Below are positions 1 through 47,590 of a stretch of DNA of 47,590 bases, in pieces. How positions within the stretch are numbered: position 1 is the stretch's first letter; every line of letters begins with the position of its first letter. This DNA is from a virus. Lineage: Duplodnaviria; Caudoviricetes. The stretch spans positions 1 through 47,590 of IMG/VR virus record IMGVR_UViG_3300016665_000364; one strand, written 5' to 3'. A model generated the notes under the pieces. That model was not told the origin of the DNA. It made no database searches and was given only the letters and a program-made list of their open reading frames with translations. A program made the translations under genes and the position numbers.

Positions 1-1
1 C

Positions 2-103
2 GGGCGGCGCTGCTGGACGGTGTTGCTCGGGGGCCACGCATACATCGACATCAGCGTGACGCCGATGGTCGCCGCGCCCGCTGCGGAGGTGTCCGATGGG
101 TGA
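2..103 (+). CDS. 3' end of truncated hypothetical protein
   Basis: Open frame GRRCWTVLLGGHAYIDISVTPMVAAPAAEVSDG* with TGA at 101-103, overlapping the next gene and containing its GGAGGT RBS. Confidence 0.5.
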   Translation, partial: GRRCWTVLLGGHAYIDISVTPMVAAPAAEVSDG

Positions 104-392
104 CCTGCGAACCTGTCCGGGGTGCGGCACGCGCCACGCCCGAGGTGAGGACGTTGAGCCGTGCGGGTGCTGCATGCCCGATTGGTGGGCGATCGATCTC
201 GGCCTCTCGATCCGGCGCTTCGTGCGGCGGGCGGAGGTGGAGGGGCTGGTCGCTGCGGTGCGGCACGAGACGCTGCGCCACGACTACCACTGCAACAACC
301 GGCGAAGCGGTTGCGGGTGCCGAGGAGATCGGGCGCAGTCCGCCCTCGACCGCCTCGCGGCGATGGCAATGGAGGCCCACGGCGATGGGTGA
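96..392 (+). CDS. Hypothetical Cys-rich protein (CPGC, CGCC, CGC)
   Basis: GGAGGT RBS before the ATG; overlaps its neighbours as in a coupled early operon. Confidence 0.65.
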   Translation: MGDLRTCPGCGTRHARGEDVEPCGCCMPDWWAIDLGLSIRRFVRRAEVEGLVAAVRHETLRHDYHCNNRRSGCGCRGDRAQSALDRLAAMAMEAHGDG

Positions 393-597
393 GCGCAAAC
401 TGATCGGCTGGCGCGTCACGTGGCGCAAGGTCGTCCGCGGAGAGTGGGAGCCTCGCCAGATGCTCTACACGTTGGCCGCGACCGAGCACGCGCGGTCGTT
501 CGCATTGTGTGCGGCGGACGTGATGCGCGGCGTGCACGACATCAGCGAGGTGCGGGTGTGGCGCGTGTACCGCCGTCGCGCGGGAGGTGGGACGTGA
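385..597 (+). CDS. Hypothetical protein (MGERKLIGWRVTW...)
   Basis: GGAGG upstream of ATG 385; stop overlaps the next GTG (GTGA). Confidence 0.6.
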   Translation: MGERKLIGWRVTWRKVVRGEWEPRQMLYTLAATEHARSFALCAADVMRGVHDISEVRVWRVYRRRAGGGT

Positions 598-1352
598 GCG
601 ATCAGATCCGAGCGAGCGACTGGTGCGCCGCGCACCGCGAGTGGTCGCCGTGCCCCGACTGCGAGACCGATGCCACCATTGCCCGCCTCACTCGGGAGCG
701 GGACGACGCGCGAGCCGCCCTTGCCGCCGGCCAGCGCGAGCTACACCGCCTCGCGCACGGCCACGGCATCGAAGGCGACGGCGTGTGCATGCATGAACTG
801 GTTGCGCACGATGCCCTGCGCGAGATCGACCGCCTCCGCGGCGTCGTCCACACGTACATGACCAGCCACGACGAGCAGATCGCGCAGGAGCGGCTTGCGC
901 TCATCGGGCAGGCGGTACGCGAGCGCGACGCCGCCCGCGCCGAGGCCGAGGAGGCTGCCGCGGCCTACAACGCCGCCCGCCGCGACCTCGCCACCGAAAC
1001 CGCGACGCGCGCCGCGCTGCGCACTCAGGAGAGCAGGATCATGGGCATCCTCGCCGACGCGGGCGTGCCGGTGGGTGACGTCGTGCGCGGCGTTGAGGCG
1101 CTGGCGAGAAGGCACGACGCCCTCAACGCGGAGGTCAACGCGCTGCACCAGGAACTGGCCGACATGGACCCGAATGCGACCGCCAACGCCCACCGCTGGT
1201 CCCGCCTGTGGCACGCCGAGGCGCGGCGTCTATGGCAGGAAACGCAGGTGCTCGCCGCCAAAGCTCGCGAGCCTGCGTGCTGCTCCGTCTGCGGCCTCCC
1301 CGTCCACCCCGAGCACGACGCCTGCCGGCTGTCGCGGGAGGGAGCGCGGTGA
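594..1352 (+). CDS. Coiled-coil early protein with terminal Cys/His zinc-type motifs
   Basis: GGAGG then GTG 594; CAAH..CPDC at the N-terminus, ERDxARA heptads, CSVC..H..C at the C-terminus. Confidence 0.65.
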   Translation: MSDQIRASDWCAAHREWSPCPDCETDATIARLTRERDDARAALAAGQRELHRLAHGHGIEGDGVCMHELVAHDALREIDRLRGVVHTYMTSHDEQIAQERLALIGQAVRERDAARAEAEEAAAAYNAARRDLATETATRAALRTQESRIMGILADAGVPVGDVVRGVEALARRHDALNAEVNALHQELADMDPNATANAHRWSRLWHAEARRLWQETQVLAAKAREPACCSVCGLPVHPEHDACRLSREGAR

Positions 1353-1801
1353 CCGCCCACGCCGACACCACGCGCCACACCCACGCCAACCGCATCCACG
1401 CGGCCCGCCGCATCGGATGCACGATCGAGCACTACCTCGCCCAGCGCGCCGCCGGCCTCGCGTGGTGCAGCCACTGCCGATCGTGGCAGCAGTGGGCAGG
1501 CCACAACACGTGCCGCCCGTGCCGTGCTCGCCTCGCGCGCGAGCGTGACCACAGCCGCGGATGCACGCCGCGCAAACGGTACACCGCGCAGCAGGTGCTC
1601 GACGCCTATGCCGCGTCCCGCACGGCGGGCGAGATGTCCGAGCGCCTCCAGTGCTCCGAGCGCCACGCGCGCCGACTCGTGCGCGACCACGGGCTCGAGC
1701 CGTTCGGGCGCCCCTCGACAGCGCCCACCGCACCCACCCACCCCCCGCAGCGGTGGTGCTCGTGCGAGTGGTGCGTCAAAGCGCGAGGGAGGGCGGCGTG
1801 A
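1349..1801 (+). CDS. Zn-finger/HTH protein with C-terminal HPxQxWCSCxWC motif
   Basis: GTGA overlap start; CSHC/CRPC pairs; HTH-like TAGEMSERLQCSERHARRL; resembles 44617-44946. Confidence 0.65.
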   Translation: MTAHADTTRHTHANRIHAARRIGCTIEHYLAQRAAGLAWCSHCRSWQQWAGHNTCRPCRARLARERDHSRGCTPRKRYTAQQVLDAYAASRTAGEMSERLQCSERHARRLVRDHGLEPFGRPSTAPTAPTHPPQRWCSCEWCVKARGRAA

Positions 1802-2145
1802 TGCTGATGACCGCCGAGCAGGTGGCAGAGGCGCTGCAAGTGCCGATGTCGTCGGCGCGCCAACTGATGCACGACATGGGCGCGATCAAGCTCAACCAGC
1901 GGCTCCGCGTGCGCCGTGAGCGGTTCGAGCAATGGCTTGCGGAGAAGGAGGCGGAAACGTGGCAGGGCTCTTCAAGCGAGGCGACATCTGGTGGACCCGC
2001 GTCCCCAACCCAGAGGGTGGGCGCAAGCTCCGCGTTTCGACCGGCTGCACCGACAAGAAGGCCGCGGAAGCGAAAGCCCGCGACATCGAACGCAGGGCTG
2101 TCGACCCGACCTATCGTGCCGCGAACGAAACCCGCCTGTCCGTAG
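1801..2145 (+). CDS. xis: Excisionase-like HTH protein
   Basis: LMTAEQVAEALQV...LRVRRERFEQWL is a typical MerR-type Xis winged HTH; it lies directly upstream of and overlapping the integrase. Confidence 0.75.
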   Translation: MLMTAEQVAEALQVPMSSARQLMHDMGAIKLNQRLRVRRERFEQWLAEKEAETWQGSSSEATSGGPASPTQRVGASSAFRPAAPTRRPRKRKPATSNAGLSTRPIVPRTKPACP

Positions 2146-3182
2146 CCGCCGACCGCTTCCTGGCCGAGTGCAACGACCGCGACCTGGCGCAGGCCACGCG
2201 CGACATGTACGGCGAGAAGGCGCGCCACCTGACGCGCGGGTTTGCCATCGTGTTCGCAGACCGCGGCGTGGCCGACCCGTTCATCCACTGGATCGACCCG
2301 CGCGCCGTCGCGGCGTACGTCGAGCTCCGCAAGTCCGAAGGCGCGCATCCGCACAGCATCCAGAAGGAGCTGGTCACGCTCCGCGGCGTGCTGTCGCTAG
2401 CCCGGCACCGCGAGGAGTACGCGCGCAACCCTGACGAAGTGATGCCGCGCCACTTCTCGGCCAAGTACGAGCCGAGGACGGACTACCTCGACGAGGCCGA
2501 CGCGCACCGTCTGCTCGACGCCCTGCCCTCCGACCGGGCCGCCCACGTGGCGTTTATCATCGCGACCGGCGCGCGGCTGTCCGAGGCGCAGCGGGCGCAC
2601 CGTGAGGACGTCGACATCCCGCACGGCGTTGTGCACATCCGCGGCACCAAGACGGCCAAGTCACGCCGCAAGGTCCCGATCGTGTCGCTGTCGGCGCCGT
2701 ACCTGTACCGCGCCATCGCAGACGCGCCGCGCACCGGACCGATGTTCCGCGACTGGCCGAAGCCGCAGATGCACCGCGACCTCAAGGCCGCCTGCCTGCG
2801 CGCCGGCATCGCACGGTGGGTCGACGCGAAAGGCGAGCCCATCGACACGTACGACCCGAAGCCCGGCCAGCCCGGCCCGAAGCGCATGAGCGTCGCCGCC
2901 ATCCGCAAGAGCCACCCAGGCGCACACGTGGTCGGGTCGGTCTCGGCCAACGACCTGCGCCGCTCGTTCGCGACGTGGCTCCTGCTCCGCGGCGTCGACA
3001 CCTACCTCATCTCCAAGGTGCTCGGCCATGTCGACACCAAAATGCTCGAGCGCGTCTACGGGCAGATGGACGCGGGCGACGCCGGGCGGCTCATCGAAGC
3101 CCGCCTGATGGCCCCTATCCACGTTCGCCAGCTCTGTGCCCCTGTTGTGTCCACGCGCGCGGATTCGCGCAGCGCGGAGTGA
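1959..3182 (+). CDS. int: Tyrosine integrase
   Basis: AAGGAGG then GTG 1959; TGARLSE (catalytic R), GTKT (K), NDLRRSFA (H/N-x-x-R), LGH and C-terminal VY; adjacent to the tRNA-derived att core. Confidence 0.95.
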   Translation: MAGLFKRGDIWWTRVPNPEGGRKLRVSTGCTDKKAAEAKARDIERRAVDPTYRAANETRLSVAADRFLAECNDRDLAQATRDMYGEKARHLTRGFAIVFADRGVADPFIHWIDPRAVAAYVELRKSEGAHPHSIQKELVTLRGVLSLARHREEYARNPDEVMPRHFSAKYEPRTDYLDEADAHRLLDALPSDRAAHVAFIIATGARLSEAQRAHREDVDIPHGVVHIRGTKTAKSRRKVPIVSLSAPYLYRAIADAPRTGPMFRDWPKPQMHRDLKAACLRAGIARWVDAKGEPIDTYDPKPGQPGPKRMSVAAIRKSHPGAHVVGSVSANDLRRSFATWLLLRGVDTYLISKVLGHVDTKMLERVYGQMDAGDAGRLIEARLMAPIHVRQLCAPVVSTRADSRSAE

Positions 3183-3375
3183 CATGCGTAGCGCGAAACG
3201 GCTTGAAAACTCTTGAACAGTGGCTACTGAACAATGATGCGAAGCGGATTGTGGCTCCGGTTGTCGCGGGTTCAAGTCCCGTCGGTCACCCCACTAGAAA
3301 ACAGGCAGTTTGCGGGCGTCGGATGCTGTGGAGAACAGCGCCGACGTTCGCGCTTTGTGCCCCGGCTGTGCCCGC
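3131..3375 (+). repeat. Pair of integrase arm-type sites flanking the att core
   Basis: GCTCTGTGCCCCTGTTGTGTCCAC (3131-3154) and GCTTTGTGCCCCGGCTGTGCCCGC (3352-3375) match at 19/24. Each holds two TGTGYCC copies 11 bp apart. Confidence 0.7.
3245..3293 (+). tRNA. 3' half of tRNA-His(GUG) forming the attP core; not a complete tRNA
   Basis: CGGA-TTGTGGC-TCCGG anticodon arm (GTG at 3251-3253), T-arm GCGGG-TTCAAGT-CCCGT, acceptor strand CGGTCAC-C-CCA. No D-arm or 5' acceptor strand upstream. Confidence 0.9.
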
Positions 3376-3449
3376 ATCCGCGGGGTGCGTCGTGAGCCGC
3401 TGCACTTTGGTCTGGGTTGGTCGAAAACGCCTCCGCTTCGACCAGTGCG

Positions 3450-3581
3450 ATGCCGTGGCGCGAGGTGCAGCATGATCTGTCGCCCGAGGAGTACGAGCGC
3501 ATCCAGCGCGCCGCCGAGGCGGCGGGCGAGCCCGTTGCTGCGTGGGTGCGCGAGCAGGCGCTGACGGCTGCGGGGCGTTGA
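3450..3581 (+). CDS. Small ribbon-helix-helix/MobC-like protein (43 aa, not in ORF track)
   Basis: MPWREVQHDLSPEEYERIQRAAEAAGEPVAAWVREQALTAAGR; the LSPEEY..I..AA...G..VAAWVR pattern is typical of RHH proteins. Confidence 0.55.
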   Translation: MPWREVQHDLSPEEYERIQRAAEAAGEPVAAWVREQALTAAGR

Positions 3582-3609
3582 CTACGCCCGCCCCCGTTCG
3601 CACGGCCCG

Positions 3610-4257
3610 CTACGCCACCTTCTTGCGACCGTGACCTCTGATGGACCGGTGAGCCGCAATCGGACCGCCCACGTGCTTCCATGCCAGCCCGCGCGCGATA
3701 CTGGCGACGGTTGCCTTCCCGATACCAACGTCGGCCGCGATGTCTTTGTACTGCTCTCCGTTCGCAGCGCGCGCTCGGATGAGAAGTACTGTCGACTCGT
3801 CGATTTTTGCGAGCGGACTCGCGGACCCTTTTCGCACGCACTCCGGGTGAGTGCGCGATCCATGACGCTCGCCGCGCGCAACCCTGTCTGGCTGCACCTT
3901 GGTGAAGTGCTCCAACCCCTGCGACGCGCGCCCCTTGGCAACCATGTCAGCCGAGTTGTCGGCCGCCGTTCCGGTGGTGAGATGCGACGGGTTCACGCAC
4001 GCTGGGTTGTCGCAACGGTGCATCACTAGAAGCGCGCCGGGGTTATGCCCAGTCGCGAGCATCCAGGAGATCCTGTGTGCGAGTTGTGACGGCAACGCAC
4101 GGATGGCGTAGCAACCGTACCCCTTCCTATTCCTGTGCCCAGTCCATACCCAGCATGGGCCAAGATGGGGCACGTGATCAGGCACAGGGCCATCCTTGTC
4201 TACGCGCGACCAGAACCGAGATTCGACACTCGAAAGCGCATGCGTTAGGTTCGTCAT
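3610..4257 (-). CDS. HNH homing-type endonuclease with C-terminal HTH
   Basis: RFWSRVDK..CWVWTG..GYG..AHRISW..VMHRCDNPACVNPSHL; GAGGAGG RBS before ATG 4257; visibly lower GC than its neighbours. Confidence 0.9.
   Translation of the reverse strand: MTNLTHALSSVESRFWSRVDKDGPVPDHVPHLGPCWVWTGHRNRKGYGCYAIRALPSQLAHRISWMLATGHNPGALLVMHRCDNPACVNPSHLTTGTAADNSADMVAKGRASQGLEHFTKVQPDRVARGERHGSRTHPECVRKGSASPLAKIDESTVLLIRARAANGEQYKDIAADVGIGKATVASIARGLAWKHVGGPIAAHRSIRGHGRKKVA
4223..4251 (+). promoter_or_regulatory. Putative sigma70 promoter antisense to the HNH gene
   Basis: TCGACA (4223-4228), 17-bp spacer, TAGGTT (4246-4251). Confidence 0.55.
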
Positions 4258-4258
4258 C

Positions 4259-4325
4259 GCGACGACCTCCTCATCAGGTTGTTGCCTGTCCCCGGGCGCT
4301 CCAACGCTGCGGGGACGTCTTTTTG
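4259..4325 (+). ncRNA. Putative cis-antisense sRNA to the HNH ribosome-binding site
   Basis: Hairpin GCGACGACCU/CCUCAUC/AGGUUGUUGC with G-U pairs valid only on the + strand and an anti-SD loop, then a terminator hairpin (4288-4316) and a T run (4320-4324). Confidence 0.6.
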
Positions 4326-4354
4326 TAACCACGAATCGCGCAAGCGCCACCGTT

Positions 4355-4537
4355 TCACGCCTGGAATCTAGGCATCTGGCTTGTCATCCAGAGCCATAGC
4401 GCCAGCTCCATCGCCTCGGTGCTCGGCTCTGCCCGCACGACCTCGCAGACGCACGTGACGTCCGAGCACGTGGCGGCGCCCTCCAGCATGTCGCCGTCGA
4501 TGAGCCAGGTGGTCTGTACGGGGTCAGGGTCGGCCAC
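4355..4537 (-). CDS. Hypothetical protein (60 aa)
   Basis: Fills the gap at the end of the late operon and overlaps the upstream gene. Confidence 0.5.
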   Translation of the reverse strand: MADPDPVQTTWLIDGDMLEGAATCSDVTCVCEVVRAEPSTEAMELALWLWMTSQMPRFQA

Positions 4538-4757
4538 GTTGCACCATCGCGCAGGCGAGGTACGCCGCGCCGTCCAGCATCTCCTCGCGCGCCTCCTTGA
4601 CCCAATCGCGGGGGTCGGTGGCCAACGCGAGGGGCGCGTACCGTTTCCGGCCCGTCAGCATGCGCTCTGCGAGGCCGATCGCCACGTCGAGCACGACGGC
4701 GCGCTCGTCCTCGTTGAGCCCGTCTAGGAGCGCCTCCAAGGCCTGCACGTCACTCAT
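4524..4757 (-). CDS. Small all-helical protein, MazG/NTP-pyrophosphatase-like acidic motif
   Basis: GRKRY..L..D.RDWVKEAREEMLDGAAYL (E-x-x-E-E-x-x-D); ATGA overlap with GAGGAGG RBS. Confidence 0.6.
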   Translation of the reverse strand: MSDVQALEALLDGLNEDERAVVLDVAIGLAERMLTGRKRYAPLALATDPRDWVKEAREEMLDGAAYLACAMVQRGRP

Positions 4758-5098
4758 CGCGGCACCCTCCTCCCCCGCCACAGACCAGAGCTGACGAGCG
4801 CATGCGCCAGCGGGCCGGCGAGCGCGCGCACCACGACCTCTTCCCGTGCGTCCGACCACCGCTGCGTGACGCCGAGCCCCGACGACGCGACCGCGGCGTG
4901 GAGGAGCTCGTGCAGTACGATCTCCGCGCGCCTGGTCGGGTGGACGTTCTCGGCCACCAAGATCTCGCAGCTCTCGGTCAGCGTGACCGCGTAGCAGTCC
5001 TGCCCCTCGACGCGCAGGCCGGGGTCGTCATGCGGCACGGCGTAGACCTGCCACTCGGTCGCTCCCATCGAGCAGGTCAGCCAGAGCTTGCGGCTCAT
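4754..5098 (-). CDS. Zincin-like HExxH metallopeptidase-fold protein
   Basis: IVLHELLHAA plus downstream REEVVV third-ligand motif; ATGA-coupled. Confidence 0.75.
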   Translation of the reverse strand: MSRKLWLTCSMGATEWQVYAVPHDDPGLRVEGQDCYAVTLTESCEILVAENVHPTRRAEIVLHELLHAAVASSGLGVTQRWSDAREEVVVRALAGPLAHALVSSGLWRGRRVPR

Positions 5099-6186
5099 GC
5101 CGCCCATCCTTGGGCTTCGGACCGGATGCGGATGAACTCGACCGAGAACTCGCCGACCGATCCGTCTGGGAACACGGTCCACGAGACGATGCTCGAGCCG
5201 ATGTCCCACGGGTTGATCATGCGCTTGGCGAAGTCGCTGCCCTTCTGCCGCTGGAACGTCCCGCTCGCGATGGCGAACACGTTCTCCGGGTCGGTGTGGA
5301 TGCGCGCGAACTTGTGAAAATGCCCGATGGCCAGCACGTGCGGCTCGTCGCCCGGCTCGTACTTCTCGGCTTTCTTGTTGAGCGTCGTGCGGATGCTGTT
5401 CGGCGTGCTGCCGGCTCCGTGCGGGTGGAACAGCTCCCACCGCGCACCGTGGATGACGGCCCGTCCGAGGCACGAGCCCAGGTAGCGCCAGTCGACGCCG
5501 ACCTCGCGCATGCGGTTGGCCAGCGCGATCCCCGAGTCCATGCCCACCGCGTCGTTGCTGTACGCGTCGTGGTTGCCGCCGATGACGACCCACGGCAGGC
5601 GCGGCGCCTTGGCGATGACCTCGACAGCTTCGGTATGCTGGTCGTCGTAGCCAACGGCGCGCTGCTCCTGCACGAGCACTTCCTTGACGCCATCGCAGAC
5701 GTCGCCGGTCTGCACGAAGGCCGTGCACCCGCGATCTGCTGCAAGCTTGAGGAAGTCGAGCAGCGCCGCGCAGTCGGTGTGCTTGCTGCCAAAGTGGATA
5801 TCGCCGACGTGCGCGACGCGGTGTCTTCCAGGCGTGGCCTCTCCGACGCACGCGATGGTGCGCCTCACCCGCCCCATCACCGTCCCAGGCTCGGCGACGG
5901 TGGCCGCGCCCGCGTAGGGCGCACGCTCCGTAACCGTCGGTTTCGTTTCGTGCGAACCCTTCGGCAACTCCGAACAGTTCGCCAACGGCCCCCCGAACAG
6001 GAACTCCCGCGCTCCGCCGCCGAGCGTGGCCCGCCGTGACCAGAACGCGGACTGTAGCCCCGAGGCCGAGACGCCGAGCTCCTTCGCTGCGGCGGCGAGT
6101 GTCCGGTGCCGCCCGAGCACCTCGCGGGCGCGTGCGATCGTCTCGTCGGTCCACGTGCGCGGAGCCGAGCCTGCGTAGTCCCTCAC
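5095..6186 (-). CDS. Calcineurin-like metallophosphoesterase with N-terminal HTH
   Basis: GDIH, GDVCDG, GNHD, HPHG and GHFH motifs; N-terminal TLAAAAKELGVSASGL HTH; GTGA overlap start at 6186. Confidence 0.9.
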   Translation of the reverse strand: MRDYAGSAPRTWTDETIARAREVLGRHRTLAAAAKELGVSASGLQSAFWSRRATLGGGAREFLFGGPLANCSELPKGSHETKPTVTERAPYAGAATVAEPGTVMGRVRRTIACVGEATPGRHRVAHVGDIHFGSKHTDCAALLDFLKLAADRGCTAFVQTGDVCDGVKEVLVQEQRAVGYDDQHTEAVEVIAKAPRLPWVVIGGNHDAYSNDAVGMDSGIALANRMREVGVDWRYLGSCLGRAVIHGARWELFHPHGAGSTPNSIRTTLNKKAEKYEPGDEPHVLAIGHFHKFARIHTDPENVFAIASGTFQRQKGSDFAKRMINPWDIGSSIVSWTVFPDGSVGEFSVEFIRIRSEAQGWAA

Positions 6187-6401
6187 GAGTTGTCCAGCTT
6201 GCTGAGGGCCGCGTTCAAGTGGCTGACCTCCACGGTGAGCTTGGCCACCGCGATGGCGAGCGTCTGCGCTGCGGTGTCGCCGTTGTTCTGGCGCTGCTCC
6301 AGTGTGTCGAGCCGCTTGTTGAGCGATGACGCCACGATGGTGCCCAGCACCGTCACCAGCGTCCCGAGCCCACCGATCACGTACGTCTCTGCCGCCATCA
6401 C
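6183..6401 (-). CDS. Single-TM coiled-coil protein, holin/XhlA-like lysis accessory
   Basis: Hydrophobic VIGGLGTLVTVLGTIVA followed by heptads; immediately downstream of the endolysin. Confidence 0.55.
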   Translation of the reverse strand: MMAAETYVIGGLGTLVTVLGTIVASSLNKRLDTLEQRQNNGDTAAQTLAIAVAKLTVEVSHLNAALSKLDNS

Positions 6402-7084
6402 GCCACCTCGTCAGTTGCCAGCGTCTGCACGAAATCGACGGCTTGCGGCACCTCGACCGGGACGGGAGGCGGAGGGATCTCGTAGCGCGCAGGCGGCGCG
6501 GGCCAGTCCGCATCCGCGGTGGCACGCATGATCGTCTGCGCCAGCGAGCGGACCTGGTTCGCGTAGCTCGTGGCCGACGCGGTGAAGTAGCGCGGGGGGC
6601 CGACGAGCCCCGCCACGAACGCTTCGGCGGCCTCGGCCCCGGTCGCAGCCTGGAGCGCCACGATCGCGCGACCCCACTGGCGATCGAGCACGCGGAGTTT
6701 GTCGGCGCAGCCGGCCGCGAAGGACGCGTACGCGCGGAAGCGAGACCCCGCCACCGGCACCGCGGACACCTTGCCGGGACCGCACACGACGCTGCCCTGC
6801 ACCTCGCGCCAGCCCGCCGGGACCTTGCCCTCGTCGAAGCACTCGGGCGCGCCCCGGAGCACGTGGTAGTCGCCCGCGTAGCCGCCCAGCGCCATCACGT
6901 TGCCCGTGTTGTGATTCCAACACGAGCCGCCGCCGTGGCCGCACTCGAGTGTCGCCTGCGCGGCAAGGATGGCGAGCGCAGCGCGCGACGGCTCGCCGCC
7001 GATGACCTCGCGCCACGCCTCGGCGTACGCGGCGAGCAACTCGGGCATGGCCCACGGCGTGCGATGGACGGGAACTTCGGTCAT
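6398..7084 (-). CDS. Endolysin, GH73 glucosaminidase/FlgJ-like
   Basis: AQATLECG (catalytic E), NHNTGNV, FRAYAS and YFTA..YA motifs. Confidence 0.82.
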   Translation of the reverse strand: MTEVPVHRTPWAMPELLAAYAEAWREVIGGEPSRAALAILAAQATLECGHGGGSCWNHNTGNVMALGGYAGDYHVLRGAPECFDEGKVPAGWREVQGSVVCGPGKVSAVPVAGSRFRAYASFAAGCADKLRVLDRQWGRAIVALQAATGAEAAEAFVAGLVGPPRYFTASATSYANQVRSLAQTIMRATADADWPAPPARYEIPPPPVPVEVPQAVDFVQTLATDEVA

Positions 7085-7257
7085 TGCACGTTCCCCGGCT
7101 TCTGGCGTCGCGCATCGGCCGCGGCGGCACGCAGCCGGTCGGCGAGGTCGTCAGCCACGTCGGGCGTCAGCGCCGCGGCCCACTCGCCCTCGTCCGTGTC
7201 CATGCCGAGACAGACCGCGCCGTCGTCGGCGTAGAGAGTCACTCCGAGTGTGCTCAT
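7081..7257 (-). CDS. Hypothetical protein (58 aa)
   Basis: MSTLGVTLYADDG...; ATGA overlaps on both sides. Confidence 0.55.
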   Translation of the reverse strand: MSTLGVTLYADDGAVCLGMDTDEGEWAAALTPDVADDLADRLRAAAADARRQKPGNVQ

Positions 7258-7376
7258 GGCAAGATCCCCAGAAGCGTCAGAACGATGTCGAATACGGGCG
7301 CGTCGGACCACCAGAGGCCGGCGAGCAACACCAACAGGACGAGCGCGTCGATTCGACAAAAGAGAAAACCGCGCAT
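7254..7376 (-). CDS. Small hydrophobic membrane peptide (40 aa), possible holin
   Basis: MRGFLFCRIDALVLLVLLAGLWWSDAPVFDIVLTLLGILP, upstream of the endolysin. Confidence 0.45.
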   Translation of the reverse strand: MRGFLFCRIDALVLLVLLAGLWWSDAPVFDIVLTLLGILP

Positions 7377-7419
7377 CCGAAGACGCGCGGTAGCTGGACG
7401 GTAGTGGATACGGGAGGCG

Positions 7420-7605
7420 CTAGGGCTTTGGAACGTATCCGACGAACACGGCTTGCCGGAATGAGACTCCGTCTTCGACGTACTCGCGCACTTCGTACCG
7501 CGCGAGGCGGGGACCCGCGTCGAGCTGCACAGCGTCTCCGACATCGCCCGTCGCAAACTCGACCTCGGTCCCGCCGAGGTCACCGCCGCTGATGATCATG
7601 AGCAT
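7420..7605 (-). CDS. Hypothetical protein
   Basis: GAGGG RBS before ATG 7605; fills the gap after the structural gene. Confidence 0.55.
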   Translation of the reverse strand: MLMIISGGDLGGTEVEFATGDVGDAVQLDAGPRLARYEVREYVEDGVSFRQAVFVGYVPKP

Positions 7606-7614
7606 TGCCAACCC

Positions 7615-9066
7615 TCACATGTACTGGGCGTCCACGTAGACGACGCCGCGGATGATCTGGCTCGCCGTCGCAGTGCCCGCGAACTGCTTCATGATGATGT
7701 GCACGTAGTTGCCGGGCTCGACGACGAGGGGCGACGAAAACTTGAGGTCGATGGCCTCCGCCGCTGCGCCGGCCGCCGCGCCGACGATGAACGATTGCAC
7801 GCCAACCGGGACGCGCCGGGCCTGCTTTGCGGTCGCGGTGTCGGCCACGGTGGCGAGCGTGACGGCCGTTGCGCCCACGCCGATCTGCCAAGCCATTGCG
7901 GTCGGCGTCGTCGCAACCGCTGCGCCCGTGTTGAGCGAGTCGATGCGGATGCCGCGGATGACGAGGTTGCGGTTGTACGAGCCTGCCGCCGCCGCGGGGA
8001 CCTGATAGGCGAACAGCGCGTAATCTGTCTCGGCGCCCGCGAGCGCGGCGAACTGCCACTGGCCGCCGAGCGTGGTGTACGAAGCGGCGGTGTTGCTCAA
8101 AACGGCCGACGCGGGCGAGGCGCTGTTGGCGCTGTTGGCCGTGTAGCCCATCGTGCCGCCCGACTGACCCTGGTAGCCGCCCCAGCCCATGAGGGACGAG
8201 GCGTCCGAGGCTTGGAGCGGGTTCATCATACCGCCTCGGCTCACGACGACGGGGCCGATCCACAACTGCGTGGCCGTCGCAGGCGCGACCGCGCCGTTGT
8301 AGACGCGGAACGTGATGGGAAGCGAGTTGGATAGCGTGAGCGACGGGACCGCGGCGGCACGCGACACCGTCGCGACCAGCACGTTGTCGATCCACAACTC
8401 TGCCTCGATCGTGTTGATGACGAGCAGGCACTCGGCGTCCGCGTTGACGACGATACCCGCGGTGCCCGGCGTGAACCCGGCGGACGCCTGCTCCGAGCCG
8501 TTGTACTTCGACACCAACTGCCACACGCCAGACGCGTTGCAGCGCAGGTACACGCCGTCCGTCGGCTCGGTCGTACCGCTCGCGATGAACCATCCGGCCT
8601 CGACCGTCGTGTTGGTGATGCCGAGCGAGGCTGCCACGATCTGAAACGGAAACTCGATGTACAGCGCGAACGAGTGCTCGACCGAAAAGGTACGGTACGA
8701 CTGCACGCGCGCGACGCCGTTGGCCGCCGCAGACGCGCCAGAGTTCAGCTTGAGGTACTGGTTGCCGACCGCCGTCGCGAACGTGGTGACGACCGACGTC
8801 CACTGCGCGCTGTTGAGCGCCGAGCCCGCGAAGGTCTCGTGGAAGATGAGCGAGTCCGCACCGACGCGTAGCCGGTAGTCCTCGTCCCCCTCAAGCGGGA
8901 TTATGTACCGCGAGCCGTACACCGTCCCGGGGTCGCCCTCGCATGCGAGCGTCACGAAGCCTGCGTTGGCTTCGGTCGCACTCCCGCCCGTCGTCTTGAG
9001 CTCGTTGGCCGAGTTGACCTCGGCAACGTAGCCAGACGTGTTGCCCTCGATGCGAATTCCAGCCAT
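7615..9066 (-). CDS. Virion structural/appendage protein (beta-rich, lectin-like), 483 aa
   Basis: Ala/Gly/Ser/Thr-rich beta-strand pattern, strong coding bias, lies among appendage genes. Confidence 0.7.
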   Translation of the reverse strand: MAGIRIEGNTSGYVAEVNSANELKTTGGSATEANAGFVTLACEGDPGTVYGSRYIIPLEGDEDYRLRVGADSLIFHETFAGSALNSAQWTSVVTTFATAVGNQYLKLNSGASAAANGVARVQSYRTFSVEHSFALYIEFPFQIVAASLGITNTTVEAGWFIASGTTEPTDGVYLRCNASGVWQLVSKYNGSEQASAGFTPGTAGIVVNADAECLLVINTIEAELWIDNVLVATVSRAAAVPSLTLSNSLPITFRVYNGAVAPATATQLWIGPVVVSRGGMMNPLQASDASSLMGWGGYQGQSGGTMGYTANSANSASPASAVLSNTAASYTTLGGQWQFAALAGAETDYALFAYQVPAAAAGSYNRNLVIRGIRIDSLNTGAAVATTPTAMAWQIGVGATAVTLATVADTATAKQARRVPVGVQSFIVGAAAGAAAEAIDLKFSSPLVVEPGNYVHIIMKQFAGTATASQIIRGVVYVDAQYM

Positions 9067-9067
9067 G

Positions 9068-9565
9068 TCAGGTCCAACTCCAATTGACAGTGAACGTGCC
9101 GGTGAGCCTCAACTCGCTCACTGCGTGAATCGTGAATCCGACGCCAGCAGTAGGCGCATCGCAGACGACGGCGATGCTCGCCACCGCATGCTCGAGCACG
9201 TTGTGGTCAGCCGTCGCGACTGCTGCGATCCATGCGTCGCACTTCGACGTGCCCGTGATGGACGTCTGTCCGGTGACAGTGGCCGTTGCGTAATTGCCGC
9301 CGGGCGTCGCGCCGAAGTTGAGCGTCGTCTGCCCGACGTTCGCCGAGCCGGCCGGGCCCGTTGCGCCGGTGGCACCCGTGGCCCCCGTGGCACCTGTTGC
9401 GCCCGTCGCTCCCGTAGCCCCAGTGGCTCCAGTCGCACCCGTGGGCCCCGTCGCACCCGTGGGGCCAGTCGGTCCAGTCGGCCCCGAGCCCGTGCCACCG
9501 CCGAACGACGGCGGGTCTGGATTGCTCCCTACGGGCGCGGCGGGTCTATTGTCACTGCGGGCCAC
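9068..9565 (-). CDS. Collagen-like (Gly-X-Thr) fibre protein
   Basis: 16 consecutive G-X-Y triplets (14 GPT/GAT) followed by a small beta domain. Confidence 0.85.
9341..9484 (-). repeat. 9-bp-period collagen coding repeat
   Basis: 16 units of 9 bp with variable third codon positions. Confidence 0.9.
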
Positions 9566-9608
9566 GCATGTGGCAAGCTACTGGATGGAACGGGACAGAA
9601 CCGGACGG

Positions 9609-9803
9609 TCAGAGCACTTCGCCGATGACATCCGCCAGCATGCCGAGCGCCGTGCGGAACGGCTCCGGCGCCCACGCGAGCATCGGGCGCGCGCGGTCGA
9701 GGAGCAGACGGATCTCCGCCTCACGCAGAGCGAGGGCCAGCGCGCGCTGTGCGGCGGTCGCCTCGCGCGCCGCCTTGAGTTCTTCTTCGCTGATGATGCT
9801 CAC
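9609..9803 (-). CDS. Hypothetical helical protein (64 aa)
   Basis: GTGA overlap with the upstream gene; AAGGGG RBS. Confidence 0.55.
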   Translation of the reverse strand: MSIISEEELKAAREATAAQRALALALREAEIRLLLDRARPMLAWAPEPFRTALGMLADVIGEVL

Positions 9804-9961
9804 TTGGCCCCCTTGATCACGCCGAGCGCGTCGTGGGCGCGGAAGCCGACGTCCCTAGCGATGGCCTTGGCCTTCCCCTCAGGAAGCCACTTCGCCGCGA
9901 CGCCGGCCACGATGCCGATGAGGCCGATGATGTCGATGGCGATACGGATGTACTGGTCCAT
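9800..9961 (-). CDS. Small single-TM protein, holin-like (53 aa)
   Basis: AGGAG RBS; IAIDIIGLIGIVAGVAA TM segment and a basic C-terminus. Confidence 0.6.
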   Translation of the reverse strand: MDQYIRIAIDIIGLIGIVAGVAAKWLPEGKAKAIARDVGFRAHDALGVIKGAK

Positions 9962-9971
9962 GGTGCTCCTA

Positions 9972-10676
9972 TCAGGCTGCCGCGTATCGGTTGACGAGGT
10001 AGCTCTCGGCGGTGACGAGCTCGGTGCCCGTGAGCGACCCGGTGACAACGAACGCCTCGGGGATCGAGCCGATCCACCAGTTCGCGGCGGTGGGGTCGCG
10101 GCCGAGCGTGATGCCGGCGAGCGTGCCTGCACCCGCGTTGCCCGACTGCACCTGAGACCCGTTGACGCGGACGAACGAGTTTGCGCCGTTGATCACGGCG
10201 GTGACCTGCTTGGTGCCGGTCCAAGTCGACGCGCTGGTGACGAGCGAGCCCGCAGCGGTGCCGATCGCCTTGCTGGTGACGGCCGCGTAGATGAGCGTGC
10301 GCCCCGCACCGTAGCCGTCGAAGGCATTGCGGTAGGTGCTGCCGTCGCCGTCGTTGCGGGCCACGAGGAAGACGACGAACGGCTGCGCGCTGACGACGGT
10401 CGACGTGTACTGGAGGAAGTCGTCGCCCGCGAAGTCGAACGACGGAAGCGAGTTCACGCCCGTCGCGTTCCACGTCGGGCGACCCGTACCGGAGGCCGTG
10501 ACGTGACGTCCGTACCCGGATAGGTCGTCGGCCTGGCTGACCAGGTTGGAGCCGTCCTTGGTCACGCCGCGGTCGGCGCGGATCCACCACGCGAGCGAAG
10601 TGCCGTAGTCGGCCGGGTACCACCCGTGCGACTCCTGCTTGATGACCGATGCGCCGTGCAGATCCTTGTATGCCAT
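9972..10676 (-). CDS. LamG/concanavalin-A-like lectin-fold virion protein
   Basis: WIRADRGV..VSQ.DDLSG..H...P....NSLPSFDF.G.D, VRVNG, G.I.E and YL..RY pattern of phage LamG-like domains. Confidence 0.75.
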   Translation of the reverse strand: MAYKDLHGASVIKQESHGWYPADYGTSLAWWIRADRGVTKDGSNLVSQADDLSGYGRHVTASGTGRPTWNATGVNSLPSFDFAGDDFLQYTSTVVSAQPFVVFLVARNDGDGSTYRNAFDGYGAGRTLIYAAVTSKAIGTAAGSLVTSASTWTGTKQVTAVINGANSFVRVNGSQVQSGNAGAGTLAGITLGRDPTAANWWIGSIPEAFVVTGSLTGTELVTAESYLVNRYAAA

Positions 10677-10677
10677 C

Positions 10678-11274
10678 TCAGTACCCCAGCGCGGCCTTCG
10701 CCGCGGCCTTGTATTTCACGTGTCCCGCCGTCGTCGGATGCACGCCGTCCACGAGGTCGCCGAGCGCGAGGATCGCGGACCCATCGACGAACGTGGCCCA
10801 CGATCGCCCCGTACACGCCGACGAGATCGCGGTGCGGTAGTTCGGCAGCGTCGAGCCGAGCGCGTTGGCCGTCTCGGTGCTCCTGACGAGCGGCGACTGC
10901 GCGTAGACCGTGACCGTCGTGTCAAGCGCACGGATCTGGTCGAGCAGGTCAGCGTACGCGGACCCGAAGTCGGTCGAGTTCCACTGCGCGACGCCGTAGT
11001 CGTTGGTGCCGATCGCGAGCCAGATGCGCCGGCTGTTCGTGCCCCGTGCCGCCTGCACGAGTTGCTGCGCGAGGTTGACCCGCCACGCGGCCGTGAGGCC
11101 ATCGGTGCGGAGCTGCCGGCCGCTGTACGCGATGACACGCACCATGCCCGGATAGTCCGCGCTCAGGAGCACCGGCCAGGCGTCGGTTGCCGGGCTCGTC
11201 GAGGCGTAGCCCGCGGCGATGGAGTCGCCGTAGACCACGATTCGAGCCGATGGCCTCAAGTCGATATAGGCCAT
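10678..11274 (-). CDS. SGNH/GDSL hydrolase (esterase/deacetylase)
   Basis: YGDSI (S), AYSG (G), IGTND (N) and DGVHP (D/H) blocks. Confidence 0.92.
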   Translation of the reverse strand: MAYIDLRPSARIVVYGDSIAAGYASTSPATDAWPVLLSADYPGMVRVIAYSGRQLRTDGLTAAWRVNLAQQLVQAARGTNSRRIWLAIGTNDYGVAQWNSTDFGSAYADLLDQIRALDTTVTVYAQSPLVRSTETANALGSTLPNYRTAISSACTGRSWATFVDGSAILALGDLVDGVHPTTAGHVKYKAAAKAALGY

Positions 11275-11669
11275 CAGTCGCCCTTGCCGACGAGCCGCCC
11301 GGTCACGCTACCCGCAGCCGTGCCGCTCTCGGTCCAGACAACGCGAACCCACAGGTACCCAGCGCCCGATGCGTTCCACACGACGCTGCCCGCAGTGGTG
11401 ACGGTCTGCGACGAGCTGTCCACGTCGGTCCAGTTCATCGCCGACGCGGTGGGGATGTTGGTCGGAGACATGTTCGGCTCGTCGTTGCTGACCTGGAGCT
11501 TGAACGCGCCCGTGACGGTCGCGCCGGTGGTCACGATCTGCGCCGAGTAGACGTCGATGTGACGGAGCGAGATAGGGACCGAGTAGAGGGTGCTGTTCGA
11601 GATGTCGCCCGAGGTCGTGTAGGTCGACTGATCGGTCGACCACGTGATGACCGCATTGAAAACGCGCAT
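11274..11669 (-). CDS. Small beta-sandwich virion protein (131 aa)
   Basis: AAGGAG RBS; KLQVSND and WVRVVWT strands; Ser/Thr-rich. Confidence 0.7.
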   Translation of the reverse strand: MRVFNAVITWSTDQSTYTTSGDISNSTLYSVPISLRHIDVYSAQIVTTGATVTGAFKLQVSNDEPNMSPTNIPTASAMNWTDVDSSSQTVTTAGSVVWNASGAGYLWVRVVWTESGTAAGSVTGRLVGKGD

Positions 11670-11689
11670 GTCAGGTCTCCTTGCTGGTG

Positions 11690-14600
11690 TCAGCCGCTCA
11701 AGCGGGCGATGTCGGTCGTCTGGAGCGCGGGGTTGGACTTGCCGAGCGGCCTTCCGCCGCCGTCCACCTTGCTCGCGTCCTTGGTCTGGTAGATGCCCTG
11801 TAGGTTCGAGAGCTGAGCGAGCGAGCGGTCCAGCGGCGCCCCCGTCATCATCGAGAGCTTGAGGCGCTGCGCGTACGGCAACGACGGCGCCTTGCCCGAC
11901 GAGCCGTAGTCGTTGATGCGCTTGAGCATCTCCTGGTACAGCTTCGGCGCGACCGCTTGCAGCGCGTCCACGTGGGCCTTGGTGAGCGTGCCGTCGGCGA
12001 GCGCGTCGAGCGCCTTGTACGGGTCGAGCGCGACGGCCACCTTGGTGCGGTAGTCCTTCACCTGCGCGTCGGTCGGCTTCCACGTGGGCGCGGGCGTGAA
12101 CGGCACCGGCACGCTGTACGGCGACTGCGGAGCCTGCGATGCGAGGTACTGCGCGACCTGCGGGAGCTTCGCCGCCACGGCCATCGCCACTTCAGGCGCG
12201 TCGGCGCTGAGCGGAGCAATCGCGGCCTTGCTGCGCGCCTCCATGTCGTCGGGGTTGCTGGCGAGCGCGGCCATCCGGTCGGCGAAGGCCATCACGTCGT
12301 CGGGCTTGTCGAGCTTCGTGCGGTCCTCCATGCCGAGGAACCGGGAGAGCACGTTGACGCCGAGCGTCTCGCGCGCGGGCGACTTGCGGCCTGCCATGTG
12401 GTCGAGAACGGCGGGGACGCGGGACAACTCGCGATCATGTTTCGCGAAAGCGGCCTCAAGTGCGGCGAGCGCCCTGTTTCCGAACGACTGCGTTTGCGCC
12501 GCTTCGATGCGCGATGCCGCATCCGCGATCTTCGCAGCCGCGTCCTGCACCGACGCAGCAGAGGCCGCGTTCACGTCAGCAGCGCCAGCGATCTTCGCCG
12601 CCGCCGCGTCGAACGGAGCAGCAGCCTTGGCCGCAACGCGACCAGCTGCGTCTCCGAAGACTTCCTCGGCCTTGGCTCCAGCAGCGCGCAGAGCGCCACC
12701 TGCGGCGCCGGCCACGCGGTCCGTGGCATCGGCCCACTTGCCAGGCATGAACGCTTCGGTGAGTTGCGCCTTCGCCCGACTCACGACATCCGGCACATGC
12801 CCTGTCCGAGCGTAGGTGTCGGCGAGTTCAGCGAGCCAGTGGTTCGCGTTCTTGCGGAGCTGGTTGTTGACGTAGGACGCGAGCAATCCGCCCGCGGCGC
12901 CTCCGATGGGGCCGAGCAGCGCCCCGCCCGCAGAGCCTGCGATGCCAGCGAGCATGTCGGTCATGCTGCCGAATCCACGATTGGAGATCTCGCGGCCGAT
13001 GTTGGCCTCGACGGCAGAGTGGATCGTCTTGAACGCGCCGAACTCGCGGTTCAGTTGCTTGATTGCGCCGATCTGCTCGGCGGTCATGCCGAGCGCCTTG
13101 CCCGCGGACTGGTACCCGTTGTCGAGTGCCATGCCGTACATCTGCCGGATGGCGCGGTACTCCTTGTCTACCTTGTCGGCGGTGAGCGCGGAGTTCTCTC
13201 CGTACAGCAGGCGGTCAAAGTCGAGCCGCTCCGCGTGGAGTTCCTTGACTGAAGCCTTGATGTCCTTGGTGCGGGCGAGCCACTGCTTCTTTGTCTCGCC
13301 CTCAAGCCGCGCGAGGCCGTGCTTTTCTTCAAAATCCGCGATGTAGCGCTCGACCTTCGCCGCCTGCGCCTGGTACCCGACCTTCTTCTTGAGCGGGTCC
13401 AGCACGCCCGTGCGCATGTTGCGAGCGATGGCGCGCAGAGAGATCACGTCACCAGCGGCGTCGAGCGCGTCGTGGTAGGCGCCGATTTGCCCTCCGAGCT
13501 CGTCGACCTTCTCCCCGAGCCTGCCTGCGTACTCCGCGACCTGCTCGTTCGTTTTCGGCAGTAGGCCCTTGTCGAGCAAAAGACGCCCGGCTGCGCGGTC
13601 TCCGCCGGGCATGTCGGCGAGCTTGTCTGCGTACTTCTTGTACGGGTTGATTGCCCGCACCGCCTGCTCCTCGGCGAAGTCCTTGGCGATGTCGCGCAGA
13701 GACGCTTCGGGCTTCCCGGTCGCGTACTGTGCCCACGCCTCCGCGTACTCGGGCAGCTTGGCCACGTGGTCGGCCATCGTGGCGCGCACGGATTCGAGCT
13801 TGCCTTTGATGCCTGCGAGGTTGTCGCGCGCGGCCTTCACGGCATCGGGTACGCCTTCGGTGATGTCTGGAGCGACACCGTGCGCTGCCTCTGCCTCGGC
13901 GACAGCGCGCTCTGCCGCCGTGACCTCATCTGCGAGCGCGGTAGCCTTCGTCGCACTGGAGAGTGCGGAGAAGCCCTTGATCTTGCCTGCGACGCCCCCG
14001 AGGGCGCCGACGACACCACCCAGCGCCGCCCCACCCGCAGCGCCCCAGATCCACGTCTCGGCGGCCTTGTCGGGGTCGCCGGTGAGAAGCTGCGCCGCGG
14101 CCTTCGGAGCCGCGAACACCATGCCCTGCGCGCCGTAGTCGGCCGCAGCGGCGAGGGCTTGCCGCGCGATGCCGGGGGCGTGTTTCGCGACCTGCTCCGC
14201 GCCCTCCGCGCCGATGCGGTACGCGGCCTCGGCTGCGAGCCCCTTGGCCAGCGCGCGTTCGGCGAGGACGCCAGCGCGCGCGGCTTTGCCGGCGGCGTTC
14301 GCGCCCTGGAAGAACTCGCCGCCGTAGAGCATCGACAGCGCAAAGCCCGCCGCACGGCCGCCGTAGTTGGCCACCGGGCTCGCGTCGCGGAGCGCGCGGA
14401 ACTTGGCGAGTTCGTACGGGTCCTGCGTCGAGTCGACGAGGACATCGCCCGCGCCGAACGTGGCCTCGTCGAGCATGCCTCGCAGCGCGACCTTCGCCGC
14501 GCCGCCGAGGCCCTTGTTCTCTTCGAGGTAGCGCCGGATGCCAGCCTGCTCGGCCGACTCGATCTGGTAGCCCTGCTTCGCGGCGTCGGGCAGGTAGGCG

Positions 14601-14770
14601 GCGTCGAGGCCGTACACCTTGCCGTCGGGTGAGACGACGTTGACGGTTTTGCCGGTGGGCTGCGGCGCGATGGGCGCGGCGTCGGGCGTGACGACTTGCG
14701 AGGCAAAGCCTCCGCCTGGCGTGACCGGCGTGGTGCCGTCCGCCTGCGATGCGAAGCCGCCGGCCATCAC
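11690..14770 (-). CDS. Large internal virion (ejection/DNA-transfer) protein
   Basis: 1026-aa Ala-rich helical protein with glycine-zipper TM-like segments; last and largest gene of the post-nozzle block. Confidence 0.7.
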   Translation of the reverse strand: MMAGGFASQADGTTPVTPGGGFASQVVTPDAAPIAPQPTGKTVNVVSPDGKVYGLDAAYLPDAAKQGYQIESAEQAGIRRYLEENKGLGGAAKVALRGMLDEATFGAGDVLVDSTQDPYELAKFRALRDASPVANYGGRAAGFALSMLYGGEFFQGANAAGKAARAGVLAERALAKGLAAEAAYRIGAEGAEQVAKHAPGIARQALAAAADYGAQGMVFAAPKAAAQLLTGDPDKAAETWIWGAAGGAALGGVVGALGGVAGKIKGFSALSSATKATALADEVTAAERAVAEAEAAHGVAPDITEGVPDAVKAARDNLAGIKGKLESVRATMADHVAKLPEYAEAWAQYATGKPEASLRDIAKDFAEEQAVRAINPYKKYADKLADMPGGDRAAGRLLLDKGLLPKTNEQVAEYAGRLGEKVDELGGQIGAYHDALDAAGDVISLRAIARNMRTGVLDPLKKKVGYQAQAAKVERYIADFEEKHGLARLEGETKKQWLARTKDIKASVKELHAERLDFDRLLYGENSALTADKVDKEYRAIRQMYGMALDNGYQSAGKALGMTAEQIGAIKQLNREFGAFKTIHSAVEANIGREISNRGFGSMTDMLAGIAGSAGGALLGPIGGAAGGLLASYVNNQLRKNANHWLAELADTYARTGHVPDVVSRAKAQLTEAFMPGKWADATDRVAGAAGGALRAAGAKAEEVFGDAAGRVAAKAAAPFDAAAAKIAGAADVNAASAASVQDAAAKIADAASRIEAAQTQSFGNRALAALEAAFAKHDRELSRVPAVLDHMAGRKSPARETLGVNVLSRFLGMEDRTKLDKPDDVMAFADRMAALASNPDDMEARSKAAIAPLSADAPEVAMAVAAKLPQVAQYLASQAPQSPYSVPVPFTPAPTWKPTDAQVKDYRTKVAVALDPYKALDALADGTLTKAHVDALQAVAPKLYQEMLKRINDYGSSGKAPSLPYAQRLKLSMMTGAPLDRSLAQLSNLQGIYQTKDASKVDGGGRPLGKSNPALQTTDIARLSG

Positions 14771-16737
14771 TTCCCCTTCGCGTCAGGAGCGGTGAGCGGG
14801 AGTGTCGGCGTGGTCGGCTTGGCCTGGAAGTGCGTGTTGTTCAGCCGCTTGATCTCCTCGTCGATGCTCGCAAGGTGCGCGTCGATTAGCGCATCGTTGT
14901 ACGGCGTCTGCATCGTCGCCCCGGCCTTCATGTCGAGCGCGAGCGGGTCAGGCACGACCTTCCAGATTTCGGCCGCGTCCTTGTCGGAGTTCTCGCCGAG
15001 CGTCTTGATTCCGGTGAACACCTTGCGCTTGTACTTCGCCGCGAGTGCCTGCTCCTCCGACGTCTCGTACATCGCGCCGCCGTTGTTCTTCTTGCGAAGC
15101 GCCTTCATGCCCATCAGCGCCTCGCGCGCCTGCGCAAGCTTCTCGGTCCGCTCCAAGTAGTCATCGCCCGCCTTCGGGCTCACGGGCTTCATCGCCGCGC
15201 CGTAGAGCGGCTGCCCCTTCTCGTTGAACCCGGTGATGGTGTTGATCGGCTTGGGGCCACCGCCGCCGCCTTCGCCAGCGGCGGCCTTCGCGCTGATGGT
15301 GCCAGTGTCGACGTAGTTGCCGTTGGCGTCCTTCACCATGTGCATGCCGTACGGGTTGTTCACAACCTCGCCGTTTGGCAGCACGGTGCCTTGCGGCACC
15401 CACTTCGCCCAGCCGCCGGTCTCGACGGCCTTCGCGGCAACCTTCTTGTTGATCTCGTACTCGTCCTTGAACGGCTGCATGCGAGCCGCCGCCGCCTGGG
15501 CCTGCGCCTTGGCCTGCGCGGCGTAGTAGGAGTCGATCATGGACTCGCCCGCCGCCTGCCGATTCGCCGCCCACATCTTCTGGCGATCCTCGAGTGCAGC
15601 GCTCAGCGCGCCGAGCTGCACCTTGGCCTTCTCGCTCGTGGCCTTGGACGCGTACGAGTCGATCTGCGCCTTCGTCTTGCGCAAGTACGTCTCGTACGCC
15701 ATCGCCTCGGCGGCATCCTCCTGCCCGAACTGCTGCAAGTAGGACCCGTACAGGCCGCGACGTGCCTCGATGCCAGCGCCCTTCTTCGCGATCTCCGCCT
15801 TCTGGAGGTCGATGTCCTGTTGGATCTTGCCCTCGATGCGGTTGGCGAACTGGCCCACGTAGTCTTTCGACGGGTCCATAAACCCGGCGATGCCGGCGAC
15901 GAACGAGCCGATGGTGGCCGCAATGGCGTTGCCGGTGCCCTGCGAGCCCGCCCACAGACGGCCTGGGTCGATCTTGGCGTTGGCGTAGTCGTTGATCTGC
16001 TTCTCGGTGTCCGCGTTGTACTTCGCGAGGAACGCCTGCCGGTCGGCCGCCTTCTTCTGCGCCGCCGCCGCGCGCGCGTCCGCATCGGCAGAGACCTGCT
16101 GCGCGACGCCGGAGTAGTCGGCCGCGGTGTTGGCGTCGACCGCGGCGTCCTGCTCGGCAAACTGGCCCTCGCCGTAGAGTCGCTGGCCCTGGATGACCTG
16201 GAGCTTCTGCTGCCCCGGCGTCAGGCCGAACGAGAGCGGATCCTTGCCGTGGTAGAGCCCTTCGGCCGCCACCGTCTGCGCAGGCGCCTGGAGCGGCAGC
16301 GCGGGGCCTGTGGACGCACCAGGCTGCATCGGCCCACCGGGCTTCGGCGGAGGCGCCACGAGGCCGGCGGGAGGCGCTGGCGGGCCGACGACGGGGACGT
16401 TCGGCAGGAGCGGAGACGGAGCCGGCGGAGGGGCCGCGGGCGCGGGCTGCGGGCCACCGAACATCGGGTCATCCGCAAGCGTCGGCGGCTTGTTGATCGG
16501 CACCGGCGTCGGGTTGCCCACAGAGGCCACGTACTTCGGCTCGTAGGGCGCGGCGGGCGGCGGCATGTTGACCTGCGCAGACGCGGCAGCAGGCGCGGCC
16601 GGAACCGGCGCAGGCGGCGGCGCAACCGCGTCGATCAGCGGGTTTGACATCGGCACGCCATGCGACGCTGCGAACTTGGCTTTCAGCTTGGGGTCGCTGA
16701 TGGGCAGTGCTGCGATCTGTTCTGCGGTGTACGCCAT
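14767..16737 (-). CDS. Internal virion protein with Pro-rich N-terminus
   Basis: Pro/Ala-rich first ~160 aa, TM-like AIAATIGSFVAGIAGF, then coiled coil; position in the ejection block. Confidence 0.7.
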   Translation of the reverse strand: MAYTAEQIAALPISDPKLKAKFAASHGVPMSNPLIDAVAPPPAPVPAAPAAASAQVNMPPPAAPYEPKYVASVGNPTPVPINKPPTLADDPMFGGPQPAPAAPPPAPSPLLPNVPVVGPPAPPAGLVAPPPKPGGPMQPGASTGPALPLQAPAQTVAAEGLYHGKDPLSFGLTPGQQKLQVIQGQRLYGEGQFAEQDAAVDANTAADYSGVAQQVSADADARAAAAQKKAADRQAFLAKYNADTEKQINDYANAKIDPGRLWAGSQGTGNAIAATIGSFVAGIAGFMDPSKDYVGQFANRIEGKIQQDIDLQKAEIAKKGAGIEARRGLYGSYLQQFGQEDAAEAMAYETYLRKTKAQIDSYASKATSEKAKVQLGALSAALEDRQKMWAANRQAAGESMIDSYYAAQAKAQAQAAAARMQPFKDEYEINKKVAAKAVETGGWAKWVPQGTVLPNGEVVNNPYGMHMVKDANGNYVDTGTISAKAAAGEGGGGGPKPINTITGFNEKGQPLYGAAMKPVSPKAGDDYLERTEKLAQAREALMGMKALRKKNNGGAMYETSEEQALAAKYKRKVFTGIKTLGENSDKDAAEIWKVVPDPLALDMKAGATMQTPYNDALIDAHLASIDEEIKRLNNTHFQAKPTTPTLPLTAPDAKGK

Positions 16738-16762
16738 CACAACCCCCACATGGAGACGGGCA

Positions 16763-17353
16763 TCAGTACCCCTTCTTCTTCGTCGCAGGCGCAGGCCCGA
16801 ACGCGGAGCGCGCGAGCAAGTCGATCTTGCTCGACGGCGCGGGCGGCTTCGCCGTCACCACATCCGGCGCGAACTCGTACTGGCCCTTCGGCGCCTTCGC
16901 GTAGAGCTTGTCGCCCTCGCCGACCCCGAAGCCGAAGTCGTCGGGACCGTACTCGCTCTGGTCGGCGCCCTTCCATTCCTTGACGTACTTCGGCAACTGC
17001 GCAAACCCGACGCCGCTCGAATCCACGTCGAGCGCAGGGCCTTCCGCGGTGTACGTGGGCTCGCTCCCGTACGGAAGCCGGCCGATGCTGGACGACTCTG
17101 GAGGCGCGTCCTTCAGCTTCACCACGGGGCGGTACATCTCCGCGGGCTGGTCGGGCTTGAGCAGCGGCGGGCCTGCATCCTCGTCCGCGAATCCGTCGCC
17201 CGCGTTCGCGCCGCGCGTCTTGGCGTCGGCCATCGCCTTCTCGGAGAGCTTCTGGCCCTTCACGAGTCGCTGGTAGTCGTTGTCGGTGAGGACGACCGGC
17301 GTGCCGGCAGCCTGCGAGAGAGCGGTTTCGTAGTCCTGCTTGCTGAGCGGCAT
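16763..17353 (-). CDS. Hypothetical virion-block protein, N-terminus similar to 17358-17900
   Basis: MPLSKQDYETALSQAAGTPVVLTDNDYQRL; GGAAGG upstream. Confidence 0.65.
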   Translation of the reverse strand: MPLSKQDYETALSQAAGTPVVLTDNDYQRLVKGQKLSEKAMADAKTRGANAGDGFADEDAGPPLLKPDQPAEMYRPVVKLKDAPPESSSIGRLPYGSEPTYTAEGPALDVDSSGVGFAQLPKYVKEWKGADQSEYGPDDFGFGVGEGDKLYAKAPKGQYEFAPDVVTAKPPAPSSKIDLLARSAFGPAPATKKKGY

Positions 17354-17357
17354 GGTG

Positions 17358-17900
17358 TCAGACCTTCCTCGTGTCACGGATCGCTTTGCCCACCGCGCCG
17401 CCGCGGGGCAGGCCGGTCGGCGTCAGACCGAGATCCTCGAACTCGGTCACCCATCGGTTCTGCGTGTCGTCCCAGCGAGCTCGGTTGCTCGCGCGCGTGC
17501 CGGCAGACGCGGCGTAGTCGAGCGCGCTGAGCGTGTTGCCGGCCTTCCACGGGGCGGTCGTGGCCTGCGAGGTGACCACGGTCTTGCGCCCCGGCGCGTC
17601 TTCGGGCGTGCGGCCGAACGCCGTCGCGTACGTGCGCTCGGCGTCGCTCTTGAACCCGCTGGTCGCCGCGATGGCCCCCTGCGGCTTCGGGTTGCCGTCG
17701 TCCTCGAACCCGCTGTACTTGGCGACCGGCGCCGCAGGCGGGCCGGCCTTGACCGACTCCCACTCCGCATCGGGCAGCAACTGGCCCGCCTTGATGCGGG
17801 CGTACTGCTCGTCGGTGAACTTGATCGGGTGCCCGACCTGCTCGCCGAACGCGGCCTCGTAGTCGGCCTTGGTGCTCGGCATGATGACGGCCTTCTTCAT
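17358..17900 (-). CDS. Hypothetical virion-block protein
   Basis: ATGA overlap; contains MPSTKADYEAAFGEQVGHPIKFTDEQYARI. Confidence 0.65.
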   Translation of the reverse strand: MKKAVIMPSTKADYEAAFGEQVGHPIKFTDEQYARIKAGQLLPDAEWESVKAGPPAAPVAKYSGFEDDGNPKPQGAIAATSGFKSDAERTYATAFGRTPEDAPGRKTVVTSQATTAPWKAGNTLSALDYAASAGTRASNRARWDDTQNRWVTEFEDLGLTPTGLPRGGAVGKAIRDTRKV

Positions 17901-18814
17901 CGCGTCAGGTCTCCGTACGGGTCATCCCACGTGTTCTTCTGGTTCTCGGCCCACGCCTGCGCGGCGTACCCGACGCCTCCGGCCGCGCCCTGCATCCATT
18001 GGCCGTACTGCGCGCCTCGGAGCGCGGAGTCGCGCATGCTCTGCGCCTCTTCGCGGCTCGCGATGCCGTGGGTGAAGTTGTAGTAGTTGAGCGCGTTGAC
18101 GAACTCGTTCTGGTCGAGACCCTGCGCCATGCCGAGGATCGCGTTCTTCTCCGCGTCCGACATGGCGTACCAGTCCATCTGCGCCTTCTGGTTCTGGAGG
18201 CCCGCCTGCTGCGCCATCTGCGCGTTGGCCAGCGCGACGCGGTTGGCCCCTTGCGCCGTGGCGAGGTCGGCGCCGCGCATCGCGCCCAACGCTGCGCCGT
18301 ACTGGCTGGTTGCGGACTGTACTTCCTGCGCCTTCGCCGCCGCACTCGAGGCCGCCGACTGCGAGAGCGCCCCGGACATCGCACCCATCGCCGCCTGCTG
18401 CGCGAGCGCCGTGGGCTTACCCGCAGCGAGCGCTGCCTGCCGGTTGCGGAGCGCGTCGTCCACGCCCTGGCCCATCACGGCCTTCGAGACGCTCGGGCCG
18501 TCGCCCTGGGACGCCGCGCCGAGCATCGCCGTCGAGTCGCTGGCGAACTTCGCGCCCGGCCCGGTCGGGGCGGTGTAGCCGGCCTTCGCCGCGACGATGG
18601 CCGCGGGCCCTCCGAGGCGCTTGCGCGCGTCGTAGAGCGCCATGATGTCGGCGCGCGACTTGTCGTAGCCGGGGGTCTTCGTCCCCTTGGCCTTCTCGTT
18701 CGCGGCCATCTGGCGAGCGAACGACTCGTTCAGCGCCTTGTCCTTCTCGTATCCCGCCTGACCCCCGACCCCGGTCTGGTACGGGTTCTCGTCTCCAGTG
18801 GCCCAGAAGCTCAT
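17897..18814 (-). CDS. Ala/Gln/Met-rich ejection (pilot-like) protein, paralog A
   Basis: Low-complexity helical composition typical of podophage ejection proteins; ATGA-coupled. Confidence 0.7.
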   Translation of the reverse strand: MSFWATGDENPYQTGVGGQAGYEKDKALNESFARQMAANEKAKGTKTPGYDKSRADIMALYDARKRLGGPAAIVAAKAGYTAPTGPGAKFASDSTAMLGAASQGDGPSVSKAVMGQGVDDALRNRQAALAAGKPTALAQQAAMGAMSGALSQSAASSAAAKAQEVQSATSQYGAALGAMRGADLATAQGANRVALANAQMAQQAGLQNQKAQMDWYAMSDAEKNAILGMAQGLDQNEFVNALNYYNFTHGIASREEAQSMRDSALRGAQYGQWMQGAAGGVGYAAQAWAENQKNTWDDPYGDLTR

Positions 18815-19644
18815 TTGTAGCTCCCCACGCCGAGCGTGAGCATCTTGGTTACGAGGTTCATGCCCTGAGCGAACTTCTCGCGCTGCGCAGCGTCCTGCGC
18901 GTTCTTCATCGCGCGGTCAGCCGAGAACGCGTCGTACTCCGCCGACGAGCGGCCGAGCCTGTTGGCCCACTCCTGCTGGTTCATGTCGATCCCCATGCCG
19001 AGCAGCGCGCGCTTCTGCGCGTCGTTCATCTGCTGCCACCGGAGCGCGGCGTCCTGATTCGCCATCGCCGCCGACTGCTGGAAACCAGCGTTGGCCATGT
19101 TGATGCGGTTGTACTCGTCAGCGTTCGCGATGTCGGCGCTCCGCATCGCCGCGCCGAGCTGGCCGTACTGCGCCATCGCCGCCTGCTGCTCCTGCGCGCC
19201 GATGATGTCGGCCTGACGCGCGGTCGCCGCGTCCATGTACGCCGCCTGGTTGCCCGTGGTGCGCGCCGCACGCATGCCCGCCGCGCCGCCCGGCTTGCCG
19301 AACGCCGAGGCCATCATCGCGCGCTTGGCCGCGTCGCTGTTGGCGTACATGGCCGACTGACCGGCAGATGGACCGCCCGCGGCGATGGCCTTGAGGCGGC
19401 TGGCGAGGAACTCCTGCCGGTTGGCCCCCTCGGGGCCAATGGCCGCGCCGGCCATCGAAGCCGCGCCGGCCGTCGGCATGCCGAACTTCTCGCGCGCGGC
19501 GAGCCTGCTCTTCTCGTCCTCAACGAGCGCCTGGTTCTGCGAGAGCCCAGGCGTTGCAGGGTCGCCGAGAAACAGCTTCTGCTTCTGGCCTTCGATGAAG
19601 GTGCCGACGCTCTTGTCGCCCCACGTGTTGCCGTTGACTGCCAT
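18811..19644 (-). CDS. Ala/Gln/Met-rich ejection (pilot-like) protein, paralog B
   Basis: GAGGAG RBS and TGATG overlap with the nozzle stop; aligns by eye with 17897-18814. Confidence 0.7.
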   Translation of the reverse strand: MAVNGNTWGDKSVGTFIEGQKQKLFLGDPATPGLSQNQALVEDEKSRLAAREKFGMPTAGAASMAGAAIGPEGANRQEFLASRLKAIAAGGPSAGQSAMYANSDAAKRAMMASAFGKPGGAAGMRAARTTGNQAAYMDAATARQADIIGAQEQQAAMAQYGQLGAAMRSADIANADEYNRINMANAGFQQSAAMANQDAALRWQQMNDAQKRALLGMGIDMNQQEWANRLGRSSAEYDAFSADRAMKNAQDAAQREKFAQGMNLVTKMLTLGVGSYK

Positions 19645-22589
19645 CAGATGCTCCTCGTTGCGCTCATCTTGTTCGCGCCGTTTTTGACGCCGCCGACGAT
19701 GCCTATGCCGGTGATGGCAAACCCCTGGTTGAACCCGCTGGCCTGCGTGTCCTCGACGCAGATGCGCATCGCAGAGCACTTCTGCCGCGCCGGGCTGACG
19801 CGGAACCATTCGAGCGGCCACGCGCCGCCCCATGTCGCCCCGCTGCCCCAGGTCGCGTCATCGCCCCACGCGTCGGGGCCGGTGACGGTCGTGGCGTCCA
19901 CGGTCTGGTCGAAGAGGTACTCGGGCCGGAAGTCATAGCCGAGCCGCACGCGCAGCGAGTGCGCGCCCTCGTAGTCGCCGAGGATGAGCAGGCGGTAGAT
20001 GCGCTGGAACCCGTTCAACTGCGCGAGGGAGATCCACGCCGTGACGAACCGGAGCTGGATGAACGCGCCGTCGTCCGTGTACGTGCCATCGGCCTCTTGG
20101 TACGTGCGCCCGGTCGACCTGGCCCACACGTACTGGCCTTGCCACACCGCCGCGTCCACCGCCGCGATGCTGGTGAACGTGGACCACTGGTTCATCAGGT
20201 AGTCGTAGACGAGCACGAGCGCCGTCTGCGTCTCTCCGTTCGGCCTCGTCACGGTGCCCGACGTGGTGAACCGGACCTGGTTGTTCGACGGCACGAGCAC
20301 CGCCGACGTGACGGTGAGGCCGTTGAACAACTCGACCGGCGCGCCGACGTACGTGACGCTCAGCGAGCGGTCGAGCAGGTAGATCCCCTTCGGGCTGTGG
20401 AACATGAGCCCCGCGTTGGTCAGCACGACGGAGCGCGGCTCGTCGCATCCGACGTCGGACGTCACCAGTACGGGCTCGGCGTAGTCGCCCGCGCCCGTGT
20501 TGGTCGGACCGTCGCCGCCGACGACGAAGATCGCTCGCTCCTTGAAGATGACGATCTTGTCATCCATCCCGGCAATCGCCGTGACGTCGCCGCCCCGGTT
20601 GTCGGGCAGGAGGTACAGCCCGTCGTTGAACGCGGGCGGCTCTCCGTCGTATGCGATCTTCGAGTACGAGACGCGGTTCGGGCCGGTCCTCACGAACGCG
20701 CGCCCTCGGTGCGTCGTGATGAGCGAGCACGCGCCCGGCGCGATGTTCTCCAGCTCCTGATTCGCGGTGCCGTCCGTGTAGATGACGTCGTTCGTCTCGA
20801 TCGATGCGTCCGACGCCGTGTCCACGTAGGCCACGGACGTGGCCGTCGTGTCGTTCAGCGTGGGCGAGGTGAGCGACGAGATGCGGTAGAACACCGTCCC
20901 GCTCGCAACGGTCCGGTAGACGACGATGCGTACGTCCGTCTTGGCCGTCACGCGCAGCGTCGGGAGCGTCAGCGTCACCGAGTCGCTCGCCGCCGTCGTG
21001 ACCGCGTACGCCGCGCTCGGCGCGCTGCGGTGAATCTGCCCCTGCGCGTCGGTCCACTCGTACACGCAGCGGTACTGGTGCGCGCCGGCATCGATGGACC
21101 CGCCCGAGCCCGCCGCGGTGCCGGTGAGGCCCTCGGGGAAGAAGTGGAACCCGGCCTCACAGATGGTGCGCCCGTCGTACGCGTGCAGCACGCCGCCAGC
21201 GATGAGCAGATTGCCGCCCACCTCGGCCGACGCGTACCGATACGACGACGTAAAGTCGACCGTGACGATCTCGACGCCCGTGCGGCCGAAGAAGGTGCCG
21301 GCGTCCGACTCGACGCGCGTGATCGTCTCGTGCGCGAACTGGAAGACGCCGGTGGACACCTCGGTGGTCGGGGCCGTGTTGACGCGGTGTCCTCCGCTCA
21401 GCCCAGGGGCGGTCTTGGCGATGACGTCCCCGTCTTCGCTGACGACCATGCACGTGGACTGGAGCGTGCTGTCCCACGTCGTCGGGCAGTAGGCCGATCC
21501 GTTGTACCGGAACGCGGTCGCGCACGCGCGGAGACCGAGGGCCACGCGCTGCGGCGTGTCTGCGCTCAGCGTCGAGCCGCTGACGTGGTAGCGGGTCGAG
21601 TAGAACGAGCCGGCGTCGTCGTAGAAGATGACGCCTCCGTCCGAGTCCATGGCGACGCCCGTGATGCGGTCGGCGAGCGCTGGGGTGCCGATGCTCGTCG
21701 GCCCCGCCAGCACGGCCCCCGAGGAGCTGAGGACGGCCAGCTCCATGGACGACGTGATGCCGCTGACCAGGTAGACGTCGGTCCCGTTGGTGCCGAGCCA
21801 CGCGGCCAGCCCGGCCTGGCACGGGACGCTGACGGTCGTGCGGCTGCTGACGGCCCAGGACGAGTCGATGAGCCACCGCCCGAGCACGCTCGACGAGTCG
21901 TTCGAGATGACGAACAGGTTCGACGAGCCGGCGATGACGGTCAGGCGGATGTTCGATGGGTCGAGCGTGGAGATCGGATTGACCTCGACGCCGAGGGTCG
22001 AAGGGCTCGACGGTGACACGCGCCGATAGAACAGGTTGTTCGCGACCACGTAGACGATGGCGAACTCGCCCTGCCAGACGACGACGCCCGCGCCTGCGGC
22101 CGTGCTGCTCACCTCCGAGTCAGGCACGAAGAGGGAGCCAGTCGCGTCGTCGCGGACCGAGTAGCGCACGCCGCCGCGCGAGTCGGACCACACCGTGAGC
22201 GTGACGCCGCTGATCGTAACCGACGCCGGGATGGTCTGCTGGTAGGTGTTGCGGATGACCGGATCGGACGTCAGGTCGACCGACACGATCGAGCCACGGT
22301 CCACCCACCCGTCTAGCGCCTCCGAGCGCGAGTAGACGCGCCCCGCGTCGCCGAAGAGGAGCAGCTCGTCACGGAACACGGCCAGGCCGTCCGCGCGCGT
22401 CACCGAGTCGCCGCCGACGATGTTCGACGTGATGCCCGTGAAGCCGTTGCGCTTGCGGATGGAGCCGAGCTTGGTGAACACGCCGTTCTCAAGCTCGAGC
22501 AACTTGCCGGGGACGACGAGCTTCGCGTCGGTCTTGGTGTCGATGCCCTGCCCGAACTGGAGCGGGAAGAGTTGCTTACTCAGCGGCAT
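19644..22589 (-). CDS. Tail nozzle / tail tubular protein B-like (P22 gp10/T7 gp12 class)
   Basis: About 980-aa beta-propeller-like protein; G.D.KTD..L..LEN..F...G.I.KR.G N-terminus, VGC..PRSV, VYDY..NQWS; lies between the adaptor/fibre and the ejection genes. Confidence 0.8.
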   Translation of the reverse strand: MPLSKQLFPLQFGQGIDTKTDAKLVVPGKLLELENGVFTKLGSIRKRNGFTGITSNIVGGDSVTRADGLAVFRDELLLFGDAGRVYSRSEALDGWVDRGSIVSVDLTSDPVIRNTYQQTIPASVTISGVTLTVWSDSRGGVRYSVRDDATGSLFVPDSEVSSTAAGAGVVVWQGEFAIVYVVANNLFYRRVSPSSPSTLGVEVNPISTLDPSNIRLTVIAGSSNLFVISNDSSSVLGRWLIDSSWAVSSRTTVSVPCQAGLAAWLGTNGTDVYLVSGITSSMELAVLSSSGAVLAGPTSIGTPALADRITGVAMDSDGGVIFYDDAGSFYSTRYHVSGSTLSADTPQRVALGLRACATAFRYNGSAYCPTTWDSTLQSTCMVVSEDGDVIAKTAPGLSGGHRVNTAPTTEVSTGVFQFAHETITRVESDAGTFFGRTGVEIVTVDFTSSYRYASAEVGGNLLIAGGVLHAYDGRTICEAGFHFFPEGLTGTAAGSGGSIDAGAHQYRCVYEWTDAQGQIHRSAPSAAYAVTTAASDSVTLTLPTLRVTAKTDVRIVVYRTVASGTVFYRISSLTSPTLNDTTATSVAYVDTASDASIETNDVIYTDGTANQELENIAPGACSLITTHRGRAFVRTGPNRVSYSKIAYDGEPPAFNDGLYLLPDNRGGDVTAIAGMDDKIVIFKERAIFVVGGDGPTNTGAGDYAEPVLVTSDVGCDEPRSVVLTNAGLMFHSPKGIYLLDRSLSVTYVGAPVELFNGLTVTSAVLVPSNNQVRFTTSGTVTRPNGETQTALVLVYDYLMNQWSTFTSIAAVDAAVWQGQYVWARSTGRTYQEADGTYTDDGAFIQLRFVTAWISLAQLNGFQRIYRLLILGDYEGAHSLRVRLGYDFRPEYLFDQTVDATTVTGPDAWGDDATWGSGATWGGAWPLEWFRVSPARQKCSAMRICVEDTQASGFNQGFAITGIGIVGGVKNGANKMSATRSI

Positions 22590-23631
22590 GGGCCACCTCC
22601 GCAAGTCGGGCCAGCGCGCGCTCGCACTGGAGCCGCATCGTCGCGGACACGTCGCCGGCCTGGAGCGCGGACCGGATCGTCTGCGCCGCCTCCGGCTCGC
22701 CGGCCTGCCACTGGGCGAGGCCGTACGCCGCGACGCAATCGGAGTTGGGCGACCACCGTAGGAATGCGGCCTCTAGGACGCGCAGCACCGCGCGAGGCCC
22801 GCCGCGCCGCGAGGCGAACTCGCACAGCGACTGGACGATGCGGTGCCGCTCGGGCGTGGCGTCGTTGCACAGGCCGAACGCGTGCCGTGCGAGCACCTCG
22901 GCCTCCGCGTGCCGCTTCGCGTCGTCGAGCATGATGACGGCGTACGACAGCGCGTGGACGTCGTTCGGGTCGTCAGCGAGGCAGCGCTGGATGATGCGCC
23001 AGTTGCGCTCGTCGCGGCGGTGCTCGGCCCGGACGTCGAGCCGGCCGCCGAGGTGGATGACGCGCGCGGCTTCGCTCGGCACCGTGACGTGCCCCTGTCG
23101 GCGCAGACGGTCCACGACGCGCTCGTGGATGCGGTGTTGGTAGAACGGACCAACCTGCCGACGAAACAGCCGCGTCATGACCTGCGCGAGCTCGGGGCGG
23201 TCCACGTGGTCGAGCGCCATCGCGCCCCACGTCACGCAGTCGGGGAGCGTCTCAAGGAGCGCGCGGATGTTCTCGCCGCCCTCGAATCGCTCGTCCGCGT
23301 CGAGGAGCACGATCCACTCGCCGGTGCACAGCTCCATGGAACGGTTCCGGCACGCCGCGAAGTCGTCGATCGAGCGGAGCCCGTCGCCGAGGTCCACGGT
23401 GCGCCACGGCTCGCGCGTGACGAACGCGCCAAGCTCTGCGGCGATGGCGTCGGTCCCATCGGTCGAGCCGGTGTCGAGCACCACCACCTCGTCGGCCCAC
23501 GCGGCCGAGCGGATGGCGTCGGCGATGAAGTGGGCCTCGTTGCCGGCCATCATCGCCACCGAGATGCGCACGGGGCGCGGCTCGTCGTGGCAGACGGTGC
23601 CGGCCGGGACGTTCTGGAGCTTGATGAGCAT
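22576..23631 (-). CDS. GT2 (GT-A) glycosyltransferase with TPR-like C-terminus
   Basis: NEA..I..AI.S, VVLDTGSTDGT, DDFAACRN, LLDADE (DXD), RIHE, then helical repeats; coupled to the tail-fibre stop. Confidence 0.9.
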   Translation of the reverse strand: MLIKLQNVPAGTVCHDEPRPVRISVAMMAGNEAHFIADAIRSAAWADEVVVLDTGSTDGTDAIAAELGAFVTREPWRTVDLGDGLRSIDDFAACRNRSMELCTGEWIVLLDADERFEGGENIRALLETLPDCVTWGAMALDHVDRPELAQVMTRLFRRQVGPFYQHRIHERVVDRLRRQGHVTVPSEAARVIHLGGRLDVRAEHRRDERNWRIIQRCLADDPNDVHALSYAVIMLDDAKRHAEAEVLARHAFGLCNDATPERHRIVQSLCEFASRRGGPRAVLRVLEAAFLRWSPNSDCVAAYGLAQWQAGEPEAAQTIRSALQAGDVSATMRLQCERALARLAEVAHAAE

Positions 23632-24809
23632 CAGGCCGCCGCTACCTGTATGTCGTTGCCAGAGGTGCCGCGGTATCGGAGCGCGCCGTTCCAGCAGTAG
23701 AGGATGCCGCCCCCGACGGGGTTGCTGCTGGGGGAGGTGGACGCGTTGGAGATCCACACGACGTAATCGCCGGTGGGGATGTTCGTCGAAGTGACCTGCC
23801 CGCCAAGCGATATGTACCGTCTGGTTGACGAAAACTGCCCCGTCGTGACCATGACTGTGCCGCCGATAGCCAACTGCACGCGCCCCGCTAGCCCGGACCC
23901 GCTGCCCGTGCCTGACTGTAGCGTCAGCGTGCCGCCGTCGTTGGCAGCGCCCCCGGCCGACTGGGCCTGGATGCTCATGTTGCTGCCGGTGCCGGATGCG
24001 ACCGTCTGCGTGATGCTCGGGCTCGCGACCGATGCGCCGAAGGCCACCACGCCCGCGGTGCCGGTCAGCCCGACGACCGTAGGCGCAGCGGCCGTGCCGC
24101 CGAGGTCACCGGCAAGCTTGATGCTCCCCTTCGCGGTGGTCGACGCGTCGTGCTCGGTGATGACCGTCCACTTGTTCGCGCCGTCCGAGATGAAGCGCGC
24201 GGAGCCGTAGTTGCGATCGATGACCCACGACGTCCCGCCCTCGATGGTGTCGGAGCCGGCGCGGCTGATCGTGATGTTGTTCGACGCAGCGCCGCCGGTC
24301 GTATCGGTGAAGATGTAGTAGCGCCCCGTCTGCACCGCGTTTGCCGCGGGCAGCGTGATGGACCGGGGAGCGGCCGTGTTCACGAGGTAGAGCGTCGACG
24401 AATCGGACGGTCCAATCGTCACGTTCCCGGCGAGGGAGAGCGGCGAGTAGACCGCCGTCACGAGCCCCGACGTGTTCAGCGTGCCAGAGGACGTGATCTG
24501 TACGGGCGTCCCGCTGCCGTTGGTGTAGTAGAGGTTCCCGTCTGCCTTCGCCCACAGGCGGTAGGTGTCGGTGATCGCAGCAGCCTGCGCGGTGAACGCG
24601 GTGGCCTTGAGCCCGGTCGCGGTGTACCCGCCGAACGACAGGTTCGCGTCAATGTTGATGCCCGCGCTCGGGACCTGCACGCCCTTCCCCGTCGTATGGT
24701 CGTGCGCGTCGATGGACGTGATGGCGGTGTTGATCTGCGTGGCGAACGTCGGCCCCGCAGTTACGCTCACCGTCGGGAGCGTGAGGTTCATGTTGCTGGT
24801 GTTCGGCAT
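23631..24809 (-). CDS. Tail fibre/spike protein, Ser/Thr/Gly-rich
   Basis: NMNLTLPTV...IDAHDHTTGKGVQV anchor, ITLPAA..G...I.D..G.A..NNITI and KGSIKLAGDLGG fibre motifs. Confidence 0.8.
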   Translation of the reverse strand: MPNTSNMNLTLPTVSVTAGPTFATQINTAITSIDAHDHTTGKGVQVPSAGINIDANLSFGGYTATGLKATAFTAQAAAITDTYRLWAKADGNLYYTNGSGTPVQITSSGTLNTSGLVTAVYSPLSLAGNVTIGPSDSSTLYLVNTAAPRSITLPAANAVQTGRYYIFTDTTGGAASNNITISRAGSDTIEGGTSWVIDRNYGSARFISDGANKWTVITEHDASTTAKGSIKLAGDLGGTAAAPTVVGLTGTAGVVAFGASVASPSITQTVASGTGSNMSIQAQSAGGAANDGGTLTLQSGTGSGSGLAGRVQLAIGGTVMVTTGQFSSTRRYISLGGQVTSTNIPTGDYVVWISNASTSPSSNPVGGGILYCWNGALRYRGTSGNDIQVAAA

Positions 24810-24815
24810 GCTTCC

Positions 24816-25124
24816 TCACCACACGAACACGTCCACCCGGACGGTTCCTGAGTTGCTCTCCAGAGTGATCGTTCGCGCGTCCCACGCCGTGCGGCGCACC
24901 GTCCCGTGGTCGAGCAGGTCGGTCACCTGCCAACCCACCGGGACGCGTCCGAGCCCATGCGATACAGCGATGCCAGTGGACGGCACTGAAACGGACTGGA
25001 TGCGCGCTCCGGTCAGTTGCTCGTGCGCCACCACCGCGCGCAACGTGTCGCCGATGGCAGACTGGACGTCGTTGATCTCCCGGTCGGCCGACTGGATGCG
25101 ACGCGGCAGCGGCACGCGCGCCAT
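24816..25124 (-). CDS. Small tail/neck protein (102 aa)
   Basis: VSHGLGRVPVGW motif common in phage neck/fibre proteins; TGATG-coupled. Confidence 0.65.
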   Translation of the reverse strand: MARVPLPRRIQSADREINDVQSAIGDTLRAVVAHEQLTGARIQSVSVPSTGIAVSHGLGRVPVGWQVTDLLDHGTVRRTAWDARTITLESNSGTVRVDVFVW

Positions 25125-25801
25125 CAGCGCCCCCACGAATCGGTGTCGAGCCCGAAGTCGTCGACCGCGCTGACGACCGTGATGCGCTCCGGTCCAGACG
25201 CGTCTCGGTTCGCGGCCTCCGACGTGATGCGTGCCTTGAGCTCGGCCTTCCGAGCCATGAGCACGGACACGTCGCTCTCCTCCTTCTGGAGGCACTTGAT
25301 CGCCGCGTCCACGACCACGTACTCGTCCCAGCCCATCAGGTCGGAGAGCGTGTCGGAATCGCCCGTCATGGGCGTGTAGGCGAGCAAGTACCAGAGGCGA
25401 TACGTCCCGGCGTAGTCGTCCTCGGGGAGGATGTAGATCGAACCCTGCGTCAGCCGGTACGCGCGCCAGACCTCGAGGTCGCCGCGCTGGTAGCGGTTTT
25501 GCCATCGGTTGCGTTCCTCGAACGAGAAGCGAGGCACGCTGATCCACGACCCGGCGTTCGAGTAGTCCAGCCCACGGAGCTTGAAGAAGGTGGCGGGCAG
25601 CGTGTACGCGTTCGACGACGTGAGCGTGAACTGCGAGGACGTCAGGTAGTAGTCCTCGTAGAGCGTGCTGAGCAGCCCGTGGAGCTCGGCTCCGCTGTTG
25701 TTGATGTAGCGGTCCAGCTCGGAGTCGGCGATGAACGTGGACGACTCCTGGTCTGCCTGCTGTCGGACGTACGTGCGCAGATTCGCGAGCGTCACAGTCA
25801 T
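25124..25801 (-). CDS. Head-tail adaptor / tail tubular protein A-like
   Basis: TLANLRTYVRQQAD...ELDRYIN, YTLPATF, YVVVDAAIK; GAGGTG RBS; follows the capsid block. Confidence 0.8.
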   Translation of the reverse strand: MTVTLANLRTYVRQQADQESSTFIADSELDRYINNSGAELHGLLSTLYEDYYLTSSQFTLTSSNAYTLPATFFKLRGLDYSNAGSWISVPRFSFEERNRWQNRYQRGDLEVWRAYRLTQGSIYILPEDDYAGTYRLWYLLAYTPMTGDSDTLSDLMGWDEYVVVDAAIKCLQKEESDVSVLMARKAELKARITSEAANRDASGPERITVVSAVDDFGLDTDSWGR

Positions 25802-25812
25802 CGGGTCACCTC

Positions 25813-25851
25813 AAACGAAAAGCCGCCCCCCGGATTGCTCCGAGAGGCGGC
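25813..25851 (-). terminator. Intrinsic terminator after the capsid block
   Basis: Minus strand GCCGCCTCTCGGA-GCAA-TCCGGGGGGCGGC followed by TTTTCGTTT. Confidence 0.8.
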
Positions 25852-25870
25852 CTCCCCAGTCACGCCGCGG

Positions 25871-26095
25871 TCAGTCCCCGCAGCACTCGATGAACGACTC
25901 CAGCGCGTCGGCGAGGGCCTTCGCGTCGTTCGCTTTGAACGCGGCCATCACCTCTTCGGCGGCAGCCAGCTTCGCTTCACCCTCGCCGCCCTCTTCCGAG
26001 GACATCGGGGCGTCTTCTTCCATGTCGTCTTCGCCGGCCTTCTTGCCCTTCCCCATCAGGGCGAGGACGAGCGCCGCGGTGCCTTTGCCTTTCAT
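25871..26095 (-). CDS. Small acidic protein (74 aa)
   Basis: Basic/hydrophobic N-terminus and acidic middle; lies between the decoration gene and the terminator. Confidence 0.65.
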   Translation of the reverse strand: MKGKGTAALVLALMGKGKKAGEDDMEEDAPMSSEEGGEGEAKLAAAEEVMAAFKANDAKALADALESFIECCGD

Positions 26096-26098
26096 GGC

Positions 26099-26467
26099 TC
26101 AGACCCCGCTGTTCTTGGCCTTGACGATGACGTAGCAGGACGCGCCGCTGCCGGGGCTCGTCGCAGTCGAGCCGGCGAGCAGCTTGAACTTGACGGTCTT
26201 GCCGGAGGCGCTGACCGAGTAGACCTGGGGAACCAGGTCGACGGCGGTGCTGCTGTTGACGTTGTAGGTCACGCTGACGGCCTTGATCGTGTTGAACACG
26301 TCCGAGAGCGTCAGGGTGAAGTCGCCCGCGCCGTTCGAGGTGAACGTGCCGCCCGTGAAGTCCTGCGAGGCAATCGCCGACGCAGAGCCGAACGTGACGG
26401 AGCCGTCGATCTCCACCTTGCGCGGGTAGTAGTGCCCCTCTTCGGGGTAGAAGTTGCGGTCAGCCAT
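26099..26467 (-). CDS. Capsid decoration/minor head protein candidate
   Basis: 122-aa Ser/Thr-rich beta protein directly after the MCP; GGAGG RBS. Confidence 0.65.
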   Translation of the reverse strand: MADRNFYPEEGHYYPRKVEIDGSVTFGSASAIASQDFTGGTFTSNGAGDFTLTLSDVFNTIKAVSVTYNVNSSTAVDLVPQVYSVSASGKTVKFKLLAGSTATSPGSGASCYVIVKAKNSGV

Positions 26468-26485
26468 CTAGGTCGTGCCTCCCGA

Positions 26486-27748
26486 TCAGGCCGACGTGGT
26501 GGTGGACAGCTTGACGTTGACGTTGAAGCCCGGCGCGTCGCAGCCGAGATCGCCGTAGAACGCCTGGCGCGACTCGTAGCCGTTGCTCGACGACGCGCGC
26601 AGCATGTTGAGGCCGTCCTCGTCCTGCACGCTGATCATCGGGCCCATGGAGTAGAGCTTCCACGAGTCGAGGTTCACGCCGAACGCGGTGTCCGCGGGGC
26701 AGTACGCATCCGCGATGACCTTGATGACCCCGCCGGGGCCGGTCACCTCGATCGCGCGGAAGCCGAGCTTCGCCACGCCAGCCGCCGACTCCTCGGAGTA
26801 GCGCACGCGCGCGCCGAGGGCCTTCTCCAGCTTCGCCCAGTTGGCGAACGACACGAAGTAGTGGCTCAGAGCGCCACCCTCGCGACCGACCTGCACCGCG
26901 CCGTCGATCAGAGCCTCCTCGATGGGGACCGCCGAGCCGTCGACACGCTGACCGCCGAGGCGGGTCGGGTCGAGCGAACGGTCCACGGTGAGGAACGTGG
27001 TCGAGGTCGGAGCCGACTGCGGGATCCACGCCTTGAGGCCGGTGACGCACTGGCGCGAGGGGGTCGCGGCGGACTCACGGTCGCCGTACGCGAACATGGA
27101 GTCGCCCGTGGTGAGCGCCGAGATGGTCGCGGTGACGCCGGCCGAGAACGTGATGACGCCGGTCGCGCGATTGACCGCCGAGACGGTGATGGTGGTGCCG
27201 GTGACGCCGCCGTACAGGAGGCCGCTGTCCTCGGTGGTGCAGGCCTGGATGACCATGCCCTTCTCCCAGCCCACGACGTCCTCGATGTTCGCGAGGGTCA
27301 CGGTGCTGCCGGAGATCGAGCCGACCGTACCGACGCGGCCGTGGCCGTTGCGGTACAGGTCCCACGCGAGGCGGCGCTTCATCGCGAGGATGACCGAATC
27401 GATCTCCTCGGTCAGAGCCTTGATGAACGAGCCGTCGTCGCTGGCGGTCGCCTTGATCAGCTCGCCGTCGATGACCGCGATGCCGAACTTCTTCTTGCGC
27501 TGGAGCTCGAAGCGCTCGATCAGCGTGTAGGTCGCCTGCGAGAGGGTCTGGGCGTTCGAGAACGACGCCGAGACGCCCTGCGCGATGCCGTAGCGTACGG
27601 GGATCGGGAGCTTCGAGCCCACGAACTTCTCGGCCTTGGGCACGAGAGCGAGGAACGGAGCGTCCTTGTAGACGAGGGAGAGGACGCGCTGCTTGGTGTA
27701 GTATTCCTTCAGCGCGTCGCCGTAGGTCGTGATGTCAGCGTATGCCAT
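26486..27748 (-). CDS. Major capsid protein
   Basis: 420 aa following the scaffold; LKEYY..., PFLALVPK, R.LA.DLY.NG.G, FYGDLGC..PG pattern; very strong codon bias. Confidence 0.85.
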   Translation of the reverse strand: MAYADITTYGDALKEYYTKQRVLSLVYKDAPFLALVPKAEKFVGSKLPIPVRYGIAQGVSASFSNAQTLSQATYTLIERFELQRKKKFGIAVIDGELIKATASDDGSFIKALTEEIDSVILAMKRRLAWDLYRNGHGRVGTVGSISGSTVTLANIEDVVGWEKGMVIQACTTEDSGLLYGGVTGTTITVSAVNRATGVITFSAGVTATISALTTGDSMFAYGDRESAATPSRQCVTGLKAWIPQSAPTSTTFLTVDRSLDPTRLGGQRVDGSAVPIEEALIDGAVQVGREGGALSHYFVSFANWAKLEKALGARVRYSEESAAGVAKLGFRAIEVTGPGGVIKVIADAYCPADTAFGVNLDSWKLYSMGPMISVQDEDGLNMLRASSSNGYESRQAFYGDLGCDAPGFNVNVKLSTTTSA

Positions 27749-27774
27749 GTGTCGAGAGCCTCAGAGTTGAGGGC

Positions 27775-28731
27775 TCACTTCGCGGCGCGACGCTCGGCGC
27801 GTTTCTGGGCGACCTTCTTCGCGATGACGGCCAGGGCCTCTTCGCGTTCGAGTTCGTCCGTCGCGTCCGGTTGCGCTGGCGAGGTGGCCAGTTTGTCGGT
27901 GAGCGTGACTGACGCTTTGGGCTCTCGCGCGTCGGCTTGCTTGGCTTTGGGTGCCGCAACTGTCTCTTGCGGCTTGAACAGCGCGGCGACCTTCTTCGCG
28001 CGCGCCGCTTGCTTGGCTTGGTCGAGCAGGAAGTTCTCGATCATCTCGGCGGCTTGGGCGACGGGAAGGATCGTGCCCTGCTGCTGATAGGCGAGACGCA
28101 TCAGCTCGAAGACCTCCGACTCTTGTCCGAGGGAGGCCGTGAGTTCGTACTTGTCGGGGTCCGACTGGATGACGGACGCGATCTCCGACCGCAGCGCGTA
28201 GGCCGCGCGCTCGGCTTCTGCCGCCTGTGCGCGCTGCTCCTTCGCCGCCTGCTCCTCGCGGAGCTTCTGGAGCTCGGCGCGAATCTGCTCCACCTCGCTC
28301 TTGGAGCGGTTCTCCAAGTCGCGCATCAGCACGTCAGGCGTGGGCCCGTCGTCGAGATGCGCGCGAACGATGGTGTCGAGGTCGAGGCCCAGCTCGGCGA
28401 GCACGCCCTTCGGGTCGCGCAGCGCGTTCTTGCGCTTGCCCTCGTACTGCTCCATCCGCCGCTGCATCTCGGCGTACTGCTGGCGGAACTGCTCGATCTG
28501 CTGCGCCTGCGCATGCGCCTCCGCACGCGCGCGCTCGGCAGCCTGCCGTTCGGCGCGAGCTCGCTTCTCGATGCGCGCGGCCTCGATGAGGCGGCGTCGG
28601 TGCGCAGCGTCCGATTCGCCCGGTTGCTGCGGCGGCGCTTCTGCAGGTACTTCGGCCGGCGGGGCAACGGCCTCCGCAGGCAATGACGGTTCGGTGCCCT
28701 CCGCCGGAGCGGGGGCTTCTTGGTCGGTCAT
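27775..28731 (-). CDS. Capsid scaffolding protein
   Basis: Pro/Glu/Ala-rich N-terminus, long coiled coil and basic C-terminal helix; between portal and MCP. Confidence 0.8.
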   Translation of the reverse strand: MTDQEAPAPAEGTEPSLPAEAVAPPAEVPAEAPPQQPGESDAAHRRRLIEAARIEKRARAERQAAERARAEAHAQAQQIEQFRQQYAEMQRRMEQYEGKRKNALRDPKGVLAELGLDLDTIVRAHLDDGPTPDVLMRDLENRSKSEVEQIRAELQKLREEQAAKEQRAQAAEAERAAYALRSEIASVIQSDPDKYELTASLGQESEVFELMRLAYQQQGTILPVAQAAEMIENFLLDQAKQAARAKKVAALFKPQETVAAPKAKQADAREPKASVTLTDKLATSPAQPDATDELEREEALAVIAKKVAQKRAERRAAK

Positions 28732-28814
28732 CTTGGCTCGTAGGCGCGGATTGCCGCCGCGCGCGGTCTACCGTCCGTCCAGTTGTGGACGGTTAGGGAG
28801 CGTTGTGGACGGCC

Positions 28815-30704
28815 TCAGCCCGGCGCCATCGCGTTGCCCTGCATCGAGTCACCGGCGACGCCGGGGAGCGCGGGCATCGACGCGGCCACCGTGTCCATCG
28901 GCGGGGCCTCGGGCATCGTGGCGTCGGGCATCGCGCTGCCTGCCGTGGGAGGCGCCTGCCCCATCACGTCTTCGGGCGGCGGCTGGTTAGCGCGGGCGAT
29001 GAGGTCCACGCAGTCCGCGATGAAGGTGCGGATCTTCTCCAGGTTCTCTTCGCTGACCTTGTGCAACTTGCCGCGGAGGAGCGAGAGCTGCGCCACGCGC
29101 TGCGCCTCCTCCAAGTTGATGAACGGCTCGGGCGGGATGTAATCGCCGCCGTCTAGCATCGAATCGATGGCCTCGCGCACGAGGTCGGACGACGACCGGT
29201 CGAGCAACACCTCGTCCTCGAGGTCTGGGAAGTCGAGAAGCTTCTTCGCCTGGTCAGGCGTGAGCAGGCCATTGGTGGCCATGTCGACGACGGTCTGGAG
29301 CCGCCCGGCCGGCTGCGTCGGCAGCATGCTCGTCGGGAACATCGCCATCGAGTAGGCGTCGTCGTCCATGTCGACGTCGGACCACGCGATTGATTCGAGG
29401 AACTTGCGCTGGCGCGACCGGACCGATAGGTCCACGCCGTCCTCGTAGAGCTCGCGCGCGAGCTTGATGCACCAGCCTGCGAGGCGGAGGAAGAACGTCT
29501 CGTACCGCTGGCCAGCGACCACGAACCGCTCGGTCTCGATGTCGTTGACCTCGCGAATCGCGGCGCCCGACTCGACGCCCGCCGGCTTGGCCCCGCGCGC
29601 TGCGGCGGCGCTGACGCCGGTCTGCTCGTAGCCCCATTGCTTGAGTGTCTCGGTGAACGAGTAGAACTGCGGCGCCATCGTGGGCACCTGGCCGAACACC
29701 GGAGGCCCCATCGCGGGGTCGTACTCGATGATGCCTCCGATCATGTTGCTGATGTCCGACTTGCTCACCTTGGAGCCCGTCGGCACGAACACGACCGGGT
29801 TGCCTCCGCGCTCGTGCGACGTGTGGATGGCATCCACGTGGCGGTTCACGCTGGCCTGGATGGTCTGGAGTTCCTCGGCGAGTCCGGGGCTCCAGAACCC
29901 CGTCAACGGGTCGCTCCAGCGGAAGAACACGAAGGGGAAGTCATCGTGGGTGTACGGCTCGTTCACGAGCGTCGCGCCATCGATGCAGAGCGTGTGTCGG
30001 CCGTCGTCCTCGCCCTCGGCGGACGGTAGGTGCCACGACTCCACGACGTCGATGAGCGCGGTGGACGGTGTGAACCCGGCGCCGATGGCGTCGAGCGACG
30101 TCATGGGCGCGTCCATGATGGCGCGACGCTGCTTCGGGAACTGTGCCGCGAGCACGTCTCTGTTCACCGCACGGCGGTGGAACAACTGGCGCGGCTGGCC
30201 GTAGAACGCCTCGAAGTAGTCGACGAGGATTTCGTCCACCCGCACGCGCTCGCAACGGATCTTCTCGCCGTCCTTGTAGACCTTGAGCGCGCCGCCATCG
30301 AACACGCACGCGTCACGGAAGACGAGCTGGCCCTTCTCGAACGCGTCCATCTCGGCGAAGAGGCCGTCGAGGAACTTGGTGAGCTGCTTGGCCTTCTTCT
30401 GGAGCGCGAAGTCGCCGCCGCTCGTCAGGATCTGCGGCCTCGGCTTGTTCTTGCTGATCTTCGCGCACACCGTGTCGATGGCGGAGCGCGTGAGGTTGAA
30501 CGTCAGCCGCTGCTTGCGCTTCTGCGTGCTGTTGCCGACCGGCTTGCCTTCGTAGCGCGCCTGCCACTCGCGCAGCTTGATGCGGCGGAACTCCTGGTCC
30601 GCGCTGATGCGGCTGACGACCGCGAACACCTGGTCGTGGACAGCACGTTTCTGCAACCACCAGCGCGCATCGCTGGCGGAGTCGTTGGCGAATGAGATGG
30701 CCAT
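28815..30704 (-). CDS. Portal protein
   Basis: 629 aa after terL; FNL.RS.IDT..AKI, FP...F.W, SG.AIRE motifs and a Pro-rich tail. Confidence 0.85.
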   Translation of the reverse strand: MAISFANDSASDARWWLQKRAVHDQVFAVVSRISADQEFRRIKLREWQARYEGKPVGNSTQKRKQRLTFNLTRSAIDTVCAKISKNKPRPQILTSGGDFALQKKAKQLTKFLDGLFAEMDAFEKGQLVFRDACVFDGGALKVYKDGEKIRCERVRVDEILVDYFEAFYGQPRQLFHRRAVNRDVLAAQFPKQRRAIMDAPMTSLDAIGAGFTPSTALIDVVESWHLPSAEGEDDGRHTLCIDGATLVNEPYTHDDFPFVFFRWSDPLTGFWSPGLAEELQTIQASVNRHVDAIHTSHERGGNPVVFVPTGSKVSKSDISNMIGGIIEYDPAMGPPVFGQVPTMAPQFYSFTETLKQWGYEQTGVSAAAARGAKPAGVESGAAIREVNDIETERFVVAGQRYETFFLRLAGWCIKLARELYEDGVDLSVRSRQRKFLESIAWSDVDMDDDAYSMAMFPTSMLPTQPAGRLQTVVDMATNGLLTPDQAKKLLDFPDLEDEVLLDRSSSDLVREAIDSMLDGGDYIPPEPFINLEEAQRVAQLSLLRGKLHKVSEENLEKIRTFIADCVDLIARANQPPPEDVMGQAPPTAGSAMPDATMPEAPPMDTVAASMPALPGVAGDSMQGNAMAPG

Positions 30705-30733
30705 CTAGTTCCCTCGCGTGCGCGGGGTGTTGG

Positions 30734-32131
30734 TCAGTAGTCGTCGTCGTCAGAGCCACGCCCGAAGCGCCGCTCCATCTGCTCGTCCATGAACGCCTCG
30801 GAGTCCTGCTTCGGCTTCGGGGCCGGCGCGGGCTCGGCGAGGTAGTGCCTCGACGCCCGCCACAGGTAGAGCGCGGAGTCGGCGAGGTGGTTCGGGAACC
30901 CCTCGTGCTCCTTCGCCTGCCACTCGTCGTCCCACGGCAGCGCGCGCCACTCGTCGATGAGCCCGGCGCACTGGTCGCGGACCACCTTGATGCGCTGCAT
31001 CTGAAGGTCCGCGTTCATCAGCCGGATGTGGTCGCGCTTGCCCTGCTTCTCGGCGGCGACGAGCGGCAGGCGGTACACCGACCGCATGTGCTCCACGCCC
31101 TGCTTGTTCGCGCCGTCGATGACGAGCCGCGCGTTCGGGTAGGCCACGCGCAGCCGGCGAATCTCCTGCGCCACCTCGTCGAAGTTCATCGAAGGGCGCT
31201 TGACCGACGACAGCAGGTAGAGCGTCGGGTCGTGGCGACGCCAGCCGCCCACCGTGAACGCCGTATCGTCCGTGTAGCCGAGGTCGATCCCGATGCAGAA
31301 ATCCTCACACGCGGGCGCTGCCTCGACGGCGTTCGCAGGCGCGTATCGGTAGACGAGCCGGTCGGACGTCTCGGGCCACTCGCCGAGGTAGTGCGTCCGG
31401 TACTGCGTCGTCTCCTTGAACTGCGGCCGGTCGCGCTCGATGTCCTCGAGCTCCTCCCGGTGCTGTTCGGCCTGGTGCGGGTTGTCGAGCGCCGACCAGC
31501 GGTGCACCGACCAGCCGCGCTCCCGGCCCGACGTGATGCCGTAGAACAGTTGCGGCTTGTCGAGCGTGCCGAGGATCTCCCCCGGCGTGCCGACCATCGC
31601 GATGGTGCCGCGGTAGTCCGACGTCGCGGGGCGCAGCGTCTGGTAGACGAGCTCGCGGAGGTCGATCGTGTACTCCGACGACTCGTCCACGACCACGCGC
31701 CAGAACTTCTGGCCAAGGATCTTCCGCTTCTCGTCCTCGGTGGAGTCGACGCCGACGAAGTAGCAGACGCTCCCGTTCTCGTGGCGGATCGAGAGGTCCG
31801 AGTAGTTGGGCTTGAGCGGGACTCCGGCTTCGTCGCGGATGCGGAAGAAGACGTCCTTCCAGTAGATGCGCTTGATCGACTCGCGCGTGAGGCCGATGAC
31901 GAGGCTCGACGAGCCCGGCATCTCCTCCATGCCCTCAGTGATCATGATGCCCGCCGCGGTCGACTTGCCCGCGCGACGGGTGCAGAGCGCGGCCTTGAGC
32001 CGGCTACGGTCATCGATGAACGCGCGCTGCTTTGGGAAGCACATCGCGCGGATGCGGTTCAGCCGCGCCTGCTGCTCGGCAAAGATGCGCGCGGCCACCG
32101 GGAAGGCAGCACGCGCGCGGGTGAGGTCCAT
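30734..32131 (-). CDS. terL: Terminase large subunit
   Basis: Q..F, TRRAGKST (Walker A), VVVDES (Walker B), GTP coupling motif, IGIDLG and HLADSALY nuclease motifs. Confidence 0.95.
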   Translation of the reverse strand: MDLTRARAAFPVAARIFAEQQARLNRIRAMCFPKQRAFIDDRSRLKAALCTRRAGKSTAAGIMITEGMEEMPGSSSLVIGLTRESIKRIYWKDVFFRIRDEAGVPLKPNYSDLSIRHENGSVCYFVGVDSTEDEKRKILGQKFWRVVVDESSEYTIDLRELVYQTLRPATSDYRGTIAMVGTPGEILGTLDKPQLFYGITSGRERGWSVHRWSALDNPHQAEQHREELEDIERDRPQFKETTQYRTHYLGEWPETSDRLVYRYAPANAVEAAPACEDFCIGIDLGYTDDTAFTVGGWRRHDPTLYLLSSVKRPSMNFDEVAQEIRRLRVAYPNARLVIDGANKQGVEHMRSVYRLPLVAAEKQGKRDHIRLMNADLQMQRIKVVRDQCAGLIDEWRALPWDDEWQAKEHEGFPNHLADSALYLWRASRHYLAEPAPAPKPKQDSEAFMDEQMERRFGRGSDDDDY

Positions 32132-32169
32132 CAGCAGGGGCGGGGCTTGGGCTTGGTCTTCTTCGCCAT
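32131..32169 (-). CDS. 12-aa mini-ORF MAKKTKPKPRPC coupling the upstream gene to terL
   Basis: GAAGGAG RBS; TGATG overlaps at both ends. Confidence 0.5.
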   Translation of the reverse strand: MAKKTKPKPRPC

Positions 32170-32471
32170 CAGATCGTCTCCTTCCACGAGGTTCGGGCCT
32201 GCGACTCCACGGACGCCATCACGGCGTCCACGACATCGACCACGGCCGCGCCGCCCTTCTCCACCATCGGGCCGCCGAGGGCCGCCTGGAGCAGCCGCTG
32301 ACGGACGCCGCTCCGGCACTGGAGCTCGTGGCCGCGCACGCCTTCGTTCGCGCGCGCGTCGGTCTCGTCGGGGCGCTGCTCGTACGCTGCGCCGCACCAG
32401 CGGCACAGGATCTTCGTCCGCATCGGGAGGATGATGCCGCCCGGCGTAGCTTCGAGGTCTGCCACGGTCAC
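32169..32471 (-). CDS. Hypothetical C2HC zinc-finger-like protein
   Basis: CRWC...HELQC; GTGA overlap start. Confidence 0.6.
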   Translation of the reverse strand: MTVADLEATPGGIILPMRTKILCRWCGAAYEQRPDETDARANEGVRGHELQCRSGVRQRLLQAALGGPMVEKGGAAVVDVVDAVMASVESQARTSWKETI

Positions 32472-32728
32472 TTCCCCTTCGCGGTGGACGGTTCGGGCGT
32501 CTTCTGGATGGCGTAGTTGACGCCCTTCACGTTGCCCCACGGGACGAACGCGGTGCCGGTGTGGCCGTTCGGGTGGACGTGCGTGATGCGCAGGCCAGCG
32601 GCCTCCTCGACAAACGTCCACGCCTTGCGTCGCTCGGCAGACATGTCGCTCACGGGCGGCAGGCTCGGGTGGTTCTCGTTGCCGACGTAGACGGCTTCCT
32701 TGAAGTACACGCGTTCGATGTTGCTCAC
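32468..32728 (-). CDS. Hypothetical protein (86 aa)
   Basis: AAGGAG RBS, GTGA overlap; FVPWGNV motif. Confidence 0.65.
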   Translation of the reverse strand: MSNIERVYFKEAVYVGNENHPSLPPVSDMSAERRKAWTFVEEAAGLRITHVHPNGHTGTAFVPWGNVKGVNYAIQKTPEPSTAKGK

Positions 32729-33138
32729 TTGCTCATCTCCTTCGCCATCGCCAATCGCGTGGCGACTTGTTCGATCTGCGCCATCAGGGCGCGCTCATCG
32801 AGCATGTACTGGGCTCGCATGTTGCCGAGCCGGATGCCGAGCCCGTCGAGTTCCGCCTGGAGCGTGACCACCAGCGGCGGCGTCGGGGCCTCGGCGTGCT
32901 GCGCCACCAGGTCGAGGCTGCTGCGCGCGGTGCCTGCGAGCACGCGACGGCGGTGCGCCTCCTCCATCTCATCCTCGATGCGCGTGTCGGCGAGCGGATT
33001 GCCGTCCTTGTCGACCGGGGTCGAGGTGAACTTGACGTCGGCGAGCGCGCCCATGGCGCTCTGCACGGCGTCGAGCGCGGTGTTGTGGATGGCCCCCGCG
33101 CGTGCGGTGGCTTCGTCGGCGGATACGAATGCGGGCAT
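32725..33138 (-). CDS. Hypothetical coiled-coil protein
   Basis: TGATG overlap with the GNAT stop; heptad C-terminus. Confidence 0.6.
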   Translation of the reverse strand: MPAFVSADEATARAGAIHNTALDAVQSAMGALADVKFTSTPVDKDGNPLADTRIEDEMEEAHRRRVLAGTARSSLDLVAQHAEAPTPPLVVTLQAELDGLGIRLGNMRAQYMLDERALMAQIEQVATRLAMAKEMSK

Positions 33139-33626
33139 CAGCGTCGTCCTGCGTGAGGGTTGAAGGTCAGTTGGTATTTGGTCATCCATCCGAGGAAGTT
33201 GCGGCCGACGTAGGTGCAGACCATGCCGCTTCGCCACTCGGGGAGGATGGCGTTCATCAGGTCCCGCGCGATGCCGTTGCGTCGCATCGTGTGCTTCACG
33301 TGGACCCAGTGCGCGATGCGGTGCTCGGGCTCCGCGATGGCGAAACCGTAGATCGTCTCCGCATCGTCGGCGTCGCAGGCCACGACCGCGCGCGTCGTCG
33401 GCCGCTCGAGGATTTCCGCCACCGCAGCGCGCGTGAACCGGTGCGGAACGTCGGCGAACCAGCCGACCTGCGTGCCCGACAGCGTGCGGTGGTCGCACCA
33501 TTGCGAGAGGTCGGAGGACTTGAGCTCGCCCCACGCGTCGCCCGCGGACTTGAGCCACGACGAGAGGATGAACCCCACGTCCCCTGGCTCGGCGGGTCGT
33601 AGGCGGTAGATCGGGTCGGTCATCAT
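33138..33626 (-). CDS. GNAT-family acetyltransferase
   Basis: RLRPAEPGD N-terminus, IYGFAIA strand, HWVHVKHTMRRNGIARDLM acetyl-CoA motif A. Confidence 0.8.
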   Translation of the reverse strand: MMTDPIYRLRPAEPGDVGFILSSWLKSAGDAWGELKSSDLSQWCDHRTLSGTQVGWFADVPHRFTRAAVAEILERPTTRAVVACDADDAETIYGFAIAEPEHRIAHWVHVKHTMRRNGIARDLMNAILPEWRSGMVCTYVGRNFLGWMTKYQLTFNPHAGRR

Positions 33627-34690
33627 GCTCCCAGCGCTGCGAGTCGCTCGCGCGCCATGTCGTTCGCCACGTACCGCACGGTCCATTGCTGCGGACCCAC
33701 GGACACCGCGGCGCGGTACATCTCTGCCGCGTGGTCGCGCATGCCCAGCGCCTCGGCCACCATGCCGCGCATCGTCAGCACGTCGGGGTGCTCGACCCCT
33801 TCGCGCGCGTCCCACTCCGTCAGCGTCGCCCACGCCTTCTCAGCGTCGCGAGCTCGCAGCGCGCACCACGTGCGGGCTACGACGAGCCGGAGGAACTGCG
33901 CGCCGATGAGCTTCTCGTGCCCGAGCATCGCCCACGCGCGCTCGGCTGCGTCTTCGGCCCGCGACGGGTCCGCGCCGCTGGCGTGTTCGAGCGCGAGGTA
34001 CGTCAGCGGGACGGGGTTGGTCGGGTCCAGCGACGCCGCGCGCTCCAGCAGCAGCACGTTGCGCAGGTCCTTGCCCAGCTTGCGCCGGATGCCGGGCTCG
34101 TGCCCGTACTCCGCGACGCGCGAGCGGGTCACGTTGCCCCGTGTCGTTCCGTGCAAATCGTGCCTACGCTCCTCCCACGCCGCGACCGTCTCGTGGATCA
34201 CGCCGTCGTACCAGGGCCCGTCCACGCGCCGGATGAGCGCAATGTTGCCGTTCGGCTTGGCGAACCTCGCACGGCCGGCCACCACGTCCACAGGACGCGC
34301 CGTGAGCTTGGCCGAGATGTGGAACCACAGCGTCCACGTGTCGTGCTGCTCCTGCGCCGCGGCCTCGCGCACCGCGTCGAGCGTCGGCCAGACGTAGGCA
34401 TGGTCGGCATCCACGATGAGCGCATGCGTCCCGCTTGCGAGACCGATGGCGCGGTTCCGAGCGTCGGCGAAGTCGGAGAGCACGCGCATGCCGCCCAGCT
34501 CGATGGTCCGCTCGGGCTCCGAGACGAGGACGTCCGCGCCGTGTCGACGTGCGACATCCATCGTCGCGTCCGTCGAGCCCGTGTCGAGCACGACGATCTC
34601 GTCCACCCCGCGTCGAATCGAGTCAAGGCAACGCGGGAGGTTCGCGGCCTCATTGCGCACGATGAGGCAGGCGCTTAGGGTTGGCTTCAT
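33623..34690 (-). CDS. GT2 (GT-A) glycosyltransferase with TPR-like C-terminus
   Basis: LSACLIVRNEAANLPRCLDSI, LDTGSTD, DFADARN, VDADH, GVIHE, then helical repeats. Confidence 0.92.
   Translation of the reverse strand: MKPTLSACLIVRNEAANLPRCLDSIRRGVDEIVVLDTGSTDATMDVARRHGADVLVSEPERTIELGGMRVLSDFADARNRAIGLASGTHALIVDADHAYVWPTLDAVREAAAQEQHDTWTLWFHISAKLTARPVDVVAGRARFAKPNGNIALIRRVDGPWYDGVIHETVAAWEERRHDLHGTTRGNVTRSRVAEYGHEPGIRRKLGKDLRNVLLLERAASLDPTNPVPLTYLALEHASGADPSRAEDAAERAWAMLGHEKLIGAQFLRLVVARTWCALRARDAEKAWATLTEWDAREGVEHPDVLTMRGMVAEALGMRDHAAEMYRAAVSVGPQQWTVRYVANDMARERLAALGA
34653..34681 (+). promoter_or_regulatory. Putative sigma70 promoter for a leaderless lipoprotein mRNA
   Basis: TTGCGC (34653-34658), 17-bp spacer, TAGGGT (34676-34681); ATG follows 7 nt later with no SD. 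Confidence 0.5.
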
Positions 34691-35084
34691 GAGGGACTCA
34701 GTGTTCGCAGTCGGGGTGCTGTCGCTTGCGCTGCTGGCGTGTGGCTACCGGCCGTCCGGTGCGTTCCAGCCGCGGTCGCACTCGACGCCCACCGACCAGA
34801 TCTGCAAGGTCGCGATCGAGATGGGTCCGGATGACGTGGTGCTGGTGGAGGAGGCCGGCGGTCGGAAGACGGGCGTGCTGGAGGTCGACGCCGAGTCCAA
34901 CCCGGTCGAGTACGAGGTCTCCGCGTACGGCGGCACGCACTTCATCAGCCGGCGCTCGACGAACTCGTACACCGCGCACGGCGTCATCAGCCGCAAGCAC
35001 AACGACTCGGTGATCGAGGTCTACCGCGTGCCGGTCAGGCAGTGGGACCAGTTGCCGAAGGGGCTGCGACCGGAGAAGCCGTGA
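34689..35084 (+). CDS. Predicted lipoprotein, antisense to the late operon
   Basis: MRDSVFAVGVLSLALLAC signal peptide with lipobox; good coding bias; fills the gap between the LpxA-like and GT genes. Confidence 0.75.
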   Translation: MRDSVFAVGVLSLALLACGYRPSGAFQPRSHSTPTDQICKVAIEMGPDDVVLVEEAGGRKTGVLEVDAESNPVEYEVSAYGGTHFISRRSTNSYTAHGVISRKHNDSVIEVYRVPVRQWDQLPKGLRPEKP

Positions 35085-35118
35085 GCCTCGGGCCACGCGT
35101 AGTATCCGAGCCAGTACG

Positions 35119-35688
35119 TCATCGCCGCCCCTTGTCCTTCGCGAACCGTTCCCACAACGCAGGGCGCACCGAGCGGAAGCCCGACTCGACGGCCAGAATC
35201 TCGTCGTCGGTGAAGCCCGCGCGCTTCATGCCGACGCGGTTGTAGCCGACCTTGCGCGCCGGCACGCCCACCCACGTCTCGAACGGCGGCACGTCCTCGA
35301 GCACGACCGCGCCCGCGCCGACCATCGCGTACGCGCCGATCGTGACGTGCTGGTGCGTCGTGGCGTTCAGCCCGAGATTCGCGCCCTCGTGCACGATGGT
35401 GTGACCTCCGAGCGTCGCGCCCGTGGCCAGCGTGACGTCGGGCCCGAGCTCGCAGTCGTGACCGACGTGCGTGTGCGCCATCAGGTAGCAGCGCGGCCCG
35501 ATGACGGTGCAGCGCCCGAAGCCGCCATGAACCGTGGCGAACTCGCGAATCACCGTGCCGTCGCCGACCTCGACGCCCTTGTTCGGTGGGTTGACGCCTT
35601 TGCGCTTGTCCTCGCCCGGTGCGCCGACGACGGCCAGCGGGGATACGTGCGTCTCGCCGAGGAGGAAGAGGAGGCGGTCAGACAACAT
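35119..35688 (-). CDS. lpxA: LpxA-like left-handed beta-helix UDP-sugar acyltransferase (short, 189 aa)
   Basis: IREFATVHGG, LMAHTHVGHDC, LGGH, HQ, DVPPF and NRVGMKRAGF match LpxA signature segments including the catalytic His. The symbol denotes family, not proven function. Confidence 0.8.
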   Translation of the reverse strand: MLSDRLLFLLGETHVSPLAVVGAPGEDKRKGVNPPNKGVEVGDGTVIREFATVHGGFGRCTVIGPRCYLMAHTHVGHDCELGPDVTLATGATLGGHTIVHEGANLGLNATTHQHVTIGAYAMVGAGAVVLEDVPPFETWVGVPARKVGYNRVGMKRAGFTDDEILAVESGFRSVRPALWERFAKDKGRR

Positions 35689-36547
35689 CGACCCACCCAC
35701 CACCGCTCGCGCGGGACTTCTTCGCGGCCTCGATGACCGCGGCGACGTGGATGAACTCGTCGGCGCTGCCGATGGTCGGCGGCTGGCCGGTGCGGATGGC
35801 GTCCAGGAACGTGTCGAGGATGACGGCGAGGGGCTCGGGGGCGCCGGGCAGGTTCTCGCCGTCGTTGCGGTACACAGCCACGTCGTTGCCGATCTCGGTC
35901 GTGACCGTGACCCTGCGCACCTTCTCGCTGCGCGAGTACGAGTACGACGTGGACGCGCCGCATCCGCGGTCACGGTCGCCGATGTCGAGCGCAACGATGA
36001 CGCAGTCTTCTTCGTCTTCGGCTCCGTTGACGACGCTCACACGACGGACTTGCTGGTCGAACGCCAGACGCGCCAACGCCACGTCATGCGGCAGCAGATC
36101 CTCCAACGGGTCGAAGCCGCGCTCATCCTGCGCGTGGCGAGCCGCGTGGAACTGCCGGATGCCGTCCGACGCAAGAAGCTGCAACACGCCCGCGTGCGCC
36201 TCCCACGTAAAGTCGCACATCAGCACCAACCCCCGCCGCTTCGCCTCGTCGGCGAGCATCTCGGCCTGCGCCTTGGTACGGGCCAAGGGCTTCTCGCAGA
36301 GGACGTGCTTGTGCGCGACGATGAGCTCACGCACGAGGAGTTCATGCGTCTCGATCGGCGAGGCCACCCAGCAGCCGTCGCAGCCCGTGAAGTCGTACGG
36401 TGGACGAACGGGCACGCCGTGCTCGGAGGCGAGGGCCACCGCAGCGTCCGTGTCCGGGTCGCTGACCCACGCCAGCACGCCAGCCTTCGCCATCGCACGC
36501 GCGGCGTTGCGGCCCCAGCGGCCGGCTCCGATTAGGCCGATCTTCAT
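35678..36547 (-). CDS. Gfo/Idh/MocA NAD-dependent oxidoreductase (GnnA/WlbA/WbpB-like)
   Basis: IGLIGAGRWG Rossmann motif, HVLCEKP and DLLPHD catalytic motif. Confidence 0.9.
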   Translation of the reverse strand: MKIGLIGAGRWGRNAARAMAKAGVLAWVSDPDTDAAVALASEHGVPVRPPYDFTGCDGCWVASPIETHELLVRELIVAHKHVLCEKPLARTKAQAEMLADEAKRRGLVLMCDFTWEAHAGVLQLLASDGIRQFHAARHAQDERGFDPLEDLLPHDVALARLAFDQQVRRVSVVNGAEDEEDCVIVALDIGDRDRGCGASTSYSYSRSEKVRRVTVTTEIGNDVAVYRNDGENLPGAPEPLAVILDTFLDAIRTGQPPTIGSADEFIHVAAVIEAAKKSRASGGGWVDVV

Positions 36548-36675
36548 TTGCTCACTCCTCGCAAGAACGCAGCGATGAGCCACGCACCCTCCCACATGGC
36601 GAGCATCCCGCCGGGCACCCTCCACTCGGTCGGGCCTGTTGCTGCGAGCACCAACCCAAAGGCGAGAGCAATCAT
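36544..36675 (-). CDS. 43-aa hydrophobic peptide (not in ORF track)
   Basis: MIALAFGLVLAATGPTEWRVPGGMLAMWEGAWLIAAFLRGVSK; ATGA overlaps with both flanking genes. Confidence 0.55.
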   Translation of the reverse strand: MIALAFGLVLAATGPTEWRVPGGMLAMWEGAWLIAAFLRGVSK

Positions 36676-37706
36676 CCCCTCACCGCCTTCTTCACGTGCT
36701 CAATCACGTACGCCACCTGCTCGTCGCTCATGTGCGCGTGGCACGGCAGCGACAGCACGCTCCGCGACCACTCCGTCTCGCGCCCGTCCGCCGTGGTGCG
36801 GTAGTGCACCATCGCGCCGATGCCGACAGAGCGGAGGTAGGCCAGCACGCGATCGCGCCCGTTGGTGCGAACGACGTACTGATGCCACGCGTGGTCCGGT
36901 TCCCACTTCGGCAGCTTCAGTTCAATGCCGTAGGGTTCGTCGTATTCGCGCGCCTTGTGGAACGCCAAGAGTTCGTCTGTGTACGCCCGCGCGATCTGCC
37001 GCTTGCGCTCCACCCACGCATCCAGACGCTTCAGCTTGGCGCGAAGCACGTCGGCGTTCACACCGTCCATGCGCAGGTTCCACCCTCGCGACCAGTGCCG
37101 GTCCGTCGCGCGGTCGTAGCCGTGCTCGCGGATGCGACGCGCCTTCGCGGCGGCCACGCTGTCCTTGAACGTCACGACGCCGCCCTGACCCATGCCGCCG
37201 AGGTTCTTCGACGGGTACAGCGACCACGCCGCGGCGACGCCGATGGTGCCAGCGCGCTTGTTGCCGTGGGCCTGCGACGCGTCCTCTAGGAGCTGCACGC
37301 CGGCCTCGGCACAGCTCCGGGCCACGCGGTCTGCGTCGGCCGTCGAGCCGTAGAGCCAGACGGCCACGTGGGCATCCTGCTCGTTGAACTCGATGCGCCT
37401 GCCGCTTCGCTCCACGGCGGCGCGAGTCGCAACGAACGTCTCGCTCGGCACAGAGACGCGAGCGTTGTCGTCAGTGCACGCCCGCACCATCAGCTCCACG
37501 GCATCTGTCCCCGACGAGCACGCCACCGCATGCACGCCGCCGCCGACGTACGCCGCGAACTCGTGCTCGAACGCCTCGACGCTCTCCGCGCCGAGATAGT
37601 TGCCGCTGCGAAGTCGCGCGAGGACGACGGGTTCCACCTCGTCTGCAATCTCGCGCCACTGAGCCGCTAGGTCAGTCGCTGGTACCTGTAGGACCGCTGC
37701 CATCAT
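36672..37706 (-). CDS. DegT/DnrJ/EryC1/StrS PLP aminotransferase (GnnB/WlbC/WbpE-like)
   Basis: FEHEFA, SSGTDA, EDASQAHG, SLYPSKNLG (PLP Lys), G.N.RMD and LSLP motifs. Confidence 0.93.
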   Translation of the reverse strand: MMAAVLQVPATDLAAQWREIADEVEPVVLARLRSGNYLGAESVEAFEHEFAAYVGGGVHAVACSSGTDAVELMVRACTDDNARVSVPSETFVATRAAVERSGRRIEFNEQDAHVAVWLYGSTADADRVARSCAEAGVQLLEDASQAHGNKRAGTIGVAAAWSLYPSKNLGGMGQGGVVTFKDSVAAAKARRIREHGYDRATDRHWSRGWNLRMDGVNADVLRAKLKRLDAWVERKRQIARAYTDELLAFHKAREYDEPYGIELKLPKWEPDHAWHQYVVRTNGRDRVLAYLRSVGIGAMVHYRTTADGRETEWSRSVLSLPCHAHMSDEQVAYVIEHVKKAVRG

Positions 37707-38106
37707 CGCTCCGAGGGCCGTTGCCCTGCTGTTGACTCTGCTCCCACCGCATGAAGGCCAGGACGCGCTCGGTATCGACGGGATCCGCCGCAGCCTGCGC
37801 AGCCTGATCGAGCCCGCCGAACTTCTCGACCCACGCGAGCAGCGCGCGCAACGCCACGCCGTCGTCGGGTGAGTTGATCAATTCGGCCCACCGCTCCGAC
37901 ACGCGAACCGCCTGGGTCCGCATGTCGCGGTGGAACGCCTTCGTCATCTCGCGCTGCGCTGCGTCCACTTCGGCCGCAAACTCAGCGTCCTGCATCCAGC
38001 GGCAGACGGTGGCTCGATCGCACCCCAGCTCACGACCCGTCTCTGCCTGCGTCTTGCCGGATGCGAGTAGCTCTACCGCCCGGCGCTTTCGTGCGTCGAG
38101 CGCCAT
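37672..38106 (-). CDS. terS: Terminase small subunit candidate (N-terminal HTH)
   Basis: RAVELLASGKTQAETGRELGCDRATVCRW..DAEF HTH followed by helices; first gene of the late block. Confidence 0.65.
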   Translation of the reverse strand: MALDARKRRAVELLASGKTQAETGRELGCDRATVCRWMQDAEFAAEVDAAQREMTKAFHRDMRTQAVRVSERWAELINSPDDGVALRALLAWVEKFGGLDQAAQAAADPVDTERVLAFMRWEQSQQQGNGPRSDDGSGPTGTSD

Positions 38107-38186
38107 GTTGTGTTCGTTGACCTGTCGTTGTCAGAATTAGCGCCCGCTCCCATGCGCGCAGCGGTACGAGCCGCGAAGATGCGCCG

Positions 38187-38612
38187 TTACGGGGAGGGAC
38201 CGTGTGATGCGCTAGTGAGCGCTGCTACAGGGCGGGCACTCGCGTGGGGTTGTGGATGGTTGTGGATGGGTGTGACGTCACTGAGACAGAATCGGATTTT
38301 GTCCCAACGTTTGCCGCACACGCACCGCCGGCAGACGAACGCCTGCGTCCCATCAGCAAGCGCAAGCGAGTCGCCCACCCTGTGCTTCAAGCACAATTCG
38401 CACTTGGGCCACCTCGCCTTTGATGCGCGCTGGTGCCAGCGCACGGCGCACCTCCGGTCGAAGAACCTCTTCCCCTTCGGGCCGGGGTTGATGTGACGCC
38501 CGCATCCGCAGTCGCACAGCTTCGCCGACTTCGCGGCTGGTGTCGGTGCGAAGCATGGTCGCCCCACACCCCGCAGGTCTTCGTCCTCGGGAGCAAACTC
38601 GCGGGTGTCCAT
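38187..38612 (-). CDS. Cys-rich zinc-binding hypothetical protein
   Basis: CDCGCG..KRFF..RC, CELC, CRRC; TGATG-coupled. Confidence 0.55.
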   Translation of the reverse strand: MDTREFAPEDEDLRGVGRPCFAPTPAAKSAKLCDCGCGRHINPGPKGKRFFDRRCAVRWHQRASKARWPKCELCLKHRVGDSLALADGTQAFVCRRCVCGKRWDKIRFCLSDVTPIHNHPQPHASARPVAALTSASHGPSP

Positions 38613-38983
38613 CAGAACGGCAGCCTCGACTGTCCCCGCCGCTCGACCGCCTCGATGCGCTTGTCCATCGCCTCGACCCGCACCGACACTGCGATCACGC
38701 GGTCCTCGATGCGCTGCACGGCGGCTGCGACCTTCTCGGCGAGCTGGTCGATGTCGCGCCGGTCGCCGTCCAGTGCGGCCTCGAGCTCGCGGCCGAGGAC
38801 CAGGTAGCGCCGCCCACGTCCTGTCCCTGACGCGACGACGATGCGCCGTCCGGTGTCCCGCTCCATGCGCCGCAGGACGGCCAGCACGGTGCGGTCAGGG
38901 CGGGCGCGACGGTCGATGGCGAACCGCTCGGCGACCTCCAGCAGGGAGAGCACCTCGTTCGAGCCGGTGCCGGCGGGGTTCAT
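38612..38983 (-). CDS. Winged-HTH-like DNA-binding protein with coiled-coil tail
   Basis: LSLLEVAERF...GRRYLV..ELE; ATGA overlap. Confidence 0.55.
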   Translation of the reverse strand: MNPAGTGSNEVLSLLEVAERFAIDRRARPDRTVLAVLRRMERDTGRRIVVASGTGRGRRYLVLGRELEAALDGDRRDIDQLAEKVAAAVQRIEDRVIAVSVRVEAMDKRIEAVERRGQSRLPF

Positions 38984-39351
38984 GCCGCCACCCGTCCGCC
39001 GCCCTGTACGGCCCCCAGCGCGCGCCACGCACGGCGGAACGCCTGGACGGCCACCATCAGGTCCGCGACGCGCTCACAGAGCGTCCTGTGGGCCGCGTGG
39101 GCCTCCCGGCAGCGCCCCGGCGGGACGTACTCGTGCGCCGCGAGGAGCAGCGCGCGGGAGTATGGCGTCAGGCTATCGAGCGCCCGCGTGATGCGCCGGG
39201 CTCGCGTCGCCGCATCGCGCCGCAGGTCGTCCATCGTGTCTGGGCTGCCGCCCATCGAGGGCTCCAGCGGCACCGCGCGCCGTCCGTGCTCGCCCTCGGA
39301 GCAGTTCACGAGCCAGTCGATCTCGACCTCCCACCAACCCGGTCGCCCCAT
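38980..39351 (-). CDS. Hypothetical protein, candidate late-gene regulator
   Basis: GGAGGG RBS before ATG 39351; ITRALDSLTPYSRALL resembles a sigma region-4/Q-like helix; sits between replication and late genes. Confidence 0.5.
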   Translation of the reverse strand: MGRPGWWEVEIDWLVNCSEGEHGRRAVPLEPSMGGSPDTMDDLRRDAATRARRITRALDSLTPYSRALLLAAHEYVPPGRCREAHAAHRTLCERVADLMVAVQAFRRAWRALGAVQGGGRVAA

Positions 39352-39455
39352 CGGTCCCTCCGACGCTATGTCTCCCGACTCTATGCTGAACGGATGAGCA
39401 GTGCAAGCGAATGAGGCGTAAGAGAAGGCCACCGGCGTGCGCCTGGCGTGGTGCT

Positions 39456-39716
39456 GATCCGACCGATCCGACTGATCCGGCCGTTTCCTAGGAGAATATT
39501 TTTGTGCGCGCGCGTGAGTGAGGAGGGGGTTACTCGAATGCATGTGTGTGGATAGGTTGGATCGGTCGGATCAGGTCCACTTAGTCACGCAATATCAACA
39601 ACTTAGAGGTTGGATCACCAGGTCGGATCAGGTCGGATCAGATCCAACCTCGAACCGCAGAGCGCGACACAACTGTCAGTCATGAACGCACCCACACGCG
39701 CAAAATTGATCCGACC
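39456..39716. repeat. Putative replication origin with 9-bp iterons GGTYGGATC
   Basis: About 10 copies in both orientations (39456, 39465, 39474, 39555, 39564, 39608, 39621, 39631, 39641, 39708), AT-richer spacers, and IHF consensus TATCAA-CAAC-TTA at 39593-39605. Confidence 0.75.
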
Positions 39717-41836
39717 TCGCGCTGGCGGACCTGCCGGTATCCGAGCCGGCGCATGATGGTCGCGACGCGCATCTCTGTGCCTTTGACCCGCTGCGAGGTG
39801 GGCAGGTTGAGCGCTTTGTCGAGGATGGCGTTGGTAGTGATGGGGGTGGACGGCTGGCGGTTGGCTAGCCACTCGGTGACCGGCTCCTCCCACGAGTCCT
39901 CGACCTGGTACTGCGCGGCATCGACCTCGCGCTGGCCCTCCTCCTCGTCGGAGAGCCACCACGTCTCGCCCCCCCTGTAGCGCGTGACGGCCTCTGCCCA
40001 GAGCTGGTCGCGCCACTCGGCGGCGAGCTCGTAGGCCACGCGGTCTCCGACGCGCAGGATGTTGAATCGACGCGAGCCGGTGGGGTCGGTGAGGAACTGG
40101 TCCTCGTTGGTCGTCCCGACGATGACGGTTGAGCGCGGGTGCACGGCGGTCGTGCGGCCGAACGGCGCGCGGAAGGTATCGTGTGTGGACGAGGCGAACG
40201 CCTTGACCTCGGATGCCCGGCGGGACGTGGTGACATTCTCGATCTCCGCCCACTCGTAGATCCACGCGCTGTGGAGTTGCAGCAGGCCGTCCTTGTCGGT
40301 GATGTCCATGTGCGTGTCGGCGAACCACTCGCCGCCTAGCGTGGCGAAGAACGACGACTTGCGCGCACGCTGGCGACCGACCAGCACGAGCGCCGTGTCA
40401 ACCTTGCAGCCGGGCCGCAGGGCTCGCGCGGCGGCGGCGACGAACCACTTGGTCACCATGGACTGATTCAGCGCGTTGTTGTCCGCGCGGAGCACGTCGG
40501 GGACGACGCGGTTGATGCGCTCCTCACCGTCCCACGTCAGGCCCGAGAGGTACTGCTGGACCGGGTGGTACCGCCGCGCGTCGGAGACGGTGCCAATGGC
40601 GGCGCGCACGTCGGCCTCGCCGGGCTGAATGCCGAAGTGTTGCTCGAGCTCGCGGCGGATGCGGCCGACGTCTGCGTCGGTGACGGGCCGACCGGCGAGC
40701 ATGGGCGTCAGGCGCATCTCGTCGTAGGTGAGGCGCGTGCCGTAGGAGTCGTGGTGTTCGAGGATGCGGCAGATGTTGTCGAACGTCTTGCGCACCTGGC
40801 CGTTGCTCGCCGTCGCAAGCATGGCGCGCCAGTTGTCCGAAGAGGCGATGCGCGGAGCGTTGTTTGCGACCGGCTCGGGCGCGTCGTCGAGCATGTCAGG
40901 CGGCACGCTCGGCACGTAGTCCGGGTCGGGGTCGGGCGGCGGCGTGGGGACCGGCTTGACTCGGTTGGCGAGGTAGCCGAACTCGGTCGTGGCATCCTGC
41001 TCGGCGTCCTCGACCTTGTGGCGGAGCTCGCGGTCGCTCCACGGCGGCTGGCAGCGCGGGTTGAACTCGGTGCGCAGCATCTGAAGCGCGCGGGCCGGTG
41101 GGATGGAGAACCCGCGGACGAGCGACAGCGCGGCGGACCACAGCGCTTGGTGCCCACCGCTGCCGGAGATCGACGGCGGCAGCTTGGCGAGGTACTTGAG
41201 CGCGCGCTTCTCGACGTCGCCGCGCGGCGCGGTGGCCTCCTGTGCGGCGCGTGTGCGTTCGTTCTCCTCGTACTTGTGGGCGGCCAGGATGCCGTCGGGG
41301 TCGAGCGGCGCGGAGCCGGCGAGTCTGACGAGTTGGTAGTGGTCGGTCTTGCCAGGGCTGTACCAGAACCGCGCGACGTCCTTGGTGGCCGGGTCGATGC
41401 GTTGCCCAGCGCCGCTGGCGAGCTTCTGCGCCCAGCGCCAGACGATGGGGTACTCGTCGGGCGAGACGTTGCGCGTGAGCGGCAGGACGACGCGGAAGCG
41501 GGGCGCGTCGGGCTTGTGCTTGCGGCTTGTGTGGATCGCGCCGTAGTGGTCGGCCCAGAGGTCGAGCGCGGCCTCGATGGTCGTGCCGCTGTCGTAGTCG
41601 AGCACCAGCGCCGACATGGCGACGACGTTGGACGCGGCGCGGATGGGCGGGTCACAGATGGCCGCGGACCAGCCGGGCTGCTTCATGTCGCCGCGGTAGC
41701 GGGGCGGGTCGACCCAGGAGGCGAACACGTCCTCCCAGGTCGTGACGATGGCGGTGCCTTCGGTGTCGTGGAGCGACGGCCACGACATGATGGCGGCGGA
41801 TGGCGTGGTGGTGTTGGCGTCGCAGTTGGTCATCAT
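39680..41836 (-). CDS. Primase-helicase: AEP/PrimPol domain, PriCT domain and VapE-type helicase
   Basis: LVLDYD, HTSRKH, RFRVVLPL; ISGSGGH...RCQPPWS..EL..K; PGCKVD..LVLVG.Q...KSS, WIYEWAE, GTTN..FL.DPTGSRRF. Confidence 0.92.
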   Translation of the reverse strand: MMTNCDANTTTPSAAIMSWPSLHDTEGTAIVTTWEDVFASWVDPPRYRGDMKQPGWSAAICDPPIRAASNVVAMSALVLDYDSGTTIEAALDLWADHYGAIHTSRKHKPDAPRFRVVLPLTRNVSPDEYPIVWRWAQKLASGAGQRIDPATKDVARFWYSPGKTDHYQLVRLAGSAPLDPDGILAAHKYEENERTRAAQEATAPRGDVEKRALKYLAKLPPSISGSGGHQALWSAALSLVRGFSIPPARALQMLRTEFNPRCQPPWSDRELRHKVEDAEQDATTEFGYLANRVKPVPTPPPDPDPDYVPSVPPDMLDDAPEPVANNAPRIASSDNWRAMLATASNGQVRKTFDNICRILEHHDSYGTRLTYDEMRLTPMLAGRPVTDADVGRIRRELEQHFGIQPGEADVRAAIGTVSDARRYHPVQQYLSGLTWDGEERINRVVPDVLRADNNALNQSMVTKWFVAAAARALRPGCKVDTALVLVGRQRARKSSFFATLGGEWFADTHMDITDKDGLLQLHSAWIYEWAEIENVTTSRRASEVKAFASSTHDTFRAPFGRTTAVHPRSTVIVGTTNEDQFLTDPTGSRRFNILRVGDRVAYELAAEWRDQLWAEAVTRYRGGETWWLSDEEEGQREVDAAQYQVEDSWEEPVTEWLANRQPSTPITTNAILDKALNLPTSQRVKGTEMRVATIMRRLGYRQVRQREVGSILRVWVRS

Positions 41837-42816
41837 TCGCGCTCCCCACGGCGCGCGCGCTCGATGGCGGCGCGGGCTTCTTCGACACTTCGCACGATGG
41901 CGGCGAACCCACCCGCAGCGCGGACGAGGTTGATGAAGTCGACCTGTTCGGGTCGGACGCGTCCGCCGGGGCGTTTGACCTCGAGAGCGATGAAGCGCGC
42001 GATCTCGGATGCGTGACCAGCGCAGGCAACGTCGGCTCCATCGCAGGCCTGCGCGTCAGCATCGAAACACACGCGCTCCACCTTGACGGTCAGCAGCCCA
42101 ATCAAGTCCGACCCACCCGTCCCCCCGACGCCGTATGGGACCGTGTACCGCGCGCGCGTTCCCTCGAAGACGGCCGTGCCGATTTGATTTCGCCACAAGA
42201 CGAGTCCGGGCTCCATCCCAAGACCCAACCGAATCTGCTGCTGGATGACCGCCTCACTCGTACCGACGTCCTTCACCTCCGACACTGGCCCGGCGAAATG
42301 CCCCGCCTCATCGCGCGGCCTCTCGCGCCGGTTCTTGGCCTGCTCGCTGATGGTCGCCCACCGCACGTTGCCGGGCTCGTAGTGGCCGTCGTTGTCGATG
42401 CGGTCGAGCGAGTTGTCGTCGGACGGTCGCGGGCCAACGTCGGCCAGAAAGCTCTCAAACGACTCACGCCACCTGCCGCAAATGGTGATGCCGCGACCAC
42501 CGTAGTTCGGATACGCCTTGTGCTTCGGGTTCTCGCACCGGGCGATGATGTTCGCCCAAGCGATGTACTCTGGTGTGTACTTGCCGCCCGCCTTGTGCCC
42601 GTGCGTCCTCGTTCGGCGCGACACGTCTTCACGCTGAAAGCACCCGCACGAGGTCGAGTTTCCGCGCCGAAGGCTCGACCCGCCAACAACCTTCTCCGTC
42701 CCACACGAGCAGCGGCACAGCCACTTCGCCTGCCCCTTGAATTCGAGAACGGTCCAGCGCCCAAAGGTCTGCCCAGTGAGGTCGATCCACGTCTTCGTTT
42801 TGCACCCCTGAGTCAT
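41833..42816 (-). CDS. HNH endonuclease fused in frame to VRR-NUC (PD-(D/E)XK) nuclease
   Basis: DLTGQTFGRW, CRCSCG, YGGRGI, SLDRIDNDGHYEPGNVRWAT, then with no stop EAVIQQQI, GSDLIG, ALEVKRPGG, Q..F. Confidence 0.85.
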   Translation of the reverse strand: MTQGCKTKTWIDLTGQTFGRWTVLEFKGQAKWLCRCSCGTEKVVGGSSLRRGNSTSCGCFQREDVSRRTRTHGHKAGGKYTPEYIAWANIIARCENPKHKAYPNYGGRGITICGRWRESFESFLADVGPRPSDDNSLDRIDNDGHYEPGNVRWATISEQAKNRRERPRDEAGHFAGPVSEVKDVGTSEAVIQQQIRLGLGMEPGLVLWRNQIGTAVFEGTRARYTVPYGVGGTGGSDLIGLLTVKVERVCFDADAQACDGADVACAGHASEIARFIALEVKRPGGRVRPEQVDFINLVRAAGGFAAIVRSVEEARAAIERARRGERE

Positions 42817-44159
42817 CACGCCACCTCCCCTCGGAACCGGGGCGGTGCCCCGTATCGCGCCAAGTACCGATGAAACGCCCAGCCCTGCTTGAACCCGCGC
42901 GCACTGGCCTCCGCCTGTAGGCGCTGCCAGTAGTCGCGCCGCTGGTCCTCGGTGTGCGCCTCGCTGATGCGCTGGAGGCGTTCGCGTCGAACCTCCGGCG
43001 ACTCGGGCAGAGGCGCGGACGCACCGCATCGAGGGCAGATGACGGCGGGCTTGAAGACCGCGCCGCACGTCTTGCACTGCTTGACCGGCTCGACCTTATC
43101 TCCGCTGCTGATGGCCTCGCCGTCGAGCGAGTACGCGCGGTCGGCGTCAGGCATGCCGTGCTTGTGGACCGCGCCGCGAAGGTCGATGACGAGCGCCGAC
43201 TCACCGGACGCTTCTGGACGAAGCGCACGGCCGACGGCTTGGAGGTACATCGCCACCGAGTCGCACCCGCGGGCGATGACGACGCACTTGCACGCAGGGA
43301 CGTCGAAGCCCTCGGAGATGAGCGAGCAGTTGGTGATGACCTGCGTCTCGCCCGATGCAAACCGCGCGAGCGCCGCGTCCCGGTCGCGCGTGGCCATGGT
43401 GCCGTCCACGTACTCGGCAGCGACCGAAGCAGCGCGGAGCGCGTCAGCCGTCTCCTTCGCGTGCGTGACGTTCGCGCAGAAGATGATGGCGCGCTTGTTC
43501 TCGCCGTGTTCGAGGTACGCCTCGGCGGCGTCCGCGGCGAGTTGGGTCTTCGACGCGGGCGGCGCCCAGACCTCGCACGGCACGAGGTAGCCCCCGGCGG
43601 TCAGTTCGGCGACGGTGGCCACGACCACCATGCGGTCGAACACGTCGCCCAGCGGCGAGCGGTCCGCGCGTTCTGGCGTCGCGGTGAGGCCGACGTGCTT
43701 GGCCGACGCGTACGCCTGCTGCACCGACATGAACGAGGGCGCTTTGATGTGATGGCACTCGTCCCAGATGACCAGCGTCGCGGGCGGTAGCCGGTCGCGC
43801 CATTGCTTGCTGGTGAGCGACTGGATGGCGGCGACGGTCGCGGATGCATCGACAGGACCGAGCGCGTGCCCGCCGACGATGGTCCGCGTGAGCACGCCGT
43901 GCTTGGCGAGGTGACCGGCGGCCTGCTTCACGAGCTCGCGCCGGTGAGCCACGACGAGGACGCGCCCGCCGCGCGCGACGTGCTGCGCAGCGATGGAGCC
44001 GAAGATGACCGACTTGCCAGCGCCAGTAGGCGCGACGATGACGACCGCGCGCGCACCGGAGGCGAACTCGCGACGGGCGTTCTCGATCGCCTGTTGCTGG
44101 TATGGTCGCAGCGCGGGGGAGGCGTGCGTGGGCGCACTGGGCCGGTCCGCGCAGGTCAC
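42816..44159 (-). CDS. SF2 (DExH) helicase with C-terminal zinc finger
   Basis: LRPYQ, APTGAGKS, WDECHH, GLTATP, EGFDVP, QAVGRALR, CKTC/CPRC. Confidence 0.95.
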   Translation of the reverse strand: MTCADRPSAPTHASPALRPYQQQAIENARREFASGARAVVIVAPTGAGKSVIFGSIAAQHVARGGRVLVVAHRRELVKQAAGHLAKHGVLTRTIVGGHALGPVDASATVAAIQSLTSKQWRDRLPPATLVIWDECHHIKAPSFMSVQQAYASAKHVGLTATPERADRSPLGDVFDRMVVVATVAELTAGGYLVPCEVWAPPASKTQLAADAAEAYLEHGENKRAIIFCANVTHAKETADALRAASVAAEYVDGTMATRDRDAALARFASGETQVITNCSLISEGFDVPACKCVVIARGCDSVAMYLQAVGRALRPEASGESALVIDLRGAVHKHGMPDADRAYSLDGEAISSGDKVEPVKQCKTCGAVFKPAVICPRCGASAPLPESPEVRRERLQRISEAHTEDQRRDYWQRLQAEASARGFKQGWAFHRYLARYGAPPRFRGEVA

Positions 44160-44284
44160 AGCCCCCTCGCAGCGCGCAGGTCGAGCACGGTGCGGCGACC
44201 GAGCCGAAGCAGGCGCCACGATGCGGGCACCCAGGGGCGGCAGGCGTTCAGTTTCGCGGTCTGGTTGGCGGGCTTACGGTCCAA
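44156..44284 (-). CDS. Small leader ORF coupled to the helicase (42 aa, TTG start)
   Basis: GGAG before TTG 44284; stop overlaps the helicase GTG (GTGA). Confidence 0.35.
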   Translation of the reverse strand: MDRKPANQTAKLNACRPWVPASWRLLRLGRRTVLDLRAARGL

Positions 44285-44286
44285 TG

Positions 44287-44381
44287 GACACTCCGGTTGT
44301 TCTTGAGAGGGACGATTCGGCGTGAGACCTCTCGCGAGGTCCGGTGGGCCACCGTTGACGCGGTGGCTCTCTGTCTTTTTG
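44287..44381 (+). ncRNA. Putative antisense sRNA upstream of the replication genes
   Basis: TACGGT -10 at 44275-44280; a G-U-rich hairpin, GACCTC/GAGGTC hairpin, then GGGCCACCG/CGGTGGCTC hairpin and T run 44376-44380. Confidence 0.45.
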
Positions 44382-44407
44382 CGCAGACAGAACGGGCGCT
44401 TGCGGTG

Positions 44408-44620
44408 CTAGGCCGCGGTGTCGTGGAGCGCGCACCCGCCCTCGAACAACACGCACCCCGGGCACGTCGCCGCGGGGTCGCCCGTGCCCATCCAGGCGGC
44501 CTGCCGTGGCGACAGGTCGACGGTGACCGGGATGAATTCGATGCGTTCGACGTCGAACGAGGCGTCCTCGTCCGCGGGGAGGCGGAGCGTGCGGCCGAGG
44601 AACAGGCCGAGTTGGGTCAC
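44408..44620 (-). CDS. Hypothetical protein with CxxC..C.H
   Basis: GTGA overlap start; CPGC...GCALH. Confidence 0.5.
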   Translation of the reverse strand: MTQLGLFLGRTLRLPADEDASFDVERIEFIPVTVDLSPRQAAWMGTGDPAATCPGCVLFEGGCALHDTAA

Positions 44621-44946
44621 GCCGCCCTCATCTGGTCGCGCCGCCACACGCACCAGTTGCACGAGCACCACGGCTGGGCCGGATGCTCGGCGCGTCCATT
44701 CGGCGCTTTCTGCCGTGCGGCCTTCGCTGCGCGCGCGTGGCGCTCGGACTTCGCGCGGATGCCGAGCGCGACCTCCAGCCGCTGGAGATGGCGATCGGAA
44801 ATGCCAAGCGCTGCGGACACCGCGTCGGCCGTCTTGTGCGTGTCGAACAGCCCGCGCAGTTCCGACGCCGCTGCGTCTCTGATGGGCCCTGCGACACGGC
44901 TGCACGCCATCAGCGCAGCCGGCAGCCCAGACTTCTTGCGTCCCAT
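44617..44946 (-). CDS. HTH protein with C-terminal HPxQxWCSCxWC motif
   Basis: TADAVSAALGISDRHLQRL HTH; HPAQPWCSCNWCV. Confidence 0.65.
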   Translation of the reverse strand: MGRKKSGLPAALMACSRVAGPIRDAAASELRGLFDTHKTADAVSAALGISDRHLQRLEVALGIRAKSERHARAAKAARQKAPNGRAEHPAQPWCSCNWCVWRRDQMRAA

Positions 44947-45206
44947 CACGCCGCCTCGACGTTGTGGAACGCCGCGAGGCGCTCGGCCATCCGACCGCGG
45001 ACCTTGGCCATCGTCATCGCGCGGCCGTCGTCCGACCACACGCGCGACTGGGCATCGACGCGGACGCGGTTGTGCTCCAGGCAGTCCTCCAGCGTGCCGA
45101 CGAACACCGTCACGCCGCTCCCGGCGACGCCGAGCTTCACGCTGTACGTCTGCACACCATTGCGCGTCTCCGAATCGGACGCACGCTTGTGGCGATGCGC
45201 GCTCAT
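44946..45206 (-). CDS. Hypothetical protein (86 aa)
   Basis: Overlap-coupled within the cro operon. Confidence 0.5.
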   Translation of the reverse strand: MSAHRHKRASDSETRNGVQTYSVKLGVAGSGVTVFVGTLEDCLEHNRVRVDAQSRVWSDDGRAMTMAKVRGRMAERLAAFHNVEAA

Positions 45207-45379
45207 CCGACGACACCCCGCAGCGCGCGGCCGAGCAGTTCGCCGTCACGCATGGCGCGGCGCATGTCGTCGTCCATGTCGTCGCGGAGCACGCGAGCGG
45301 GCGACGGAGTGAGTCGGAGCGCGGCATCCATCAGGATCGACGCGGCGCGGACACAGAGCAGAGCGAGCGATTTCTTCAT
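45203..45379 (-). CDS. Hypothetical protein (58 aa)
   Basis: GAGG RBS before ATG 45379; ATGA overlap downstream. Confidence 0.5.
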   Translation of the reverse strand: MKKSLALLCVRAASILMDAALRLTPSPARVLRDDMDDDMRRAMRDGELLGRALRGVVG

Positions 45380-45464
45380 CGTGGTTGACCTCAGCGCGCA
45401 CGAATCCATGCCCCGTGCGGCGCGCAGCGCGGCGGGGTGGTCACGTCACAGCTCTGGCAGCGGA

Positions 45465-45713
45465 CTACGCTGCGCGATCGACCATTGGCGCCACGGCCCA
45501 CAAGCGGGCCGCGATGCCGGTCACGTTCTCGATGACGGCGAGCGAGAGCGCGTCAGGCCGACGATCTCCCTTCAACCACCGCCCGATCGTCGAGTCGGAC
45601 ACGCCACAGCGGTCCGCGAGCGACGACTTGTTCAACCCTCGATCGACCATCACCTGAGCGAGCAGACGCGCTCCCTCCGATGGCCCTGCGAGCCTCATCC
45701 GTCGTTTGGCCAT
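45465..45713 (-). CDS. cro: Cro-like XRE HTH regulator
   Basis: LNKSSLADRCGVSDSTIGRWLKGDRRP; short, divergent from the repressor, heads the replication operon. Confidence 0.8.
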   Translation of the reverse strand: MAKRRMRLAGPSEGARLLAQVMVDRGLNKSSLADRCGVSDSTIGRWLKGDRRPDALSLAVIENVTGIAARLWAVAPMVDRAA

Positions 45714-45725
45714 GCGCAACCATTA

Positions 45726-45792
45726 CTGCCACTTGGCAGAGTCTGTCAAGCGGTGAGCAGAAGCGCGCACCCGCGAGTCTGCCAAATGGTGC
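45726..45792. promoter_or_regulatory. cro/cI operators and cro promoter
   Basis: CTGCCA-CT-TGGCAG (45726-45739), CTGTCA-AG-CGGTGA (45743-45756), CTGCCA-AA-TGGTGC (45779-45792); minus-strand TTGACA at 45744-45749. Confidence 0.8.
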
Positions 45793-45796
45793 GACA

Positions 45797-46273
45797 ATGG
45801 CCGATGTGTTGAGCCCGTTTTCGCAGCGTTTGTCGTTCGCCCTGGCTCGTCTTGGCGTGAGCAAGAAGGAGCTCGAGCGCCGAGCGGCCCTGTCTTCTGG
45901 CACAGTCAGCCGGTACACAAACGGCGCCCGTGGCGGCAACGTTGGGGCAGACGTGTCGACGCGTATCGCGAAGGCGCTGGGCATCAACCACGAGTGGCTG
46001 ATCCACGGCGAAGGCGAGATGCTCGCCCCGACCACGGTCGCCCCGCGCGATCCTCACCCCAACCGGTCGCCGGTCTTGGAGACGGAGGCGTTCAAGAGCG
46101 CGCATCCGCAGGTTCAAGAGTGGCTGGCGTCGCGCGTGCTGCCGAAGGACATGTCGACGGAGAACTGGCTGCGCGCACTGAACGCAGCCGCCGTGCTGTA
46201 CGAGCTGAAGCTGCTCTACTCGGGTCGCCCGCCGCGAAAAGCGAAGGCGCCGATCAAGCAGTCGGACACCTGA
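45797..46273 (+). CDS. cI: CI-like XRE repressor without S24 peptidase domain
   Basis: RL..AL..LGVSKKELERRAALSSGTVSRY, IAKALGINHEWLIHGEGEM. Confidence 0.85.
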   Translation: MADVLSPFSQRLSFALARLGVSKKELERRAALSSGTVSRYTNGARGGNVGADVSTRIAKALGINHEWLIHGEGEMLAPTTVAPRDPHPNRSPVLETEAFKSAHPQVQEWLASRVLPKDMSTENWLRALNAAAVLYELKLLYSGRPPRKAKAPIKQSDT

Positions 46274-46512
46274 GCCACGTCTAGCGCCACGCGCCACCTG
46301 CGCGCGGCATGGGCGACGACGGCATCCGCGATGACGTGCGCCGTGGCGTCCGGGTGCGTGTAGAGCACCGTCCAGGAGCCGACGGCCGTAGCGTGGTGCG
46401 TGCCTGCTGGCACGCCTTCGTCCTCACACAGCAGCGCGCCGAGCTCGCGGGCGATTGCCTCAAGGTTGCTGCCCAGAGCGGCGAGCGAGCGAGCGGCGAC
46501 TTGCGGATCCAT
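46216..46512 (-). CDS. Hypothetical protein convergent with cI
   Basis: AAGGAG RBS before ATG 46512; 3' end overlaps the cI 3' end. Confidence 0.5.
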   Translation of the reverse strand: MDPQVAARSLAALGSNLEAIARELGALLCEDEGVPAGTHHATAVGSWTVLYTHPDATAHVIADAVVAHAARRWRVALDVAQVSDCLIGAFAFRGGRPE

Positions 46513-46623
46513 CGAATCTCCTTGTTGGTGGTGCACGTCGAGTAGGTCGACCGTGCGCCCGCTCCAGTTGCGTGTCCAGCGTAGACACTGAACACGCGGA
46601 CAGGATATTTCCGGGCATCCATC

Positions 46624-46658
46624 CTGCCACTTGACAGACTCTGCCAGTCGGCTATGTT
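46624..46658 (+). promoter_or_regulatory. Early (pL-like) promoter overlapped by two operators
   Basis: TTGACA (46631-46636), 16-bp spacer, TATGTT (46653-46658); CTGCCA-CT-TGACAG (46624-46637) and CTGCCA-GT-CGGCTA (46641-46654). Confidence 0.8.
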
Positions 46659-46776
46659 GGTTCACGTCAGCAGCGAGCACGTCGGGGTTCCGACCAGCGC
46701 AGGAAGCACGGCCCCCGGGCCACCGCCGAGACCGCGAAACCGCTGCGACACCAACCACCAACGCGAGGGGACCGCG

Positions 46777-47142
46777 ATGGACTCAGTTTTCGTGATGGCT
46801 CGCTGCTCGGATTTCGACGAGTGGCACAAGGCTCGGTCGAATCCGGCTGACCGCACGACGTACGCGTTTCTCGACCTGACCGAGGCCGAGGTCTACGCGA
46901 ACAACCTCCAGAACTCGCAGTACCTGTACGACCGCGGCGACGCGGAAACGGACTGGGTGTTCCGGGTGCCGCTGAGCGAGATCGAGGATGCTCCGTGCTG
47001 CGCCGAGTGCGGCAAGTACCGCCTCGACCTGGAGACGGAGTGGGTGCTCGGCGACTCGCGCGAGGTGTGCCCGAACGGGTGCAGCCGCCGGTCGCAGCGT
47101 GAGGAGGCTCGGCTCGAACTGTACCTCGTCGAGGTGCGGTGA
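46777..47142 (+). CDS. Hypothetical protein with zinc ribbon
   Basis: GAGGGG RBS; CAEC...CPNGC. Confidence 0.65.
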   Translation: MDSVFVMARCSDFDEWHKARSNPADRTTYAFLDLTEAEVYANNLQNSQYLYDRGDAETDWVFRVPLSEIEDAPCCAECGKYRLDLETEWVLGDSREVCPNGCSRRSQREEARLELYLVEVR

Positions 47143-47405
47143 TGAGCCCGCTCCGCGCATTCCGCTCTGCCCCCGAGGCGGAGCGCAACGCGCTGGTCGC
47201 GTGCCTGCGGCGCAAGGCCGCGGGCGTCGCGTCGGCGACGCGCGAGGAGCGCATCGTGGACCAGGCCGCGTACGCGGCGGGTCTGACGGCGCACGAGTAC
47301 GACGAGCGCGGCGTGCTGACCGAGCGCGTGGTGCCGACCGTCGCGGGCCGCGTGTGGCTCGCTGCGGCGGCGCTCGCCGAGGCCGTGAACGCGGAGGCCG
47401 AGTGA
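47139..47405 (+). CDS. Hypothetical protein (88 aa)
   Basis: GTGA overlap; GAGGTG RBS. Confidence 0.55.
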   Translation: MMSPLRAFRSAPEAERNALVACLRRKAAGVASATREERIVDQAAYAAGLTAHEYDERGVLTERVVPTVAGRVWLAAAALAEAVNAEAE

Positions 47406-47548
47406 CCACCATCGGCGAGCTCGCCGCGCTCGGGATCCGGCTGCGCTACGTGCGCGCCGGCTCGCTCGAGTGGATGCACGAGAGCCTGACGGCGACCGCT
47501 CGGCGGGCCGTGGGCGTGGCGATTCTGCGCCGGCATCGGCGCGCCTGA
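47402..47548 (+). CDS. Hypothetical protein (48 aa)
   Basis: GGAGG RBS and GTGA overlap start; VTTIGELAALGIRLRY... Confidence 0.45.
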   Translation: MTTIGELAALGIRLRYVRAGSLEWMHESLTATARRAVGVAILRRHRRA

Positions 47549-47571
47549 TTCAGCAACAAGGGGACAAGACA

Positions 47572-47590
47572 ATGGCAAACGACAACAACG
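47572..47590 (+). CDS. 5' end of truncated gene (MANDNN...)
   Basis: AAGGGG RBS then ATG; runs off the window. Confidence 0.45.

Follow-up and report, generated by a model that had tools for sequence, protein, structure and literature searches.

A predicted 3-acetamido sugar pathway and two protein-type glycosyltransferases among the packaging and tail genes of a freshwater phage

Introduction

Why does a small tailed phage carry, between its terminase genes, a set of enzymes for the synthesis and transfer of an amino sugar? The question is raised by an uncultured freshwater phage of ~47 kb (IMG/VR record IMGVR_UViG_3300016665_000364), of which the whole analysed stretch of 47,590 nucleotides is referred to here as the window. 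A sequence-only reading had proposed that the phage makes its own UDP-3-N-acyl-diamino sugar and attaches it to virion proteins by two TPR glycosyltransferases. Upon comparison with solved structures, homologues and related loci, we consider O-glycosylation of the virion with a self-made 3-acetamido sugar, probably a 2,3-diacetamido sugar, to be the best reading, at slightly better than an even chance.

Results

Organization of the locus

The cassette is flanked by terS (37672..38106, minus strand; phrog_7344, E 1e-8) and terL (30734..32131, minus strand; phrog_2, E 1e-32). Behind terS, we found five intact minus-strand genes in the order previously described, each with a Pfam match: a trimmed DegT PLP sugar aminotransferase of the C3 type (36672..37706, 344 aa, PF01041); a Gfo/Idh/MocA NAD-dependent dehydrogenase, the predicted sugar 3-dehydrogenase (35678..36547, 289 aa, PF01408); a short LpxA-like left-handed β-helix acyltransferase, the predicted 3-N-acetyltransferase (35119..35688, 189 aa, Hexapep and Acetyltransf_11); the GT2-TPR glycosyltransferase GT A of the GmaR/SunS/SgtA type (33623..34690, 355 aa, Pfam GT2, E 5e-11); and a GNAT acetyltransferase upstream of terL (33138..33626, Pfam, E 2e-4), followed by three further small ORFs before terL. 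The DegT ORF overlaps the end of terS. The first three genes are overlap-coupled as claimed, except that the link from DegT to Gfo runs via a hydrophobic 43-aa ORF (36544..36675, minus strand), which is skipped in one relative's contig (joint 36541>36676) and is apparently dispensable. The run is broken by this ORF and by a plus-strand lipoprotein-like gene (34689..35084), a probable moron with a signal-like N-terminus ending in LLAC, which keeps the acyltransferase and GT A apart. This gene had no family match in Pfam, PHROG or NCBIfam and was also found in an independent contig.

A second enzyme, GT2-TPR glycosyltransferase GT B (22576..23631, minus strand, 351 aa, PF00535), is encoded 10 kb away, flanked by the genes for the tail fibre and the tail tube, and is coupled to the former, so that both GT2-TPR genes lie in the packaging and tail block. 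The cassette shares its strand with the packaging and structural genes, and its GC and GC3 fit the rest of the genome (GC3 of 0.86-0.91 vs 0.90-0.95 in core structural genes). Among the window ORFs scanned (50 + 10), there was no WbpA-type 6-dehydrogenase, flippase, polymerase or other O-antigen assembly gene, as the earlier reading had noted.

Predicted sugar pathway

The DegT protein matched PF01041 with an E-value of 1.7e-57, and its best PDB matches were QdtB (2.7e-41), 2OGA and WbpE (1.8e-26). It contains the motifs EDASQAHG and SLYPSKNLG and lacks two ~20-aa segments that bacterial homologues have; the short form is in frame in relatives too (105 vs 117 nt, 4/4 runs). Its start is at 37706 here and at 37703 in the sequence collection, and 4/9 variants were synonymous in a small, biased sample. 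The dehydrogenase matched GFO_IDH_MocA (PF01408) with an E-value of 1.9e-15 and contains GAGRWG, CEKP and DLLPHD. Its best PDB match was 7BVJ (E 8.8e-9), which we take to be GnnA, and its match to the UDP-GlcNAc 3-dehydrogenase model NF040723 (E 1e-9) was far under the cut-off and behind iolG (8e-14). It differs in length from a relative with the frame kept (370 vs 337 nt).

The best PDB match of the acyltransferase was 8E62 (E 2.3e-28), which has the same length of 189 aa and whose title names Pcryo_0615 from Psychrobacter, an N-acetyltransferase for a 2,3-diacetamido sugar; Leptospira LpxA was nearly tied (2.9e-28). Residues H77, D78, H96, H112, N150 and R156 were invariant in 22/22 acyltransferases. 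In a midpoint-rooted tree, the phage sequences formed a monophyletic clade (0.98) whose neighbours were short paralogues from sugar clusters rather than full-length LpxA, and the nearest bacterial paralogues adjoin Gfo and DegT genes (loci L012, L023 and L007). We rejected identity with full-length lipid A LpxA: the NCBIfam best matches were LpxA models (E 6e-43), with 147 bits vs an equivalog cut-off of 226, the protein has 189 aa vs ~260 and is without the coils at the N-terminus and the greater part of the helical domain, and it falls outside the full-length clade. The expected catalytic motifs of the DegT, Gfo, acyltransferase and GT2 proteins, presumably active-site residues, were found as previously claimed; even between clades with as little as 44-51% identity, the active-site residues do not vary.

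A 3-dehydrogenase, a 3-aminotransferase and an N-acetyltransferase thus occur together as in the Wbp/Wlb/Pcryo pathway, at the level of family and nearest structure. These matches support a pathway of C3 oxidation, amination and N-acylation, all predicted activities, that would feed protein-type GT2-TPR enzymes; as judged from its gene content, the cassette works like a Wbp-type pathway and not like an O-antigen locus. The acyltransferase suggests a 2,3-diacetamido product. A 3-acetamido-glucose type sugar is a possible alternative, because DegT scores higher with QdtB than with WbpE and the Gfo family matches are weak; the trimming of DegT and its best score with QdtB also make its activity and the donor uncertain.

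Two glycosyltransferases of the protein-modifying type

The PDB profile matches of GT A were GmaR (3e-26), SunS (2e-24) and ThuS (7e-18). GmaR is a flagellin glycosyltransferase. The predicted model of GT A (pLDDT 91.5) has a helical C-terminal half and, in Foldseek, its top six matches were ThuS and SunS (TM 0.61-0.70), so the model fits a SunS/GmaR/SgtA-type architecture in which a GT-A domain with a DxD motif precedes a TPR-like helical domain. We found 17 close homologues (44-97% identity); DxD (DAD at 94-96), HE and RN were invariant in 17/17 GT2 rows, and 10/14 listed variants were synonymous. GT B is 32% identical to GT A over 231 aa and matched GmaR (2e-11) and ThuS (9e-6). It shares a contig with the tail fibre gene in 3 other strains, as inferred from equal sequence size. 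By these matches, the nearest solved relatives of both enzymes are GmaR, SunS and ThuS, which glycosylate proteins or peptides.

Candidate acceptors

The main candidate acceptor is a collagen-like fibre protein (9068..9565, minus strand; PF01391 and tail-fibre PHROGs), which the earlier reading had overlooked. Its 16 Gly-x-y triplets (repeat at ~9484-9341) have Thr in the last place in 14 cases, and its C-terminal domain of 90 aa is a common one (1418 representatives in the family); its start codon (GTG 9565) is uncertain, because the exact sequence is absent from the collection. The gene is on the strand of the GTs, 13-24 kb off. Support for a virion-protein target, although predicted only, is stronger than before because the genome contains this Gly-x-Thr candidate.

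A Gly-x-Thr repeat lay within 10 kb in 18/41 other de-duplicated viral GT2 clusters, and no collagen at all was found in 80 GT-less loci related by terL, although the summed lengths of the two sets were comparable (1.11 vs 1.01 Mb); any qualifying repeat per locus was counted, which favours Thr-rich calls. Among homologues with the same C-terminal domain, just 1/12 long repeats was at least half Thr, and in phages that have the domain with no or remnant collagen, GT2 occurred in 0/2 (94% and 47% complete). A tblastn search found a DegT, Gfo or LpxA-like gene in 0/80 viral GT2 loci; a sugar pathway is therefore not the usual companion of the GT and collagen pair. The second candidate acceptor is the tail fibre/spike adjoining GT B (23631..24809, minus strand, 392 aa; phrog_20556 tail). 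Its Ser+Thr content (25%) was not higher than in GT-less relatives, and neither was the Ser/Thr richness of the capsid and tail proteins.

Conservation and integrity of the locus

The proposed survey for the cassette near terminases was positive: 5/20 close acyltransferase homologues were on contigs with this terL family (55-78% identity; chance mean 0.10; control 2/99), as were 2/18 GT A homologues (terL 55-78% identity), and in 3 relatives the acyltransferase and GT A were on common contigs. Same-contig calls for acyltransferase, GT A and terL homologues required exactly equal sequence size. In a sister phage (L251), the pathway and both GT slots, including that of GT B, are jointly missing. 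The GNAT does not belong to the cassette as had been thought; it is a conserved family gene present without any sugar gene in 32/77 terL-related loci, and its look-alike clusters in the Atlas are viral GNATs. Contigs from four studies bridge the cassette junctions (spans 32370-35798, 35228-36517 and 37479-37725), and the suspected assembly chimera was not borne out.

Discussion

Proposed mechanism

Late in infection, the phage would itself synthesize a nucleotide-linked 3-acetamido sugar, probably UDP-2,3-diacetamido-2,3-dideoxy-glucose. The Gfo dehydrogenase would oxidise host UDP-GlcNAc at C3 (or UDP-GlcNAcA, if host-supplied), the DegT enzyme would aminate the 3-keto sugar, and the short β-helix enzyme would N-acetylate the 3-amino sugar with acetyl-CoA. 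The two GT2-TPR enzymes, gripping the protein by the TPR domain, would then transfer the sugar in O-linkage to threonines of the phage's own particle proteins, with the Gly-x-Thr collagen fibre as the predicted main target. They may divide the work by acceptor, one serving the collagen fibre and the other the tail fibre, or by donor, one using host GlcNAc and the other the self-made sugar. The earlier proposal of virion glycosylation by way of such a pathway and protein-type GTs stands as the best reading, with the sugar skeleton a prediction. More tentatively, and at somewhat less than an even chance, this may be a podophage-like clade of small temperate phages with fully autonomous protein glycosylation, in which a minimised UDP-2,3-diacetamido-glucose pathway and two paralogous GT2-TPR enzymes would place a sugar that the host may not make onto tail fibres and collagen spikes. 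As to its purpose, resistance to proteases or grazers, adhesion and shielding are speculative suggestions.

Alternative explanations

The target of the enzymes might instead be a protein on the host surface (a pilin, flagellin or other receptor), whose glycosylation would block superinfection or alter host recognition. This would fit the flagellin specificity of GmaR, the top match, the integrase and repressor of the phage and the lipoprotein-like moron inside the cassette. Host-surface change is also the usual interpretation of aquatic phage sugar genes in the excerpts of PMC7029224 and PMC10202952. However, the sugar genes lie on the late strand, opposite the repressor and integrase, with coupling to both terS and the tail fibre gene, they contained 0 internal sigma-70 promoters vs 1.2 expected (a weak test at 68% GC), and the genome has its own SgtA-type candidate acceptor; we regard this explanation as unlikely.

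It is quite unlikely that the two halves of the locus act apart, with the GTs coating the virion with ordinary host GlcNAc and the other three enzymes feeding or perturbing host glycans (O-antigen, capsule). Of the three donors tried in the excerpt of PMC7157674, SgtA accepted UDP-GlcNAc alone, so the phage GTs might ignore the self-made sugar; moreover, viral GT2-collagen loci are mostly without a sugar pathway, and the trio, having no 6-dehydrogenase, could draw on the host pool. The association of the acyltransferase with GT A in 3 relatives, the joint loss in L251 and the absence of a flippase, polymerase and membrane GT among the scanned ORFs argue for a common role.

Addition of the sugar to phage DNA around packaging, as an anti-restriction hypermodification, would suit the position between terS and terL and the presence of the trio among QueD, QueE, SNF2, Sak4 and replication genes in two other phages (L355 and L356), where its use is different. 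We consider it very unlikely, as the two GTs share with SunS/ThuS/GmaR a TPR architecture that binds peptides, and the scanned window ORFs, several small ones being without a family, showed no gene for base hydroxylation, deazaguanine or other DNA modification. To our knowledge, temperate genomes rarely carry bulky DNA hypermodifications.

Diversion of UDP-GlcNAc to 2,3-diamino lipid A by a GnnA/GnnB/LpxA set, or draining of lipid A precursors, was the other alternative offered earlier. GnnA/GnnB perform exactly the first two steps, giving UDP-GlcNAc3N (excerpt of PMC5644692), and the LpxA model matches and the near tie with Leptospira LpxA are in keeping with it; the truncated acyltransferase, grouping with short sugar-cluster paralogues, makes it unlikely, and with two protein-type GTs and the collagen left unexplained, its chance is very slim at best. 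That the cassette is chimeric, or is captured host DNA in decay, as the two DegT deletions and the short Gfo might suggest, is hardly credible and is already largely refuted by the bridging contigs, the in-frame length differences, the invariant active-site residues and the synonymous GT A variants.

Comparison with known systems

Among the closest known systems, by description, is Clostridioides difficile SgtA/BclA3. In the excerpt of PMC7157674, SgtA (358 aa, GT2+TPR) attaches O-GlcNAc in vitro to the Thr residues in GPT repeats of collagen; common to both are a soluble GT2+TPR enzyme of ~355 aa, a collagen repeat of Gly-Pro-Thr and Gly-Ala-Thr encoded by the same genome and, here as a prediction, the O-linkage to Thr. 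The phage differs in having a particle and not a spore, two GTs and its own donor pathway, and whereas sgtA adjoins bclA3, its collagen gene lies at distances of 13 and 24 kb from its GTs. The combination of Gfo dehydrogenase, DegT and β-helix N-acetyltransferase is shared with WbpB/WbpE/WbpD (WlbA/C/B) and Psychrobacter Pcryo_0615 (PDB 8E62); in the excerpt of PMC10622841, the same three activities of the Wbp pathway give UDP-GlcNAc3NAcA. In contrast, the phage has no WbpA 6-dehydrogenase, WbpI epimerase or Wzx/Wzy, and its trimmed enzymes are part of a late phage operon that also encodes protein-type GTs. GnnA/GnnB and LpxA of 2,3-diamino lipid A synthesis (excerpt of PMC5644692) share the first steps on UDP-GlcNAc and LpxA-like active-site residues; however, the phage acyltransferase is truncated, groups with sugar N-acetyltransferase-like paralogues and is accompanied by no other lpx gene.

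Virion glycosylation has already been reported in mycobacteriophages (Freeman et al. 2023, as cited in PMC11256854), which are likewise tailed phages with GTs for their own particle. Their capsid glycan was measured, whereas the present system is a prediction from genes, with a predicted rare self-made donor and a predicted collagen acceptor. A self-sufficient strategy of coating the virion with a self-made sugar has so far been shown in giant viruses. If true, the more tentative reading of a fully autonomous system would give a tailed-phage counterpart of Mimivirus fibril glycosylation and, in compact form, a source for an O-linked diacetamido-sugar transferase. As described in the excerpts of PMC4691112 and PMC9614988, the UDP-viosamine cluster of Mimivirus shares with the predicted phage system a virus-encoded PLP aminotransferase, an acetylation step and GTs, all in one cluster that serves to decorate the particle with a rare amino sugar; Mimivirus is a giant eukaryotic virus with a C4-amino 6-deoxy sugar, whereas here a 47-kb tailed phage would carry a C3-amino sugar.

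Genome setting and gene order

The window, a single 47,590-bp virus record with a GC content of 68%, encodes an integrase, a repressor, a VapE primase-helicase, terminases, a P22/SU10-like portal, a capsid protein and an adaptor, together with a tail tube and internal virion proteins, and reads as a temperate podophage-like genome. No tRNA gene or terminal repeat was found in it. The runs carrying matching sequence were freshwater, estuary and aquaculture metagenomes, one of which may be the source; no RNA data set was among those listed, and in run X7 relatives reached a depth of more than 100. On the minus strand, terS (38106-37672) overlaps the DegT aminotransferase gene (37706-36672), which is coupled via a 43-aa ORF to the Gfo dehydrogenase gene (36547-35678); the latter overlaps the gene of a 189-aa beta-helix acyltransferase (35688-35119). 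These three enzymes are hereafter called the trio. GT A (34690-33623, minus), a predicted GT2-TPR glycosyltransferase, is separated from the acyltransferase by a plus-strand lipoprotein-like gene and is followed by a GNAT gene (33626-33138, minus), three small ORFs and terL. A second predicted GT2-TPR, GT B (23631-22576, minus), is flanked by the tail fibre and tail tube genes; its position beside the fibre in relatives is based on identical longest-contig sizes, with no independent contig bridging 14-29 kb. The codon bias of the cassette was the same as that of the core genes.

Several other genes were observed. Lipoprotein-like genes lie opposite the late-operon strand in both the window (34689-35084, plus) and the sister phage L251 (15027-15569, minus) and are possible lysogeny morons. 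A GDSL/SGNH esterase at 10678-11274, amid the fibre genes, might remove O-acetyl groups from host polysaccharide. A metallophosphoesterase with an N-terminal extension (5095-6186) is located downstream of lysis-like genes, and 41833-43077 combines HNH endonuclease and VRR-NUC domains in one frame, where the sister L250 has a short gene only.

Integrity and distribution of the cassette

The sequence-only reading had named an assembly chimera or decaying host DNA as what would overturn it, and both are now very improbable: the terS/DegT and Gfo/acyltransferase joints, as well as the whole of 32370-35798, were bridged by contigs from four runs of four studies, which differ in size from the window yet stay in frame. 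Homologues of the acyltransferase (20, at 55-87%) and of GT A (17, at 44-97%) were all metagenomic. Co-occurrence was judged by exact identity of the reported longest-contig sizes between homologue sets. With 119 of 502 terL matches listed, at least five of the 20 acyltransferases matched terL exactly (31057, 6458, 7932, 11505 and 32179); jittering gave an expectation of 0.10, and the count for ordinary LpxA was 2 of 99. At least two of 18 GT A homologues matched the same listed terL set, and three acyltransferases matched GT A. The cassette is real, intact and conserved, and there is strong, indirect evidence that it stays with this terminase family even where terL identity falls to 55%.

Relative to the wider terL family (phages related to the window through the large terminase), the cassette is a clade-specific insert. 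In 80 IMG/VR loci of this family, many of which are short (28 have at least 7 kb upstream of terL), tblastn and profile searches were negative for GT2 and for all three genes of the trio; a Pfam scan covering the 143 of 247 cluster representatives with a length of roughly 140 aa upwards revealed no sugar gene. When the 38 longest records were searched whole (8 are at least 90% complete), none contained collagen and a single weak GT2 match fell below the cut-off. In the sisters L250 and L251 (helicase 78%, primase 58%), the GNAT immediately follows a terS-like gene, and the fibre-tube interval of L251 contains no GT. The GNAT, previously counted with the cassette, was ruled out as a member, as it is conserved upstream of terL in loci without sugar genes; it occurs in 32 of 77 terL-family loci (three distant loci dropped), belongs to virus-only clusters and is therefore a gene of the phage family.

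No cassette-bearing relative was found among cultured phages, in which Gfo was unmatched and the other genes had only distant matches. In IMG/VR, scans with a single protein, the acyltransferase or terL, found nothing, and a metagenome scan with the acyltransferase returned only 29-59% matches, mostly bacterial LpxA, with the close clade absent. As to the host, in the phylum of a Myxococcota-titled MAG, searched with no control phylum, the terL profile matched 4 of 301 genomes and the primase 61 of 301, with identities of 47-50% at most; terL was found in none of the three MAGs with the closest bacterial GTs.

Predicted donor sugar

The best solved relatives of the DegT enzyme were QdtB, 2OGA, 5U1Z, 8E75 and WbpE, ahead of perosamine synthase and ArnB. 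The first four are presumably C3 aminotransferases. WbpE is a 3-aminotransferase according to the accessible text of PMC10622841. The phage enzyme is without two segments of about 20 aa, and relatives in four runs were comparably short in the first region. The best structural match of Gfo was 7BVJ, which we take to be GnnA, and its family matches were weak. For the acyltransferase, 8E62 ranked first, with Leptospira LpxA only just behind; 8E62 is Pcryo_0615, an N-acetyltransferase of 2,3-diacetamido sugar synthesis. The structure model of the phage enzyme was poor (pLDDT 68, best TM 0.37) and was used solely for the 8E62 title. In a FastTree phylogeny of 112 sequences, the phage acyltransferase clade was monophyletic (0.98), and midpoint rooting placed it with short paralogues of bacterial Gfo/DegT clusters, not with full-length LpxA. 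Together, the nearest relatives of the three enzymes and the tree give good support to predicted C3 oxidation, amination and N-acetylation by the trio. A 2-acetamido skeleton of the self-made sugar is likely. PMC8040287 deals with a 2,4-diacetamido sugar and was set aside.

Unrelated viruses also have the trio, in the sugar islands of loci L342, L343 and L349-L351. The low-GC island of L343 (4643-16928) holds hexapeptide-Gfo-DegT with FdtA, GMD, GT8, GT10, GT47 and GT2 beside a virion structural gene, and the trio-bearing islands of L342 and L349-L351 are likewise low in GC. In L355 (9267-11991) and L356, IMG/VR loci of about 35 kb, a hexapeptide acyltransferase, DegT and Gfo stand in tandem amid SNF2 helicase, Sak4, QueD and QueE, a candidate system for hypermodifying DNA with an amino sugar in connection with deazaguanine chemistry. 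L002 carries an independent sugar cassette in its packaging operon, between terL and portal (7844-15333), comprising two GT-like ORFs on either side of a Gfo-hexapeptide fusion, and methyltransferases. In L337, an unrelated phage, a DegT 34% identical to that of the window directly follows terL (7078-9586). The survey of IMG/VR for the same cassette near terminases, a check proposed in the sequence-only reading, showed partial sets of the trio beside terL (L002, L337) and none of its genes in the 80 terL-family loci. Given these other settings, the trio is no exclusive feature of this phage, and its presence alone does not imply virion glycosylation.

Glycosyltransferases and candidate acceptor

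Profile and fold searches grouped GT A with GmaR, SunS and ThuS; GT B grouped with GmaR and ThuS. GT A and GT B have 32% identity to each other and an insertion in common ahead of the DF motif, and they resemble C. difficile SgtA in size and layout. SgtA modifies Thr residues in GPT collagen repeats with O-GlcNAc, as stated in the accessible text of PMC7157674. The candidate acceptor is a minus-strand ORF (9565-9068; start uncertain) far from both GTs, with 16 collagen triplets, 14 of them ending in Thr, and it matched tail-fibre PHROGs through this repeat. A search with the GT A alignment gave 41 viral GT2 clusters after de-duplication; 19 of them had collagen within 10 kb, the repeat being at least half Thr in 18 of these. 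Collagen was present in 0 of 80 terL loci. Among 150 homologues of the C-terminal domain of the ORF, 12 had at least seven triplets, only one of which was at least half Thr; two phages with the domain but no real collagen had no GT2.

This 90-aa domain (9068-9349; 1418 representatives, no Pfam) sits before the gene of a 483-aa protein (7615-9066), a homologue of which it also precedes in the unrelated phage L329, and the pair appears to be a mobile two-gene fibre/spike module. Ser/Thr richness was dropped as acceptor evidence, being within the range of GT-less relatives: 0.17 in the MCP (relatives' median 0.152, range 0.124-0.173), 0.25 in the fibre (0.205-0.256) and 0.20 in the tube (0.159-0.215).

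Interpretation

On balance, we lean towards a phage that autonomously O-glycosylates its virion with a 3-acetamido sugar, probably a 2,3-diacetamido one, of its own making. Virion glycosylation with a self-made diamino sugar, as first proposed, remains the best reading, with a C3 pathway indicated by homology, and the trio alone is no proof of it. One 47-kb genome combines the predicted donor pathway with transferases of the protein type and a candidate acceptor that can be recognised, so this reading is testable in vitro with six soluble proteins.

In aquatic phages, genes of sugar pathways are generally interpreted as modifying the host surface or DNA (accessible text of PMC7029224, PMC10202952 and PMC12801897), and a host surface protein as the target is unlikely but the strongest rival, next to a Thr-rich repeat encoded by the phage itself. 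Somewhat less probable are split functions, with the GTs and the sugar pathway serving separate ends; viral GT2-collagen loci had no sugar trio, and in this clade acyltransferase and GT A share contig sizes. DNA as the target is improbable beside transferases of protein type, and lipid A marginally more so, the near tie with Leptospira LpxA being set against the tree. Decay, in view of the in-frame contigs, is very improbable.

The open-access literature yielded no phage 2,3-diacetamido pathway, no phage GT2-TPR/collagen pair and no combination of both halves in a 47-kb phage. Each half of the proposed system has precedent: virion glycans have been measured in mycobacteriophages (as cited in PMC11256854), and Mimivirus makes its own amino sugars (accessible text of PMC4691112). 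If the virion-glycosylation reading is true, small phages, like giant viruses, would be free of the host in selecting the sugar of their coat.
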